A DNA stretch of 64,000 bases. It comes from an uncultured delta proteobacterium. Lineage in GTDB: Bacteria; Desulfobacterota; RBG-13-43-22. The notes below the pieces were generated by a model. That model was not told the origin of the DNA, did no database searches, and saw only the letters and a list, made by a program, of their open reading frames with translations. The stretch spans positions 1,056,001 to 1,120,000 of the forward strand of contig CAWBOS010000012.1 in NCBI GenBank assembly GCA_963790475.1. Reading direction: 5' to 3'. The translations under genes were made by a program, and so were the position numbers. Positions 1 through 64,000 of the stretch are shown here, in pieces (position 1 is the stretch's first letter; every line of letters starts with the position of its first letter).

Positions 1-256
1 CGGGTTGTTTGCTGAGAAAGGGGCCACGGCCCTGGATGGAAAAATTCCGGTAAATCCCAGCGGGGGATTGATTTCCAGGGGCCATCCCATCGGGGCCTCC
101 GGTCTGGCCCAGATCTATGAACTGGTGACCCAGCTCCGGGGTGAGGCCGGTAAAAGGCAGGTGAAGAACCACCATATTGCCATGACCGAGAACGGCGGCG
201 GTACCGTCGGGGCCGGTGAGGCGGCTATGACGATACATATATTAGAAAAAGAATAA
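1..256 (+). CDS. SCP2-type thiolase family protein, C-terminal part (runs in from the window edge)
   Basis: [17 protein letters not shown] thiolase C-terminal motif; near-identical to the C-terminus of 3959..5203. Confidence 0.9.
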
Positions 257-257
257 A

Positions 258-349
258 GGGTTTCAAGGAGCCAAGGGGTCAAGGTTTCAAGTGAACGGCG
301 TGGAAGTTAAAAACCCTGGAACCCTTGAACCCTTGAACCCTGGAACCCT
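258..349. repeat. Inverted pair of tandem 8-mer tracts (gggttcaa-like / ttgaaccc)
   Basis: gggtttcaaggagccaaggggtcaaggtttcaag followed by aaccctggaacccttgaacccttgaaccctggaaccct. Confidence 0.7.
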
Positions 350-374
350 ATTATTTATTTAAAGGAGGAAAACT

Positions 375-1370
375 ATGGCTTGGGAAGATGTAAAACCGAT
401 TTTGAGACCCGAAGGGGTACACAAGGGCGTTATGAAGGTGGACAAGGACCTTTGCACTAGTTGCGGATTGTGCATCCAAAACTGTCCCTTCAGTGCTTGG
501 GAAATGGGTGAAGATGAACATCCCAGGTTGAAAGAGAATTATGACTGCTTTAGCTGCTATAACTGCATGGTGGCTTGTCCGGTGGATGCCCTGTCTATCC
601 AGGAATCCTACCATGTGGACAAAGGATTTTGGGCCTCGGAGCCCTGCCCCATTCCGACCAGGTTCCCTATGGAAGCCAGGGATAAGGATGGAAAGCTCAC
701 GGAATGGAACGCCATGGAACGGGCCATATTCGAAAGGCGCAGCGTCCGCAACTTCAAGGAAGACCCGGTGCCGGAAAGTTATATCCGCAGGGTCCTCGAA
801 GCCGGCCGGTTCGCACCCAGCGCCGGAAACTGCCAGCCCTGGAAATTTATCGTCGTCACCGATAAGGATCTTATTAAAGAAATGGATACGGCCATCTATG
901 GAATCATCAGCGGCCTTCATGGCATGTATATGAATGACGAAATGGTTCAGGGTCTGGTTCCCATGCTCGAGACCAACCCTAACCCGGGCGTGTTTGACCC
1001 CAGGCAGATCGTCGGCGGCTCCGGGGCCATTAGCAGAGGGGCCTTGCCGCCTTCCTTAGCGGCCCCGGCGATCATCATCATGGCCGGCGATACCAGGGCC
1101 ATTACCGGGCCGCAATTGAATATCGGCATTTGCGGCCAGAACATGAATCTGGTGGCCAATTCTTTGGGCATTAAGGCCTGCTGGGTCGGATTCTATGCCG
1201 TGCTTAACATGGTTCCACCACTATTTGAAAAGTTGGGGCTCAAACCCCCCTGGCAGGTCATCAGTTCGTTGGTCCTGGGCTGGCCCAAATTTAAGCAAGA
1301 GGGCATCGTATCCCGGGAATACCGGCCGGTCACCTGGTTCCGGGAAGGAAAGGGACCGGAGATAGACTAA
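375..1370 (+). CDS. 2x[4Fe-4S] ferredoxin-nitroreductase fusion
   Basis: CTSCGLCIQNCP and CFSCYNCMVACP motifs; RRSVRNF...APSAGNCQPW nitroreductase motif; AGGAGG RBS. Confidence 0.9.
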   Translation: MAWEDVKPILRPEGVHKGVMKVDKDLCTSCGLCIQNCPFSAWEMGEDEHPRLKENYDCFSCYNCMVACPVDALSIQESYHVDKGFWASEPCPIPTRFPMEARDKDGKLTEWNAMERAIFERRSVRNFKEDPVPESYIRRVLEAGRFAPSAGNCQPWKFIVVTDKDLIKEMDTAIYGIISGLHGMYMNDEMVQGLVPMLETNPNPGVFDPRQIVGGSGAISRGALPPSLAAPAIIIMAGDTRAITGPQLNIGICGQNMNLVANSLGIKACWVGFYAVLNMVPPLFEKLGLKPPWQVISSLVLGWPKFKQEGIVSREYRPVTWFREGKGPEID

Positions 1371-1470
1371 ACCAAAGGTCTAGGGTTTAAGGTATAAGGT
1401 TTTCCTTGAACCTAAACCTTAAGTCTTTGGACCAAAAAAAATCCCCTAATGGAGGAAGAATCCACTTAGA

Positions 1471-1548
1471 TGTCATTCCGGCGAAAGCCGGAATCCAGAT
1501 TTTGAAAGCCTAGAAGATCCTGGATGCCGGATCAAGTCCGGCATGACA
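1471..1548. repeat. REP-like palindromic element
   Basis: tgtcattccggcgaaagccggaatccag...ctggatgccggatcaagtccggcatgaca; related copies at 3810, 7021, 23571, 38620. Confidence 0.85.
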
Positions 1549-1608
1549 GAGAACATACGAACGTGGAGTTTTATTCCGGGGTTAATTTTCGTACGAAAAG
1601 GAGGCTTA

Positions 1609-2496
1609 ATGGGCAGACTTAAAGGAAAGGTGGCGGTAATTACCGGGGGATCGAGTGGAATCGGCGCGGCCACAGTTCGATTATTCGCTGGGGAAGGCGC
1701 ACGGGTGGTCATTGCCGATATTTTGGACAAGCAAGGACAAAATCTGGTTAAAGAATTGGGGGAGGGCGTAGTTTACTCCCACACCAATGTAATGCTGGAA
1801 GATGAAGTCCAGGCTGTGGTGAACCTGGCCGTAACTCAGTTCGGAAAACTGGATTGTATGTTCAACAACGCCGGCATAGGCGGAGTCGGCGGACCGATCG
1901 AGGAGACCAATACCGAAGGCTTTGATATCACGGTAGCCACTCTTTTCAAGGGGGTCATGCTGGGCATGAAACACGCCGCCAGGGTAATGTTACCCCAAGG
2001 TTATGGAAACATTATCAGCACCGCCAGTGTCGCCGGCCATAAAACAGGTTATGCCGGTCATACCTACAGCGCCTGCAAAGCAGCCGTAATCCATTTAACC
2101 CGGTCGGTGGCCATGCAATTGGGTGAATTCGGTATAAGGGTCAACTGTATCTGCCCGGGCGGGATCGTTACTCCGATCTTCGGACGGGCACTCGGTCTGT
2201 CACAAGAAGAGGCTGAAAAAACCCTGGATCCGCTTAAGGAGGTCTTTAAAAATATTCAGGCTATTCCGCGTCCCGGTTTGCCCGAAGATGTGGCCAAAGC
2301 CGCGCTGTTTCTGGCCAGTGACGAATCCGACTTTATCAACGGAGATCCCATGCAGGTTGACGGAGGTCTCGGATGGGGATTTTTGGACAGGCAGGAACGA
2401 GGAGGTAAGGTAGAGGAATTGCTTAAGGCCCTGGGGTTGGATCCGGTGATAATCAGCGAAATGTATAAATCAAGAGCGGTACCATCTAAAGGATAA
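1609..2496 (+). CDS. Short-chain dehydrogenase/reductase (SDR)
   Basis: TGGSSGIG, NNAG and YSACK motifs; start moved to ATG 1609 after the AGGAGG RBS. Confidence 0.9.
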   Translation: MGRLKGKVAVITGGSSGIGAATVRLFAGEGARVVIADILDKQGQNLVKELGEGVVYSHTNVMLEDEVQAVVNLAVTQFGKLDCMFNNAGIGGVGGPIEETNTEGFDITVATLFKGVMLGMKHAARVMLPQGYGNIISTASVAGHKTGYAGHTYSACKAAVIHLTRSVAMQLGEFGIRVNCICPGGIVTPIFGRALGLSQEEAEKTLDPLKEVFKNIQAIPRPGLPEDVAKAALFLASDESDFINGDPMQVDGGLGWGFLDRQERGGKVEELLKALGLDPVIISEMYKSRAVPSKG

Positions 2497-2507
2497 GGAG
2501 AAGGTAT

Positions 2508-3770
2508 ATGGACTACCTGGATTTGGAATTGAACTTGACCGAGGATGATCTGGCCGTCAAACGGGCGGCACAAAAATTTGCCGAGAAAATTATCCGACCC
2601 ATTGCCAGGGAACTGGACACCATGACTGCCGAACAGGTCATTGCCAAGGGTTCACCCCTATGGGATTTTCTTAAAGAAGCCTTCCAACAGGGATACCATT
2701 GCTCGGGTATGCCGGTTGAGGTCGGCGGGGCGGGTCTGACCACCCTCCAATCTTATATCGTCCACGAGGAGCTGGGCTGGGGCAGTTTCGGCCTGGCCGT
2801 TCTGCTCGGTGTAATCGGCATGCCCTTCGGTTTGATTCTGGCCAAGGCGCGTCTGCTGGGCGAAACCGAACTGGTCGATCAATTTGTAAAGCCTTTCTGC
2901 CAATGCAAGGACGGCAGCATGCGGGGATGCTGGGCCATAACCGAAGTGGAACACGGGTCCGATCTTATCGGCTGTGATAATGAAGTGTTCTGCGACCCGA
3001 ATATCCGCTGGAATATCCAAGCCAGGCTGGAGGGTGAAGAATGGGTGATCAACGGTCGGAAAGCGGCCTGGGTCTCCGGAGGAACCATTGCCAATTACGC
3101 TTTGTTGTTTGCCGGCATCGATCCACTGCAGGGGATGTCCGGTGGGGGAGTCTTTTTCTGTCCCTTAGATCTACCCGGAGTGACCAAAGGCAAACCTTTG
3201 GAAAAGATGGGCCAGAGGGATTTGAATCAGGGGGAAATATATTTTGATAATGTCAGGATTCCTCAAAAGTATCTCTTATTCGGACCGGACATGTATATGT
3301 TTCTCCATGAAGCTGTTTTGGCCGCGGCCAATGCCAGCATGGGCAACACGGCCACGGGCCTGGCTCGGGCGGCCTTTGAAGAGGCCTTGACTTATGCCAA
3401 GGTCAGGGTCCAGGGGGGTAAACCGATAATTGAGCACAACTCGGTGAGACAGCGTCTGGCTGAGATGTTTGCCAAGGTGGAGTCCTGCCGGGCCCTGTCC
3501 CGGGCTGTCCGGTTGTATAACGCTGCCCCACCCAATGGCGTGAGTCTTCTGGAGTATAGTGTGGCTTCTAAAATTACCTGTACCCAAAACGCCTTCGAGA
3601 TTGCCAACGAAGCAATTCAATTATTCGGTGGTAATGGTATGTGCCGGGAATATCTGCCCGAGAAGCTTTTCAGGGACGCCCGGGCCACATTAATTGAGGA
3701 CGGCAATAATGAGATCCTGGCCATGGGGGCGGGGAGACTTCTGGCCCAGCATTATCCGAGACCCAGATAA
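2508..3770 (+). CDS. Acyl-CoA dehydrogenase
   Basis: WAITEVEHGSD, R-Q-GG-PI, QLFGGNG and IEDGNNEI motifs. Confidence 0.9.
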   Translation: MDYLDLELNLTEDDLAVKRAAQKFAEKIIRPIARELDTMTAEQVIAKGSPLWDFLKEAFQQGYHCSGMPVEVGGAGLTTLQSYIVHEELGWGSFGLAVLLGVIGMPFGLILAKARLLGETELVDQFVKPFCQCKDGSMRGCWAITEVEHGSDLIGCDNEVFCDPNIRWNIQARLEGEEWVINGRKAAWVSGGTIANYALLFAGIDPLQGMSGGGVFFCPLDLPGVTKGKPLEKMGQRDLNQGEIYFDNVRIPQKYLLFGPDMYMFLHEAVLAAANASMGNTATGLARAAFEEALTYAKVRVQGGKPIIEHNSVRQRLAEMFAKVESCRALSRAVRLYNAAPPNGVSLLEYSVASKITCTQNAFEIANEAIQLFGGNGMCREYLPEKLFRDARATLIEDGNNEILAMGAGRLLAQHYPRPR

Positions 3771-3809
3771 AAGGTATCATAAACAAAGGCGTTAATAATT
3801 TCGCATGGT

Positions 3810-3877
3810 GTCATTCCGGTGAAAACCGGAATCCAGTGTTTACAATCCTCTGGATGCCGGATCAGGTCCGGCATGAC
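3810..3877. repeat. REP-like palindromic element
   Basis: gtcattccggtgaaaaccggaatccag...ctggatgccggatcaggtccggcatgac. Confidence 0.85.
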
Positions 3878-3958
3878 GGCGTAGGGCATGAGCTTATAGG
3901 TAAAAATTTATCTTGCCACTAATAAGGATCAGAAAAAAGAAGGACCGAGGTGAACACC

Positions 3959-5203
3959 ATGAGTGAGAATGTTTATATTCTGGGCGTGGGCATGACCAAG
4001 TTCGGAAAGTTTCTTGATAAGGGCATCAAGGTTCTGACCGGGGAAGCCCTGGAACTGGTATTCAAAGACTGTGGACTGAACCGCAGGGATATCGAAGCCG
4101 CCTGGTTTTCCAATACCTGCTGGGGCATTTATAAATTTCAACATAGTATTCGCGGACAGGTGGCCCTGACCGCCAACCAGTTAGAAGGCATACCTATCAT
4201 TAATGTTGAAAATGCCTGTGCCGGTGCGTCCACGGCCCTGCACAGTGCCTGGATGGCCATCAAGGCCGGCTATGATTGCGTCCTGGCCATCGGGGCCGAG
4301 AAACTGTACGATGAAGACCGGGCCATGGTTATGAAAAGCTTTTCATCTGCCGTGGATGTTGAAGCCATGATGGAGGCCATCACCCGGATTCAGGAAGAAC
4401 AAAAGAAAAAAAGGGAAACCGAGGGGAAGGAAAAACAAAGCGGAGGTCCCGAAAAAGAAGGAGGACATTCGGTCTTCATGGATTTTTACGGGGCCATGGC
4501 CCGACGACATATGAAGCAGTATGGGACCACCCAGCGCCAGTTGGCCGTGATTGCCTCCAAAGCCCATAACAATTCCTCATTGAATCCCCTAGCCCAGTAC
4601 ACCTTTACTCAAACGGTGGAACAGGTTTTGGAAGACCGGGTTGTTTCCTATCCCCTGACCCGGGCCATGTGCGCCCCGGTCGGAGACGGGTCGGCAGCGG
4701 CCATTATTTGCAGCGAGCGTTTTCTCAAGGCCCATCCATCCTCGAGGGCTGTATTGATCAAGGCTTCCGTCCTGAAGTCCGGAACCCTGGGAGGAGAAAG
4801 TGACATTGGAAGAAGGGCTTCCCTGGCGGCCTATGAAAAAGCGGGTGTCGGTCCACAAGACATCGAAGTGGCCGAAGTCCATGATGCCACAGCTTTTGGA
4901 GAGCTGGTCCAAAGCGAACAGTTGGGATTCTGTGCTCCGGGTGAAGGCGGACCCTTTGCCGAGAGCGGGGCAACGGCACTTACCGGAAAAATCCCCATTA
5001 ATCCCAGCGGTGGTCTTATTTCCCGCGGGCACCCGATCGGGGCTTCGGGACTGGCCCAAATCTATGAACTGGTAACCCAGCTGCGAGGTGAAGCGGGGCC
5101 AAGGCAGATCAAAAAATATCGCCTGGCCCTGGCGGAAAACGGCGGGGGAACCATCGGCAGCGGAGAAGCGGCCATGACCATACACATCTTGGAAAAAATA
5201 TAA
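3959..5203 (+). CDS. SCP2-type thiolase family protein
   Basis: ENACAGAS (catalytic Cys), EVHDAT and GHPIGASG motifs. Confidence 0.9.
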   Translation: MSENVYILGVGMTKFGKFLDKGIKVLTGEALELVFKDCGLNRRDIEAAWFSNTCWGIYKFQHSIRGQVALTANQLEGIPIINVENACAGASTALHSAWMAIKAGYDCVLAIGAEKLYDEDRAMVMKSFSSAVDVEAMMEAITRIQEEQKKKRETEGKEKQSGGPEKEGGHSVFMDFYGAMARRHMKQYGTTQRQLAVIASKAHNNSSLNPLAQYTFTQTVEQVLEDRVVSYPLTRAMCAPVGDGSAAAIICSERFLKAHPSSRAVLIKASVLKSGTLGGESDIGRRASLAAYEKAGVGPQDIEVAEVHDATAFGELVQSEQLGFCAPGEGGPFAESGATALTGKIPINPSGGLISRGHPIGASGLAQIYELVTQLRGEAGPRQIKKYRLALAENGGGTIGSGEAAMTIHILEKI

Positions 5204-5327
5204 AGAATACCGGTTCAAGGTTCAAGGTAAAATCAAAAACCAAAAACCAAAAACCGTTATACCGTAAACCTTATACCTTATACCTCGCACCTCATACCGG
5301 TATCTTTTGAATTAGGAGGGTTGGCCA

Positions 5328-6953
5328 ATGGAAAAATTAGATCCCGAAGTCTTAGCCCAAATGCTTCAAATAAAAGCCGAAGAGGTGCCTGACAAAAGAA
5401 TAGTCACCTTCGAATACGATACTGATGGCGATGAAAGCCTGACCTATGCCGAACTTTTTATGAATGCCGCCAAACTAGCGGCCTGGCTAAGGGAAAAGGG
5501 TGTGGAAAAAGGGGACCGGGTGGCCGTATTTATGCGCAATTATCCTGAATTTTTGTACGGCATTTTTGGCAGCAATATCCTCGGGGTCATCTGGGTGGCC
5601 CTCGATCCCCGCCTGGTAGGAGAAAGCCTGGAATACCAGATCAGGGATTCCCAGGCCAAGGTGATTGTGACCACCACGGATCTACTCCCGGCCCTGGCCA
5701 GGATTCAAGGATTTCAGGGGACCATCGTCTTTGCCGACAAACCGGGACTGCCAGCGGGGCTGCCGGTATTTCAAGAAATGGAAAAATCGGCCATGGAGAA
5801 GAAATTCAATATGATCCCTTTCGAAGAGATCAAACAAAGGCCCTTCGCCCCTCTCGAACAGAAAGGACTCCCCGGCGATCCCTGCCAGATCATGTATACC
5901 TCAGGGACGACCGGAAATCCTAAAGGGGTTTTGTGGCGGAACCGCAGAATGGATGGACTGGTCGATGTCCTGTGGCACTACACCAACGATGATATCCTTT
6001 ATACCGGGCTTTCCCTGAGTCATGCAAATTCCCATTCGGTTACCCTGATGCCTTCCATTTACCGGGAGATCGAATCCGTTTACAGTGTGCGTTTCTCCAG
6101 ATCCCGCATATGGGATATTTGCCGAAAATACCAATGCACCACCTATTCCTGCCTGGGGGGTATGATCGGGATGATTTATGCCATGCCGGAAAGGCCCGAC
6201 GATGCGGACAACCCGGTGCGGGTGGTGGTCAGTGCCGGCACACCGGCGGCCATATGGGAATCTTTTGAGAAACGGTTCAATGTCAAAATCCTGGAATGGT
6301 ATGGCGCCCTGGACGGCGGATGCGTTTGCGTCAAACAACCCGGCGAGGGCCCGGTCGGCTCTATGGGTAAACCCCTGCCGGTCTTCAGGACCAGGGTCAT
6401 CGACGAAAAGGGCAACGATCTACCTCCTCGGAGCCCGGGGGAGCTTATCAGCCAACCCCTGGTCGGGGAGGCCAAAGTGGAATATTTCGGTAAGGAAAAA
6501 GAATCGATGGAAAAAACCCTGGCCGGTTGGCATCGATCGGGGGATATCGTTTACCAGGATGAGGAAGGCTGGTTATATTTCTGCAATCGTAAAGGAGATG
6601 AGCTGCGCAAATACGGCGAATTTATCCAACCCTCGCTTATCGAAAAGATCCTCTGCGAGCATGAGACCGTGGCCGAGGTTTGTGTTTTTGGTGTGCCCTC
6701 CAAAGCAGGCGCCCCTGGAGAATCGGATGTCGTCGTGGCCATAGCGGCAGCGGAGGATAAGTCCGTTGAGGTAAAGGAAATTGTGGATTGGTGTAAAGAC
6801 CGATTGCCAAGGAGTCATATCCCCAGTTATTTTCAGCTGGTGGAAGAAATTCCGAAAACCATTTCTCAAAGGCCCCTGACCCGATTATTAAAGGTTGATT
6901 TTCGTGACGGTAAAGGGAAGATTTATGATGCCGAGGGGAAGAAATGGTTATAA
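5328..6953 (+). CDS. AMP-forming acyl-CoA synthetase (CaiC-like)
   Basis: YTSGTTGNPKG, SGD and IPKT motifs. Confidence 0.9.
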   Translation: MEKLDPEVLAQMLQIKAEEVPDKRIVTFEYDTDGDESLTYAELFMNAAKLAAWLREKGVEKGDRVAVFMRNYPEFLYGIFGSNILGVIWVALDPRLVGESLEYQIRDSQAKVIVTTTDLLPALARIQGFQGTIVFADKPGLPAGLPVFQEMEKSAMEKKFNMIPFEEIKQRPFAPLEQKGLPGDPCQIMYTSGTTGNPKGVLWRNRRMDGLVDVLWHYTNDDILYTGLSLSHANSHSVTLMPSIYREIESVYSVRFSRSRIWDICRKYQCTTYSCLGGMIGMIYAMPERPDDADNPVRVVVSAGTPAAIWESFEKRFNVKILEWYGALDGGCVCVKQPGEGPVGSMGKPLPVFRTRVIDEKGNDLPPRSPGELISQPLVGEAKVEYFGKEKESMEKTLAGWHRSGDIVYQDEEGWLYFCNRKGDELRKYGEFIQPSLIEKILCEHETVAEVCVFGVPSKAGAPGESDVVVAIAAAEDKSVEVKEIVDWCKDRLPRSHIPSYFQLVEEIPKTISQRPLTRLLKVDFRDGKGKIYDAEGKKWL

Positions 6954-6990
6954 CTTGAAGCTGCTTTCCATCTGAACATCACTTAAGACA

Positions 6991-7110
6991 AGTTCGCAAA
7001 AAGTCGCCGAAAGCCCATTTCTGTCTGACGAAAGTCGGAATCCAGGGATTTTAACAACTTAAAAATATCTGGACCCCGGTTTTCACCGGGGTGACGATTT
7101 TTTCGAAACC
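6991..7110. repeat. Degenerate REP/MITE-like palindromic element
   Basis: gacgaaagtcggaatccag...ctggaccccggttttcaccggggtgac with imperfect outer inverted ends. Confidence 0.6.
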
Positions 7111-7343
7111 ATCATTTAACCATCAACCCCAAGATATTTTTTGCCCGGCCGAGAAGCGCATGGCTTTATGATGGGAAAGGCTTTCGCAGTCCCTCGCTTT
7201 TTTCTTTAAAAAAATTCATCCACTCCCAAAGATGCCGGAAAGTAAAGGGCGCAATGCCCCTTTTTTAATTGACCGGCACTGATATACCGGCTATTTTACT
7301 CAATGAATATTTTTTTGAAAAAGAAGGTCTTTTTAACAGTTTC

Positions 7344-9096
7344 ATGAGATCCTACCGTACCCTCTTCCCTTACCTGCGTCAAGGACTGCTGCCCCTTCTA
7401 ATGGGCATCGTTTTGCTTTTGTCTGTGGATTTCCTTCAGCTGACTATCCCCCGGTTCATAAAAGGGGCTATCGATACCTTGACCGGAAGGCATGGCGGGG
7501 CTCAGGGGTTGAGCCGATATGTCTTTCTGATCCTTGGAGCCGCCGCTTTGATTTTTATCTTTCGGATGATCTGGCGCCGATTGATTTTCGGCCAGGGGCG
7601 CCGGATCGAAGAGGCCCTGCGCAATCGGCTTTTTGAACACCTGCTCCGACTTTCCCAATCTTACTATCAACGGACCTCGATCGGGGATTTGATGGCCCAT
7701 GCCACCAACGATATGGAGGCCGTCCGCCTGGCCCTGGGCATGGGGTTGGTTTCCATGTTGGATTCTGTGGTCCTGGGCTCCGCAGCCATTGGCTTTATGG
7801 CCTATATCAACCTCAAGCTGACCTTGATTTCCCTTTGGCCCATGCCCTTGGCCGCCTTTCTTACCCAACGGTTAAGCCGATTGCTGCACCAACGTTTTGA
7901 AATGGTCCAGGGCACTTTTTCCCAAATCATGGAAAAAGTCCGGGAGACTCTGGTCGGGATCATGGTCGTCAAGGCCTACACCCTTCAGGAACGGGAAGAA
8001 AAACATTTGGCCCGTTTCAGTCTTAAATACCATGACCAAAACATCGCTTTGGCCAGAGTTACCAGTACTCTTTTCCCATTATCGATTTTTCTGACCAACC
8101 TGAGCCTGGCGGTTATCCTGTGGATGGGGGGAAAACAGGTCATAGACCGGGAGATTACCGCAGGGGACTTTGTGGCCTTCATCAGTTATCTGGGCCTGCT
8201 TTCCTGGCCGGTGTCGGCCCTGGGATGGGGGATCAACCTTATTAAAAGAGGGGCGGTTTCCCTGGAGAGGATCGAGCGCATTTTGGAAGAACGTCCGGAA
8301 ATCTCGGATCTTCCCGGACTGACCACCCCGGTGCTCTACCCGGCGGACCTGCAAATCAAAGAGCTGACTTTTTGTTATTCCGAAAGAGAAAAACCTGTTT
8401 TGAAAGGGATCAGTTTGGAAATATCTTCGGGCGGAACGTATATCATGACCGGGAAAACCGGCTCGGGAAAGACCACCCTGGCCTTGTTACTGGTCCGGAT
8501 TCTGGAACCGGCCTATGGGACTATCTATTTGAATGGGAATGATATTCATTCCATCCCCTTATCCGACCTCAGACAGACCATCTCTTTAATTCCCCAGGAG
8601 CCCTTCCTCTTTTCCGATACCATAAGGGCCAATTTGCTTTTGGCCCGGCCCGAGGCCAATGAAGAAGAACTCCGGGAAGTCCTTCGGGCCGCGGACTTTT
8701 ATGATGAGATCCAAACCTTTCCCCAGGGGTTGGATACCGTGGTGGGAGAAAAAGGGGTGCTGCTTTCCGGGGGGCAGAAACAAAGGCTTTCCCTGGCTCG
8801 GGCTTTGCTGATCAACCCGGCCATCCTTATCCTGGATAATACCCTGTCCTCGGTGGATTTGAATACCGAGCGTTCCATACAAGAAACCTTGCGACGTTTT
8901 CGAGACAGGGCGGACGACGATTTTTATTTCTCACCGATTGGTCGGCTGGGAAGGGGTGGACACGATTTTTTTTCTGGAGGCGGGAAAATTATTGGAGTGG
9001 GGGAGTCACGAACAATTGATCCGGCAAGAGGGTTATTACGCCCGCCTTTACCGCTATCAGCGGCTGGAGATGGAATTGCGTCAGGGGGTTTTTTAA
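7344..9096 (+). CDS. ABC exporter, TMD+NBD half-transporter subunit 1 (frameshift near 8905)
   Basis: GKTGSGKTT, LSGGQKQR and ILILDN motifs; the H-loop RTTIFISHRL...GYYARLY lies in another frame ending TAA 9096, directly before the next ATG. Confidence 0.85.
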
Positions 9097-10866
9097 ATGC
9101 CTCCCGCTGATTTTGGTTATATCGAAGGTGAACAGTTAGGCCGTCCTTACGATTTTGGTCTGCTGAAAAGACTTTTTCCTTATTTGTGGCCCTGGCGAAA
9201 AAAATGGTTTCTGGGACTTTTTCTGTCCGTCGGCCTGACCTTACTCGACCTGATCCCTCCTTACCTGACCAAACAGGCCCTTGATCTGCATATCCTGGCC
9301 GGGGATTGGAAAGGGTTAAGGCCTCTGGCCCTTTTATTGCTTCTGATCCTGATGGGCAATTTCGGCCTCCAATACATCCAGGCCATGGTCCTGGAACGGT
9401 TGGGGCAAAAGGTGATGCACACCCTTCGCCTGAAATTGTTTTCCCATCTCCTTTCTCTGCCCCTTTCCTTTTATCAGCATACCCCGATAGGGAGGATGAC
9501 TACCCGGGTCACCAATGATATTGAAAACCTCAATGAGATGGTCAAATCCCTCTTGGCCACTCTTTTTAAAGATATATTCCTGGCCCTGGGGATATTGGGG
9601 GTCCTTTTATATCTGGATTACCGGTTAGCCCTGGTTACCTTCACCTTGATTCCGGTTATTTTTGTCTGTGCTCGCCTTTTCAGCCGCAAGGCCAGGGATG
9701 CCTTCCGGGATCTGCGACACAGGGTGGCCCAGCTAAATGGTTTCCTCCAGGAAAGCCTTTCCGGCCTGACCCTGATCCAGATTATGGTCCGGGAGAAGAA
9801 AAGGAACGAGGACTTCAGGGAGGTCAACCACCAGGCCTATCAAGCCGGTATGAAACAGGTTCAGGTCTTCGCCCTTTTCATGCCCTTGATGGAATTGATC
9901 TCGGCCATGGCTATTGCCCTCCTGATCTGGTATGGGGGCGGCCAGGTCATCAAGAAGACCTTGACCCTCGGTTCTCTGGTGGCCTTTCTTTCCTATATCC
10001 AAATGTTTTTCAGACCGCTGCGAGAAATGACCGAAAAGTACAGCGTCATGCAGTCGGCCATGGCTTCTCTGGAAAGGATTTTTTCTCTGATGGATGAGCC
10101 GGCCGAGGAGGAACCGGCCGTCCCCGGCAAGATATTTTTCCTTCCTGGAAAGGAGAGATTGAATTTCAACAGGTCAGTTTTGCCTATAATCCCGACAACT
10201 GGGTTATTAAAGACCTCTCTTTCTCATTAAAGGCTGGCGAAGTAACGGCCATCGTGGGAATGACCGGCGGCGGTAAAAGCACCTTAATCAATCTCCTGGA
10301 AGGTTTTTATCTTCCTCAAAAAGGAAAAATCCTGATTGACGGCCAAGACCTCCGGACTTTACCGAAAAATGTCCTTCGTTCCATCATCGGTCTGGTTCCC
10401 CAGGAAACCATCCTTTTTGCCGGGGATCTCAAGGACAATATCCTGCTTCAGGATGCCGGCACATCGGCACCCGATTGGAGACCCTTTACGGAATCCATAC
10501 ATCTGGGGCCGCTTCTTGGATAAGATGGAAAGCCAAAGGGTGGGGGCCATCTCTTCGGGTGAGCAACAATTGGTGGCCTTGGCCCGGGTGATGGTTCGAA
10601 ATCCGGTTATCCTGATTCTGGATGAGGCCACCTCTCAGGTGGATGCCTATACCGAGACCCTGGTCCAGGAGGCCATCCAAAAACTGCTGGCCGGGCGCAC
10701 GTCCTTGATTATCGCCCATCGGCTCTTCACCCTGCGTCAGGCCAGAAGAATTCTGGTCATCCACGAAGGAAAGTTGGTGGAAGACGGGACGCACGAGGAA
10801 CTGATGAAGAAGCAGGGATATTATTTCAGGCTGTATCAGCTGCAATTTAATAAAAACGGGGAGTAA
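9097..10866 (+). CDS. ABC exporter, TMD+NBD half-transporter subunit 2 (two frameshifts, near 10135 and 10510)
   Basis: TMD in 9097..10230; KGEIEF...GMTGGGKST in a second frame; ISSGEQQ, ILDEATS and IAHRL in a third frame. Confidence 0.85.
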
Positions 10867-10994
10867 CGGGAAGCGACCCAAGTGATCCCCAACCACTAAA
10901 GATAAAAACAGGAGACAAGAGTTTTTATGGACAATGACTCGATTACCAGACATAATAGGTTCAAGAATTAACCCATAAATAAGGAGAGATTAAG

Positions 10995-12536
10995 ATGATA
11001 AAAACAGTGGAACAGTATCTGGAGAGTTTGAATGACGGACGGGAAGTCTGGTGCCTGGGAGAAAGGGTAACTGATGTCCGGACCCACCCGACAGTGAGCA
11101 CCATCATCAGAACGGCGTGCATGGACTATGTCCTGCCAAACCATCCGGATTATCGGGACCTCTTTGTGACCCAGGATGCGGACGGAGAAGATATTAATTT
11201 TTTGCTTACCTCTCCCAAAACGCCTGAAGACCTTCTTCGAAGGCGGGAATGCTATACGGTCGGAATCAGATCCGGCGGTGGAGTGATTGTGCATTGCATG
11301 GGCGCCGATGCCCTGGCCGCCTTTTCCGTTGCCGCCCAGGTCATGGACAAAGAGTTGAAGACCGGCTATATGGAGCGCGTCGAGCAGTACCGCAAGCATT
11401 TGCAAAAAAATGATCTGGCTATCACCGGTGCCATTACCGATGTAAAGGGGGACAGAAGCCTTCATCCCTCAAAGCAGAAACAGCACCAGGACTTTTACCT
11501 TAGGATAGTGGATCGGCGGAAGGACGGCATCGTGGTTCGGGGCGCCAAAGTGCATATCAGCGCCTCTCCCTGCGCCAATGAGTTGCTCTGCCTGCCCTGC
11601 CGGACGCACGGCGAAGCGGACAAGGACTATGCCCTGGCCTTTGCCGTACCGGTCAACACGCCCGGGGTCAAGCTTTTGGGAGTTGAGCCGAATGTTCGGA
11701 TCTACGGTGAGGAATGTGAATTCGATTATCCCATGTCGAACCATATGCAGCCATCGGAATCTTTAATCATCTTTGAAGACGTCTTTGTGCCCTGGGAAAG
11801 GGTTTTTATGTGCGGTGAGTGGCAGTACTCCCAAGTCCTGGCTTATGCCTTCGCCAGCTACCATCGCCTCTTCGGCACCTGCAAAATGACGGGAACCCTG
11901 GAAGTCATGACCGGGGCAGCGAGCCTGATCGCCGAATACAACGGTGTCCAGAATGCTCCGCATGTCCGGAAAAAGCTGGCCTGGATGGCCTATATTACCG
12001 AAACAGTGCAAATGTTGGGGAAGCAGGCCTGCCTTGATCCGGTTACCGAATTCGGAATGGATGTGATGATGCCCAACAGGATGGCCATCAATGCCTCGAA
12101 GTTTACTTACGCCAGTAATTTTCACCAGATGTGCCAGCACATGCAGGATATCGGCGGTGGTTTGACCACCACGGTGCCGGCCTACCGGGATTGGAAGAAT
12201 CCCGCTATACAGCCCTACATCGAGAAATATCTGGCGGCAAAAGACGGTGTGTCAACGGAGGACCGGATTCGCATATTGCGGCTCATCAAGGACATAACCG
12301 GGAATCACTATCAGGTCGACACCATCCACGGCGAAGGATCCATGGCCGCGCAGGAGATGTTTCTCTATACCAGTGCTAACTGGAAAAAGATCCAGTCGGC
12401 GGCGAAACGGGCGGCCCGTGTCGACGGGTGGCAGGACGATCCCATTTATGGAAAACTGCCATTGCAGAAGGATTTCGTAAAAATGCCCGCCATTGATGAA
12501 TCCTATGCGAGTATCGCCTTAACGGCCAAGAAATAA
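10995..12536 (+). CDS. 4-hydroxybutyryl-CoA dehydratase / 4-hydroxyphenylacetate 3-hydroxylase family flavoprotein
   Basis: AITDVKGDRS, GIVVRGAKVH, FEDVFVPWERVFM and IHGEGS motifs. Confidence 0.85.
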   Translation: MIKTVEQYLESLNDGREVWCLGERVTDVRTHPTVSTIIRTACMDYVLPNHPDYRDLFVTQDADGEDINFLLTSPKTPEDLLRRRECYTVGIRSGGGVIVHCMGADALAAFSVAAQVMDKELKTGYMERVEQYRKHLQKNDLAITGAITDVKGDRSLHPSKQKQHQDFYLRIVDRRKDGIVVRGAKVHISASPCANELLCLPCRTHGEADKDYALAFAVPVNTPGVKLLGVEPNVRIYGEECEFDYPMSNHMQPSESLIIFEDVFVPWERVFMCGEWQYSQVLAYAFASYHRLFGTCKMTGTLEVMTGAASLIAEYNGVQNAPHVRKKLAWMAYITETVQMLGKQACLDPVTEFGMDVMMPNRMAINASKFTYASNFHQMCQHMQDIGGGLTTTVPAYRDWKNPAIQPYIEKYLAAKDGVSTEDRIRILRLIKDITGNHYQVDTIHGEGSMAAQEMFLYTSANWKKIQSAAKRAARVDGWQDDPIYGKLPLQKDFVKMPAIDESYASIALTAKK

Positions 12537-12540
12537 CCCT

Positions 12541-12571
12541 GATGCCCAGAGGAACCTTTCCTCTGGGCATC
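12541..12571 (+). terminator. Stem-loop terminator
   Basis: gatgcccagaggaa-cct-ttcctctgggcatc perfect hairpin just after the stop codon. Confidence 0.7.
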
Positions 12572-12789
12572 TTAAATTTAGCCCCCTTGAAAGACCGGGG
12601 AAGGTAACGTCCAAGATGATGGTCCCAACCCGACGCAATGCCCGGGGAAAGTTTCCCCGGGTATCTCCTATTTCCCAGGCTTCTTTCCCAGGGATTGCCT
12701 AATGATAGAGGGGAGGTCTCCCTTAACCACAGGAATTGCCCCGAGCAAAAAAGCCGGGTGTGGTTAAAGGTAAATTGGAGAAAAAAAGC

Positions 12790-13164
12790 TTAGGCGCCGG
12801 TCTGTCCCAAGGAGTTAACCAGAGTCTCCACTTCTTGCCAATTCAGGGACTCTTTAACAAAATACCAATCGGCCCCTTTTTGAAGGGCGGCCTCACGGTA
12901 TTCCGGGATATCATATCCGGTCAAGAGGGCAATGACCATCTTCGGATAGGCCTTTTTTATCTCTTGAGTCAATTGAAGGCCGTTCTTCCCAGGCAGGCGC
13001 ATGTCCATAAAAATCAGATCAGGAGAATCCTCCCGGATCTTCTCCAAAGCCTCCTCCCCGTTAGCGGCCTCATCAATGATCAGCCGGGGGAAATGGGAGG
13101 CCAGATTATTCTGGAAAGCTTCCCGAAAAGTGCGATTGTCTTCAACGAGCAGTACTCTTGACAT
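12790..13164 (-). CDS. Single-domain response regulator (receiver only)
   Basis: VLLVEDN, DLIFMDMRLP, LTG and VK motifs. Confidence 0.9.
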   Translation of the reverse strand: MSRVLLVEDNRTFREAFQNNLASHFPRLIIDEAANGEEALEKIREDSPDLIFMDMRLPGKNGLQLTQEIKKAYPKMVIALLTGYDIPEYREAALQKGADWYFVKESLNWQEVETLVNSLGQTGA

Positions 13165-13864
13165 GGATTATTCTCCTGAACGGATTTATGAGATATGATT
13201 TCGATTGTTGAGGTTATGCCGTCTTTACTTTTTCAATCTTTAATCCTGAATCATAAATCAGGCCATCATAAATTAAAAACAAAAAAAATCCCCCCCTTCT
13301 CCCTTCTCTGCCAAGACCTCAAGGGGCTTCTGGTAGTGAAGACATCTTCTGGATCGATTATTTGGTTTTTTGGTAACAAATGCAATCTTTTTTTCCGATC
13401 CTCTTTGGAAATCAATTCCTTTGGGAAAATATCCCTCGAAGCTGAAAAAAAATCGATTTATGGTCCGGGAAAAAAGCCGGATGTGCTTAAACGTAAAGTG
13501 GGGATAGAAAATTTTACCTCTTAAAATCTGTCGTTAAGGGAAAAAGTCCGAGCTGAAGTGTTGGGTTTTGTACTTAAACCTGAGCTGAAAAATGGCCGAA
13601 AAAACATGAAGTCATGAATGAAGGGGAGATATGTGAAATTAGACGAATGCCCAATTGAATAAGTTGTATTAACACCAGCGGCCCCTCTTATTAGACCCCT
13701 GACTTATATCTTTTCTTGACTAAACAGGCCCCCTTATTTTATAATCATTCCTGCTTGTAAAATCAGATTCTTATGCCAAACTGATTAACCTGATAGAACC
13801 ATGGTCCTATCGCTATTGGTTTCAGGACGGCGTCCTTTTAACAATCTTTTCAGGATTTCCCATC

Positions 13865-15865
13865 ATGGATTCAACCCAATTGGCTCTCGATTTTTTCAAT
13901 TTTGATACGCCGTTTGCGCGTCTAAGAAAAACAGTGCCAATTGATACGACATTTCCTGAGGAGGAAGCCAATAGACTCGCTACCATAGAGTCCTTTAACA
14001 AACACCTTTTTAGGCCCAATACTTATTTGCACAAATGGTGGGCACGTCGGTCCGGTACCACATTTCGCCATATTTTAAAGCAACTCGTCCCGGATATCTC
14101 AAAAAGGGATTATTACAGCCCCGGCGGTTTGGAGGGGGTTACGATCCTCGACCCCATGATTGGCGGTGGAACCACTTTGCATGAAGCCATCCGCCTGGGT
14201 GCCAATGTAATCGGGTTTGACATTGACCCTATTCCAGTCCTGCAAGCCAGGGCCTCCCTCTCTGGCATCTCAATTTTTGAGAAACAGCAAATCTATCACG
14301 CTTTCGAAAGGGAATTGGCCAAGCGTATAGGCAAGTACTTCAAGACCTCCTGCCCAACCTGTGGCCGCAGTGTAGATCTGCAGTTCACGTTGTACGGTTT
14401 GAGAAAACGGTGCGACTCGGATGAGGTCTTGGTCGTGGATTCCTTGGTCCTCCGGGAGGAGTCTGATGGGAGTCAGAGAACTCTCGACGAGTTCTACCCC
14501 TATAGACAAATCCAGCTAAGGGGAAAAACTTGGAAGATATTAACCAAAGAGGAAGCCCGGGGAAAAGGGATTAACGGAAAAAGCTCAGAGATACTTTCCG
14601 TCCCTTTTACCGAACGCTATGTTCCTCTAATAATCGCCGGGCATTGCCCTGTTCATCAAAACTTTTATAAACCCATCGACAGCCAGGATATTAAGCTTCT
14701 TTTATCCGCCCAATGTTGGGTAACTAAGAATATTCATTTCCCAACCAACGACTTTGAGATACCAAACGGTCCCAAGTCAGATGACCTGAAAAACAGGAAT
14801 GTTCATTATTACTACGAACTCTTTTTCCCCCGTCAGTTGATCTATATTGCCAAGTCTCAGGCTATCCTGGCCACCATCCCCCAGAAGCACGCCCTTTGGA
14901 TGAGCTTATTATTATCTACTTCTTTGGAATTCAATGCCGCTCTCTGTGGTTATAAAGGAGTAGATAAAAGACGGCCTGGGGCCATCCGGCACGTTTTTTC
15001 TCATCATGCCTATTCCTTCCCCTATACGGCACTCGAAAACAATCCCCTGTTCTATCGCAATACATCGGGTACTCTCGGCAATCTTTTTGAGAGCCGGATT
15101 GTCGCCGCTGGGGAATGGGCCAAGGCTCCGATTGAACGGCGCTATATCAACCACCAATGGATAAAGACGACCATTCCAAACGAGATCGACCTGGGCCAGG
15201 AGTCATCTTCTCTTTCCGAATTTTCTGGTCAGAGCAAAATGTTTCTCGTTAGTCAAAACGATTCGACACAAATGCCGTTAGCTTCAAAATCCGTGGATTT
15301 TGTTGTGACCGATCCACCCTATTTTAACAGCGTTCAGTATAGTGATTTGTCCCATTTTTTCCGGTGCTGGCTCAGGACCTTTCTTCCGGACCAATCCAAT
15401 TGGCGTTATGTGAGCCAGTCTTCTGCCGTTGCCGAATCTGAAGAAAATGAAGCAAAGTTTGGCTTCGTCCTTGGACAAATATGGCAGGAATGTAATCGGG
15501 TTTTAAAACGTCCTCATGGCCGGCTTATCTTTACTTATCATCATTGGGACCCGAAGGCCTGGGCGCAACTTACGAACGCCCTGAAAAAGGCCCGCTTCCT
15601 CTTAACCAACGCCTTTGTTGTTCATTCTGAGAATCCAATCTCTGTTCATATCATGAATTTACGCGCCCTGAAACATGACACCATACTTGTCTTGAAACCC
15701 CGGGGGCCTCGAAAAAAGGATCAATGGCAAAAACCTGAGCCGATTGAAGACTTTGATAGCTACTCTTTTTGTAAGGCCTGTGGGAACATGATGGGCTGGA
15801 TTCTCGAACAGGACATGTCTGAACAAGATATTGCCAAAGCCTGGACGGATTTTCTGAAAGGTTAA
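13865..15865 (+). CDS. Amino-(m6A/m4C) DNA methyltransferase, DUF1156-like
   Basis: LHKWWARR N-terminal motif, motif I LDPMIGGGTT, motif IV VTDPPY, internal CPTC/CPVH Zn-finger-like insert. Confidence 0.85.
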   Translation: MDSTQLALDFFNFDTPFARLRKTVPIDTTFPEEEANRLATIESFNKHLFRPNTYLHKWWARRSGTTFRHILKQLVPDISKRDYYSPGGLEGVTILDPMIGGGTTLHEAIRLGANVIGFDIDPIPVLQARASLSGISIFEKQQIYHAFERELAKRIGKYFKTSCPTCGRSVDLQFTLYGLRKRCDSDEVLVVDSLVLREESDGSQRTLDEFYPYRQIQLRGKTWKILTKEEARGKGINGKSSEILSVPFTERYVPLIIAGHCPVHQNFYKPIDSQDIKLLLSAQCWVTKNIHFPTNDFEIPNGPKSDDLKNRNVHYYYELFFPRQLIYIAKSQAILATIPQKHALWMSLLLSTSLEFNAALCGYKGVDKRRPGAIRHVFSHHAYSFPYTALENNPLFYRNTSGTLGNLFESRIVAAGEWAKAPIERRYINHQWIKTTIPNEIDLGQESSSLSEFSGQSKMFLVSQNDSTQMPLASKSVDFVVTDPPYFNSVQYSDLSHFFRCWLRTFLPDQSNWRYVSQSSAVAESEENEAKFGFVLGQIWQECNRVLKRPHGRLIFTYHHWDPKAWAQLTNALKKARFLLTNAFVVHSENPISVHIMNLRALKHDTILVLKPRGPRKKDQWQKPEPIEDFDSYSFCKACGNMMGWILEQDMSEQDIAKAWTDFLKG

Positions 15866-15869
15866 ATTA

Positions 15870-16790
15870 ATGGCCAAATACCCTTCTGAGATATTCGGAT
15901 ATTATTGGAAAGATTCCTCTGTAGAGGCAAGATCGGCGAAGAAAAACCATCATTGCCCGTTTCATGATTCTGTGTGCTATAAAAAAAGCAGACTGGTTGA
16001 CTTCCCCTTCGGCGTATGCACCGCTCATACCGATGGCAAAGAAATTGCGCTATGCCCTCGCAGGTTTCTGGAGAAAGGCCTCATCTTTCGGGATATCGCC
16101 AAGGCCCACTTTGGCTCGATTCATAACATCCTGGTTTTTAGTGAGGTGGGTCTTACCGGGATTGGCAACTTCGACTTTGTGATGGTCAAACACAAGCCTC
16201 TGAGCACCGTGGTAGAAGATTTCGCAGTAATCGAACTTCAGACCGGACAAACCACCAGCACCGGCAAGCTTGTCCAGGGGTTTAAAGACTTCATGGACTC
16301 AGGGACCTTGGCCCCTAAGGCTACCTACAATTTCGGCATAAACACTTATGACATCTGGAAGAGGACATTCACCCAGATCCTCAACAAAGGCATAATCCTT
16401 GAGAAATGGAAAAGAAAGATTTTCTGGGTCGTCCAGGAACCGGTTTTTGAATATTTCCGGCATAAATATCGATTGGGATCAATCCAGTACGACGCCAATC
16501 ATTCATCCGTCTTCCTCCTCTACGATCTGAAGCTTACGGGGAATCGTCTGGTCCTTTCCCAAACCAACAAATACTCCTCAACCATAGATGCACTTTTTGA
16601 GGCTTTTAGGAAGAACGATGAAATTCCACCTGTGGAGAAGTTTGTCGAACGATTGCAGACTAAGGTAGATTCCGATCTCAAGCTGGGTCTCCGGTTGGAT
16701 AAAAAAATATCCCCCACTTATTTTGACGCCCCTAAGCCAACATCTTCCGGCAGGGTTAAAGATGATCAGGAAGATTATAGGGATGAATAG
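15870..16790 (+). CDS. NotI-family restriction endonuclease
   Basis: CPF...C.K...PFGVC...CPRRF Cys4 motif; FDFV...IELQT PD-(D/E)xK-like core; 4 bp downstream of the methyltransferase. Confidence 0.8.
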   Translation: MAKYPSEIFGYYWKDSSVEARSAKKNHHCPFHDSVCYKKSRLVDFPFGVCTAHTDGKEIALCPRRFLEKGLIFRDIAKAHFGSIHNILVFSEVGLTGIGNFDFVMVKHKPLSTVVEDFAVIELQTGQTTSTGKLVQGFKDFMDSGTLAPKATYNFGINTYDIWKRTFTQILNKGIILEKWKRKIFWVVQEPVFEYFRHKYRLGSIQYDANHSSVFLLYDLKLTGNRLVLSQTNKYSSTIDALFEAFRKNDEIPPVEKFVERLQTKVDSDLKLGLRLDKKISPTYFDAPKPTSSGRVKDDQEDYRDE

Positions 16791-17176
16791 AGGATAAGAC
16801 CGAACCCGCTGTTCCAAAATAAATGGGCGCCGTTGTCCATCTTTTGTATTCGGCGACCGTGGTGATTGGATTTCATAAGGGGGAGGACGATTGGGTTCGA
16901 CTGGGGAACTTACTTCAAAAGCAAGGAAATGTTAACTTCACAACTTGGGGAGCTCAAAGCTCATTGCTGAAAGCTCATAGGGGGAGTCTGGTCTATTTGG
17001 TCCATTGGTTCGTTTCGTATATATGGTCGATTAGTTTGATAGGTTTAAAAGAAGACCAAACAAAAAGACCAAGAATAATACTAAGTAAATAAAGGGGAAA
17101 AGGGGGGAAGTCAAGGGGAAAATAGGCCTTGCCCCCCTTCACTTTTAGATAAGGGCTTATTTTTCAAGAATAATTA

Positions 17177-17223
17177 ATGTATGTTATTATTTAGTTGACA
17201 TACATATATATTCATGGTAGGCT
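17177..17223 (+). promoter_or_regulatory. Sigma70-like promoter with overlapping inverted repeat inside the IS left end
   Basis: TTGACA 17195-17200, 17-bp spacer, TAGGCT 17218-17223; IR atgtatgtta-N9-tgacatacat. Confidence 0.55.
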
Positions 17224-17252
17224 CTGGCTCAATTGAACTCAGGAGGGTGCCC

Positions 17253-17582
17253 ATGGAAAATAAACTGCCCGAAGAATTCCTTTCCTTTTTTGAGTCCATA
17301 TTGTCAGCCCAACTTCGTGTAGTTCGCCAATTCAAGAATCCAAAATCCGGAAAGACTAAGCTCAACCAGGGGCAAGGTATGTCTAATATCTATATGGCCA
17401 TAGACATACTTCAAAAGGCCAAACAACCTCTTCATATCTCCGAAATCATTAATCAGGTTAAAGCCAAACACGGCGTAACGCTGGATCGTGAATCTTTGGT
17501 CAGCGCTTTGGTTAAAAAAGTCCACCAGAACCAGGGGTTGATACGTACGGCCCCCAACACCTTTCAGGTATCGAGTAAGTGA
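17253..17582 (+). CDS. Small winged-helix protein (HARE-HTH-like) inside the IS
   Basis: AGGAGG RBS; AIDILQKAKQPLHISEII...LIRTAPNTF wHTH pattern; GTGA overlap with the transposase start. Confidence 0.75.
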   Translation: MENKLPEEFLSFFESILSAQLRVVRQFKNPKSGKTKLNQGQGMSNIYMAIDILQKAKQPLHISEIINQVKAKHGVTLDRESLVSALVKKVHQNQGLIRTAPNTFQVSSK

Positions 17583-18778
17583 TCCATAAAGCCTCTAATC
17601 GGGAACGTATTGTCCACGATGAGTTGCTCCTGAAACTCTGTACCCTTCTATTGACCTATCAAGGGATTATTCGGATCTCTATTCTTAAAAATATTGCCTT
17701 GGTTACCTATGCGATCTTGACCCTTTTTAGCGGGGCACGAGGTTCTAATGGCTGGCTTTCCAAAGCCGCTTTAGCCCGATGCTTACCCTTAGACCTGGGC
17801 CCCAAAACCCGAGAGCAGCGACTCTACCGATTTTTAGCCAATCCGAGATTTACTCCGGAAGTCATGATCCCCCTGTTGGTGGCCTTGGCCAATGGAACCC
17901 ATCTCCCCGGACCGATCCCTCTCATCCTGGATCAGACCTCTATCCGGGGCATTCCCACCTTGCTGATCGGTTTGGTCTTTGAGGGGCGGGTGATACCCGT
18001 AGCTTTTTCTTGCTTCACTTATTCTCGTATTCAAAAAAGCCAAAACATCTTGGAACACGCCTTGATCTTAGCGGTTATGAGCTGTTTCCCGGCTAAGCAG
18101 CGCCCCTGGCTGATTATGGACCGGGGCTACGCTCGCATTGGTCTCTTAATGAAACTGGGCTTGGAGGGAATCCCTTTCCTGGTTCGAGCCCAAAAAAATG
18201 TCCTGGTTTACCGAAAAGGGGAACCTATCGCCCTCGGGCGGCTCTCGGTCAAACCCGGTCAGATCCAACGCTACTCGATCCGCTATCATTCTAAAGAAAA
18301 GGAACCGCTGGATCTAATCATCTTTTATGGGAAAGGCTATCAAGAACCTTGGTATCTCCTGGTTCCGGCCAATACGCCCGAGTCTGCGGAAGAAATCGTC
18401 GCCCTCTACGCCAAACGCATGTCTATTGAACAAGGCTTCCGGGATTGGAAAACCCACCTGGGTATCCGGGGCATGGTTTTTGTTCATGATAATCCCGCTC
18501 CGCGCCTTACTCGTTTACTCTTGGCCTTCTCTCTCAGTTATTTGCTTTGTCTGGCTTTGGGTAGTACCGCCGACAGCCAACTCGTAAGGGCTTTTGTGGA
18601 AATCCCCAGGCGAACGGCTCGGCATGGCACCACTCGAACACTCTCCGTCCTTTCTATTGGCATCTTAAAACTTTCCTTGCCTAAGTTCGCCTCCCAGGCC
18701 CGCTTACAAGTCTTAGCCGTTATTCAACAGCTTCTTTCTGGCCAAGGGTTGATCGCTGCCATCGTATCTCCCCCTTAA
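17579..18778 (+). CDS. IS4-family DDE transposase
   Basis: ILDQT, MDRGY and YAKRMSIEQGFRDWK (YREK signature). Confidence 0.9.
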   Translation: MIHKASNRERIVHDELLLKLCTLLLTYQGIIRISILKNIALVTYAILTLFSGARGSNGWLSKAALARCLPLDLGPKTREQRLYRFLANPRFTPEVMIPLLVALANGTHLPGPIPLILDQTSIRGIPTLLIGLVFEGRVIPVAFSCFTYSRIQKSQNILEHALILAVMSCFPAKQRPWLIMDRGYARIGLLMKLGLEGIPFLVRAQKNVLVYRKGEPIALGRLSVKPGQIQRYSIRYHSKEKEPLDLIIFYGKGYQEPWYLLVPANTPESAEEIVALYAKRMSIEQGFRDWKTHLGIRGMVFVHDNPAPRLTRLLLAFSLSYLLCLALGSTADSQLVRAFVEIPRRTARHGTTRTLSVLSIGILKLSLPKFASQARLQVLAVIQQLLSGQGLIAAIVSPP

Positions 18779-19311
18779 ACCTTTCCCCCTATGGTTACCC
18801 CGATTCATCTTCCTAATTTTCTTAAAACCTCAGGGGATAGCTTTTTCTCTCGGTCTGGTATTCTCCCTAATACAGGTTCTCATTCCCCCTCCCTCGTCTT
18901 CCCGTTCTTAATAAATTAACCGACTTCCCTTTAAATCCTCTCCTTTGGGCCTTCCTCCTTTCTTCTCGCTTTCGTCCTTTTCATCTTCCCACCTCTTCTC
19001 TCCCTTCCCCTTATCTAAAAGTGAAGGGGGGCAAGGAAAATAGGCGTGAGGCATGAGGCCAGAGGCGTGAGGGGTAATAAATCAGCTTAGAGTTCAAAAC
19101 TGAAAGCTCAAAGGAGGGGATAAAGGAAAAGGACGTTCTGCGTTCGGTGTTCGGCGATCAAACCAAAGTGAGCCAAAAAGCAGGAGGCAGGGTATACGTT
19201 TGGAGTTGGGGGTTCGGGGTTCGGAGACAAGAACACAGGAGGAAAAGGCGTGAACCACGAGGCAAATGAAGTTCGGAGTTGTGAGTTCGGGCCGATAGAA
19301 CCAAGGAAAGA

Positions 19312-19736
19312 TTACGTATTCTTCTTTACAAACTTTGTCCCGTCAATAACCTTGAGGCCTTTAATCTTTCCAAAATGAAAACTATTTCTGGTTATTAAGG
19401 GAACAGCCCGTGTAAGACATGGGCCGGCAACGAGAATATCTTTTATGTTAAGTGTCTTTCCAGTCTTGGAAAGGGTTACATGGATTTGGGCCGCCTTTTT
19501 TGAATCTTCCGGAGTCCAATCGAATGGGATCAACATGGCTAAAACATCCTCAACCGGTTTCAGTTTTCCGGAGTAGTATCCCCCATAATAAAGCTCGTAA
19601 ATTGAGACGGGGAGATATAGACCTCAAACTTTCCGATCAAAGTAGGAAGGATTTCCTGGTTTTCGTTTCTGCCGCGAAGATAATCAATGATAATATCGGT
19701 ATCTACGCAAACACGGGAGGTTTCCAATTTTTCCAT
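19312..19736 (-). CDS. vapC: PIN-domain toxin (VapC), 1-bp frameshift in the G run at 19609-19612
   Basis: MEKLETSRVCVDTDIIIDYLRG start, then VSIYELYYG...DILVAG...LITRN..HF in the adjacent frame. Confidence 0.8.
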
Positions 19737-19963
19737 TCCTTATTAAGTTTCTCATAGATGTCATCTACATCAACATCCTTCCAGGCACCCCTGGCTCTCG
19801 TAAAGCCATCCTTCCGGGACTTATTAATTTCAACGAAAAATTCATTCTTTACTAGATGGATCATTTTCATGATTTTTTCCATCTCAATTTCAGAAAGTCC
19901 TTGAATTTCTGCCGAGATTTTTTCTTTATAGACTTCCGTTACTTGCCGTCCGGGTATCCTCAT
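19703..19963 (-). CDS. Putative antitoxin for the VapC
   Basis: ATG 19963 after a GAGGGGGG RBS; ends ARGAWKD...EW; overlaps the vapC start; in frame with the upstream RHH gene. Confidence 0.6.
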   Translation of the reverse strand: MRIPGRQVTEVYKEKISAEIQGLSEIEMEKIMKMIHLVKNEFFVEINKSRKDGFTRARGAWKDVDVDDIYEKLNKEWKNWKPPVFA

Positions 19964-20224
19964 CCCCCCCTCACCAAAGGTGTCTGCCTTGATGTGATAT
20001 TCTCTATGGGCCTCCCCAAGATTGGGAATCCCGCTCGATACTGAGCCAATCAGACCTTTTACTTGGTCATAGGGCTTTGATTCATTCAGTACATCGATTT
20101 CAGAAATAAATTTTTCAAGAGCCAACCTGACGATATCGGAACGCTTACGCCGGAGTCTTTTGGCGACGTTAGCGATCTGTTCATGAAATTCTTCGTCAAG
20201 CCTGACTGTTATTTGTGATTGCAT
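19964..20224 (-). CDS. CopG/RHH antitoxin-like domain reading through in frame into the downstream antitoxin
   Basis: QITVRLDEE...KRSDIVRLALEKFI RHH fold; LIGSVSSGIPNLGEAHREY tail; no stop codon before 19703. Confidence 0.65.
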
Positions 20225-20252
20225 GATTTTTCTCCCCAAATCTTATTTTGGG

Positions 20253-20278
20253 TTGCATTGTAATGTATTGCAATGCAA
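20253..20278. promoter_or_regulatory. Candidate operator upstream of the RHH gene
   Basis: ttgcattgtaat-gt-attgcaatgcaa inverted repeat (11/12). Confidence 0.5.
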
Positions 20279-20438
20279 TTTTCAACAACAAAAGGGAAAA
20301 AGAAGTATAGTCATCTAAGCAATCAGATACCTTTTCAGAGGGAATAGAGGGGGGGATATCCACCTTAGCTCGCCACTATAATCCGTCCATTACCTACAAG
20401 TTCTCTGATGGGATATTCCATAATCAAATATTATTTTC

Positions 20439-20472
20439 TTGACCCAATATATCAATTTTGATATATTGGGTC
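20439..20472 (+). promoter_or_regulatory. higBA promoter with perfect 15-bp palindromic operator
   Basis: TTGACC-17bp-TATATT; gacccaatatatcaa-tt-ttgatatattgggtc. Confidence 0.75.
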
Positions 20473-20474
20473 TC

Positions 20475-20816
20475 ATGGCATGGGAGATTGAATTTTACAA
20501 AGATGAAAAAGGGAATGTCCCGGTAGAAGGTTTTATTGAGAATCCTCCGCCTAAGGAAAAAGCAAAAATAATTTGGATAATCGATCTGCTGGAAGGGACA
20601 GGAATTAATCTTTCGGAACCTTATGCAAAGCATATTGAAGGATCCCTATGGGAATTAAAACCTCAACAAAACAGAATTATATATTTTCTTAATAAAGAGA
20701 CTTTTGTTCTCTTGCATGGATTCAGGAAAAAAAGTCAAAAACTACCTATTCATGAAAGAGAGACTGCCCTTCGAAGGATGGAAGATTACCTGAAAAGGAG
20801 GAGGGAAAATGACTAA
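20475..20816 (+). CDS. higB: RelE/HigB-type (Gp49-like) toxin
   Basis: WEIEFY...PVEGFI...PYAKHIEGSLWELK...RIIYF...LLHGFRKKSQKLP; toxin-first gene order. Confidence 0.85.
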   Translation: MAWEIEFYKDEKGNVPVEGFIENPPPKEKAKIIWIIDLLEGTGINLSEPYAKHIEGSLWELKPQQNRIIYFLNKETFVLLHGFRKKSQKLPIHERETALRRMEDYLKRRREND

Positions 20817-21099
20817 GTGGCATTCGATTAGAGGAAAATTACTGGAAGATCCACAAATTCGGGAAGAATATCATAAGCTGCCTTCGGTTCATATTGCTGC
20901 CCAGATTATTAACGCCCGAAAGTCAAAAGGATTAACGCAGGCTGATTTGGCAGGTCTTGTCGGGACAAGCCAGTCGGCTATAGTCCGGCTTGAAAAAGGA
21001 AACTATTTAGGATACTCACTCAAAACCTTGCAGAAAATCGCTAAGGCTTTGGATGCAACGGTTGAGATTAATTTTTGTCCCAAGACCCAGATTTCCTGA
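20809..21099 (+). CDS. higA: XRE-family HTH antitoxin
   Basis: ARKSKGLTQADLAGLVGTSQSAIVRLEKG; overlaps the toxin stop. Confidence 0.85.
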   Translation: MTKWHSIRGKLLEDPQIREEYHKLPSVHIAAQIINARKSKGLTQADLAGLVGTSQSAIVRLEKGNYLGYSLKTLQKIAKALDATVEINFCPKTQIS

Positions 21100-21168
21100 A
21101 AAATTCAGAAGGTCAGGAGCAGATCTATTTCCTTTGCATTCTGGTTTTTGTCTCTTTTTATGCGTAGG

Positions 21169-22770
21169 TTAGGTCACCAAAAAATCGACTTTATTATTGT
21201 GGGTCCAGTACCAGATAAGGTGGTTATCCTCTTGTCTAATCTTGACATACCCGGCATCGATGAAACTTCTAATGGTTTGATGAATCAGGTTACTATCGAA
21301 ACCCGTGGCTTCTGCAATCCGTTGACAAAGCGGATCAAAGATTTTTTCAGGATTACCATTTGGGGTATCCGTAAGGAAAGAGCCGCAGGCCTCTAAAAGG
21401 TCTTCCGAGAGCATCTTATAAACCAGCTTCATCCGGAAATGACCGGCCACCCTTAAGTCTTCCTCCGGGGTGTTCGTTTTATCATGGTACCGCTGAACCT
21501 GTTTTTCCCAGGCCCGGTTGATCTCTTCATCAAATTCGGCCACGAATTGATCGATGGCTTCCGGCGTCAAGGCCGAGGTCCGGACAATGGCGCTGTTGGC
21601 ATCATAACGGGACCAGTCCTCGGTCAGGATTTCCAGATCATATTCATCGATTTTTTCCCGGACCGTAGTCCCGGGAAAGGGGGCCAGAAAATGAAACCCG
21701 TAGAGGATATCGAGACTCTTGGAGAACTCCGAGGTGTCTTTTAAAGTTTCGGGTGTCTCTCCCGGGAGCCCCACCATAAAGGAGGCGTGGGCCAGGATTC
21801 CCGCTTCCTTACAGAGGGCCACGGCCTTTCGGGCCTGATCGAGCGTGATCCCCTTTCTGATCCGCTTCAACATCTCCTGATTTCCGGATTCGATTCCGAA
21901 ACTGATGCAGTCACAACCGGTCTCCCGCATCAGACGCAACGTTTCCTGGTCCACGGTGTTGACCCGCGAAAAGGCCGTCCAGGTCAGGGAAAGTTTCCGC
22001 CGGCGGATTTCTTCACAGACCTCATGCACTTTTTCCCGGTCGGAGGTAAACAGGTCATCGGCGATATTGATCCTGGTAAACCCGTAAGACAGGATCTGTT
22101 CGATTTCATCCACTACCAGAGACGCCTTTCTGGAGCGGGCCTTGCTGCCCACCATTTTTCTCCCCTGACAAAAAATGCAGGAATAGGGACAGCCCCGACC
22201 GGTGATCATGGAAACCGGAAAACCGAGGGCCTGATAGCGGGACATGGGCAGCAGGTGCCGGGCCGGCAGAGGCAGGCTGTTCAAATCGTTGATCAGCTCC
22301 CTCTTCCCGGTTTGAATGATCCGTCCGTTTTCCCGGTAGGCGATCCCCGGGATGTCTCCTCGATTTCCCTGACCCCGGAAATGATCCATCAATTCCACTA
22401 TGGTTTTTTCCCCTTCGCCGATGACCAGCAGGTCGATTTCCGGGTAGGCTTCGAGGGTATTGATCACATCGAAGGATACATGAGGACCGCCCATCAGGGT
22501 GATGAGGGAGGGATCGATTTTCTTGGCCGTTCGGACGATATCGGCAGCGGCTGTAAAATTCATGGTCACCGATGTGGACCCCAATACCTGGGGCTGGAAC
22601 TCGGCCAGTTCCCGCTCCAGCTTTTCAGGGGTATAGCGGGAAATAATATAGTCGATGATTTTGACTTCCGCTCCGGCCTGTTCGAAGGCCGACGCCACAT
22701 ACGATATCCCCAGGGGGGGTGAAGGGGCCTCTTCCAGAGGATAGGGGGGTGCAATAATGGCTACTCTCAC
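21169..22770 (-). CDS. Cobalamin-binding radical SAM enzyme
   Basis: PPLGISYVA and MGGPH B12-binding domain; GRGCPYSCIFC; likely GTG start at 22770. Confidence 0.9.
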   Translation of the reverse strand: MRVAIIAPPYPLEEAPSPPLGISYVASAFEQAGAEVKIIDYIISRYTPEKLERELAEFQPQVLGSTSVTMNFTAAADIVRTAKKIDPSLITLMGGPHVSFDVINTLEAYPEIDLLVIGEGEKTIVELMDHFRGQGNRGDIPGIAYRENGRIIQTGKRELINDLNSLPLPARHLLPMSRYQALGFPVSMITGRGCPYSCIFCQGRKMVGSKARSRKASLVVDEIEQILSYGFTRINIADDLFTSDREKVHEVCEEIRRRKLSLTWTAFSRVNTVDQETLRLMRETGCDCISFGIESGNQEMLKRIRKGITLDQARKAVALCKEAGILAHASFMVGLPGETPETLKDTSEFSKSLDILYGFHFLAPFPGTTVREKIDEYDLEILTEDWSRYDANSAIVRTSALTPEAIDQFVAEFDEEINRAWEKQVQRYHDKTNTPEEDLRVAGHFRMKLVYKMLSEDLLEACGSFLTDTPNGNPEKIFDPLCQRIAEATGFDSNLIHQTIRSFIDAGYVKIRQEDNHLIWYWTHNNKVDFLVT

Positions 22771-22775
22771 GGAGG

Positions 22776-23498
22776 TCAATCCCCTTTCAGCGGGAATACC
22801 AGGGACCTGAGCCATCCCAAAAGGGTATTGCCTTTGAGGTTATTTTTTTCATTTTCTTTCACTTCGGCGGTAAGCTGGGCGATGATTGAAAACCAGTCTT
22901 CCCGGGTCTGCATCGGTTTATCCGTATCCAATTGCTTCAGGACCACGGCCGGATTACCGCCGGCCACTACATTGGGCGGGATATCCTTGACGACCACCGC
23001 GCCGGCCCCGACAATACTGTTATCCCCGATGGTCACCCCTTTGCAGACAATGGTGCTGTCTCCCAGCCAGACATTGTTTCCGATCCTGACCGGGGATGAC
23101 TGCCCGACAAACATGCTCCGATCATAGAGGTCATGCCAATCGGCATCGGTGACATAGACGCGATTGGCCAGCATGCAATTGTCCCCGATGCTTATCTCTG
23201 TGGCGGCGCTGATGCGCACCCCGGCGCATATCAAACAGTACTTTCCTATTTGGATGTGTCCTTCTCCCTCCCGGTTGGACCAGACGGTTAACCGAACCTT
23301 GTTGTCCGAGGTGGCTATAATATTGGCATAGTCCCCCAGTGAAATAGGACCGCCGTTCACTTCCACACACCAGGGCTTCATGATGGTGGTGTTCTGCCCC
23401 AGGTCCTCAAACTGAGGGCGCAGGAAATGATGGACATACCATACTTCAAACCGGTGGCTGAGACGTTTGACGCTATAGGGACGATGATCTCTTTTCAA
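22776..23498 (-). CDS. Left-handed beta-helix (hexapeptide) acyltransferase
   Basis: IGDNCML, IGNNVWLG and VTIGDNSIVGAGAVVVKDIPPNVVAGGNPA motifs. Confidence 0.9.
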   Translation of the reverse strand: MKRDHRPYSVKRLSHRFEVWYVHHFLRPQFEDLGQNTTIMKPWCVEVNGGPISLGDYANIIATSDNKVRLTVWSNREGEGHIQIGKYCLICAGVRISAATEISIGDNCMLANRVYVTDADWHDLYDRSMFVGQSSPVRIGNNVWLGDSTIVCKGVTIGDNSIVGAGAVVVKDIPPNVVAGGNPAVVLKQLDTDKPMQTREDWFSIIAQLTAEVKENEKNNLKGNTLLGWLRSLVFPLKGD

Positions 23499-23533
23499 TT
23501 TATAACAGCCTTGTTTCCTGATGAAGTAATTAT

Positions 23534-23703
23534 TGATGGACTCGTAAAAATTCGCTCAAAACCGAGTCACGTCATTCCGGCCCCGCATCAAGTGCGGGAT
23601 AGACTCCAGCCGGAATCCATCCCGCCTTTGGCGGGACCGGTTTTCACCCCCGGATAAATACATTCCGGGGCAGGCTTGGTGACGACTTTTTACAAATCCA
23701 TCA
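23534..23703. repeat. Composite REP/MITE-like element inside the operon
   Basis: Outer IR tgatggactcgtaaaaa / tttttacaaatccatca enclosing gtcattccgg...ccggaatcca and nested hairpins. Confidence 0.7.
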
Positions 23704-23719
23704 TTGTTGAATTGGGTGA

Positions 23720-24814
23720 CTATTCCGACTGGTTTTTCTCGCGGGCCAGGGGAAGATTATTCGTGGTAACCGATTTTCCCTCTCTCAATGTTTCCCAGAA
23801 ACCGTGATTGAATATTCGACTGGCCGGTGTCATCTCATTCAAGGCGTCATAGGCGAGAAGCACGGCTGCGGCTGTCCAGGACGTTTTCTCCTCGGGCCAG
23901 ATGACCGTATCGGGAAAGGTAACGCCCATCCAATAGCATCCATCATCGAATTTCTTATCTCGTAACCAGTTGAAAACCGTTTCCGCTCGATCAAAATCAC
24001 CGACAGCCGCCAGGGTCAAGACTAATTCGGCCGTTTCGGCCATGGTCACCCAGGGGTGGTCGGAAACACAGCGAACGCCCCAATCCGGAACGGTAAATTT
24101 ATCCCAGAATTTATCAATCCTCCTTTTGGCTTCCAGGCCTGTGACCGCACCGCAAAGGACGGGATAATACCAATCCATCGAATAACGGGATTTGATCATA
24201 TTGAAACAGTCCGGTTTATTGCGGATGGCCTCCCCCAGCTTATCCAGGGCTTTTTCCCAGGACGGACGGCGTTTGCCCAAGAAGGAGGCGATGGCCAGGG
24301 CGCACTTGAGGCTCATAAAAATGGAACTGGAGCCGGTCAACAAAGCCATCGGATCGACCACCCCTTTCCCGTTTTTCGCCCAGTAAATCTCACCGGTGGG
24401 GGCCTGTAAACTGACGGCATAATTAATGCCGGCTTTTAGGGCCGGCCACATGTGCTCGAGAAAGGCTTTATCCCCGGTAATCAAATAATAATGAAAAACT
24501 CCGACGGCGATATAGGAGGACATGTTGGTTTCCCGGGTGGTATCCTCGGGGGTCCCGTTGCGTGTGGCTGACCACCAGCTCCCGTCTTTGAGTTGGGTCT
24601 TTGTCATCCAATCAAAAGCCAGGGCCGCCTCCTTCAAATAGCCGGACACACTGAGGCCCATGGCACTTTCCACGTGATCCCAGGGATCGGTTTTGCCCCC
24701 CTGGGACCAGGGAATTTCACCATCCGGTTTTTGTAAGTTCAGGATGAATTCCGCAGTAGAAGCGATATCAACGACCGGAAACCGGACTTTACGTGAAATG
24801 AGGGCTTCGGACAT
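23720..24814 (-). CDS. (alpha/alpha)6-barrel protein, usually annotated prenyltransferase/squalene-oxidase repeat (possibly glycosidase-like)
   Basis: LQKPDGEIPW and QLKDGSWW QW-like repeats; DPWDHVESAM, YSMDWYYPVL and PWVTMAETAE motifs. Confidence 0.75.
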   Translation of the reverse strand: MSEALISRKVRFPVVDIASTAEFILNLQKPDGEIPWSQGGKTDPWDHVESAMGLSVSGYLKEAALAFDWMTKTQLKDGSWWSATRNGTPEDTTRETNMSSYIAVGVFHYYLITGDKAFLEHMWPALKAGINYAVSLQAPTGEIYWAKNGKGVVDPMALLTGSSSIFMSLKCALAIASFLGKRRPSWEKALDKLGEAIRNKPDCFNMIKSRYSMDWYYPVLCGAVTGLEAKRRIDKFWDKFTVPDWGVRCVSDHPWVTMAETAELVLTLAAVGDFDRAETVFNWLRDKKFDDGCYWMGVTFPDTVIWPEEKTSWTAAAVLLAYDALNEMTPASRIFNHGFWETLREGKSVTTNNLPLAREKNQSE

Positions 24815-25526
24815 GTTCTTCCTTTCTTGAATAGAATACGATGCTTTTTCCTAAAAAGGGATTCAACAGATAATCCAGTAAACGGGTCAGCCGGGGTTTC
24901 TTCATCATGTCCCAGACCAGGAACCGATGGTACAGGTTGACCAGCGCGGAATCCTGGCGGTTGGGACCGATCATACATTTCAACCACCAGTAGGGGGTAT
25001 GGAGGCTGTGGGCGAAATGGGAGGCCCAGACTCGGGAGCCCGAACCTTCCATCAGGGTGATCAGTTCCTTTTTCTTATAAATGCGGATATGCCCGTTGGC
25101 GTTCTGGTGATAACTTTCGGACAAAGCCCAGCAGATACGTTCCGGCAAATACCTGGGAACGCTGACGACCAAGTCCCCCCCGGGCCTTAACACCCTGGTC
25201 ACTTCCTTTATGGCGGTGTGCTGGTCCGGGATATGTTCCAGCACTTCCGAACAAATTACCATGTCGAAAAAATTGTCGGGAAAAGGCAGGCCGGTGATAT
25301 CGGCTACCAGGGTGGCCCAAATCCCTCCTCCGTGCTCCCCCAATTCTTCCTGATTGAGAAGCCGGTTTCTGGCTTCCTTCACTTCATCAAAGTTGAAATC
25401 AGAACCGATGACCACCACTTTTTCGAGTCTCAAGGCCGCGCAGCTATGGCGACCGGATCCACAGCCGATATCCAGTATTTTATGACCCGTACCTATCGGT
25501 AGACGGTTAAAGTCAACGGTAATCAT
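24789..25526 (-). CDS. Class I SAM-dependent methyltransferase
   Basis: ILDIGCGSGRH, LPFPDNFFD and SEVLEHIP motifs; overlaps both neighbours. Confidence 0.9.
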   Translation of the reverse strand: MITVDFNRLPIGTGHKILDIGCGSGRHSCAALRLEKVVVIGSDFNFDEVKEARNRLLNQEELGEHGGGIWATLVADITGLPFPDNFFDMVICSEVLEHIPDQHTAIKEVTRVLRPGGDLVVSVPRYLPERICWALSESYHQNANGHIRIYKKKELITLMEGSGSRVWASHFAHSLHTPYWWLKCMIGPNRQDSALVNLYHRFLVWDMMKKPRLTRLLDYLLNPFLGKSIVFYSRKEEHVRSPHFT

Positions 25527-26763
25527 GGATGGTTTCCCGGTAAGCTTCCACCGTGGCCTGGGCCGCCTTTTTCCAGGTGAAGAATTGGTGAACCCGTTTA
25601 AAGCCGGCCTCGCCCAGGGCTTTTGCTTTCTCCGGATTATCGAGCAGCGCCTTTATGGCTTCGGCCAGGGCCCGGGAATCGGCTGAGGGTATGACCAGGC
25701 CGGCGTCTCCCACTACTTCCGGGAGGGCCCCGCCCGAGGTACTGATGACCGGTACCCCGCAGGCCATGGCCTCCCCCGCGGGAAGGCCGAAACCCTCGTA
25801 CAGCGAGGGGATCACCGCCAGGGACGCCCGGGCGTAACAGCGGACGAAACTTCCGTTGTCAATCCTGCCGGTGAAGGTAACCTGTCGCCCAAGGTCTAAT
25901 TCGCGGATGAGCTTGATGATCCGGCTGTCCTTTTTAGGTTCGCCCACCACCGTGAGTCTCACGGGGTGGGTTTTGGTAACTTCTTTCACCGCCTTTAATA
26001 AATAGTCCAGACCCTTTAAAGGCATATCAGCGCTGTTGGTGGCAATAAGATGATTTTTTTCCCTCTCTATTTCGGGGAGCGGATAAAAAAGGTCGGTGTT
26101 GATACCGTTGGGAACCACTTTGAATCTATGGCGGGGGATGTTGAATTCCCGGCTGATGTCATCCCCGGCACATTCGGAAACGGTGATGATTTTGGGAAGT
26201 TTTCGCGAGACCTTTATCTGCATCCCGATAAAGGAATACCACCTGACCTGTTTCAGCTTCTTCCAGGGAGAACGGGCGGCGGCAATGTCCAATTTGCGGT
26301 CTACGGTGATGGGATGATGGATGGTGGCAATGGTCGGGACTTCTTTCTGCATATTCAGAAGGCCGTAGAAAAGGCTCTGGTTGTCGTGAATAATGTCGTA
26401 CCGGTCATACTTGTCTTTCAGGAACTTTTGAGCCCGGAGACCGAAGGTATAGGGTTCGGGAAATCCCGCGGTGGAGACCCCGATCCATTCCAGCAGATTA
26501 ATGGGATCGCACAGTTCTCTTAAGGAAGGAAGCCTGAACAGGGCTTCAGGGTTATACAGATCAAGGGATGGGAGACGATAGACCTTGATATCCTCATCGA
26601 GGAGCGGGTCGGGCGGTCCGGATATCACCTCGACCTGATGGCCCAGGTCCTTGAGTGCCCTGCTCAAGTTTTTCAGATAGACCCCCTGTCCGCCGCAGTG
26701 CGGATTGCTCCGGTAACTTAACAGACATATTCTGAGAGGACCATTCTTCTTTTCGGGTTCCAT
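25513..26763 (-). CDS. Glycosyltransferase family 4 (GT-B, MshA-like)
   Basis: PHCGGQGVY and PSLYEGFGLPAGEAMACG motifs. Confidence 0.9.
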   Translation of the reverse strand: MEPEKKNGPLRICLLSYRSNPHCGGQGVYLKNLSRALKDLGHQVEVISGPPDPLLDEDIKVYRLPSLDLYNPEALFRLPSLRELCDPINLLEWIGVSTAGFPEPYTFGLRAQKFLKDKYDRYDIIHDNQSLFYGLLNMQKEVPTIATIHHPITVDRKLDIAAARSPWKKLKQVRWYSFIGMQIKVSRKLPKIITVSECAGDDISREFNIPRHRFKVVPNGINTDLFYPLPEIEREKNHLIATNSADMPLKGLDYLLKAVKEVTKTHPVRLTVVGEPKKDSRIIKLIRELDLGRQVTFTGRIDNGSFVRCYARASLAVIPSLYEGFGLPAGEAMACGVPVISTSGGALPEVVGDAGLVIPSADSRALAEAIKALLDNPEKAKALGEAGFKRVHQFFTWKKAAQATVEAYRETIHDYR

Positions 26764-27035
26764 AGACCTGGTCTTTGAAAGGATTAAGGATGGTTTGATT
26801 TATTTCCGAGCGCTCGTTCACTTTTTTTGAATTTCTACCATATTTAGGGTCGGGAAGTCAAGTCAAAAACCAATCAAAGATATTTGGGATTTCCCCGTTG
26901 CGAGTTAGGAGTTTCTGGAGAAAAGATTATACTTCTTAAATCGCAACCCGTAACCCGTAACCCGCAACAGGGTTTGCATTTGAGAAGAGTTCTCAGATCT
27001 ATTGTTAAAAGAAGCGATGTGCCGGGTTTGGGCCA

Positions 27036-28814
27036 TCATTCCTTCTTCAATTTCGGCCGTTCCAGCCCTTTAACGATCTGGGAACGGATCATCCGCGGCA
27101 GAATCATGTGATGATGGGGGCAGATGGATTTGGGATTCTGATAGGCGCTGCCGGTGAAGGCCACCAGGTAACGCCGAAGTTCCTCATAGCGGACCACTTC
27201 ATCGACGAAGCCTCTTTTGGCGCAGTAGACAGGCCGGGATTGTTCGTAATATTGTCGGGCCAGGGCATTCATTTTGTCAATCACCGGCTGCAACGGTTTG
27301 CCGCTGTCCTTTTCTTTGACCAGCCTTCGGGAAAAAGAGGCCACGGAAGCCGTCTCTCCATGCATGACATAGATCTCGGTCGTCGGGGTGCCCAAGGTAA
27401 AGGCATTATGGTTGTTGGCCGTCGGGCCGCCCATGATGTAATGGGCGGCGGCCGTGCCTTTTCTCAAAACCACCAGCATCATGGGCACGTCGGTCTGCTC
27501 GATGGAATAGATCAGGGATTGGCCCAGACCCAGCAGTTCGGCCTTCTCGGCCGTATCCCCCACATCGATCCCCGAAGTGTCCTGGAACCAGACGACCGGC
27601 ACCCGGTCCCGTCCGCATTGGGTGACGAATTCGTTCATCTTGATCAGACCCTGCCGATACAGTTTGCCGCCGATACCGATATATTCATTGGTATATTCCG
27701 GGTAATTCGCCCCGAGAAAACCCTGTCGGTTTCCAATGATTCCCACTAAAAACCCGTCTACCTTGACCAGACCGGTATAGACCTCCGGTCCAAAGCCGGG
27801 ACGAAACTCCAAGTGTTCGCTCCCGTCCACCAGACGGGCCAGGAAATTATCAAAGTCATAAACCGCTTTTTGGTTAAAGGCAATGATGGAGGGCAGATCC
27901 GAAAGGGGATATTTGGGCTCGGCCGGCTTGGCCACCCGGAAAAACCGGGGATGATAGGCCGGTATTTCGGACATATATTCCTTTAAGGCATCCAGGACCT
28001 GGGTTTCTTCATCAAACACGGCCCGGAAAAATCCGGTGGAATCGTAATGGATTTTGACACTGCCGGGAGGGACCTGTTTGAAGTGCCGGGTGGCCTCGAT
28101 AATCTGCTCGGCCCCCTCTTCATCAAAAGTCCCTTTGGGACTCATGCCGCTGACGATACCGCCTCCGCCGACAGCGATATTGCAATTTTTGTGGGCCAGC
28201 AGGATAGTGGGGCTGATCCCCTGATACCCGCCGCCGGCCGGGTTGGTCCCATATATCCCGGCCAGGACCGGGATGCCCAGTTTTTCCAGTTCGGCATGAC
28301 GGAAGAAGGTAGTGCCGTTTCCCCGGCGATCGGCATAAACCTCCTGTTGTTCGGTGAGTTTGACCCCGGAACAATTGACCAGCCAGACCAGGGGGATATG
28401 AAGGCGTTTGGACAGATCCGTTACCCGCAACTGGTTTTCCGCCTGCCCGGCTATCCAGGCCCCGGCCATGACCTTGTTATCAAAACCGATCAGGACGCAC
28501 CAGCGGCCGCTGATGCAGGCCAGACCGTCAATAACCCCGGTGGTCCCTTCTTCGTTATCTTTCGGATTATACAGGGTGTGAAGGGGGCAGAAGGTTCCCG
28601 GATCGACCAGATATTCAATCCGGTCCCAAACGGTCATCTCTTTTCGCTCGTGGATTTTTTCAGCCGGCAGTCCGGCCTTCTTGACCCGTTCGATCTCCGC
28701 TTCCACTTCTTTCACTACCGCCTCAATCTGTGCCCGGTTTTCAGTCATTTTCTCGATCTGAGCCGGTTTGACGGGTTTGCCTAAATCGTCCATCTTTTCA
28801 AAATACGGTCGCAT
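27036..28814 (-). CDS. gcdA: Glutaconyl-CoA decarboxylase alpha (carboxyltransferase) subunit
   Basis: Carboxyltransferase fold with VNCSGVKL, GTNPAGGGY, GKLYRQGL, QDTSGIDVG, GTAAAHY and CPHHHMILPR motifs typical of GcdA. Confidence 0.85.
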   Translation of the reverse strand: MRPYFEKMDDLGKPVKPAQIEKMTENRAQIEAVVKEVEAEIERVKKAGLPAEKIHERKEMTVWDRIEYLVDPGTFCPLHTLYNPKDNEEGTTGVIDGLACISGRWCVLIGFDNKVMAGAWIAGQAENQLRVTDLSKRLHIPLVWLVNCSGVKLTEQQEVYADRRGNGTTFFRHAELEKLGIPVLAGIYGTNPAGGGYQGISPTILLAHKNCNIAVGGGGIVSGMSPKGTFDEEGAEQIIEATRHFKQVPPGSVKIHYDSTGFFRAVFDEETQVLDALKEYMSEIPAYHPRFFRVAKPAEPKYPLSDLPSIIAFNQKAVYDFDNFLARLVDGSEHLEFRPGFGPEVYTGLVKVDGFLVGIIGNRQGFLGANYPEYTNEYIGIGGKLYRQGLIKMNEFVTQCGRDRVPVVWFQDTSGIDVGDTAEKAELLGLGQSLIYSIEQTDVPMMLVVLRKGTAAAHYIMGGPTANNHNAFTLGTPTTEIYVMHGETASVASFSRRLVKEKDSGKPLQPVIDKMNALARQYYEQSRPVYCAKRGFVDEVVRYEELRRYLVAFTGSAYQNPKSICPHHHMILPRMIRSQIVKGLERPKLKKE

Positions 28815-28953
28815 ATTTTTTCCTCCTTTATTATTCGGTCAAAGAAGTTCAGGGTTTCCGGTTTCGTAGCTATTGGGCTATTTCAAATTGAACACCATTT
28901 CTTAGACAGGATTTTCAGATATCTTTTTTGTAAGTCTTATGCCTTGCCGAGTT

Positions 28954-30108
28954 TTATTCCATGATGATATTTTTTGAAACGATCATACGCTGGATCTGGT
29001 TGCTTCCGTCAAAGATCTGGATCGCCTTGGCATCACGCATCATCCGCTCCACTGGCGATCCCTTTAAATACCCGGCTCCTCCGAAAATCTGGACGGCATC
29101 AATGGTCACCCGCATGGCCATGTCTGAGGCATAGCATTTACACATGGAAACCAATGTTTCAATGTCGCGGAAGGTGCCCTCCCGGTTATCAATCATCGAA
29201 GCCGTTCTGAAAATCAAAGATTTAGCGGCTTCAATGGCCATCTTCATGTCGGCCAGCATAAAACCTATGGCCTGAAAGGAGGCGATCAGCCGTTTGAACT
29301 GGGACCGTTTTTTTGCAAAAGACAGGGCCGCTTCATAAGCCCCTTCGGCAATACCCAGAGACATGGAAGCCGCGCCCCAGACCCGCATGATATTGGCATG
29401 ATGGGATAAGATCGTCCACCCTTCGCCCGGCTGAAGGAGCAGATTTTCCTTGGGGACCCGGGCATTCTGAAAAATCATCTCCGAAGTCACCGATCCCCCC
29501 AATCCCATTTTCCTTTCTTTTTTCCCGAAGGACAACCCGGGGGTTTCCCTGGGGACGATCAGGGCACTGATGCCCGCCGTTCGTTTTCCAGGTCCGGTTC
29601 GGACAAAGACCAGGTAATAATGGGCATGAGGTCCTAAAGTAATAAATGTTTTTGTTCCATTGACCAGGTAGTCGTTCCCCTCCAGGACCGCCCTGGTTTG
29701 TAGAGAGCCGGCATCGGAACCATGATTCGGTTCTGTCAGACAAAATCCGCACAGTTTGTCACCCTGGACCATATCGGGAAAAAAAAGTTCCTGTTGATCC
29801 CTGGTTCCTACCTCTCGGATGATCCTAATGACCGCCTGGGTAGGAAAAACCAATAAGGCTGAAGCCGGAGAGGCCTTCGAGATTTCTTCAATGGCCAGGC
29901 ACAGTGTTGTGGCATCCGCTTCCTGCCCATTATACCTGATCGGCAGGGAAAGTCTTAATAAACCGGCCTTGATAAAGGCTTCATAACTGGTCTGGGGAAA
30001 TTCATCCCGGGCATCAATCTCCACCGCATGGGGCACAATCTCAGAGGCCACCAGGGCCTGCACCTTTTTCTGAATCTCCTTTTGAGCGGGATTGAGATGG
30101 AGGAACAT
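28954..30108 (-). CDS. Acyl-CoA dehydrogenase
   Basis: FCLTEPNHGSD, QIFGGAGY and IFDGSNQIQR motifs. Confidence 0.9.
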   Translation of the reverse strand: MFLHLNPAQKEIQKKVQALVASEIVPHAVEIDARDEFPQTSYEAFIKAGLLRLSLPIRYNGQEADATTLCLAIEEISKASPASALLVFPTQAVIRIIREVGTRDQQELFFPDMVQGDKLCGFCLTEPNHGSDAGSLQTRAVLEGNDYLVNGTKTFITLGPHAHYYLVFVRTGPGKRTAGISALIVPRETPGLSFGKKERKMGLGGSVTSEMIFQNARVPKENLLLQPGEGWTILSHHANIMRVWGAASMSLGIAEGAYEAALSFAKKRSQFKRLIASFQAIGFMLADMKMAIEAAKSLIFRTASMIDNREGTFRDIETLVSMCKCYASDMAMRVTIDAVQIFGGAGYLKGSPVERMMRDAKAIQIFDGSNQIQRMIVSKNIIME

Positions 30109-30314
30109 CAGTTTGCGGCCTGCCTTTCTTTTCGCTTTAGAAATTCCGGATGATAGCGGTCTGAACAAAACAAATGGGACGGGACAACTATCATAAATAT
30201 TCGGCCTGTTTGTCAATATCTTTTTGCCCGCTTCTTTTTATTTGACTTGGCTGCGATTCATTTTCTATGATGGAGGGAAATGGAAATAAGGAGTATTGGA
30301 GTAATGGTGGGGGG

Positions 30315-31697
30315 ATGAATAAAGTAATTTATAAAGCCCTGAAAAAAATAGTCGGTCCGGAGCATATCACTGATCGTGACACCGACCGGCAAAGTTATGC
30401 CTATGATGCCACTCAGATTCAGGCCTGGCCCGATGGGGTGGTCTTTCCCGGAACAACGGAAGAAATCGCGGCCATAATGAGATTGGCCAACACCCATCAA
30501 TTTCCGGTTGTCCCCCGCGGGGCAGGATCGGGGATGAGCGGAGGGTCGGTTCCCATTCAGGGAGGGGTGGTTGTCGTGCTCCTGCGGATGAACCGGATCA
30601 GGAAGATCGACGTCAATAATTTCCTGGCCGTCGTTGAACCGGGTGTGATCACCCGCGATTTTCAGCAGGCTGTCGAAGCCGAGGGACTTTTCTATCCGCC
30701 TGATCCGTCCTCTTCTCATTTTTCAACCCTGGGTGGAAACCTGGCCGAATGCGCCGGGGGAGGAAGGGCGGTAAAGTACGGGGTGACCAGGGATTACGTG
30801 TTAGGTCTGGAGGTCGTTCTTCCAAACGGAGAGATATTAAAAACGGGGGTCCGGACGGCCAAAGGGGTGGTGGGTTATGATCTGACCCGTTTGATGGTCG
30901 GTTCCGAAGGAACCCTGGGAATCATCACCGAAATGGTTCTGAAATTGATCCCTTTGCCTGAGGCCCGGCAAACCATCCTGGCTTTTTTCGATCAGATGGT
31001 CCTGGCCGCCCGGTCCGTGGGGGAAATCTTCCGGGCCGGGATCCTCCCCTCCACTCTTGAATTTATGGATCATTCCTCGATTTCTTGTGTGGAGGACTAT
31101 CTCCACCTGGGTTTGCCCACCCAGGCTCAGGCCCTCTTGTTGATCGAAGTGGACGGCGACCGGGAGGCGGTGGCTCGGCAGGGAGGAACCATTCAACAAC
31201 TTTGCCGGCAGACAGGGGCTAATGGGGTAAAGCGGGCCGCCACCCCCCAAGAAGCGGATGAACTGTGGAAGGCCCGCAGGGCGATTTCACCGGCCCTTTT
31301 TCGTTTGCGGCCCCACAAGATCAATGAAGATATCGTTGTCCCCCGTGATAAGATCCCGGAGGTCATCGATCGTTTTGAAGGCATCGGCCGGCGTTTTGAA
31401 TTGTTGATCGTCAGTTTCGGCCACGCGGGAGATGGAAACATTCATGTCAATGTCATGTTTGACGGGAAAAAGCCGGAGGAAAAGAAAAGGGCCCAGGAGG
31501 CGGTGGCCGAGATATTTCAAACCGTCCTGGATTTAGGCGGTACCCTTTCGGGGGAACACGGCGTCGGATTGACCAAGGCCCCTTTCCTGTCCCTGGAGTT
31601 AGACCCGGTTTCCCTAACCCTGATGAAAAAGATCAAAGACCTCTTCGATCCCAACCATATCCTGAATCCGGGCAAAATATTTCCGATACATCCGTGA
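30315..31697 (+). CDS. glcD: FAD-linked oxidase, GlcD/D-lactate dehydrogenase family
   Basis: PRGAGSG, YPPDPSS, GSEGTLG, HAGDGNIH and SGEHGVG motifs. Confidence 0.85.
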   Translation: MNKVIYKALKKIVGPEHITDRDTDRQSYAYDATQIQAWPDGVVFPGTTEEIAAIMRLANTHQFPVVPRGAGSGMSGGSVPIQGGVVVVLLRMNRIRKIDVNNFLAVVEPGVITRDFQQAVEAEGLFYPPDPSSSHFSTLGGNLAECAGGGRAVKYGVTRDYVLGLEVVLPNGEILKTGVRTAKGVVGYDLTRLMVGSEGTLGIITEMVLKLIPLPEARQTILAFFDQMVLAARSVGEIFRAGILPSTLEFMDHSSISCVEDYLHLGLPTQAQALLLIEVDGDREAVARQGGTIQQLCRQTGANGVKRAATPQEADELWKARRAISPALFRLRPHKINEDIVVPRDKIPEVIDRFEGIGRRFELLIVSFGHAGDGNIHVNVMFDGKKPEEKKRAQEAVAEIFQTVLDLGGTLSGEHGVGLTKAPFLSLELDPVSLTLMKKIKDLFDPNHILNPGKIFPIHP

Positions 31698-31821
31698 GCC
31701 CAAACGCTCTTCACGATTTTCAGGGCAGTCCGAATGGAAGAACAGGACAGTGACTATATATTTTAGTAACTTAGGAATAAAATTCTACGCAAAATGGGCA
31801 GAAAATTTTTTAAAATACTTA

Positions 31822-32016
<195 letters not shown>

Positions 32017-32712
32017 AAGAGTTTCAAAAGGCTAAAGTGATTCAAAAAGTAACTTTTCCGGCTTGTCCGGGTTGGGAAAGACGGGATAGAAAATATTTGC
32101 TGTCCCTATTTTCCTCTGAGGATTTTTCGGAGAATACCGGTTTGCTCTACAGCTTCTTGATGATTGCGGCGGCTTTGTTGTGCTTCTTGAGATACTGAAG
32201 CCCAGCGTAGAGGCCGCTGCGATCTCCGCATCGCCCCGAAGCACGTCCAGCAAGCTTTCGTCATTGAACGGGAAGTCCTCGATAAAAAAAATGGCCGACG
32301 CTCCCAAGAGGTCGCTTATGGGATCACCAGCCGCCCCTCGGATCAAGCCAATCCCCAGTCCATCCTCAACACCAATCGCGGTCACTGGTGTATCGAAAAC
32401 AGCTGCCATTATATCCTTGATTGGAACTATGATGAGGACCGTTGCCGTATACGGACCGGCCACGGCCCAGAAAATATCTCCCGTCTCCGTCGTTTTGCTA
32501 TCGGTATCATTAAATCCAAGGAGCTCGCAGCGTCGCCCAGAAAATGCGTCAGCTTACTCGTAATCCCCGCTTGGTTTGCGATTATTTGCGCTTAACAAAA
32601 AACGCTTGCGCCCTTTCCCATTAATGATTATTTTGCTTAGAACAAATTTACCGTGTTCTAAAATTGAAGGGAGATTGATTTAATAATAAAAATCGGCTAT
32701 AATCTCCCCCTT

Positions 32713-33600
32713 ATGAAAACCAAGAATCCTTTTGAAACTTTGGGGATCACCCCGGCCATGGTTCGGGCTCTGGCCGGGAAGGAGCTTTTTCCCCTAGTCA
32801 AGGCTTCCTATCGGGCCCTAATGCTCATTTATCACCCGGATCGATCTCCATTACACGACCAGGAATTAAAAATTCAAAGGACTAAGAAAGTCGCTGAGAT
32901 CAACCTGGCTTTTGAAAAATTGGATCACGACCGCAACCCGGCTTCTCTCGAGCATTATCAACAGTTATATGCCCGTCGGGTCGGGGAAGGATGGAAAAAA
33001 ACCCTCCGCCAGTTAAATCGGGAGATTCTGGACCTCAATGCCGAGAATGAAAACCTCTCCGAGGGATACCTCCGTCATCTATTGGACCCCTGTTTCCCGG
33101 ACCAGTCGGGACCGGTCTCGGGCCTATCCAATATCTTCCACCTTAAAAATCGGATAGTGGGGTTACAGGACATAGCCATCAATCATAATGTTCGTTCTCT
33201 AACCTGGATGTTAGGGACCAACTATAAAGAAATCAAATTTGATTCCGAAGGGAAGATGTTTTATAAACTGCCTTGCCGAAAACGGAGTATCCCGGTTAAT
33301 TTTATTAAACTCCTGGGAACGGTGGATAAAGACAAAGTGGACTTGATTCCCTTGCTGGATCGGGTGATCCCCAAAGATCAAGAGGTTCAAGCGGAAAAAT
33401 GGAAGAAAGGCGCCCCTGAAAACCTTAAATGTTTTGATGTCCTGAACAGTATGTCGGCGGAGAAATTCCGCCGGCACTGCCTTCCATTTTTAAAGCCTGA
33501 TATGAGCGAAGGGTCCTTTCTGTTTTCCCTTCACCGGAATACCGCTCAGGAAAAACGGATCAACCTGGAAGGGCTCATTATCCGAAACCATCCCGCTTGA
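32713..33600 (+). CDS. J-domain (DnaJ-like) protein with unknown C-terminal domain
   Basis: NPFETLGI...VKASYRALMLIYHPD...EINLAFEKL. Confidence 0.75.
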   Translation: MKTKNPFETLGITPAMVRALAGKELFPLVKASYRALMLIYHPDRSPLHDQELKIQRTKKVAEINLAFEKLDHDRNPASLEHYQQLYARRVGEGWKKTLRQLNREILDLNAENENLSEGYLRHLLDPCFPDQSGPVSGLSNIFHLKNRIVGLQDIAINHNVRSLTWMLGTNYKEIKFDSEGKMFYKLPCRKRSIPVNFIKLLGTVDKDKVDLIPLLDRVIPKDQEVQAEKWKKGAPENLKCFDVLNSMSAEKFRRHCLPFLKPDMSEGSFLFSLHRNTAQEKRINLEGLIIRNHPA

Positions 33601-33730
33601 AGAGACCTTTGAATAACATTCCCTTTTGTCCAATCTCTTCGTCAGACTCAAATCTTAATTCCCGAAATACTAATTGACAAATATCCAACCGTAAGGAAGA
33701 AAGAAAAGGAAAAATTTTTCAGAGACATTT

Positions 33731-34696
33731 ATGGAACCCGCATACCTCAAGCTTTGGTATTCTGGAGAACTCAAGAAGAGGGCCGTGGCCGCAGGGGACC
33801 TTTTATCTTCCTGCTCCCTCTGCCCCCGGAGTTGCCAGGTGAACCGGCTGATAGGAGAAAAAGGTTTTTGCGGGCAAGGCCTGAAGGCTAAGGTGGCCCG
33901 GGCCTTGCCCCATTTCGGGGAGGAGCCCCCTCTTTCCGGCAGCCGGGGAGCCGGAACGGTCTTTTTTTCCGGTTGCGCCCTGCGATGCCTGTACTGTCAG
34001 AATTTTCAGATCAGCCAGGAAGGAATCGGGGAAGAACTGGTCCCGGAAGATCTGGCCGGCATCTTTTTGGATTTACAAACTCAAGGGTGTCATAATCTTG
34101 ATCTGGTTTCTCCCACACCCCATCTGCCTTTTATCCTTTCCGCCCTGGAGACAGCTATTTCTCAAGGATTTCGGTTGCCGATCGTTTATAACACCCATGG
34201 GTATCTTTCGGAGACTGCTTTAGACCTGCTGGAAGGGATCGTGGATATCTTTCTGCCGGACATGAAATATGGGGAGAAGGAGACGGCGGCCCGATTATCT
34301 CAGGTCGAAGATTATCCCTATTACAACCAGACCGCTATCAGACAGATGTTCCGGCAGGTCGGGTCATTAAAAATCGATGAACAAGGGATCGGCTGGCGCG
34401 GTCTTTTGGTCCGTCATTTAATTCTGCCTGAAAAAAATAAAAATAGTCTGGAGGTGATCAAAGTCCTGGCCTCTATTTCTACAGAGATCCCGATCAGTCT
34501 GATGGCCCAGTATCGGCCTTGCTTCAAAAGCGATGAGGTTTCTGAAATCAACCGGCCAATACACCCCGGAGAGTATGGCAAAGTGGTCACCTTTGCCGAA
34601 AACTTGGGTTTTGAAGAAATCCATGTACAGGATTTGGACAGCGCCGAAATATATAATCCGGATTTTTCCAGGAATAACCCCTTTACCAAGGAATAA
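33731..34696 (+). CDS. Radical SAM protein, PflX-like
   Basis: CSLCPRSC, HFGEEPPLSG, GCALRCLYCQN, PDMKY and VRHLILP motifs. Confidence 0.85.
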   Translation: MEPAYLKLWYSGELKKRAVAAGDLLSSCSLCPRSCQVNRLIGEKGFCGQGLKAKVARALPHFGEEPPLSGSRGAGTVFFSGCALRCLYCQNFQISQEGIGEELVPEDLAGIFLDLQTQGCHNLDLVSPTPHLPFILSALETAISQGFRLPIVYNTHGYLSETALDLLEGIVDIFLPDMKYGEKETAARLSQVEDYPYYNQTAIRQMFRQVGSLKIDEQGIGWRGLLVRHLILPEKNKNSLEVIKVLASISTEIPISLMAQYRPCFKSDEVSEINRPIHPGEYGKVVTFAENLGFEEIHVQDLDSAEIYNPDFSRNNPFTKE

Positions 34697-34719
34697 GAAA
34701 AATGGTATTCCTTTAGTTG

Positions 34720-35402
34720 ATTTAGAAACCCCCGCCCTAAGGGCGGGGTCATGTGGACTGGCTATGCCGGTCCCGAATGGGCTTGGCTGAAAGCCCACCC
34801 ACTGCTATTTTTTCCATCGAGTTGTTGCCGCAACATCGAAAGAAAGGAGATAGCAGTGAGTAGATTCCGAAAATTATCACATACCATATGGCATTGTCAG
34901 TATCATATTGTCTGGGTTCCGAAATATCGCTATCAGATATTGGCTGGGAACATCGGGGAAACGATGGCCAGCGGGATCCAAGCGATTTGCGGGTATGCGG
35001 GTTGTGAAGTTAACGAGTTGAATGTTCAAAAGGATCATATTCATCTGGTAGCCATGGTTCCGCCCGAAGTATCGATATCGGACTTGATGGGGCGGGTCAA
35101 GGGTCAGACATCGATGAAAATGTTTAACCAGTATCGGCAGTTGCGGAAGAAGCCGTATTGGGGTAATCATTTTTGGACCCCGGGGTATTGTGTGGATACC
35201 GTTGGAATGGATGAGGAACTGATCCGGAAGTATGTCCGGTATCAAGAGGAAAAAGAAAAACAGTTCGAACAATTGCACTTGAATTTGTAGATCATCCATA
35301 ACGCGGCACAACTCGGAAGCCCTGCCTCCTCAGGGGGCAGGGCCATTGCCCCCCTATGGGGGGCCCAGTTAAAGCCACGCCCTATGGGCGTGGATTATTT
35401 AC
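34720..35402 (+). mobile_element. IS200-like element (tnpA only, no tnpB); ends approximate
   Basis: Subterminal hairpins ccccgccctaagggcgggg (left) and ccacgccctatgggcgtgg (right) around a Y1 transposase. Confidence 0.8.
34856..35290 (+). CDS. tnpA: IS200/IS605-family HUH (Y1) transposase
   Basis: YHIVWVPKYR, DHIH, FWTPGY and IRKYVRYQE motifs; GTG start after AAGGAG. Confidence 0.93.
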   Translation: MSRFRKLSHTIWHCQYHIVWVPKYRYQILAGNIGETMASGIQAICGYAGCEVNELNVQKDHIHLVAMVPPEVSISDLMGRVKGQTSMKMFNQYRQLRKKPYWGNHFWTPGYCVDTVGMDEELIRKYVRYQEEKEKQFEQLHLNL

Positions 35403-35537
35403 TTTGCTGAAATTCAAAATGTTTTCTTAGATAATTTTTTTCATAAGTCTAAAGCATGACGATAATAGGTTGACAGGTGAAAAAAACCAGGTAAAATTAA
35501 CTAATAAGAACTTCCATTTCAACCCGTGAGGTGCACT

Positions 35538-35996
35538 ATGGTATCCATCAAAAAAATCGCTTTTTGTACCGATTTTTCGGAAAATGCGGACCAGGCCTTT
35601 GACATGGCCTTTGACCTGACCCAGAAATATCAGGCCCAGTTACTGCTGATTCATGTGGTTCCGCCCCTGGTCTTTCCATCTCCGGTAATGGAGGATTTTA
35701 TTTCTGAACAAGCCAGTCTGCAATTTTCAGAGGATGCCATTCAACGGGCCATGGAGCAGATTGATAAAAACTATATTGGAAAGATGGGTGATTACAAGAA
35801 TAGCTTGGTTCGGGTCCTTTCCGGACATCCGGCCAGTGAGATTTTAAATTTCGTGGATCAAGAAAATGTAGATCTGGTGGTCATGGGCACTCATGGATTT
35901 ACCGGACTGGCTCACTTCTTCCTGGGAAGCACCGCGGAAAAGGTAGTCCGCCGGGCCGACTGTTCGGTGTTGACCGTACACCAGTGTAAGAAATAA
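35538..35996 (+). CDS. Universal stress protein
   Basis: TDFSENA and VMGTHG...LGSTAEKVVR motifs. Confidence 0.9.
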   Translation: MVSIKKIAFCTDFSENADQAFDMAFDLTQKYQAQLLLIHVVPPLVFPSPVMEDFISEQASLQFSEDAIQRAMEQIDKNYIGKMGDYKNSLVRVLSGHPASEILNFVDQENVDLVVMGTHGFTGLAHFFLGSTAEKVVRRADCSVLTVHQCKK

Positions 35997-36086
35997 ATAA
36001 CGAACTGGAAAACCCTGGCAACCCGCCGGGCAGCGATAACCGGCAACCAACAATCTTTGAATCGTGGTACCTACGAAGAGAAAATA

Positions 36087-37958
36087 ATGGGTAGCCGAAC
36101 CTGGCCGGATGAATACCTGCAAAAACGTACTTCGCCTCAAGAGGCTATCCGGCGACTTCACTCAGGCCAAAGGGTATTTATCGGGACGGCTTGCGGAGAA
36201 CCGCAGTGTCTGGTCAAAGAACTTGCCGCTCAGTCCGGACGTTTTGCCGATCTGGAGATCATACAACTTTACAGTCAGGAAGTCTCCCCCCTGACCCTGA
36301 TCGCCGATCAAACCGAATCCAATTGTTTCACCCTTCGTTCCTTTTATCTGGGTTCAGCCAAACCCAGGATCCTGGCCAAGGATAAACGATTTCTATCCCC
36401 CATCAATCTGTCGGCCTTGCCCCGCCTGCTGAAGAGCCGTCAGCTTCCGATTCACGCGGCCTTGATCCAGGTTTCTCCCCCCGATGATTTCGGCTGGATG
36501 AGTCTGGGGATTTCCGTGGATGTGACCATGGCCGCGGCCCAGGGAGCCGATCTGGTGATCGCCCAGGTCAACCCTCGAATGCCGAGGGTTATGGGACGCA
36601 GCTTTATTCATGTCAATGAGGTGGATGTGCTCGTTGAATACGAAGAGGAGCTGTTGACCGTCAAGACGCCTCCGGAATTGGATTCGGCCTTCCAGATAGG
36701 ACGTCATGTGGCCCAACTGATCGATGACGGGTCCACCCTTCAAGTAGGTCTGGGAATAATTCCTCAGGCGATCCTGGAATCCCTGGATGAAAAAAAAGAC
36801 CTGGGTATCCATACCCCGGTTCTGACCGATGGGATCCTCTATCTGGTGGCCAAAGGGGCGATTACCAATCGGGCCAAAGGATTTAACGAGGGCAAGCTGG
36901 TGGCCAGCGGGGCCATTGGATCCCGCGATTTGTATGACTTTCTTGATGATAATCCCAGTATCGAATTTTTCCCTTCTGATTATGTCAATAATCCGGTTAA
37001 CATCTCCCGCCTTCACAAGATGGTGGCTTTGAATGTGGCCATGACCATCGATCTCACCGGTCAGGTCGGCGCCGACGCCCTTCCCTATACCCATTATTCG
37101 GGGGTTTCCGACATGATGGATTTTATCCGAGGGGCCGCCCAATCAGAAGACGGGAAATCCATCCTGATGCTGCCTTCAACCACCCTGGACGGGAAAAGCA
37201 GCCGCATTGTTTCCAGTCTGGAACGAATTGCGGTGGTGGTCCCCCGAGGGGATGCCCATTTTGTAGTCACCGAATTCGGGGTGGCCAATCTTTTTGGGAA
37301 AAACCTGCAGGAGCGGGCCCTGGCCTTGATTGGAATTGCCCACCCCGATTTCCGGGAATCCCTTTTTAGGGAAGCCAAAGCCCTGGGTCTTTTGGGAACA
37401 GAACGAAATCTGTCCCACTCGATCTGCGGTATATACCCTTATGAAACGGAAGAGATATTGGAGATTGACGGACACCCGGTTTTCTTTCGCCCGGCCAAAC
37501 CCGTTGATGAACGGTTGATTCAGGAACATTTTTACAATATGGACAAAGAGGATGTGGCCGCCCGATTTCTTCAGGAAAAGCTGATTTTTTCGCGTAAGGA
37601 ATTATCCGGTATGGTTCAGGTAGATTACCTCAATGAGATGGCCATGGTGGCGGTTATTGGAGAATTGGGGTTTGAAAGGGTAATCGGAGTTGGAGGATAT
37701 TTTCTGGTTCAAGCCCAAAATATAGTCGAGGCGGCCTTTTCAGTCCTTAAAACCTGGCAAAAAAAAGGGATCGGCACTGTTCTTTTAAAAAAGCTGGCCA
37801 AGGTGGCCCGGGATCAGGGCGTTGCCGGTTTCTTTGTCTACACCCAGCCCAAAAATCAGGGCATGATCAGGTTATTCCGAAAAATGCCCCATCCGGTGAC
37901 CGCGACCTATGAAGAAGACATGTTGTTGTTGACCTGCAGGCTTGACGAGACGCCTTGA
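36087..37958 (+). CDS. Acetyl-CoA hydrolase/transferase fused to a C-terminal GNAT domain
   Basis: LQVGLG, DLTGQV, DFIRGA and VVTEFG motifs; C-terminal WQKKGIG GNAT motif A. Confidence 0.85.
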   Translation: MGSRTWPDEYLQKRTSPQEAIRRLHSGQRVFIGTACGEPQCLVKELAAQSGRFADLEIIQLYSQEVSPLTLIADQTESNCFTLRSFYLGSAKPRILAKDKRFLSPINLSALPRLLKSRQLPIHAALIQVSPPDDFGWMSLGISVDVTMAAAQGADLVIAQVNPRMPRVMGRSFIHVNEVDVLVEYEEELLTVKTPPELDSAFQIGRHVAQLIDDGSTLQVGLGIIPQAILESLDEKKDLGIHTPVLTDGILYLVAKGAITNRAKGFNEGKLVASGAIGSRDLYDFLDDNPSIEFFPSDYVNNPVNISRLHKMVALNVAMTIDLTGQVGADALPYTHYSGVSDMMDFIRGAAQSEDGKSILMLPSTTLDGKSSRIVSSLERIAVVVPRGDAHFVVTEFGVANLFGKNLQERALALIGIAHPDFRESLFREAKALGLLGTERNLSHSICGIYPYETEEILEIDGHPVFFRPAKPVDERLIQEHFYNMDKEDVAARFLQEKLIFSRKELSGMVQVDYLNEMAMVAVIGELGFERVIGVGGYFLVQAQNIVEAAFSVLKTWQKKGIGTVLLKKLAKVARDQGVAGFFVYTQPKNQGMIRLFRKMPHPVTATYEEDMLLLTCRLDETP

Positions 37959-38005
37959 TAGAAAAAAACGAGAGCGGAAAAATCACTCAACCTATGGAGG
38001 GAGTG

Positions 38006-38557
38006 ATGGACAAGTATTTTTTAAATTATCAGGAAGCCGCCCTGGTATTCATTGACATCCAGGAAAAACTGGCGGCAGTGATGAAGCACAAGGAACAGGT
38101 GATCGGCAACTGTCTCCATCTGATCGAGCTGGCTAAGCTTTTAGAAATTCCCATACTCCTGACGGAACAGTACCCCAAGGGTTTGGGGAAAACTCTTCCG
38201 GAAATCCAGGAGGTTTTGCCGGAGTATGCCCCCTTCGAAAAAACGGACTTTAATTCCTGCCGGGAAGAGGGATTCCTGGAAAAAGTCGTTTCTATGGGCA
38301 GGGAAAAACTGATCCTTACCGGTATGGAAGCTCATGTATGTGTTTTACAGACCGCTTTGGGACTAATAAAAGAAGGTTATGCGGTTCATGTAGTCCAGGA
38401 TGCCGTCGTTTCCAGGTACAAAAAGAATTTCAAGGTAGGGATAGAACTTATGCGGTCTGCAGGGACGGTCATCACCAGCACGGAGACGGTCTTGTTTCAA
38501 CTCCTGGAGAGGTCCGGAACCGAGCCCTTTAAGATCATCTCCAAACGGATAAGATAA
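38006..38557 (+). CDS. Isochorismatase-family cysteine hydrolase
   Basis: IDIQEKL, TEQYPKGLG and GMEAHVCVLQT motifs. Confidence 0.9.
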   Translation: MDKYFLNYQEAALVFIDIQEKLAAVMKHKEQVIGNCLHLIELAKLLEIPILLTEQYPKGLGKTLPEIQEVLPEYAPFEKTDFNSCREEGFLEKVVSMGREKLILTGMEAHVCVLQTALGLIKEGYAVHVVQDAVVSRYKKNFKVGIELMRSAGTVITSTETVLFQLLERSGTEPFKIISKRIR

Positions 38558-38576
38558 AAAAGATTTTCCTCCTCTC

Positions 38577-38719
38577 CTAGGGTAGTGTTTCTATGTTTCC
38601 TTTACAATGTCCCTATCCCGTCATTCCCGCGAAAGCGGGAATCCAGGGTTGAAAGACTGGATTCCGGATCAAGTCCGGAATGACAAGACTGTAAAGTGAT
38701 TACGGATACACTACACTAG
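38577..38719. repeat. REP-like element inside ctag-bounded inverted ends
   Basis: ctagggtagtgtttc ... gtcattcccgcgaaagcgggaatccag...ctggattccggatcaagtccggaatgac ... gatacactacactag. Confidence 0.8.
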
Positions 38720-38757
38720 GTGGTTTTCAAAATAAGAGGATCAGGAAACCCTTCTTT

Positions 38758-39390
38758 TTAAGGTATTCCAATTATCTTGTGCACCTGCAGGCTGAGCCGC
38801 CACCTGGGGTGTTCAAGGCAATACCGGATGGTTTGTTGGGTATTCTGTTGAATATCCGGTCCATCCTTGGGCTGCAAAAAGAAAAATCTGAAATCAAGCG
38901 ATTCAAAAATCTCCGGTTCGAGGCCTTCCTGCGGAAACACCAGTTTTAATTCATCCCCCGATTGAAGTTTTAGTTCAGCTCCGGCCTTGGGGCTGACGCA
39001 GATCCAGTCAATCCCGGAAGGCGGGAGAAGGGTACCGTTGGTTTCCAGGGCAACTTCAAAGCCGAGATGGTGAAAGGCGGAGACCAAGGGTCCATCCATT
39101 TGAAGCAATGGCTCCCCACCCGTGCAGACGATCAAGGGGGTTGATTCGATTACCGGAAAGGTATCTTTCACCACCTGGGCCAGATCCACCGGGCTAAGGA
39201 ATTTTCCCCCTCGGGGCCCATTGGTTCCCAAAAAATCGGTATCGCAAAATTTACAGACCGACTTGGGCCGATCCTCTTCCCTGCCCGACCAGAGATTACA
39301 ACCGGAAAAGCGGCAAAAGACCGCCGGACGTCCGGACTGGGCCCCTTCTCCCTGGAGGGTGTAAAAAATTTCTTTAACCTTATAACTCAT
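38758..39390 (-). CDS. queE: 7-carboxy-7-deazaguanine synthase
   Basis: [10 protein letters not shown]; [22 protein letters not shown] atypical CX14CX2C motif; adjacent to queC. Confidence 0.93.
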
Positions 39391-40075
39391 AGGAGGCCGG
39401 GTCCTTGATCCCCGCTTCGGCGAATCCCTTAAGTCTCAGCAGGCAGGCGTCACACTTCCCGCAGGCCTTCCCGTTCGGGGACGGGTCATAACAGGTGCTG
39501 GTCAGGCTGAAATCAATCCCCAGATCCAAACCCTTGTTTATGATCTGGGCCTTATTCAGATCAATCAGGGGCGTATGAATTTTAAATCTAATTCCCTCTA
39601 CCCCGGACTTGGTCCCCAGGTTGGCCGTTTGCTCAAACGATTGAATAAACTCCGGCCGGCAATCGGGATAGCCGCTGTAATCCAGGGCGTTAACGCCGAT
39701 AAAAATATCCCCGGTCCCTAAGACCTCAGCCCAAGCCAGGGCCAGGGATAGAAAAATGGTATTGCGGGCTGGAACATAAGTAATCGGGATATCCCTCGAT
39801 ATTTGTTGCAGGCCACGGTCCTTGGGGACATCGATTTCCGCGGTCAAGGCCGAACCGCCAAAAGAGCTTAGGGCCAAATCAAAAATCTTGTGCTGGGTGA
39901 CCTGAAAATGAATAGCGATCCGCCGGGCGGCTTCGATTTCCACCTGATGGCGTTGGCCATAACGAAAGGTTAGGGCATACAGGTCATACCCCTGACTTTT
40001 GGCTACGGCCAGAGTGGTAGTGGAATCCAGGCCCCCGCTCAGCAGGACCACAGCTTTTGGTTTTTGTGTGTCCAT
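39380..40075 (-). CDS. queC: 7-cyano-7-deazaguanine synthase
   Basis: [20 protein letters not shown] and CGKCDAC motifs. Confidence 0.95.
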
Positions 40076-40169
40076 CAGTCATAGTCTACCCATGTCGGGT
40101 TAAAAATGCAAGAAGGCCTCGTTGTGATTTGTATCTGCCTTTGACGGGCCGACGTGGCATAGAAGGATG

Positions 40170-40301
40170 TCTTCCCGAAGATATTGGAGATCAGAGCCGA
40201 TCTCCCGCGGAACCCTTGTCGGAAAAATCGACAAAAAGGTATTGAGAAAAGAGACCGGCGAAAGATTGAACAGGAAATTACCGGAGGGGCCACCTGACTA
40301 A
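40170..40301 (+). pseudogene. Remnant of an acyl-CoA synthetase C-terminus
   Basis: PKILEIRADLPR then, after one frameshift, TLVGKIDKKVLRKE (A10 motif). Confidence 0.55.
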
Positions 40302-40324
40302 CAAAGTTAAAGGGATAAAAAAAG

Positions 40325-40516
40325 TCATTCGCCCGGTTTCTGAGGCACGGTAAAAAAAGAGAACAGGAATTCGCCGTCCTTGGGAGAGAGGTTGAACCTT
40401 TTCCCGGCTTCGTCAATCAGTTCGGCCAGAGGCGGCCTGGGAGCCAATTCTCGCTGTTCGCTGATCCAGCGAACGGCCTTTCGCAGCAATTCCCCTTCAG
40501 GTAACGGGACAGTCAT
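40325..40516 (-). CDS. Small hypothetical protein
   Basis: AAGGAG RBS; PEGELLRKAVRWIS...LIDEAGKRFNLSPKDGEFL pattern I recall from deltaproteobacterial small proteins. Confidence 0.65.
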   Translation of the reverse strand: MTVPLPEGELLRKAVRWISEQRELAPRPPLAELIDEAGKRFNLSPKDGEFLFSFFTVPQKPGE

Positions 40517-40840
40517 AAAATTTCTCCTTTTTGGCAATATTGCTTTTGTTGATTGACCTCTCAGCCAACAATTATTTCACTATATCACAGATAAAAGGGT
40601 TCAAAAAGGAAAAGTTTGAGAAAGGGATGGTGACCGCTTCTGGGGGACCACCGCATTGTCTAAAAAGGTCCAAAAATCCTCAAAACCACCTCTTAGTTGA
40701 TGGCATCAAGAGGAGTATAGAGAAGTTGAAGAAAGGTTAGTGACAAAGAAGAGGGAAAATGGGTAAAATACCTTCCACGCCTCTTGAACAAGTTTCACCC
40801 TAAACAAAGTAAGAACAGACCCTCACGGGGAGGTGAGGAG

Positions 40841-41626
40841 ATGAAACAAGGCAATCGCATTCCAATCCGGCGGGTATCCGCCGGGCTAATGATCCTTCTG
40901 CTGGTCTTCCCAGGTGTGATTCATCCTCAATCTTCCCGGGTCATTGAGGTCGGGAGGTTTTCGGCTGAGAAACCGGGAGATATTCTACCCTCCGGCTGGA
41001 AGCCTTTGACCTTCAAGAATATCGAAAAGCATACTCGGTACAGCTTGGTTAAAGATGGAGAGGCGACCGTGGTTAAGGCCGTGTCCGAGGCCTCAGCCTC
41101 CGGTCTTATCCGAGAGATGACTATCAATCCTCGGGAGTACCCCATCGTCCAATGGCGATGGAAAGTGGAGAACGTCCTGACCAAGGGGGATGTTCACCGC
41201 AAAGGGGGTGACGACTACCCGGCCCGGATTTACATTGCCTTCGAGTACGACGCCAGTAAGCTCAGCCTCTTGGAAAGGGCTGAAGATGAAGTCATAAAAC
41301 TGTTTTACGGTCAATACCCGCCTCGGGGGGCAATCAACTATATCTGGGAAAGCAAGGCCCCTTTGGGCACAATCGTTTCCAATCCCTTTACCCGCCGGAT
41401 AAAGATGATCATCGTGGAGAGTGGAGCGGAGAAACTCAACCAGTGGGTGAGTGAGGAACGTAATGTTTACGAAGACTACCTGAAGGCTTTCGGAGAGGAG
41501 CCTCTGATGATATCTGGTGTGGCGATCATGACCGACACAGACAATACGGGCGAATCGGCAATCGCCTATTATGGGGATATCCAATTTACAAAAGATCCGA
41601 CCAGGCTTGAAGGTGGAGGGAAATAA
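40841..41626 (+). CDS. DUF3047 family exported protein
   Basis: N-terminal hydrophobic segment; WRWKV, GDDYPARIY, INYIW and AIMTDTDNT motifs. Confidence 0.85.
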   Translation: MKQGNRIPIRRVSAGLMILLLVFPGVIHPQSSRVIEVGRFSAEKPGDILPSGWKPLTFKNIEKHTRYSLVKDGEATVVKAVSEASASGLIREMTINPREYPIVQWRWKVENVLTKGDVHRKGGDDYPARIYIAFEYDASKLSLLERAEDEVIKLFYGQYPPRGAINYIWESKAPLGTIVSNPFTRRIKMIIVESGAEKLNQWVSEERNVYEDYLKAFGEEPLMISGVAIMTDTDNTGESAIAYYGDIQFTKDPTRLEGGGK

Positions 41627-41692
41627 TATTATCAGGGATCTGGAAGGGGGCCTCCAAACCATCTGCCATTAACTGAATAAAAGGAATAGTCC

Positions 41693-42412
41693 ATGAAAGT
41701 CTCGGTCATTATTCCGACGTTGAACGAAGCTGAAGTCATTGGCGCGACATTGAACAGCATCATCAGGCAGCAAGAAGAGTTGGAGATCATCGTTGCTGAT
41801 GGGTGCAGTGCTGATGGCACAGCCGATGCGGTCCGACAATACGCCAGGATAATCCAAAGTGAGCAGAGGGGAAGAGCCATCCAGATGAATGCCGGAGCAG
41901 GGCAGGCTTGCGGCGAGGTATTAGTTTTCCTTCACGCCGATTCACTTCTCCCTCACAATGCCCTATCCCTGTTGAGAAACGCTCTCATCGATCCCCGTAT
42001 CATAGGGGGTACCTTTACCTTGAGATTTGACAACCCACGGTTTCTTCTGCGGTTGATCGCCTTCTTTACCCGCTTCAGGTTCCGTTTTTTCCATTATGGT
42101 GATCAGGGAATTTTTGTGCGAAGGACCGTCTTTGAAGAATTAGGAGGTTTTAAGCAGATACCCATCATGGAGGATTTAGATCTTCTGCAACGATTGCACA
42201 GGAGAGGCCGGGTGGCGCTCATCAATCAACCCGTAACCACTTCCGCCCGGCGGTATTTGCGCAACGGTATCATCCGGCAGCAACTGTTTGACGCAGTCCT
42301 TGTGATTCTCTACCTTTTGGGAGTGAGCCCTGAAAGACTTTCAAAACTGTATAGGTTGACTGACTATCGGGTGATGAATCACCTTCGGGATTCAACCCCG
42401 GAGACATTATGA
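41693..42412 (+). CDS. GT2 glycosyltransferase, TIGR04283-like
   Basis: IIPTLNE, GRAIQMNAGA, FLHAD, YGDQGIF, IMED and TSARR motifs. Confidence 0.85.
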   Translation: MKVSVIIPTLNEAEVIGATLNSIIRQQEELEIIVADGCSADGTADAVRQYARIIQSEQRGRAIQMNAGAGQACGEVLVFLHADSLLPHNALSLLRNALIDPRIIGGTFTLRFDNPRFLLRLIAFFTRFRFRFFHYGDQGIFVRRTVFEELGGFKQIPIMEDLDLLQRLHRRGRVALINQPVTTSARRYLRNGIIRQQLFDAVLVILYLLGVSPERLSKLYRLTDYRVMNHLRDSTPETL

Positions 42413-42614
42413 TCAGAACGACCGGAGACAGACCTTGTTCCGGAGTCCGGACCTCATGACCAGGCCCCTTGATTATTTCTAATGTTTCAGTCCTGTCACT
42501 TGCTTTGATTTTCTTTTTGACGTAGCCCTCGAGAAACATTACTATAAAAGCAGTAGGCAGGTGGGAAAGGTTAAGTTCTTTTCCTCCCCGTGTTGGGGAG
42601 GTTGAATAAGGGGG

Positions 42615-43736
42615 ATGGCGATGATTATTGGAGTTCCAAAAGAGATCAAGGACAGCGAGAAGAGGGTGTCCATGACCCCTCAGGGAGTAGATGCCTTAAC
42701 AGTTCACCATCATCATGTCTTGGTGGAAAGAGGAGCTGGGGAGGGCAGCGGTTTTTCCAATCAGGAATATGAGAAGGCCGGGGCCACGATCATTGAAAGG
42801 AAAGAAAAGATCTGGGAGGAAGCCCAACTGATCGTCAAGGTTAAGGAACCCTTGGACCCGGAATTCCCTTTGATGAAACCTGACCAAATCCTCTTCACTT
42901 TTCTCCATCTGGCCTCAGATGAAAAGCTCACCAAAAGGTTGCTGGAACGCCGGATTATCGGTATCGGTTACGAAACCGTTCAGGAGGGCAATGGGTCCCT
43001 TCCTCTGCTTCGTCCAATGAGTGAAATTGCCGGGCGGGCCTCCATACTCGCTGGAGGCATGTGCCTGGAGACCCCCCAGGGAGGAAGGGGGGTTCTCCTC
43101 TGTGGGGCATCAGGGGTCCCTCCGGCCAAGGTGGTTATCCTCGGGGCCGGAGTTGCCGGTTCCAATGCCTGCAAGATTGCCGTGGGCATCGGAGCACGGG
43201 TCAGTATTCTCGATGTTCAACCGGAGCGATTGAGTTATCTCCACGACATTACCCATGGTCACATTACCACATTCATTTCCAATCGGATGACGATCGGCGA
43301 AGAGGTCGCCGACGCTGATCTGGTCATTGGGGCGGTCCTCATTCCCGGCACCCAGGCCCCAAAACTGGTGACCCGGAAAATGCTCCAGAGGATGCGGCCA
43401 GGCTCTGCCATTGTGGACATTTCGGTTGATCAGGGGGGATGTTTTGAGACGACCCATCCTACCACCCATCACCAGCCTACCTATATCGAGGAAGGGATCG
43501 TTCACTACTGCGTCGCCAACATCCCCGGTGCCTACCCGCGAACTTCCACCTTTGCTCTCACCAATGCCACCTTTCCTTACATCCTTCAAATCGCGGATAA
43601 GGGTTATGAAAAGGCAATGAAAGAGAGTGGCGCCTTGAGAAGAGGCCTCAACCTGGTTGACGGGCAATTGGTCTGTTCGGGGGTCGCTGAAAGTTTTGGA
43701 CTGGCCTGCGCTTCCAATCCCTTTGACAAATCCTGA
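42615..43736 (+). CDS. ald: Alanine dehydrogenase
   Basis: IGVPKEIK, KVKEP, PMSEIAG, DQGGCFET and HYCVANIPG motifs. Confidence 0.93.
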   Translation: MAMIIGVPKEIKDSEKRVSMTPQGVDALTVHHHHVLVERGAGEGSGFSNQEYEKAGATIIERKEKIWEEAQLIVKVKEPLDPEFPLMKPDQILFTFLHLASDEKLTKRLLERRIIGIGYETVQEGNGSLPLLRPMSEIAGRASILAGGMCLETPQGGRGVLLCGASGVPPAKVVILGAGVAGSNACKIAVGIGARVSILDVQPERLSYLHDITHGHITTFISNRMTIGEEVADADLVIGAVLIPGTQAPKLVTRKMLQRMRPGSAIVDISVDQGGCFETTHPTTHHQPTYIEEGIVHYCVANIPGAYPRTSTFALTNATFPYILQIADKGYEKAMKESGALRRGLNLVDGQLVCSGVAESFGLACASNPFDKS

Positions 43737-43980
43737 AATTCCAGGATCTTGGAATTCAGGATACCAATAAATTTGACAGGAATTTCCTTTACTCTTCTCT
43801 TTTCAGATAATGAACCTCCCTCGATAACCTGCCATAAAACGGCTTAATAAAGTATGGTCTTGACCAGGGTATAGCCGGTCTTATTGGTTATTTTTTAACT
43901 TTTTTGTCTTTTTTTAGTCTAATTTTAATAAAATCAGTTTCAACCGGTTGCCGGTCCCGGACCGGCCAGGAGGAAAGAAA

Positions 43981-44604
43981 ATGAAAAAGCTCATCAGTTT
44001 GTTAAGCATCCTTTTTTTGCTAACCCTGTTCATGCCCTTTAAACAAGCCGAGGCTGCCCGTGGGTCGGGAGGGTTTCATGGATCCGGGGGACATGGAGGA
44101 TTTCGTGGGGATGGGGGCCATGGGGGGTTCCGTGGATTTAGAGGCCATGGGGGGTTTCGTGTCCATGGAGGGTTCTTCCCCGGATTGATTATCGGCGGGG
44201 CCTTAGGCTGGGGCTTGTCGCCTTATTATTATCCTCCAGACTATTATTATTATCCACCGCCACCCTATTACTATCCACCTCCGGAATACTCTTATCCACC
44301 GCCACCCTATTACTATCCACCTCCGGAATACTCTTATCCACCGCCAGCGTTGGATAGTCAGGAGCCGCCCCCGGCAAGCCAAGGGTCGGGTGGGAGGATG
44401 TTCATCTATCCCCGCCAAGGTCAAAGTGAAGAGAAAAAAGCCGAAGATTTTGACAAGTGCCACGGCTGGGCTGTGGGTCAGACAGGCTTCGATCCGTCAA
44501 AACCACCCGCCGGCGCCCCCGATGCTCAGACCATCCAAAAGAGCGGGGACTATTTTCGGGCGATAAGTGCCTGCCTTGATGCCCAGGGGTATACTGTAAG
44601 ATAG
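43981..44604 (+). CDS. Exported Gly/His-rich and Tyr/Pro-rich protein
   Basis: Signal peptide; GGHGGFRG repeats; YYYPPP repeats; C-terminal YPRQGQS...CHGWA..QTGFDP...ACL..QGY. Confidence 0.8.
   Translation: MKKLISLLSILFLLTLFMPFKQAEAARGSGGFHGSGGHGGFRGDGGHGGFRGFRGHGGFRVHGGFFPGLIIGGALGWGLSPYYYPPDYYYYPPPPYYYPPPEYSYPPPPYYYPPPEYSYPPPALDSQEPPPASQGSGGRMFIYPRQGQSEEKKAEDFDKCHGWAVGQTGFDPSKPPAGAPDAQTIQKSGDYFRAISACLDAQGYTVR
44251..44346 (+). repeat. 42-bp in-frame tandem repeat (about 2.3 copies)
   Basis: tatccaccgccaccctattactatccacctccggaatactct twice plus a partial copy. Confidence 0.9.
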
Positions 44605-44857
44605 CCATGATCGGCCACCCGGTAAGGTTCTGAATAAGAAAGTTTACCGTGTCTGGTAGTTCTGCAGAAAAAAAGGGGCTACCTATCGGATATGGGTAAC
44701 GATGAGGTTTAAAGTTCGCACTGAGTGAGCATTGGGGAAACCAATGATCCATGTCGGCCCGTTCAGGCGAATACTGGAGGTGAGTTTAAAAATCGGGGGG
44801 ATTCTATCTCACTTTTGGCTAAACAGGGTAAATCTGATCCACCCGAGATAGAAATCC

Positions 44858-45118
44858 ATGACCCTCGATACCAGAATCGTCCGTTCCTCCTGTCGCGGCT
44901 GCCACGGCGTTTGCCAAGTGCTCGTCCATCTGGAAGGGAACCGGATCACCCCGATCTTGGGAGACCCCGAAAGCCCCACCAGCCGGGGGTTCATCTGCCC
45001 TAAGGGAGCGGCCTCGGCCGAGATGCTTTATCATCCAGACCGGATTCAATATCCACTCCGTCGGGCTGGGGCGCGGGGGGAAAACCGCTGGGAGCGCGTC
45101 TCCTGGGAGGAGGCCCTT
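44858..45118 (+). pseudogene. Truncated molybdopterin oxidoreductase (N-terminal 4Fe-4S domain only)
   Basis: CRGCHGVC...CPKG...HPDRIQYPLRR.G.RGE..WERVSWEEAL, after which similarity stops. Confidence 0.85.
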
Positions 45119-45420
45119 TCGGGATCTCCAGCACTTCCGAGCAAAATGTCATTATCGATAAACTTAGGTAGTCCTACGAGGAAAAAACGGGCATTGGTCC
45201 AAGTGAGCCACTGCAGGTCCGACGGCAAGCTGCAGCGTTGTTTCCAACTTCAAAAAATAATCCTTGATTGTTGGTTCTCTTTAAAACAAACCTGTGTAGG
45301 GTACTCCCGGGTCATCAGATATATTAACACCCCCTGTCTGGTGGAATATCGGGCGATTTCGAGGCTGAAACCCTTATGTGGGTGAGGGTCGGAACAATAG
45401 GGCTGGCCATGGTAATCAAA

Positions 45421-45464
45421 TGGATGGAGGCGAAAATCATAACTGAATGAAGTGGACAACGATC
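45421..45464 (+). repeat. Imperfect direct repeat, copy A
   Basis: tggatggaggcgaaaatcataactgaatgaagtggacaacgatc; matches 47277..47319. Confidence 0.85.
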
Positions 45465-45584
45465 CTCTTATTAACTTACTGTATGTAAGTTCATTCGAAC
45501 TTTTTGAAAAGTTCTATCTATTGCCGTTGACATTCAGTTTTAAATTTGATAGAAACACTGCGGTTTTAAGATATGGATAGAGAT

Positions 45585-45790
45585 GGTCATTCAGCAAACG
45601 GAACACGGTGAAAGTCCGTGACGGTCCCGCCGCTGTAACCCCGCCATTCCGGTCGTGACCCAAATTTGTCGGCTTACTTGTGTCCACGATCTTATTGAAT
45701 GGACCCCTATTGGCTTTTTTTGCGCCACTGTTCCGGGAAACCGGGATGGGAAGGCGGCCAAGAGGGCGGGGGAGTCAGAAGACGAGCTGG
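45585..45790 (+). ncRNA. Cobalamin riboswitch (boundaries approximate)
   Basis: ggaacacggtgaaagtccgtgacggtcccgccgctgtaa ... B12 box gccactg...gggaaggc ... agtcagaagac; TTGACA at 45527. Confidence 0.92.
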
Positions 45791-45819
45791 ATAACCTGAC
45801 TTAAGGACTTGATGGTAAA

Positions 45820-45860
45820 GGGTTCTGATAGGTTAATTACCTGTCGGAGCCCTTTTTTAT
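45820..45860 (+). terminator. Riboswitch expression-platform intrinsic terminator
   Basis: gggttctgataggt-taatt-acctgtcggagccc followed by a T-tract. Confidence 0.8.
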
Positions 45861-45897
45861 TTCCGGCAGGCCAATTCATAATCGCGAGGTGAAATAT

Positions 45898-47211
45898 ATG
45901 AAGACCCAAATCGAACTGGCAAGAGAAGGCCTGGTCACAGAAGAGATAAAAAAGGTCGCGCAGGACGAGGGATTATCCGAGGAGATCGTCAGACAGAGGG
46001 TGGCCTCGGGGGAAATTGTCATCCTTAATCACCCCCAACGAAAAGATCAGAAGGCGGTAGGCGTTGGCAAGGGCCTGAGGACAAAGGTGAACGCCTCCAT
46101 CGGCACATCGTCGGATATATGCGACATCGAGGCCGAGGTTCGAAAGGCCAGGGCCGCTGAAGAAGAAGGGGCTGACACCCTGATGGAGCTATCCGCCGGG
46201 GGTGATCTGGATGCGATCAGAATGGCCGTGCTGGCGGCTGCAAGCCTTCCTGTGGGCAATGTCCCACTCTATCAGGCATTCAAGGAGACAACCGCCAGGT
46301 ATGCCAACCCCGGGAGACTCGATCCGGAATACCTGTTTGACCTGATTGAAAGGCAATTGGATGACGGGATCAGCTTCATGGCCATTCATTGCGGCATCAA
46401 TCAATATACCATAGAACGCCTGCGGAAACAGGGATACCGCTACGGAGGACTGGTGTCAAAGGGGGGCACCTATATGGTGGCCTGGATGGATATAAACAAA
46501 AAGGAAAACCCTCTATATGAACAGTTCGATCGCGTATGCGGGCTTATGAAAAAATACGATGCGGTCCTCTCCCTGGGAAACGGCATCAGGGCGGGAGCCA
46601 TTCATGACAGCCATGATAGGGCTCAGATGGCGGAGATGATCATAAACTGCGAACTGGCCGAGCTGGGCCGTGAGATGGGCTGCCAGATGATGGTGGAAGG
46701 TCCGGGCCATGTCCCCCTGGATGAGATCGAGGGAAACATCATGCTGGAAAAACGCATGAGCGGAAACGCCCCCTACTATGTCCTGGGACCACTTCCCCTG
46801 GATACAGGGGCAGGATACGACCATATCGTATCAGCCATCGGTGCGGCCAGCTCGGCCCGTTACGGGGCCGACCTGGTGTGTTATATTACGCCGGCCGAAC
46901 ACTTGGCCCTACCCAATGAACAGGATGTTCGCGAAGGGGTGCGGGCGACCCGCCTGGCTGTCCGGATAGGTGATGTGGTCAAATATCCGGATCGCCGGGA
47001 AAGGGAAAAGGAGGCAGCCATGGCCAGACGAGATATGCGCTGGGAAGACCTGGAAAAGATAATAATGTTCCCTGACAGGGCCAGGGATGTCCGCCTGAGC
47101 CGGGTCCCGGCCAATGAAAAAACCTGTTCGATGTGCGGAGATTTCTGCGCCATGAAAAAGGGGATGGAGGTCTTTTCAGATGATATAAGGGGGGATAAAG
47201 TCAGTAAGTAA
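45898..47211 (+). CDS. bzaF: 5-hydroxybenzimidazole synthase (ThiC paralog)
   Basis: ThiC fold (KVNASIGTS, EGPGH, CSMCGDFC) with VSKGG and LGNGIRAG substitutions, located under a cobalamin rather than TPP riboswitch. Confidence 0.8.
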   Translation: MKTQIELAREGLVTEEIKKVAQDEGLSEEIVRQRVASGEIVILNHPQRKDQKAVGVGKGLRTKVNASIGTSSDICDIEAEVRKARAAEEEGADTLMELSAGGDLDAIRMAVLAAASLPVGNVPLYQAFKETTARYANPGRLDPEYLFDLIERQLDDGISFMAIHCGINQYTIERLRKQGYRYGGLVSKGGTYMVAWMDINKKENPLYEQFDRVCGLMKKYDAVLSLGNGIRAGAIHDSHDRAQMAEMIINCELAELGREMGCQMMVEGPGHVPLDEIEGNIMLEKRMSGNAPYYVLGPLPLDTGAGYDHIVSAIGAASSARYGADLVCYITPAEHLALPNEQDVREGVRATRLAVRIGDVVKYPDRREREKEAAMARRDMRWEDLEKIIMFPDRARDVRLSRVPANEKTCSMCGDFCAMKKGMEVFSDDIRGDKVSK

Positions 47212-47276
47212 CGGCGCCCCGGCTGCCCGGATTTAACAAGAATTAGGAGTTCCGGTGGCTGAAACCGCTTTATAAG

Positions 47277-47319
47277 TGGCTGGAGGCGAAAATCATAACT
47301 AATGAATTGGACAACGGTC
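47277..47319 (+). repeat. Imperfect direct repeat, copy B
   Basis: tggctggaggcgaaaatcataactaatgaattggacaacggtc. Confidence 0.85.
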
Positions 47320-47342
47320 ATTTATCATGGTTGGTTTATTTT

Positions 47343-47432
47343 CGGTTCATCCCCACGTGTGTGGGGAACATCTCCGGCTACCGCCCCACCGCCCCAGATT
47401 ATTCGGTTCATCCCCACGTGTGTGGGGAACAT
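47343..47432 (-). CRISPR. Type I-E mini-array: two identical 29-bp repeats and one 32-bp spacer
   Basis: Repeat ATGTTCCCCACACACGTGGGGATGAACCG (minus strand) at 47343-47371 and 47404-47432; spacer 47372-47403. Confidence 0.9.
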
Positions 47433-47493
47433 AATTCTTGTAACCAATTGAATTCAGATTTAATTACCAAAGAGCAATAAGTTACCAAAAATA
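47433..47493 (-). promoter_or_regulatory. AT-rich CRISPR leader
   Basis: Lies between the cas2 stop and the first repeat; IHF-like attcaattggtta and two ttggta motifs on the minus strand. Confidence 0.65.
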
Positions 47494-47691
<198 letters not shown>

Positions 47692-47695
47692 TTAG

Positions 47696-49678
47696 CCCAT
47701 CTTCCGCAGTTAGAAAGCATGGAAGACGCGATATCAAATAGTTACGACAAGAATTAGGGCATTTTCTTCACTACATTTTCAATAATTTTTGGTTTGTTGG
47801 GGAGCAGAATTTTCAATCTCTGAAGCAGCACTTTGAGTTCCTTTGAGGGAGTAGCCACCATTCTGAGCCGGAGGGTTCTCTCCCGCGCCGGTAGTAGCAC
47901 ATCCAAAGATTTCAATTCCCGCAACTCCTCCAACAGCTTTCTTGGGGCGGTACCGAGTCCCGAGGCTTTCATCCATTGCTGGAGCGTTCGCCACATAGTC
48001 AGCGCCAAGAAGCAGACCAGGATATGAGCCTGGGTCCGTTCCTGTTTTTGATGGAAGATCGGTCGCATTCCCAGATCATGTTTCTCGGTACGGAATGAAT
48101 CTTCCACTTCCGTCAGTTGGATGTAGGTATTCCATAGGACTTTCGGGTCACTTTCGGTCCAGTTGGTGCGCAGGATGTAGCTACCGCCGGTCTCCAAGGC
48201 CCACTGTTGCCGTTGTTCGTTCTTCTTGACTTCTAGGGAAAGCGGTGCGTCTTTTCCGGTACCGGTCTCTATGACTGTAATATTGAACAACGAGGCCGCA
48301 CGTTTATTTTGTTCCAGCAGTCGCCCTATTCTCCGCTCGACTTTCTGCTTGTCTCGGAGCTTGCCGGTTTCGGCCTGGCGGGCCAGGTGATCCAGTTGGC
48401 TTTCCAGTCGGGTCAAAAAGTGGTTTAGAATGGCGTTTTCTTTCTCCTTCCGGCCTTGAGACCGGCACAGGACAAAGATTTCATCCGTTCCTTCCGGCGA
48501 GCAACAGAGCTTGACCTCAACATCAGGTTGGACCGCTTCCCAGTTCTGTTCGAAAAGCTGCTGCTCAAACTTCTTCAGCATCACTTTTGGGGTGCCGACC
48601 AAATAGCGGGCACCGACTTTGCGCATAAACTCCAGATTCTCCTCACTCACCATGCCGCGATCCATAACCCAGATCCGGTTGGCTTGGCCGTATTTGGCCT
48701 CCATCATCTGAACCATCTCTTGGGTCGTCGTAACATCCGGTCGATTGCCGTCAAAAACCTCAAAGGCTATGGGAAAGCCCTCTCGGGTGGCCACCAGGCC
48801 GATGCAGACCTGGGGACAATCTGGACGACTGTCCCGGCTGTAACCCCTCTTGGCCTGGGCATTGCCCTTGGCGGTCCCCTCAAAATAGGTGGAGGTTATG
48901 TCATAAAACAAAAAATCAAAGCTACTGCCGAACAGTTCCCCATAACGCTCCTGAAGGTGACGGCTTAAGGCATCCTTGTGGGGAAGCAAGGCATCCAGGG
49001 CACGATAAAGCCGATCCTCATTGATCTTATAGTCGGCCACTCCCAGCAGATCGTCTAAGGCCGTCTGGCCATACCAAAACTCGGCCATCTGTAATTCCGA
49101 CGATGGGGCGCAAAAGCGTCCAAGAACTAAAATAGACGCCATGATCGACCAAGGAATCTCTTCCCGGTTGGAAGGAATATGATCTCGGCAGAACCTGGCA
49201 AGCCCCAGTTTGTTCCACAAAAGCAACCCCAAATAGACATCGCCGAAGCCTCTGAGTCGCTCGACGCTTACGCCATGGATATTGACCGTGGCCCAAGATG
49301 GGGGGTCTTCCCCCTGCTCAAACAGTTCAGGTCCAGGTAGAGGCTTTCCGGAAAGAATCCGTCCGATCTCCTCCCAACCTATCCGCTCTTCCCGATCAAG
49401 GCCAGGAAGTTTCCCTATCGTCGCCACTACTCGCTGACGGGGCCCTCGGGCAGTACGGACCGACTCAACTAAAAGCCAGCTCTCGTACTCCGCTCCACCT
49501 TTCTTTTTGGTCGCACGCCGGAGATACATAACCCCATTATCTCCGTTCCCACAGCACCTGGCAAGGGGGTGGTCTTCACTACATCCAATTTTCAAAGATC
49601 AGGACTTGAAATCATTTAACAATTCCTGAAAATTCATCACGTTTTTCTTGATTTTTTCTCCAAACTGCGGAAGATGGG
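47696..49678 (-). mobile_element. Intact IS1634-family element
   Basis: 16-bp IR cccatcttccgcagtt (47696-47711 / 49663-49678); ttag on both flanks (47692-47695, 49679-49682). Confidence 0.9.
47754..49529 (-). CDS. IS1634-family DDE transposase
   Basis: LVESVRT..GPRQR, YDITSTYFEG, GYSRDSRPD, MDRGM, VEDSFR and RPIFHQ motifs. Confidence 0.92.
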   Translation of the reverse strand: MYLRRATKKKGGAEYESWLLVESVRTARGPRQRVVATIGKLPGLDREERIGWEEIGRILSGKPLPGPELFEQGEDPPSWATVNIHGVSVERLRGFGDVYLGLLLWNKLGLARFCRDHIPSNREEIPWSIMASILVLGRFCAPSSELQMAEFWYGQTALDDLLGVADYKINEDRLYRALDALLPHKDALSRHLQERYGELFGSSFDFLFYDITSTYFEGTAKGNAQAKRGYSRDSRPDCPQVCIGLVATREGFPIAFEVFDGNRPDVTTTQEMVQMMEAKYGQANRIWVMDRGMVSEENLEFMRKVGARYLVGTPKVMLKKFEQQLFEQNWEAVQPDVEVKLCCSPEGTDEIFVLCRSQGRKEKENAILNHFLTRLESQLDHLARQAETGKLRDKQKVERRIGRLLEQNKRAASLFNITVIETGTGKDAPLSLEVKKNEQRQQWALETGGSYILRTNWTESDPKVLWNTYIQLTEVEDSFRTEKHDLGMRPIFHQKQERTQAHILVCFLALTMWRTLQQWMKASGLGTAPRKLLEELRELKSLDVLLPARERTLRLRMVATPSKELKVLLQRLKILLPNKPKIIENVVKKMP

Positions 49679-49722
49679 TTAGGTGTCGGCTATGAAGTGG
49701 GAGTTTAAGAAAGTACCTGATA

Positions 49723-49768
49723 GGAAGCCTCCAATGGGGATCAACCCCTTGTGGAGGCTTTCTTATTT
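49723..49768 (+). terminator. Intrinsic terminator-like hairpin
   Basis: gaagcctcca...tggaggctttc followed by a T-rich tract. Confidence 0.55.
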
Positions 49769-50064
49769 TGATTACTCTTTGAATTTGATATGAAACAGTT
49801 ATTCCGTTTCAAAAAAAAAATCAAAAAAGGAGCAAATAATTATGGTCCCAAAGAAGTCAGTGTTTTTCACAGTTGGTCTTTTCGTCAATATAGTTTGGAT
49901 CAGGGGCTCCGCTACTCCAGCTTCATCAAAATTGTAACATTTAATTGTGAAGGCAAAGTGAAAACAGCTCAGGATATCCAGCCGACTTGTTGTCTTGCGA
50001 CCCAAAAAAAATTGGGCCATACCTTCATATAACCTTTAAAATGGCTGCTATATGAAGAGAGAAT

Positions 50065-50643
50065 ATGCACTTTTTTTTTAACTATGTCAGCTTGTTCCTT
50101 TTGATATCCATAGTTTGTGGTGTCTTGGCATCTTTGCGCTATTTGAAAGAAAGGAGATTTCTTGAAGCAATTATTATTTTAGCCGCCTATTTTCTCCCTT
50201 TGTACGTCATCTTTAAAGCAAAACACCCCCTCACCTCTTTATTAAAGAATATGTTGCAACAGAATGTCGCTGCCGCGGAGGTAATTGACGGCATAGCAAT
50301 AATTATATTGTCTCCAATATTGTTTTTTTGGATATTTTGGCTATTTTGGGGTGGGTATGCTGTATTTATTAAAAATATTGACTTGATACATTATCTAAGA
50401 AATCATTTCAGAAAAAAATATATCAAAAGCAAGGTGGTCGGATTTTCATTGATAATCCTTGGGCTGCCTTTGTTGCTTTTATCTCTGATTTTCCTTGGAA
50501 CCGGGATTTGGCTATTCCCTTTTGTTACAATTTCGCTGTTATTGTACTTTATCGGTGCCATTTGCGTAGTTATACCTAAAGTAAGCGAAAGCAAGATAAA
50601 TGAGATCATCTGCAAAATAAAGAATAGAAGTAAAAGACAATAA
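50065..50643 (+). CDS. AT-rich multi-pass membrane protein, possibly a gene cassette
   Basis: About five hydrophobic segments; visibly lower GC than the flanks; attC-like sequence downstream. Confidence 0.65.
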   Translation: MHFFFNYVSLFLLISIVCGVLASLRYLKERRFLEAIIILAAYFLPLYVIFKAKHPLTSLLKNMLQQNVAAAEVIDGIAIIILSPILFFWIFWLFWGGYAVFIKNIDLIHYLRNHFRKKYIKSKVVGFSLIILGLPLLLLSLIFLGTGIWLFPFVTISLLLYFIGAICVVIPKVSESKINEIICKIKNRSKRQ

Positions 50644-50649
50644 ATAAAT

Positions 50650-50710
50650 GCTCAACCGTTCACTTAATCGAATGTTTCAAAAATTTGTGCCAGTTAGCTC
50701 AGGCGACTAC
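50650..50710 (+). other. Degenerate attC-like site
   Basis: gctcaac...cacttaa...gttagctcaggcg layout; final GTT core degraded. Confidence 0.4.
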
Positions 50711-50806
50711 TAACTTTCAACCGGCAATCGCTAATTTTCTGAAACGTTCTCCTTAGAATAGTTGTAGATTTAAGAATCAAAAGGCGTGGTATTTTTTGGG
50801 GGGATA

Positions 50807-51763
50807 TTACAGTTTTTTAAGCACTTCCGGATAACCTTCCACCAGTCTTTGCACCACCTCGCCGGCGCTGATAATCTCTTTTATGAGCCCGGCGGAAGAG
50901 CCGCAATAGGCTTCTCCATTATCCAGATCACCCTCGATTCCTGCCCTCCTGGAAGCGGCATGGCCCATAAAATCCCTGATTTCATCTGTTGTGGCTCCGG
51001 CAGCTTCCATTCCCAAAAGGACCTGGGTGAATTCGGTTGTCTTGAGGCTTCTGGTGGGAATCATTTGGCGGCAGGTGATCACCGTGTCCGTATCACCGGC
51101 CTTGACAATGGCTTCCTTATATCTTTGGCTGGCAATGTTTTCATGTACGGCCACAAATCGGGTTCCCAGTTGAACCCCTTCGGCCCCCAGGGCAAAGGCG
51201 GCGACCATACCCCGGGAATCGGCGATACCGCCGGCGGCAATGACCGGAACGCTTACCGCATCAGCCACCTGCGGGATTAAAGAGAAAAGAGGCAATTCAT
51301 CTAATCCATTTCGGGCTGCCGCTTCAACGCCCTCGGCGATGAGGGCATCAACACCGGCCGATTCAGCAACCTTGGCCTGTTTGACCGAACTGATGACATG
51401 GAGAACCCTGGATTTACCGCTTTGCAATAATTCCGTGTAAAGCCGGGGATCGCCGGCCGCGGTAACTACGACTTTGATCTTGTTCGTTAGAATAAGGTCC
51501 AGGAGAAGTCCGCAGTCTCTGAGATCCAGGGGGATATTTACCCCGAAAGGCTTTCGAGTCAAGCCCTTGGCCTTCTTGATCTGGGCGCTCAGATTTTCAA
51601 CCGGATCGTCATGGGGAGGCATACCGGCCATGGGACTGATGACCCCCAGTCCCCCGGCATTGGATACCGCGGCCGCCAGTGAGGCATCGGCCAGCCAGAG
51701 CATTCCACCTTGCAATATGGGATACTTGATGCCCAGGAGTTGACTGACTCTTGTTTTTTTCAT
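50807..51763 (-). CDS. Nitronate monooxygenase / FabK-like flavin oxidoreductase
   Basis: YPILQGGM, AVSNAGGLG, IAAGGIAD and GVQLGTRF motifs. Confidence 0.9.
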   Translation of the reverse strand: MKKTRVSQLLGIKYPILQGGMLWLADASLAAAVSNAGGLGVISPMAGMPPHDDPVENLSAQIKKAKGLTRKPFGVNIPLDLRDCGLLLDLILTNKIKVVVTAAGDPRLYTELLQSGKSRVLHVISSVKQAKVAESAGVDALIAEGVEAAARNGLDELPLFSLIPQVADAVSVPVIAAGGIADSRGMVAAFALGAEGVQLGTRFVAVHENIASQRYKEAIVKAGDTDTVITCRQMIPTRSLKTTEFTQVLLGMEAAGATTDEIRDFMGHAASRRAGIEGDLDNGEAYCGSSAGLIKEIISAGEVVQRLVEGYPEVLKKL

Positions 51764-51779
51764 TTTATTTTTTCGATTT

Positions 51780-51913
51780 CTTTTGCCACAGACAAGACAG
51801 ACTAAGACGGACGGAAAGGTATGTTCTGATTGACGACCTGTCAATCAGAACCCTGCCGTGAAGGTCTACAGGGGAAAAGGTCTGTCTGAGTCTGTGTGGG
51901 TCCGCGGCAAAAA
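51780..51913. repeat. MITE-like inverted-repeat element
   Basis: ttttttgccacagacaagacagac ... gtctgtgtgggtccgcggcaaaaa. Confidence 0.6.
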
Positions 51914-51918
51914 TTATT

Positions 51919-52059
51919 TTAATCCGAGGAAGGTTTCTTTTTGGGCTGTTGAACCTCCATTTCCTTATCACAGCAAATCGGATTACTTTCACTGGCCTTG
52001 GTGCAGAGAATGACGGTTCCGCATTCCTTACATTCGTATCTTTTCCCTAATTGACTCAT
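51919..52059 (-). CDS. Desulforedoxin-like mini-protein B (46 aa, absent from the ORF track)
   Basis: Hand translation MSQLGKRYECKECGTVILCTKASESNPICCDKEMEVQQPKKKPSSD; TAAGGAG RBS. Confidence 0.85.
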   Translation of the reverse strand: MSQLGKRYECKECGTVILCTKASESNPICCDKEMEVQQPKKKPSSD

Positions 52060-52069
52060 AGGTTTCTCC

Positions 52070-52189
52070 TTATTTTTTAATTTCCATCGGTTTTCCACAG
52101 CAAATCAATATGCCTTTGCCGCCTTTGGTGACGATATAAGTTGCCCCGCATTTTTCACAGGTATACTTCTTACCGACTTGATTGGCCAT
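52070..52189 (-). CDS. Desulforedoxin-like mini-protein A (39 aa, absent from the ORF track)
   Basis: Hand translation MANQVGKKYTCEKCGATYIVTKGGKGILICCGKPMEIKK; CxxC-x15-CC; AAGGAG RBS. Confidence 0.88.
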   Translation of the reverse strand: MANQVGKKYTCEKCGATYIVTKGGKGILICCGKPMEIKK

Positions 52190-52307
52190 AATCGTTTACT
52201 CCTTTTTTCATTCCCTACTTAATCCTAAGTTATTATTTTATCACAATTATTGTGAGAAAGATCAATTGCACAGAATTGTATATAAAATATCAGACTCCGC
52301 TAAAATG

Positions 52308-53873
52308 TCAATTAGGATTTTTTCCATATTTTTCCAGGAGATTCTTCCGGGAAAGCTTTCCCAGGGCGCTCCTGGGTAATTCATCAACAAAGATCACCGA
52401 ACGGGGACGCTTAAAAGAGGCTAGTCTGGTTCTCGAGAATTCAATAATCTCCTCTTCGGAAGCGGTTTCTCCTTCTTCAAGAACGACCAGGGCCCGGGGC
52501 TCCTGACCCCACTCCTCGCTGGGAACTCCGATAACCGCCGCATCTCTAACTTTCGGATGGATAACCAGCACTTCTTCTACCTCCCGGGGGGAGATATTCT
52601 CTCCGCCCCGAATGATCAGGTCATCGGCCCGGCCGGCGAGATAGATATAGCCATCCTCATCCATATAACCCATGTCCGATGTTCGGAGCCATCCGTCCGG
52701 GGTAAAAGCCTGGGCGGTTTTCTCCGCATCCTGCCAGTATCCGCCCATGATACGCGGCCCCCGGGCCACAATCTCCCCGGTAACATTGATCGGTGCCGGA
52801 TTCCCCTTCTCATCAATGATCCTGACCTCTACATCCGGCAGCGCCCGGCCGATGGATGAGGAAAGCCTTTTCAGTTTCTTGGCCTTTTCCTCTTCCGTTC
52901 CGCTGAGATCGTGGTCCTCAGGACCCAAAGTGGCAATGGTCGATCCGGTTTCGGTCTGGCCGAAGGCGTTGATAAAAAAAACACCAGGGAAGGCGGCGAT
53001 GGCTTTTTTGATAACTTCAAAAGGCATAGCCGCCGCTCCATAGGTGATGATTTTAAGACTTGAAAGATCATACTGATTGAAATCGGGAGAATCGATGACC
53101 TGCTTGATCATGGTCGGAACCAGCATGGCCCGGTTGACTTTTTCACGCTGCACGGTTTCCAGCCATTCCTTGACCTCGAATTGCCTCATCAGGATCAAGG
53201 TGCGTCCGCCATAGACCGCCGCCAGAACGGCTTGTATCCCGGCAACATGGTACAAGGGAACCGTGAGAATATTCTTTTCTTCGGTTTCCGGGTCGGCCGG
53301 GTCGACATTGGCCAGGATATAGGAAGAAAAACTTTCATGAGTCAGGGGAACGGCCTTGGGTCGGCCTGTTGTGCCGGAAGTGAACATTAATATGGTAACG
53401 TCATCATCTTCAATTTCGCAGAAATATTCCTCGTCCGAAGCGGAAGCTATCTGCTCTTCGTAATCAAGCATATTCTCCTCAGGCCCGTCTATGGAGATGC
53501 AGGTTTCAAGTCCGGTCAGGTCGGGAAGTATCTCCCGGACCATTTCGATATATCGTTTTCCGATAAAAAGCACCTTTATTTCCGCCCGGTTGATCATATA
53601 GGTCAGTTCATCGGCCCTGGCCCTGAAATTCAAGGGAACGAAGATGGCCCCGGTTTTGGCGGTGGCAAAATAGGTTTCGATATATTGGGGGCAATTGACG
53701 CTCAGCATTCCGACCCTGGTCCCTTTCTCCAATCCCAGGCCGGCGAGGGTTTGAGTCAATTTATTGATCCGATCATTGGCCTGCTCGTAACTCAATCGAT
53801 TTTTCTCGAAGACCATGAAGTCCCGCTCAGGACAAATGGAAACAGCGATATTTAAAAAATCAGTAGTGTTCAT
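52308..53873 (-). CDS. Long-chain acyl-CoA synthetase family protein
   Basis: FTSGTTGRPK, FGQTE, RGGENI and LPRSALGK motifs. Confidence 0.92.
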   Translation of the reverse strand: MNTTDFLNIAVSICPERDFMVFEKNRLSYEQANDRINKLTQTLAGLGLEKGTRVGMLSVNCPQYIETYFATAKTGAIFVPLNFRARADELTYMINRAEIKVLFIGKRYIEMVREILPDLTGLETCISIDGPEENMLDYEEQIASASDEEYFCEIEDDDVTILMFTSGTTGRPKAVPLTHESFSSYILANVDPADPETEEKNILTVPLYHVAGIQAVLAAVYGGRTLILMRQFEVKEWLETVQREKVNRAMLVPTMIKQVIDSPDFNQYDLSSLKIITYGAAAMPFEVIKKAIAAFPGVFFINAFGQTETGSTIATLGPEDHDLSGTEEEKAKKLKRLSSSIGRALPDVEVRIIDEKGNPAPINVTGEIVARGPRIMGGYWQDAEKTAQAFTPDGWLRTSDMGYMDEDGYIYLAGRADDLIIRGGENISPREVEEVLVIHPKVRDAAVIGVPSEEWGQEPRALVVLEEGETASEEEIIEFSRTRLASFKRPRSVIFVDELPRSALGKLSRKNLLEKYGKNPN

Positions 53874-54000
53874 TTGTTTTCCTTTAATATGAAATTAGCA
53901 TTTTTTAAAAAGGCTTTGGACAACAGGCTATGGGTTTTAATAATTACAACACCTTTAATCTCATTGACTTTGACCTCTGCCTATGGTCTGTGGGAGGCTC

Positions 54001-54753
54001 TTATTTGTTGCCGACCTCCTCAGCATAAAAACCCTGGTGATCCAGTCGCAACGCGAGTCTTCTTTCCAGTTCCAGGCCCTGATCCAGGGAAAGATCCAAT
54101 CCTCGGAGAACAGCCTCCTTGGCGAATCGAATTATCCTGGGGTCATGGGCCGCAATTCGATCGGCTGTTTCCCCGGCTGCGGGAAATAATTGATCCCTGG
54201 TAAGGATCTTGTTTACTAAGCCTATCCGGAGGGCTTCCTCGGCGTCGATCCAGCGGTTGGTCAGCATCATCTCCAGGGCCAATCCGTTTCCGATCGCGCG
54301 GGGTACGGTCTGGGTCCCACCCGCCGCCGGTATGATCCCCAGACCGACTTCGGGCAGGCCGAATTTGGCGTCATCGGAGACCAAGACCAGATCACAACAC
54401 AGGGCGATCTCGATACCCGAGCCCAGGCAATAGCCGTGGACAGCGGCAATCAGGGGCTGGGGCATCCGGGTAAAAAGATTCCAGAGATCGGCGTCAAAGC
54501 GTACTTCCCGGGCCGCGGTCGGGGGAGGCGCGGTCAAAAATTCCTTCAGATCGGCTCCCGCGCAAAAGGCCTTTTCCCCCGCCCCCTTGAAAAGAACCAC
54601 CCTGATCTCATCATCTTCCCGAATGGCGCTGAGCACATCAAATAAATCGTCCCGCATAGCCATATTGTGGATATTCAACACCTCCGGACGGTTCAGGGTA
54701 ACCCCCGCAATCCTGCCTGTTTTTTCGAAGATCAGGGTCTCGAAATCGTTCAT
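54001..54753 (-). CDS. Enoyl-CoA hydratase/isomerase
   Basis: AFCAGADL, GSGIE and PEVGLGIIPAAGGTQ motifs. Confidence 0.92.
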   Translation of the reverse strand: MNDFETLIFEKTGRIAGVTLNRPEVLNIHNMAMRDDLFDVLSAIREDDEIRVVLFKGAGEKAFCAGADLKEFLTAPPPTAAREVRFDADLWNLFTRMPQPLIAAVHGYCLGSGIEIALCCDLVLVSDDAKFGLPEVGLGIIPAAGGTQTVPRAIGNGLALEMMLTNRWIDAEEALRIGLVNKILTRDQLFPAAGETADRIAAHDPRIIRFAKEAVLRGLDLSLDQGLELERRLALRLDHQGFYAEEVGNK

Positions 54754-55520
54754 TTTCCCTCGAATGCCGGATTTCTTTTTTCTCGAAAAGCCTTAATTCC
54801 CTCCTGCCGGTCCTGGGTGGTATGGAGCAGAAAGTACAGATCTGCTTCCAATCTTAGTCCCTGTTCCAGGGTCATGTCCATCCCTTTCATAACCGCTTCC
54901 TTGGCGTACCATAAGGCTACCGGCCCTTTGGCCGACAGCTCTGCCGCCAGCATCAAAGCCGAAGGCATCAGCTCATTCTGTGGAAAAACACGGTTGATCA
55001 GCCCGATGCGGTTTGCCTCTTGAGAATTGACCTTCAAACCGCTAAGAATCATCTCCAATGCCTTGGTCCGTCCCACCAGGCGCGGCAGCCGCTGGGTACC
55101 TCCATCAAAGGGGATCTCATTACTGCTTATTTGGGACATGGAGAAATGAGACTGATCGGAAGAAATTCTTATATCACAGGCCAGAGCCAGTTCCAGTCCC
55201 TGGCCATAAGCGTTTCCCCGGATTGCGGCAATGGTCGGCTGGGTCAAGGAATAGATGTGAGAAGTCAATGACAGATTGTTGATCAGGTCTTCTCTTTGAT
55301 CGAATAATCTATAGGCCTCAGGATCAGTCCCGATAGAAAAATCCAAACCATTTCCCGTAATCAAGAAGACGGTTATCCCGCTGTCCCACCCGATCCCGGC
55401 CCGGATGGCCTTCAGGTTCGAGGCCATCTCCACTGTGATCGCGTTTTTATATTCAGGCCGGTTGAGGGTGATGATGCCTATGGGACCTCTTTTTTCAAAA
55501 AGAACTGTCTTTTCGTTCAT
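54750..55520 (-). CDS. Enoyl-CoA hydratase/isomerase (divergent)
   Basis: LNRPE, GQGLELALACD and GGTQRLPRLVG motifs; the usual PE glutamate appears as SQ; 4-bp overlap with the next gene. Confidence 0.88.
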   Translation of the reverse strand: MNEKTVLFEKRGPIGIITLNRPEYKNAITVEMASNLKAIRAGIGWDSGITVFLITGNGLDFSIGTDPEAYRLFDQREDLINNLSLTSHIYSLTQPTIAAIRGNAYGQGLELALACDIRISSDQSHFSMSQISSNEIPFDGGTQRLPRLVGRTKALEMILSGLKVNSQEANRIGLINRVFPQNELMPSALMLAAELSAKGPVALWYAKEAVMKGMDMTLEQGLRLEADLYFLLHTTQDRQEGIKAFREKRNPAFEGK

Positions 55521-55552
55521 GGCCTAATCCCATTTCAAAGACATACAAGAAG

Positions 55553-56689
55553 TTATTTCTTTAACAGATGGATGATGCACACGCCCCCTGCTCCGACCAT
55601 ATGGGCCAAAGCCCAATTGACGGGTTTTTTAATCTGACGTTTTCCGCATTCCCTCCGCATCTGCCACAAGATCTCGGCCACCTGACCCACACCCGTCGGT
55701 CCTAGGGGATGCCCCATGGAAATAAGGCCGCCGCTGCTGTTGATCGGATATTTGCCGGCAAGGGAAGTTGCTCCGTCTTCGATCAGCAGGCCCCCTTCAC
55801 CCTCAGGGCACAAACCAAGGGCTTCGGAGTAGATGATCTCTTCGATGGTAAAGGCATCGTGCATCTCGATCAGGTCCAGATCTTCCGGACCTATCCCGGC
55901 CTTATCATAGGCAATTCGAGCGGAAGTCTTGGTAATATTGAATAAGAAATCCCCATCAGGAGGGGTACTTTTGAGAACCGAGGCCACAATAGACGGACAT
56001 AATTTATCTGTAAATTTTTTAACCAGTTCTTTGGCACAGACGATAACCGCCGCAGCCCCTTCATCCCAGGGACAACAATGCAATACCGTTAACGGATCAG
56101 CGACCATCCGGGCGGCATTGACCTCTTCCAGAGTGACGGCCTTCTGAAAGTGGGCATAGGGATTCAGACTGGCGTTGTAATGACTCTTGACCGAGACCTG
56201 TCCCAACTGGTCCCGGGTTATGCCGTGTTCCTGCATATAATACTGGGCCAGGGCGGCGAAATTAACGACCGGGAGGCGCCTTAAGGAGTCGGTTTCTTTA
56301 TTCTCTTGCTTTACCTGCGAGGTTCCCTTATTTGATGACGATCTCATGAAAGGAATGTTTAATTTATGGACACCAAAGGCCAAAACAATATCGTTGGCTC
56401 CGGAGGCGACCGAAAGAAAGGCCTCCCGGAAGGCCGAGGAGCCACTGGCCGAGGCATTCTCGACGTTGGTAATCCCCAGACCGGTCAGGCCCATCTTATT
56501 ACATATTTGATGCCCCGTGGAGATACCCGGCTGAACTGTGCCGCAGTAGGCTTCCTCGATATCTTTCCATTCCATATGGGCATCTTTAAGCGCGTTCTTA
56601 ATCGCTTCGGTACCGAAGTCGATTATCGATTCGTCCGGAAAAATACCGTAACGATGAAGCCCGGCTCCGATAACAACTACATCTCGCAC
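55553..56689 (-). CDS. SCP2-type thiolase-like protein lacking the nucleophilic Cys
   Basis: ENASASGS instead of ENAC; HDAF and GHPLG retained; start uncertain (GTG 56689 or TTG 56707). Confidence 0.88.
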   Translation of the reverse strand: MRDVVVIGAGLHRYGIFPDESIIDFGTEAIKNALKDAHMEWKDIEEAYCGTVQPGISTGHQICNKMGLTGLGITNVENASASGSSAFREAFLSVASGANDIVLAFGVHKLNIPFMRSSSNKGTSQVKQENKETDSLRRLPVVNFAALAQYYMQEHGITRDQLGQVSVKSHYNASLNPYAHFQKAVTLEEVNAARMVADPLTVLHCCPWDEGAAAVIVCAKELVKKFTDKLCPSIVASVLKSTPPDGDFLFNITKTSARIAYDKAGIGPEDLDLIEMHDAFTIEEIIYSEALGLCPEGEGGLLIEDGATSLAGKYPINSSGGLISMGHPLGPTGVGQVAEILWQMRRECGKRQIKKPVNWALAHMVGAGGVCIIHLLKK

Positions 56690-56940
56690 AGCAACAATCC
56701 TTTCCAATTAATTTCCAACAGGATAGACAAATCTTGAAAAAAAACCAAGGCAAAAAAGTTCAACTTACTTATTCAATGATAATGGGATCTTATATGATGC
56801 TCAGGGAAAGGTTGTTAAGATATCGTTAGTTTTCTGTCAAATCTTATATGAAAGGGGGGATGGGGCAACAAGAAATAAATTGACAGGATATCGGATTTTA
56901 CATAAAATTTATCCACAAAAAAACAGCAGTTAAAAAAACC

Positions 56941-57276
56941 ATGCCGATTTATGAATATGAATGCAGTGCCTGCGGGGCACTGGTCAGTATCCTGGTCAAT
57001 AGACACGAAGACCCCCAGGGATTGGCTTGTGATGCCTGCGGGTCGAAGGTGCTTAAGCGGATCATTTCCCAGGTCAATTTTCACCTACCTCAGGGGGATC
57101 GTCTTTCCTCCTATTCTCCCAACAACGAAAGAAACGAAAGCTATTACCGGGATTCCAGAAATATCGGGCTCCGGGCCGAACAGATGCTCAAAAAGGCCGG
57201 GGTGGACCCGGGAGAAGCCTTCAAGTCCAAGCTCGACAACCTTCGCTCTGATCCCTCCAAGGTCTTCAAGGACTGA
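56941..57276 (+). CDS. FmdB-family zinc-ribbon protein
   Basis: MPIYEYECSACG...CDACGS. Confidence 0.88.
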   Translation: MPIYEYECSACGALVSILVNRHEDPQGLACDACGSKVLKRIISQVNFHLPQGDRLSSYSPNNERNESYYRDSRNIGLRAEQMLKKAGVDPGEAFKSKLDNLRSDPSKVFKD

Positions 57277-57310
57277 ATCGGGGTATTATTTTTCAAACTG
57301 AGAACGCAAT

Positions 57311-57589
57311 ATGAAAGATCACGGGATTTCGTTAAATCAGCATTATCCTTATATTCAATTAGATTGCTCTATATTGAGGAATTGTGTGCTCTGCGTTCAA
57401 AATCACCCGGAGCATAAAAGACATATCCCGGAGTGCTTCCAAAATATTCTTCGACCGGCAGTGCAAAGTCTGGCCCGACATATGGAGTTTGAATCAAAGG
57501 AGGAGAGGCCTGAGCCGGGTTCCAGGTCAAAGGAACACCAAGATCAAATACTTTCCGAGTCTATTGCCCGCCATCGGAAATCGAAATGA
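57311..57589 (+). CDS. Small Cys/His-rich hypothetical protein
   Basis: CSILRNCVLCVQNH...PEC; stop overlaps the next ATG (ATGA). Confidence 0.5.
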   Translation: MKDHGISLNQHYPYIQLDCSILRNCVLCVQNHPEHKRHIPECFQNILRPAVQSLARHMEFESKEERPEPGSRSKEHQDQILSESIARHRKSK

Positions 57590-58804
57590 GCGCAATCAGC
57601 AAGAACGGGAAGGCGCTCGAAGGGATCAAGGTTCTAGATCTAAGCCGTCACATCTCCGGTCCTTATTGTACTAAACTCCTGGGGTCCCTGGGGGCCGAAG
57701 TCATCAAGGCGGAACCGCCGGGGCAGGGTGATGAGGCCCGGCATATCGGACCCTTCCGGGAAGACCGGCCCCATCCTGAAAGCAGCGCCCTTTTTCTTTA
57801 CCTCAATACCGGGAAAAAGGGAATTACGCTTAATCTGGAAAAGCCCTCCGGTCAGAACCTGTTGAAGCTTCTGGTCAAGGACACGGATGTACTGGTTGAA
57901 AATTTCAGGCCTGGTTATCTCGACGGTCTGGGACTTGGGTATGAGACCCTTCATGCCATCCAACCGGAACTGATTATGGCCTCTATCACCGATTTTGGAA
58001 AAGACGGCCCTTACCGTGATTTTAAGGGCGGTCGTTTGGTGGGAAATGCCTTGAGCGGGTATCTGTTTGTCAACGGAGATCCGGACCGTGAACCTCTGGC
58101 CGGCGGAGGTGAACAACCGGCCTATCAGGGTGGTTTACATGCCTTCACGGGAATCATGGCCGCCCTGATTGCCAGACAGCGTACCGGCCAGGGACAGCAT
58201 ATCGACATCTCGATCATGGAATGTATGGCCTCACTGCATCAGTTTACCGTCAATCGGTATGTCTATTCGGGAAAGATTCAGAAGAGGGCCGGTAACCGTT
58301 ACCTTTGGAGTCATCCCATCGCCATTTACCCCTGCCGGGATGGACAGGTCTCTATCTCCGCCAGCACGGAAGATCAGGCCGAGAGACTTCTATTACTGAT
58401 GGAGATGCCTCATCTCCTGGAGGATCCCCGTTTTGTAAACGGTTTCCAGCGATTGATTCATGCCGAGAAATTTGACGAACTGGTCAGACCCTGGTTTCTC
58501 CAAAGGACCAAAAAGGAGATTGTCGAATCCTGCCAGGAATGGCGGGTTCCGGCCGCCCCGGTTAATGATGTATCTGATCTGCTTAAAGACAAACAATATG
58601 AAGCCAGGGAGTTTTGGCAGGAACTGGATCATCCCTTGGCGGGCAGGCTTCCTTATGCCGGTCCTCCCTTCAAGATGTCGGAAACACCGGCCCGAGTATC
58701 AGCGTGCCCCTTTGCTCGGAGAGCATAATGAAGAAATATATATGAGCCGCTTGGGTTTGACCCGCGCGGAAATGACAGCAATGAAACAGGAAGAGGTTAT
58801 TTAG
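57586..58804 (+). CDS. CaiB/BaiF family III CoA-transferase (frameshift near 58692)
   Basis: VLDLS...GP, LNTGKKGITL and ENFRPG motifs; C-terminal RAPLLGEHN in another frame. Confidence 0.88.
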
Positions 58805-58915
58805 AAAGAAATTTCGAATATTGAATGTCGGATATCAAATTTCGAATCATGAAAGATTTTGAATTTCCTTTCGGGATTTGATGAAGGTTTATTTCAAGAA
58901 GTCAGGAGGATGTAG

Positions 58916-60306
58916 ATGGTCAAAAAAGCAATTTATTCCGGTTTTTATTTTGATGTTGTTGGGTCACTTTTTTTCTGTCCCTCTTCAGGCCGGAACCGTT
59001 CCTAATCCGGAGGATGTTTACCGGATCGGTTTGCGGGCTTATATTTATGGCTATCCGTTGGTCCTTATGGAAAAGACCCGCCAGGTTTCTATTCAACGGT
59101 TCCCGATGAACCGTTTCAGTCCACGCCGTCGCTTTCCCTCCGGCTACAGCCAGGACGGTAGTCAGACCCAATATCGATACCTTGTATTCCAGTGCCTGGC
59201 TTGATTTGTCCCCGGAACCGATCATCCTGTCCGTCCCGGATACCGGGGGACGCTATTATCTGGTTCAGGTTATGGATGCCTGGACTGAGACCATCGCCGT
59301 ACCGGGCAAAAGGACCACCGGCACCCAGGCCGGGCATTTTGCTATTATTGGGCCGAATTGGAAGGGATCCCTCCCGTCCAATATGCCGGTGATAAAATCT
59401 TCGACCAATCTGGTCTGGGTTCTCGGGCGCACTCAAACCAACACCTCGGCCGACTATACCAATGTCCACACTATTCAAAAGGGCTTCAATCTGGTTCCCT
59501 TGAGTGCCTGGGGCCGTGCTGAGACCTCAATGCCTTCACCGGCGGTTGTTCCGCCCCGCATGGGGGACAACAGTCTGACGCCCCCGGCACAGGTTGCCAG
59601 AATGGACGCTGATACTTTTTTTAAGACTTTCACCGCCTTGCTCAGGGACAATCCGCCCCATGTTGAAGATGCCCCTTTGGTGGCCGAACTCAAAACCATC
59701 GGCATTATTCCCGGGCAACCTTTCGATCCCTCCAAGCTTGATCCCGAGGCCATCCGAGCCCTCGATCGCGCGGTTCGGGATGCCAGGGAAAAAATCATTA
59801 GTCAAATCAGGATGACCGGTATTGTCCGGAAGGCTTGGGGTGTTAACCTCAATATCGGCCGTTACGGGACGGACTACCTGACCCGGGCGGTAATCGCTTT
59901 GGGCGGGTTGGGAGCGCTCCCGCCTGAAGATGCCATCTATACCGGTACGGCCATGGATAATTCAGGCCAACCGCTTGCCGGCGGTAATCGATATGTGCTT
60001 CACTTCGACAAGACCGGCTTCCCACCGGTAAATGCTTTTTGGTCGGTCACCCTTTACAATAGTGAGGGATATTTCGTTCCCAATCCCATCAACCGTTTTG
60101 GGCTCGGAGACCGGGACCCCCTGCGATATAACAGTGACGGATCGTTGGACCTTTATATCCAGCGAGACAGACCGGCAAAAGAGTTGGAGGCCAACTGGCT
60201 CCCGGCTCCGGATGGTGCTTTCAATCTATCCCTGCGTATGTACTGGCCGAAGCCGGAAGTATTAGCCGGGCAGTGGACACCTCCGGTGATTCGGCGTGTC
60301 GAGTAG
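58916..60306 (+). CDS. DUF1254/DUF1214 exported protein (frameshifts near 58925 and 59118)
   Basis: AYIYGYPLV; VVRPNIDTLYSSAWLDL; FWSVTLY; NWLPAP; LRMYWP. Confidence 0.85.
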
Positions 60307-60385
60307 CCGTTTATCCATCCTCCCTCTGTTCCCGGATGAATTCTAAAAAAAGGGAGATGGCCTGAGCTTGATCAGCAGACGCTTA

Positions 60386-61351
60386 CTAGCTTTTTGAGCT
60401 TCCTTTGTGTCCGACCCGCGGGTCATAGACCGCGATGGAGGACTCGTAGGCTTCCAGTTTTTCCGCAGGCAGGTACTTTTTTTCCCACTCGACTACTTTG
60501 GGGAAACCGGCCAGGTCAAAGGTCCCGAACCCGCCCATGGGGTGATCGGCTGTCTTTCGCCTGAAGTCGACATAAGCTTCCATGCCCCGTTCTTTAAACT
60601 CCATCAAAAGATCATACATGGCTACGGACCCTACATGAGCAAGTTGAATTCCCGACATGCAAAGGCCCAGATCAATCAGACCCTGTTCGGTCCTTGGCAT
60701 TGGCACGTGCTGAGTGGTGACCATCAACAGGGAATCCCCCATGGCTTTACGTACCGCTTTGATTTCATCCAGGGATTGCAAAGCCTCCACATAAAGTATA
60801 TCCACCCCGGCATCCAGATAAGCCCGGCCTCGTCGAATGGCTTCTTCCAGACTGCCCCCCACAGCGCCCCGCCCATCAGTCCTGGCCATGATAATGAAAT
60901 CCGGATCCATCTCATCCCTAACGTCCAGGGCGGCCCGATATTTGCCCACGGCCTCTTCCAAGGGAATCAATTCCTTGCCCTTGACATGGCCGCATCGTTT
61001 AGGGGCCAATTGGTCCTCGATAAAGAGTCCTGCCGCTCCGGCTCGAATAATCGATTGCACTGTACGACGGACATTGATGGCGTTTCCGAATCCCGTATCA
61101 CAGTCCACTATCACGGGGATATTGACGGATTGGCAGACCCGTTCGGCATTTTCCACCAATTCGGTCATAGTCATGAATCCGGCATCGGGAAGCCCAAGTA
61201 TTTGCATACTCACGTTGGCCCCGGAGATGCCTACGACCTTAAATCCGGTTTTTTCAGCCAACTGGGCCTGGTGGGCGGTGCCGACCCAAATGGCCGTGAC
61301 CAATTTATCGTTTTTAAAAAGCTCTCTTAAGATGGTGCTCTTTTTATTCAT
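60386..61351 (-). CDS. Isocitrate lyase/PEP mutase family lyase (PrpB/dimethylmalate lyase-like)
   Basis: GLPDAG, DCDTGFG, IEDQLAPKRCGH and ARTD motifs. Confidence 0.9.
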   Translation of the reverse strand: MNKKSTILRELFKNDKLVTAIWVGTAHQAQLAEKTGFKVVGISGANVSMQILGLPDAGFMTMTELVENAERVCQSVNIPVIVDCDTGFGNAINVRRTVQSIIRAGAAGLFIEDQLAPKRCGHVKGKELIPLEEAVGKYRAALDVRDEMDPDFIIMARTDGRGAVGGSLEEAIRRGRAYLDAGVDILYVEALQSLDEIKAVRKAMGDSLLMVTTQHVPMPRTEQGLIDLGLCMSGIQLAHVGSVAMYDLLMEFKERGMEAYVDFRRKTADHPMGGFGTFDLAGFPKVVEWEKKYLPAEKLEAYESSIAVYDPRVGHKGSSKS

Positions 61352-61369
61352 GATGTTTCCCCTTCCCTA

Positions 61370-61526
61370 ACAGGTTGCTGAAAAAGGCCCATCAATCCCG
61401 CCTACGGGATTCCCCTCATTCCTCCCCGGCTTTCGCCGGGGCAGGCTTATTACGACGTACTTCTGCATACGCCTCATTCCTCGGAATTTCGGGCGCCTTG
61501 TATCTGAACCTTTTTGAGCAACCTGT
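61370..61526. mobile_element. MITE with about 18-bp terminal inverted repeats and nested hairpins
   Basis: acaggttgctgaaaaagg ... cctttttgagcaacctgt. Confidence 0.7.
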
Positions 61527-61568
61527 AACATGCAGTTCTTCCGCATCCAATTAAGGTTTATCCCGTCA

Positions 61569-62081
61569 TTAGTCCCGGAGATTATTTTCGGCCAGGCTTT
61601 CGTTTTTCAGCATGGCCAGCAGGCCGCCGTTATGGAAAATATTGATCAGGTCCTGGGTTAAGGGGTTTCCCTTTATTTCCTTCCCGGTGGAGGAATTTCT
61701 CACCAGAGAATTTTCAAAATCCAGTTCCAGAGTTTGTCCCTCTTCAAAGATTTCGGAAACCCCTCGCAGGGCCAGAACAGGAAAGGCCACCGCAATGCAA
61801 TTTCGGAAAAAAATCCGGCCGAAAGACTCGGCCACCACACACCCTATCCCCAGGCGTTTCAAATTGACCGGGGCTGTTTCCCGGCTTGATCCGCATCCGA
61901 AGTTTTTTCCTGCTACAATGACGTCTCCCGGTTGTGCTTCCTCGGTGAAGGCCTTGTGAATATGAAGGATGGCTTTTTTTCTCTCTTCCCAGGGGGCATC
62001 GACGGCGAAACTCGGGGCCATATAATCGGTGTTGATATTATCACCGAACTTCCAGACTCTACCTTTAATGATGACGTTCAT
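61569..62081 (-). CDS. Isopropylmalate/dimethylmaleate dehydratase small subunit (LeuD-like)
   Basis: [18 protein letters not shown] and SFGRIFFRN motifs. Confidence 0.9.
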
Positions 62082-62097
62082 GTCTTTGCTCCTGTCT

Positions 62098-63357
62098 TTA
62101 TAGGTATTTCCTGGGGTCGGTGATTTTGCCTTCAATGGCCGAGGCGGCTACGGTATCCGGGGAACCGAGATAAATAAAGCTTTCCGGGGAGCCCATCCGA
62201 CCCTTGAAATTTCTATTGGTGGAGGAGATGGCCGTTTCCCCCGGGGCCAGAATTCCCAGATGGGATCCCCCGCAAGGGCCGCAGCCAGTAGTGCCGAGCA
62301 TGGCGCCGGCCTCTAAGAAAACCTGGAGCAGGCCCGATGCAGCGGCGTCTTGATAGATTTTGCGGGAGGCCGGTATCACAATCATTCGTGTTTCCGGATG
62401 GACATGTTTGCCTTTGAGTATGGCCGCGGCGCGCTCAAGATCTTCCATCCGGGCATTGGTGCAAGACCCCAGGAAAGCCTGGTTGACGATCACTTCCCCG
62501 ATCTCTGAAACCGGTTTGACATTGTCAACGTTATGCGGGCAGGCAATTTGAGGTTCCAGTTTTGAAACCTCTACCTGGAAAATGTTTTCATAGGTGGCAT
62601 CCGGGTCAGGACCGAAAAAGTCCGCCTTTCCCTGAACGCTTCCATCAAGAAATTCGATGGTTTTTTGATCGGCCTCGAAAAAAGCGAATTTTGCCCCGAT
62701 CTCCACCCCCATATTGCTGATGGTCATCCGGCCGTCCAGGCTCAGGGCTTTGGCCGCAGGACCGGCAAACTCCACGGCCTTATATTGGGCCACTTCAGCG
62801 GTATAATCTCCGGCAATTTTGAGAATGATGTCCTTAGCGGATACGCCCGGTGGAAGTTCTCCGGTCAGGTCAAACCGGATTGTCGCTGGAACCATGAACC
62901 ACAAAGAACCTTTGGCCATAGACCAGGCCAGCTCAGACACACCGATCCCGCAGGAAGCCACACCCAGCGCCCCGTAGGTGGTCGTGTGCGAATCCCCGCC
63001 GACGACCAGCCGGCCGGGTAGGGAAAGCCCTTCTTCGGGCATCACTTGATGACAGACGCCTACCCCGCAGTCATAAAAATATTTTATATTTTGTTTTTTG
63101 ACCCATTCCCGCATCTTCTGATGAACTCCGGCTGCCCTGACATTCATGGCCGGGACTAAATGGTCAATAATGACCACGATCTTTTCCGGGTCGAAGACCC
63201 GATCAAAGCCGTGGCTGGTCATGGCCTGATAGGCCGCCCAAAAGGACAAATCGTGCCCCATGACCAGGTCCAGCTCGGCGGTCACAAATTCATTCGGACT
63301 CACCTGATCTCGTTTCGATGCCCTGGCCAATATCTTTTCCGCCATGGTCTTACCCAT
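62098..63357 (-). CDS. Isopropylmalate/dimethylmaleate dehydratase large subunit (LeuC-like)
   Basis: [24 protein letters not shown] and [11 protein letters not shown] motifs. Confidence 0.92.
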
Positions 63358-63608
63358 GTAGGACCTCCTCCGTAGATGTCGGGTATTCAGACAAATCTTT
63401 CTTTTTGGGTAAAGTATGATCCAAATTACTATTAAGGATATTAACCAAAATATGTCAAATAAAAAAAAATTCCTGAATGCCCGGAAATCACCCTATGCCT
63501 CTTCCCTATTGATTAACTCTGTGATAAGCTGGTGAAGCCTTTTTTCGGGAAAGAACATAGGGAAAGTCAAAAGGCTCAACAGTCTTAAACATAAAGGGAG
63601 GAAACAGG

Positions 63609-64000
63609 ATGACCATACTGAACAGAGATGGAGTGAATCTATTTTATGATGTCGGCGGGATAGACAACGACCGCCCCCCGGTTTTATTAACCCACGGATA
63701 TTCATCCACGTCAGAGATGTGGCGGTCGAACCTGGATGCTTTTCGAGCCGGAAGACGCGTAATCACCTGGGACATTCGGGGACATGGGCAGAGCGACTCA
63801 CCGGAAGATCAATCTATGTATTCGACGGAACTAACCGTGGCCGATATGGAAGCCATACTCGATGCCACCGGCGTCAAAAAGGCGGTTGTCGGCGGTTTGT
63901 CTCTCGGTGGTTACCTTTCCCTCGCCTTTCACCTCCGTCACCCGGGGCGCGTGGCCGCCTTGATGCTTTTCGACACCGGCCCGGGCTTCAAGCGGGACGA
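63609..64000 (+). CDS. Alpha/beta hydrolase (runs off the window end)
   Basis: Hand translation: LLTHGY, WDIRGHGQSD and GLSLGG nucleophile elbow. Confidence 0.85.
   Translation, partial: MTILNRDGVNLFYDVGGIDNDRPPVLLTHGYSSTSEMWRSNLDAFRAGRRVITWDIRGHGQSDSPEDQSMYSTELTVADMEAILDATGVKKAVVGGLSLGGYLSLAFHLRHPGRVAALMLFDTGPGFKRD

Follow-up and report, generated by a model that had tools for sequence, protein, structure and literature searches.

What might be made by a compact cluster of five genes found in an anaerobic Thermodesulfobacteriota lineage is the question raised by positions 21169–26763 of the window, which is the whole stretch of 64,000 nucleotides that was analyzed. The initial annotation described five co-oriented genes here, which was borne out by ORF calling and Pfam searches; the five minus-strand, co-oriented open reading frames encode a GT4 glycosyltransferase, a SAM methyltransferase, an (alpha/alpha)6-barrel protein, an LbH transferase, and a B12 radical SAM enzyme. 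The first three genes overlap by 14 nt (25513–25526) and by 26 nt (24789–24814), and the repeat element that was described as parting them from the other two is indeed a dispersed repeat located in a 221-bp gap. The LbH and radical SAM genes, described as 5 bp apart, are so spaced when the latter starts at GTG 22770, while its longest open reading frame (21169–22815, 548 aa) would run 40 nt into the LbH gene; homologues and a paralogue of the protein align from the GTG 22770 residue. On the 5′ side of the first gene, a promoter-like site (26837–26866, minus strand; TTGACT-18-TATGGT, 9/12 matches) gives weak evidence of a promoter, as a consensus match only. The genome is a bin with an estimated contamination of 9.68%, and the cluster is located on a 1.6-Mb contig.

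The first gene (25513–26763, minus strand) encodes a 416-aa homologue of the GT4 alpha-(1->4)-mannosyltransferase ManT, with the Pfam domains Glycos_transf_1/Glyco_transf_4. Its residues 7–412 matched PDB 7qsg with an E value of 8.5e-100, and this structure is the ManT of M. hassiacum (PMC9883506). The equivalents of ManT residues G15, H142, K240, E313-G-F, and E321 were invariant in all 56 homologues. The equivalent of ManT D293, which reads guanine in PimA and ManT, is N303 in this protein and varies among the 56 homologues (N, Y, H, D, and others), so the donor and the linkage could differ. The second gene (24789–25526, minus strand) encodes a 245-aa class I SAM methyltransferase (Methyltransf_11, E 6.5e-23), which has sugar O-methyltransferases among its closest solved structures and shares 46% identity with the Nonomuraea protein encoded in the equal slot, between ManT and MmpH. 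Based on this position and identity it is predicted to be pMeT3-like, and pMeT3 is itself putative in mycobacteria (PMC9883506).

The third gene (23720–24814, minus strand) encodes a 364-aa homologue of the endomannosidase MmpH. It belongs to no Pfam family, apart from a weak match to MGH1-like_GH, and its residues 19–336 matched MmpH (PDB 7QSJ) with an E value of 1.6e-104. Because of this strong homology to a solved structure, whose fold is (alpha/alpha)6 (PMC9883506), the protein is assigned as an (alpha/alpha)6 barrel. Its residues D43, W45, D46, E260, E263, W313, Y217, and T160, which correspond in the same order to D47, W49, D50, E262, E265, W315, Y219, and T163 of MmpH, are kept in 78–79 of 79 sequences, with the acid residues D43 and D46 conserved in 78 each and the base E260 in all 79. 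The alanine variants of D47, W49, and D50 drastically reduced the activity of MmpH (PMC9883506). The proposal that the DPWDHVE motif is a glycosidase-type acidic site is thus supported by its equivalence to these three conserved residues, and a terpene cyclase or prenyltransferase reading of the barrel was ruled out by the MmpH match together with the conserved MmpH residues. In public records the MmpH-type hydrolase is labeled "hypothetical" or "phenyltransferase domain-containing".

ManT and MmpH belong to the mycobacterial pathway of 3-O-methylmannose polysaccharide (MMP), and the locus tags of M. hassiacum indicate a ManT-MeT-MmpH gene order (PMC9883506). The same order was found in Nonomuraea, the one actinobacterial locus used for the neighborhood comparison (L081), with identities of 47%, 46%, and 43%. 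Hence, the trio, which had been called uncharacterized, corresponds to the ManT/pMeT3/MmpH core of the mycobacterial pathway (7QSG, 7QSJ, Nonomuraea order), and so a match to a characterized pathway, named in the initial annotation as an argument against its own proposal, is found for three of the five genes. A homologue of the fourth MMP gene, MeT1, is present in the same genome 134 kb from the cluster; its sole PDB match was 6g7d (E 3.3e-58), which we take to be MeT1. Homologues of all four genes of the mycobacterial cluster (ManT, pMeT3, MmpH, MeT1; M. hassiacum / M. smegmatis) are therefore encoded here, with an equal order of the first three and conserved catalytic residues of MmpH and ManT. 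The differences are that the host is not an actinobacterium, that MeT1 is unlinked, and that the LbH gene and one or two B12 radical SAM genes are added, often with a gene for a PHP protein; also, the system is known here from genes alone. In relatives MeT1 adjoins the MMP genes, and in 24 of the 43 related loci that are informative it is convergent just after the radical SAM gene. Of 48 informative loci, 23 carry the PHP phosphoesterase gene as an addition on the 5′ side of ManT. The Nonomuraea locus showed neither an LbH nor a radical SAM homologue within 9 kb, and no published description of an MMP-type system in this phylum was found.

The fourth gene (22776–23498, minus strand, TTG start) encodes a 240-aa MmpH-associated LbH protein, a putative sugar O-acetyltransferase with the Hexapep domain (E 1.3e-14). 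Its closest solved structures are maltose/galactoside O-acetyltransferases (3hjj, 1ocx, 1kqa; E about 1e-21 to 5e-23), with which it shares the hexapeptide-repeat core and the conserved histidine of the catalytic region. In contrast to these enzymes, LbH has about 80 more residues at the N terminus and about 45 more at the C terminus, and forms its own orthologue group, encoded almost only beside MmpH. The residues D120-W121-H122 were invariant in 70 of 70 orthologues. The cut-off of no NCBIfam equivalog model was reached, which suggests a separate subfamily.

The association of these genes was followed across a sample of 401 genomes from the phylum and in related loci. MmpH was present in 50 genomes, about one in eight, and many of the genomes that carry it are labeled as syntrophic degraders. 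LbH orthologues were found in 45 of the 401 genomes, 43 of which also had MmpH, and orthologues of the radical SAM protein rSAM1 in 38, of which 36 had MmpH; in both exceptions the locus was at a contig break. Among 72 informative loci, 70 have LbH immediately 3′ of MmpH, and of the 36 genomes with both MmpH and rSAM1, 30 carry rSAM1 in the orientation of MmpH and 750–1211 bp downstream of it. The expected conservation of all five genes as a unit was also observed, as 38 of the 49 related loci with room for five genes keep them all in order. The order and strand recur in dozens of species, an arrangement far beyond chance, and this recurrence together with the co-occurrence with MmpH excludes a chance neighborhood of the LbH and radical SAM genes. 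These data show that the LbH and rSAM1 genes belong to the MMP-type system, and that the five genes are one conserved unit.

The fifth protein, rSAM1 (21169–22770, minus strand; 533 aa from GTG 22770), contains B12-binding (E 9.1e-24) and Radical_SAM (E 6.8e-27) domains, and the cysteines C194, C198, and C201 of its CxxxCxxC motif were invariant in 29 sequences. The N-terminal domain is predicted to be of the cobalamin-binding Rossmann type. In a Foldseek search, the AlphaFold model (pLDDT 91) resembled OxsB, TsrM, AprD4, CysS, MgmA, and TokK, with OxsB on top and E values of about 1e-21 to 1e-24 across the class-1 matches, while the best solved match by sequence was AprD4 (E 1.1e-26), followed by 9ccb. 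Like AprD4 and the class-1 B12 radical SAM enzymes (TokK, CysS, TsrM, OxsB, MgmA/QCMT), rSAM1 has an N-terminal Rossmann B12-type domain and a radical SAM barrel with the CxxxCxxC motif; unlike them, it has a distinct C-terminal domain of 130 residues, common to rSAM1 and its paralogue rSAM2, and it shares only 18–22% identity with them. No NCBIfam model reached its cut-off, the best being BchE with 225 versus 481 bits, which places rSAM1 in no named functional family (BchE, HpnJ, PhpK, BzaD, HpnR, and others). The C-terminal domain alone had no significant Pfam match (best E 0.27 and 0.14). Overall, NCBIfam, the PDB sequence search, AlphaFold with Foldseek, and Pfam of the C-terminal domain gave no discriminating functional match, and the closest solved relatives catalyze five different reactions among them. 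The paralogue rSAM2 adjoins MeT1 in this genome and represents a second clade, as judged from a quick tree only, whose members lie within or next to MMP genes in four further families, which lack LbH. Selenocysteine in the orthologues was considered and rejected, because in the one locus inspected (L019) the stops lie at the match ends, where neighboring genes border.

Taken together, the homology, the preserved catalytic residues and gene order, and the co-occurrence of the genes make it probable that an MMP-like pathway is encoded here which includes acetylation and tailoring by a radical SAM enzyme; the locus would be an operon for the synthesis and recycling of a polymethylated polysaccharide of the MMP type in the cytoplasm. 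With GDP-mannose as donor, ManT would lengthen alpha-(1->4)-oligomannoside primers, the added mannoses would be O-methylated with SAM by the pMeT3-like enzyme, and MmpH would cut mature chains internally to yield primers for new ones, while the distant MeT1 homologue would methylate the reducing-end 1-OH. Two lineage-specific tailoring steps may be added by LbH and rSAM1. LbH would O-acetylate sugar hydroxyls from acetyl-CoA, giving a polymer that resembles the acetylated methylmannose polysaccharide (AMMP) of Streptomyces griseus, in which an MMP-type polymer likewise carries acetyl groups (Harris and Gray 1977, as cited in PMC9883506 and PMC4555173). rSAM1 would modify an unactivated carbon of the polymer, and rSAM2 would probably catalyze a related reaction. 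C-methylation is the foremost candidate for the rSAM1 reaction, although as a specific assignment it is tentative and somewhat short of even. The product could be a more hydrophobic helical polymer binding long acyl chains. We infer the donor sugar, the linkage, the methyl and acetyl positions, the reaction of the radical SAM enzyme, and the physiological role. Of the products proposed in the initial annotation, a methylated, probably acylated glycan is retained; an MMP-like polysaccharide of the cytoplasm is more likely than a glycolipid, a compatible solute, or a mycothiol-like cofactor. Counting against the MMP-like reading are the identity of only 43–47% to the actinobacterial enzymes, the varying D293 equivalent, the unlinked MeT1, the structured repeat between MmpH and LbH, the lack of a curated family match for rSAM1 and the diverse reactions of its solved relatives, its paralogues near peptidase genes, and the estimated contamination of the bin, although the contig is long.

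It is unlikely, on balance, that the product is some other, though related, oligo- or polysaccharide with methyl and acetyl groups, differing in donor, linkage, or chain length, instead of an alpha-(1->4) 3-O-methylmannan. The modest identity to the actinobacterial proteins and the variable D293 equivalent would fit such a glycan, as would the upstream PHP gene and the many relatives with M, V, I, or L in place of MmpH F102, but all four MMP genes co-occur and cluster, and the MmpH subsite residues and the E-G-F of the ManT mannosyl loop are invariant. That the locus only degrades or scavenges foreign methylmannose polymers is very improbable; the hydrolase could serve this purpose, but a glycosyltransferase, methyltransferases, and an acetyltransferase are also encoded, transporter and secretion signal are absent, and hydrophobic segments are missing from all five proteins. 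The proteins look soluble and cytoplasmic, a trait shared with the mycobacterial cluster.

The role of the radical SAM enzyme in the MMP-like pathway has its own alternatives. It could act on the glycan otherwise than as a methylase, as a diol dehydratase like AprD4 or in ring contraction or cyclization like OxsB, HpnJ, or BchE, and the best solved match is indeed the sugar diol enzyme AprD4, the best NCBIfam scores are those of BchE and HpnJ, and OxsB leads the Foldseek matches. However, these scores are far below the family cut-offs and nearly tied with those of methylases. The N-terminal B12-binding score is strong, unlike that of AprD4, which binds no cobalamin, and most characterized members of the class are methyltransferases (both from PMC12931638), which together leave a non-methylase improbable. 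It is also quite improbable that the enzyme is merely co-regulated and modifies a protein or peptide, for example a pathway enzyme, or makes a small cofactor. This could be suggested by 9ccb, the second-closest solved relative by sequence, which methylates a protein glutamine, by the paralogues of about 40% identity whose neighbors are M16 or TldD/PmbA peptidase genes and whose genomes lack MMP genes, and by the winged-helix-like unit that ends the C-terminal 130 residues in the secondary structure of the AlphaFold model. Against it, two separate clades are embedded in MMP clusters in many families, no conserved small open reading frame was seen beside either of them, and the C-terminal domain resembles no Pfam family significantly.

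In the literature found, polymethylated polysaccharides are treated as an actinobacterial specialty tied to mycobacterial lipid metabolism, while here roughly one-eighth of the genomes sampled from a strictly anaerobic phylum carry the full MMP gene set. Syntrophic degraders live on acyl-CoA chemistry. A bolder and rather doubtful extension is that two cobalamin radical SAM clades C-methylate an acetylated 3-O-methylmannan, a new class of polymethylated polysaccharide in anaerobic Thermodesulfobacteriota, and thereby adjust the properties of a cytoplasmic polymer that binds acyl chains and would buffer the acyl-CoA pools of bacteria degrading fatty acids and aromatics syntrophically. The O-methyl or acetyl carbons might then be extended iteratively, as by CysS and TokK, which perform iterative methyl extension on small molecules. 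To our knowledge, a polysaccharide substrate would be new for this enzyme class. If true, this polymer would be the first polysaccharide of its type tailored by a radical SAM enzyme and the first outside Actinobacteria. The MMP-like reading itself, if it holds, would improve the annotation of thousands of genes, provide a candidate acetyltransferase for acetylated MMP and a concrete substrate for two orphan B12 radical SAM clades, and allow asking whether such polymers buffer acyl-CoA pools outside mycobacteria.

The genome also contains a GDP-mannose pyrophosphorylase-type gene and CobQ. The availability of B12 had been linked to a bzaF gene in the window, but this gene (45889–47211) scores as ThiC, with 562 and 512 bits against models with cut-offs of 410 and 460, while its 498 bits against the BzaB model are below the cut-off of 700. 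The supply of B12 is better argued from CobQ elsewhere in the genome. The 221-bp spacer between MmpH and LbH (23499–23719) contains a strongly palindromic repeat, with a core at about 23530–23705, for which blastn gave 58 more matches in this genome. Neither a terminator-like nor a promoter-like site was found on the minus strand of this spacer. Its predicted RNA fold is very stable (−95.5 kcal/mol, z −7.1), and the corresponding spacers in related loci are mostly about 50–160 bp long.

The first three of the five minus-strand ORFs listed at 21169-26763 of the window correspond to the core of the mycobacterial pathway for 3-O-methylmannose polysaccharide (MMP), whose gene set consists of ManT, pMeT3, MmpH and MeT1. 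The 364-aa barrel protein (23720-24814), for which Pfam gave nothing significant, matched PDB 7QSJ over residues 19-336 (E 1.6e-104), and the 416-aa GT4 protein (25513-26763), with Pfam GT4 domains, matched PDB 7QSG over residues 7-412 (E 8.5e-100). These structures are those of MmpH and of the alpha-(1->4)-mannosyltransferase ManT, respectively (PMC9883506). The 245-aa pMeT3-like methyltransferase (24789-25526; Pfam Methyltransf_11) lies between them, which gives the same order as in the mycobacterial cluster, where the locus tags read ManT, pMeT3, MmpH, MeT1 (PMC9883506, section 18). The trio, which the initial annotation regarded as uncharacterised, is thus explained by a characterised pathway on the basis of both structural matches and gene order. 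The proposal that DPWDHVE is a glycosidase-type acidic site agrees with the alignment, in which the motif carries the residues corresponding to MmpH D47, W49 and D50. Also retained are the MmpH base E262 and the residues E265, W315, Y219 and T163; all these positions are kept in 78 or 79 of 79 sequences, one each from the window and Nonomuraea and 77 from related loci. The equivalents of ManT G15, H142, K240, E313-G314-F315 and E321 are invariant in 56/56 sequences. On the other hand, the identity of the cluster proteins to the characterised MMP enzymes is only moderate, and conservation fails at the residue by which ManT would read the donor: the equivalent of D293, the proposed guanine reader, is N in the window and variable among relatives.

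The trio is present in identical order in the actinomycete Nonomuraea gerenzanensis, with 47, 46 and 43% identity to that of the window, and is followed by a DUF1702 gene and then by a methyltransferase matching PDB 6G7D (E 7.9e-77), which we take to be MeT1. The DUF1702 gene of this locus separates MmpH from MeT1, and upstream there is a GDP-mannose 4,6-dehydratase gene; the record (NZ_LT559118.1, 11.85 Mb) is filed as 'plasmid I' but is evidently a chromosome. Among 8000 candidates scored, at least 5853 clusters matched the barrel protein at E <= 1e-20, and public records call its relatives either 'hypothetical protein' or 'phenyltransferase domain-containing protein'.

The gene layout was described correctly in the initial annotation as to order, strand, overlaps, spacing and repeat, as shown by the ORFs, Pfam and a repeat search. 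The genes of the trio overlap by 14 nt and then by 26 nt. The 240-aa left-handed beta-helix protein LbH (22776-23498; Pfam Hexapep) is separated by 5 bp from the 548-aa B12 radical SAM protein rSAM1 (21169-22815; Pfam B12-binding and Radical_SAM), given an rSAM1 start at GTG 22770, which is supported by alignments to its paralogue and to 28 homologues that begin at this residue. The 221-bp gap between MmpH and LbH contains a dispersed palindromic, MITE/REP-like repeat (23530-23705) with 58 further matches over the contigs of the genome, which is inserted inside the operon and folds as a long hairpin (-95.5 kcal/mol, z -7.1). A search for a terminator-like site on the coding strand of this gap found none. 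The repeat may influence co-transcription of the cluster. The host genome is binned, with contamination estimated at 9.68%, although the cluster is located on a 1.6-Mb contig.

The five-gene cluster is a real, conserved system. Its neighborhoods were compared in the best 80 of at least 588 barrel relatives, with counts limited to loci with enough flank. By record titles these loci are from MAGs labelled 'delta proteobacterium' or Thermodesulfobacteriota, for the most part Syntrophales and Desulfobacterales, with a few under other phylum names, and the sample is biased because it consists of nearest relatives. Carriers include loci labelled Syntrophus aciditrophicus, Smithella, Desulfonema limicola and Desulfococcus. 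The data showed LbH directly after MmpH in 70/72 informative loci, a radical SAM gene after LbH in 50/64, the methyltransferase before MmpH in 59/71 and ManT before the methyltransferase in 51/63. All five genes stood in order in 38 of 49 informative loci, which supports reading the five genes as one conserved unit. MmpH and LbH were found alone in 7/49 loci; in all five Desulfobacterales-labelled genomes of this type that were checked, ManT-pMeT3 was present elsewhere, with MeT1 convergent beside it in three.

The tables for MmpH, LbH and the radical SAM protein (orthologue threshold >= 53% identity) were also compared over 401 genomes sampled evenly from the phylum, as plain counts in which kin are not independent. 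MmpH was detected in 50 genomes, an LbH orthologue in 45, of which 43 also had MmpH, and a radical SAM orthologue in 38, of which 36 also had MmpH. The acyltransferase and radical SAM genes do co-occur with MmpH, one of the points on which the initial annotation had made their membership depend, and the pattern extends over many families. In 30 of the 36 genomes holding both, MmpH is followed on the same strand by the radical SAM gene at a distance of 750-1211 bp, which would accommodate the LbH gene. Contig ends explain the two exceptions for the radical SAM gene: MmpH is cut in one, and in the other ManT is at the contig edge with MeT1 beside the radical SAM gene. Of the two genomes counted for LbH alone, one is again that with the cut MmpH, and the other has a completeness of 66%.

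With E values of about 5e-23 to 2e-21, LbH is closest to maltose and galactoside O-acetyltransferases, from which it differs by additional segments at both the N and the C terminus. In the LbH orthologues (70/70) an invariant D-W-H triad occupies the site of the catalytic-region histidine of these enzymes. rSAM1 retains the three cluster cysteines and has a strong Pfam B12-binding domain score, and it reached no cut-off among the NCBIfam models. Its predicted model (pLDDT 91.0, pTM 0.90) was about equally similar to OxsB, TsrM, AprD4, CysS, MgmA/QCMT and TokK (E 6.5e-24 to 3.7e-21, TM 0.58-0.67 on query), and therefore the fold sets the class but not the reaction. Enzymes of this class perform ring contraction, nucleophilic methylation or radical methylation, and AprD4 does not bind cobalamin (PMC12931638). 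The last 130 residues of rSAM1, which had no significant match in Pfam, are predicted to form helices followed by a terminal winged-helix-like unit.

A protein instead of a glycan is a possible, though less likely, substrate of rSAM1. In a quick tree, three paralogues of about 40% identity came from genomes without MMP genes; they adjoin peptidase genes (M16 or TldD/PmbA) or unrelated genes. In L104:4614-10477 and L105:7903-12289, two regions from such genomes, paralogues of this kind stand within a group of three M16 peptidase genes or next to TldD/PmbA genes, which hints at peptide-modifying relatives. These three sequences fell outside both the rSAM1 clade (29 rows, SH-aLRT 93) and the clade of its paralogue rSAM2 (7 rows, SH-aLRT 99).

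The MeT1 homologue of the window's genome is located outside the window, 134 kb from the cluster (C12:943210-943830 on the same contig), and its sole PDB match is 6G7D (E 3.3e-58). It belongs to a second locus, TetR-rSAM2-MeT1 (C12:941526-943830, equal to L082:5527-7834), in which the 528-aa rSAM2, 42% identical to rSAM1 over the full length, is directly upstream of MeT1. In the class of 21 genomes, MeT1 homologues were detected in 10 and MmpH homologues in 10, and every carrier belongs to a single genus. Of the 20 relatives, eight carry the pair, another carries MmpH alone and a further one MeT1 alone, with a cut MmpH at a contig end in the last. Across 11 loci the neighbor of MeT1 is rSAM2 in six and a TetR gene instead in five. 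The TetR-rSAM2-MeT1 string leads straight into ManT in two genomes of the same genus, and in one relative TetR-rSAM2-MeT1-ManT-pMeT3 is contiguous. In 24/43 informative Syntrophales-type loci, MeT1 is convergent and follows the radical SAM gene within 1.5 kb. Four other genomes lack LbH and have an rSAM2-type gene flanking the MMP cluster, as rSAM2-ManT-pMeT3-MmpH with convergent MeT1 or as a variant with rSAM2 after MeT1. A PHP-domain (phosphoesterase) gene is directly upstream of ManT in 23/48 informative loci (e.g., L009:5254-6003, L010:5348-5998), and a homologue with 55% identity is encoded 250 kb away in the window's genome (C12:830698-831336). This gene may be a further pathway member, acting for instance in primer dephosphorylation.

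By the mycobacterial model, ManT would extend alpha-(1->4)-oligomannosides from GDP-mannose, pMeT3, which is putative even in mycobacteria, would methylate O-3, MeT1 would cap the reducing end, and MmpH would cut mature chains into primers (PMC9883506, section 16). LbH would acetylate hydroxyls of the polymer, similar to the acetylated MMP reported for Streptomyces griseus (cited in PMC9883506 and PMC4555173). For rSAM1 and rSAM2 the proposed targets are unactivated carbons, with methylation as the most likely reaction. A hydrophobic segment was sought in all five cluster proteins and none was found, which fits a cytoplasmic pathway. The genome also contains a GDP-mannose pyrophosphorylase-type gene (310 bits, N-terminal part of TIGR01479) and CobQ (522 bits, above cut-off). 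The gene initially called bzaF (45889-47211) is instead ThiC-like, scoring above both ThiC cut-offs and below that of the BzaB model. The role of the polymer is extrapolated from mycobacteria. The MMP gene survey in section 18 of PMC9883506 covered actinobacterial genomes only, and a literature search linking methylmannose with radical SAM enzymes or with desulfo- or syntroph- organisms found nothing relevant. Judged from sequence, the new part is the predicted MMP pathway in anaerobic Thermodesulfobacteriota, together with a dedicated acetyltransferase and two B12 radical SAM clades.

Upstream of ManT, at 27036-30216, are genes for an acyl-CoA dehydrogenase and for a carboxyltransferase resembling the alpha subunit of glutaconyl/methylmalonyl-CoA decarboxylase, which are outside the conserved unit because L001 and L002, the two nearest loci, are the only ones where they adjoin the cluster. 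Genes for acyl-CoA ligases, thiolases, CoA-transferases and dehydrogenases are abundant in the window. Just downstream of the cluster, the stretch 12000-21100 has a lower GC content (0.44-0.47 versus about 0.52); it probably represents an insertion of mobile or defence type and occupies the place where MeT1 stands in many relatives. It carries a DUF1156-type gene (13865-15865), an IS4 transposase (17579-18778), an RHH protein (19703-20239) and a HigB/HigA-like Gp49/HTH pair (20439-21099). An IS1634-family transposase is encoded at 47754-49595 (332 bits versus a cut-off of 100).
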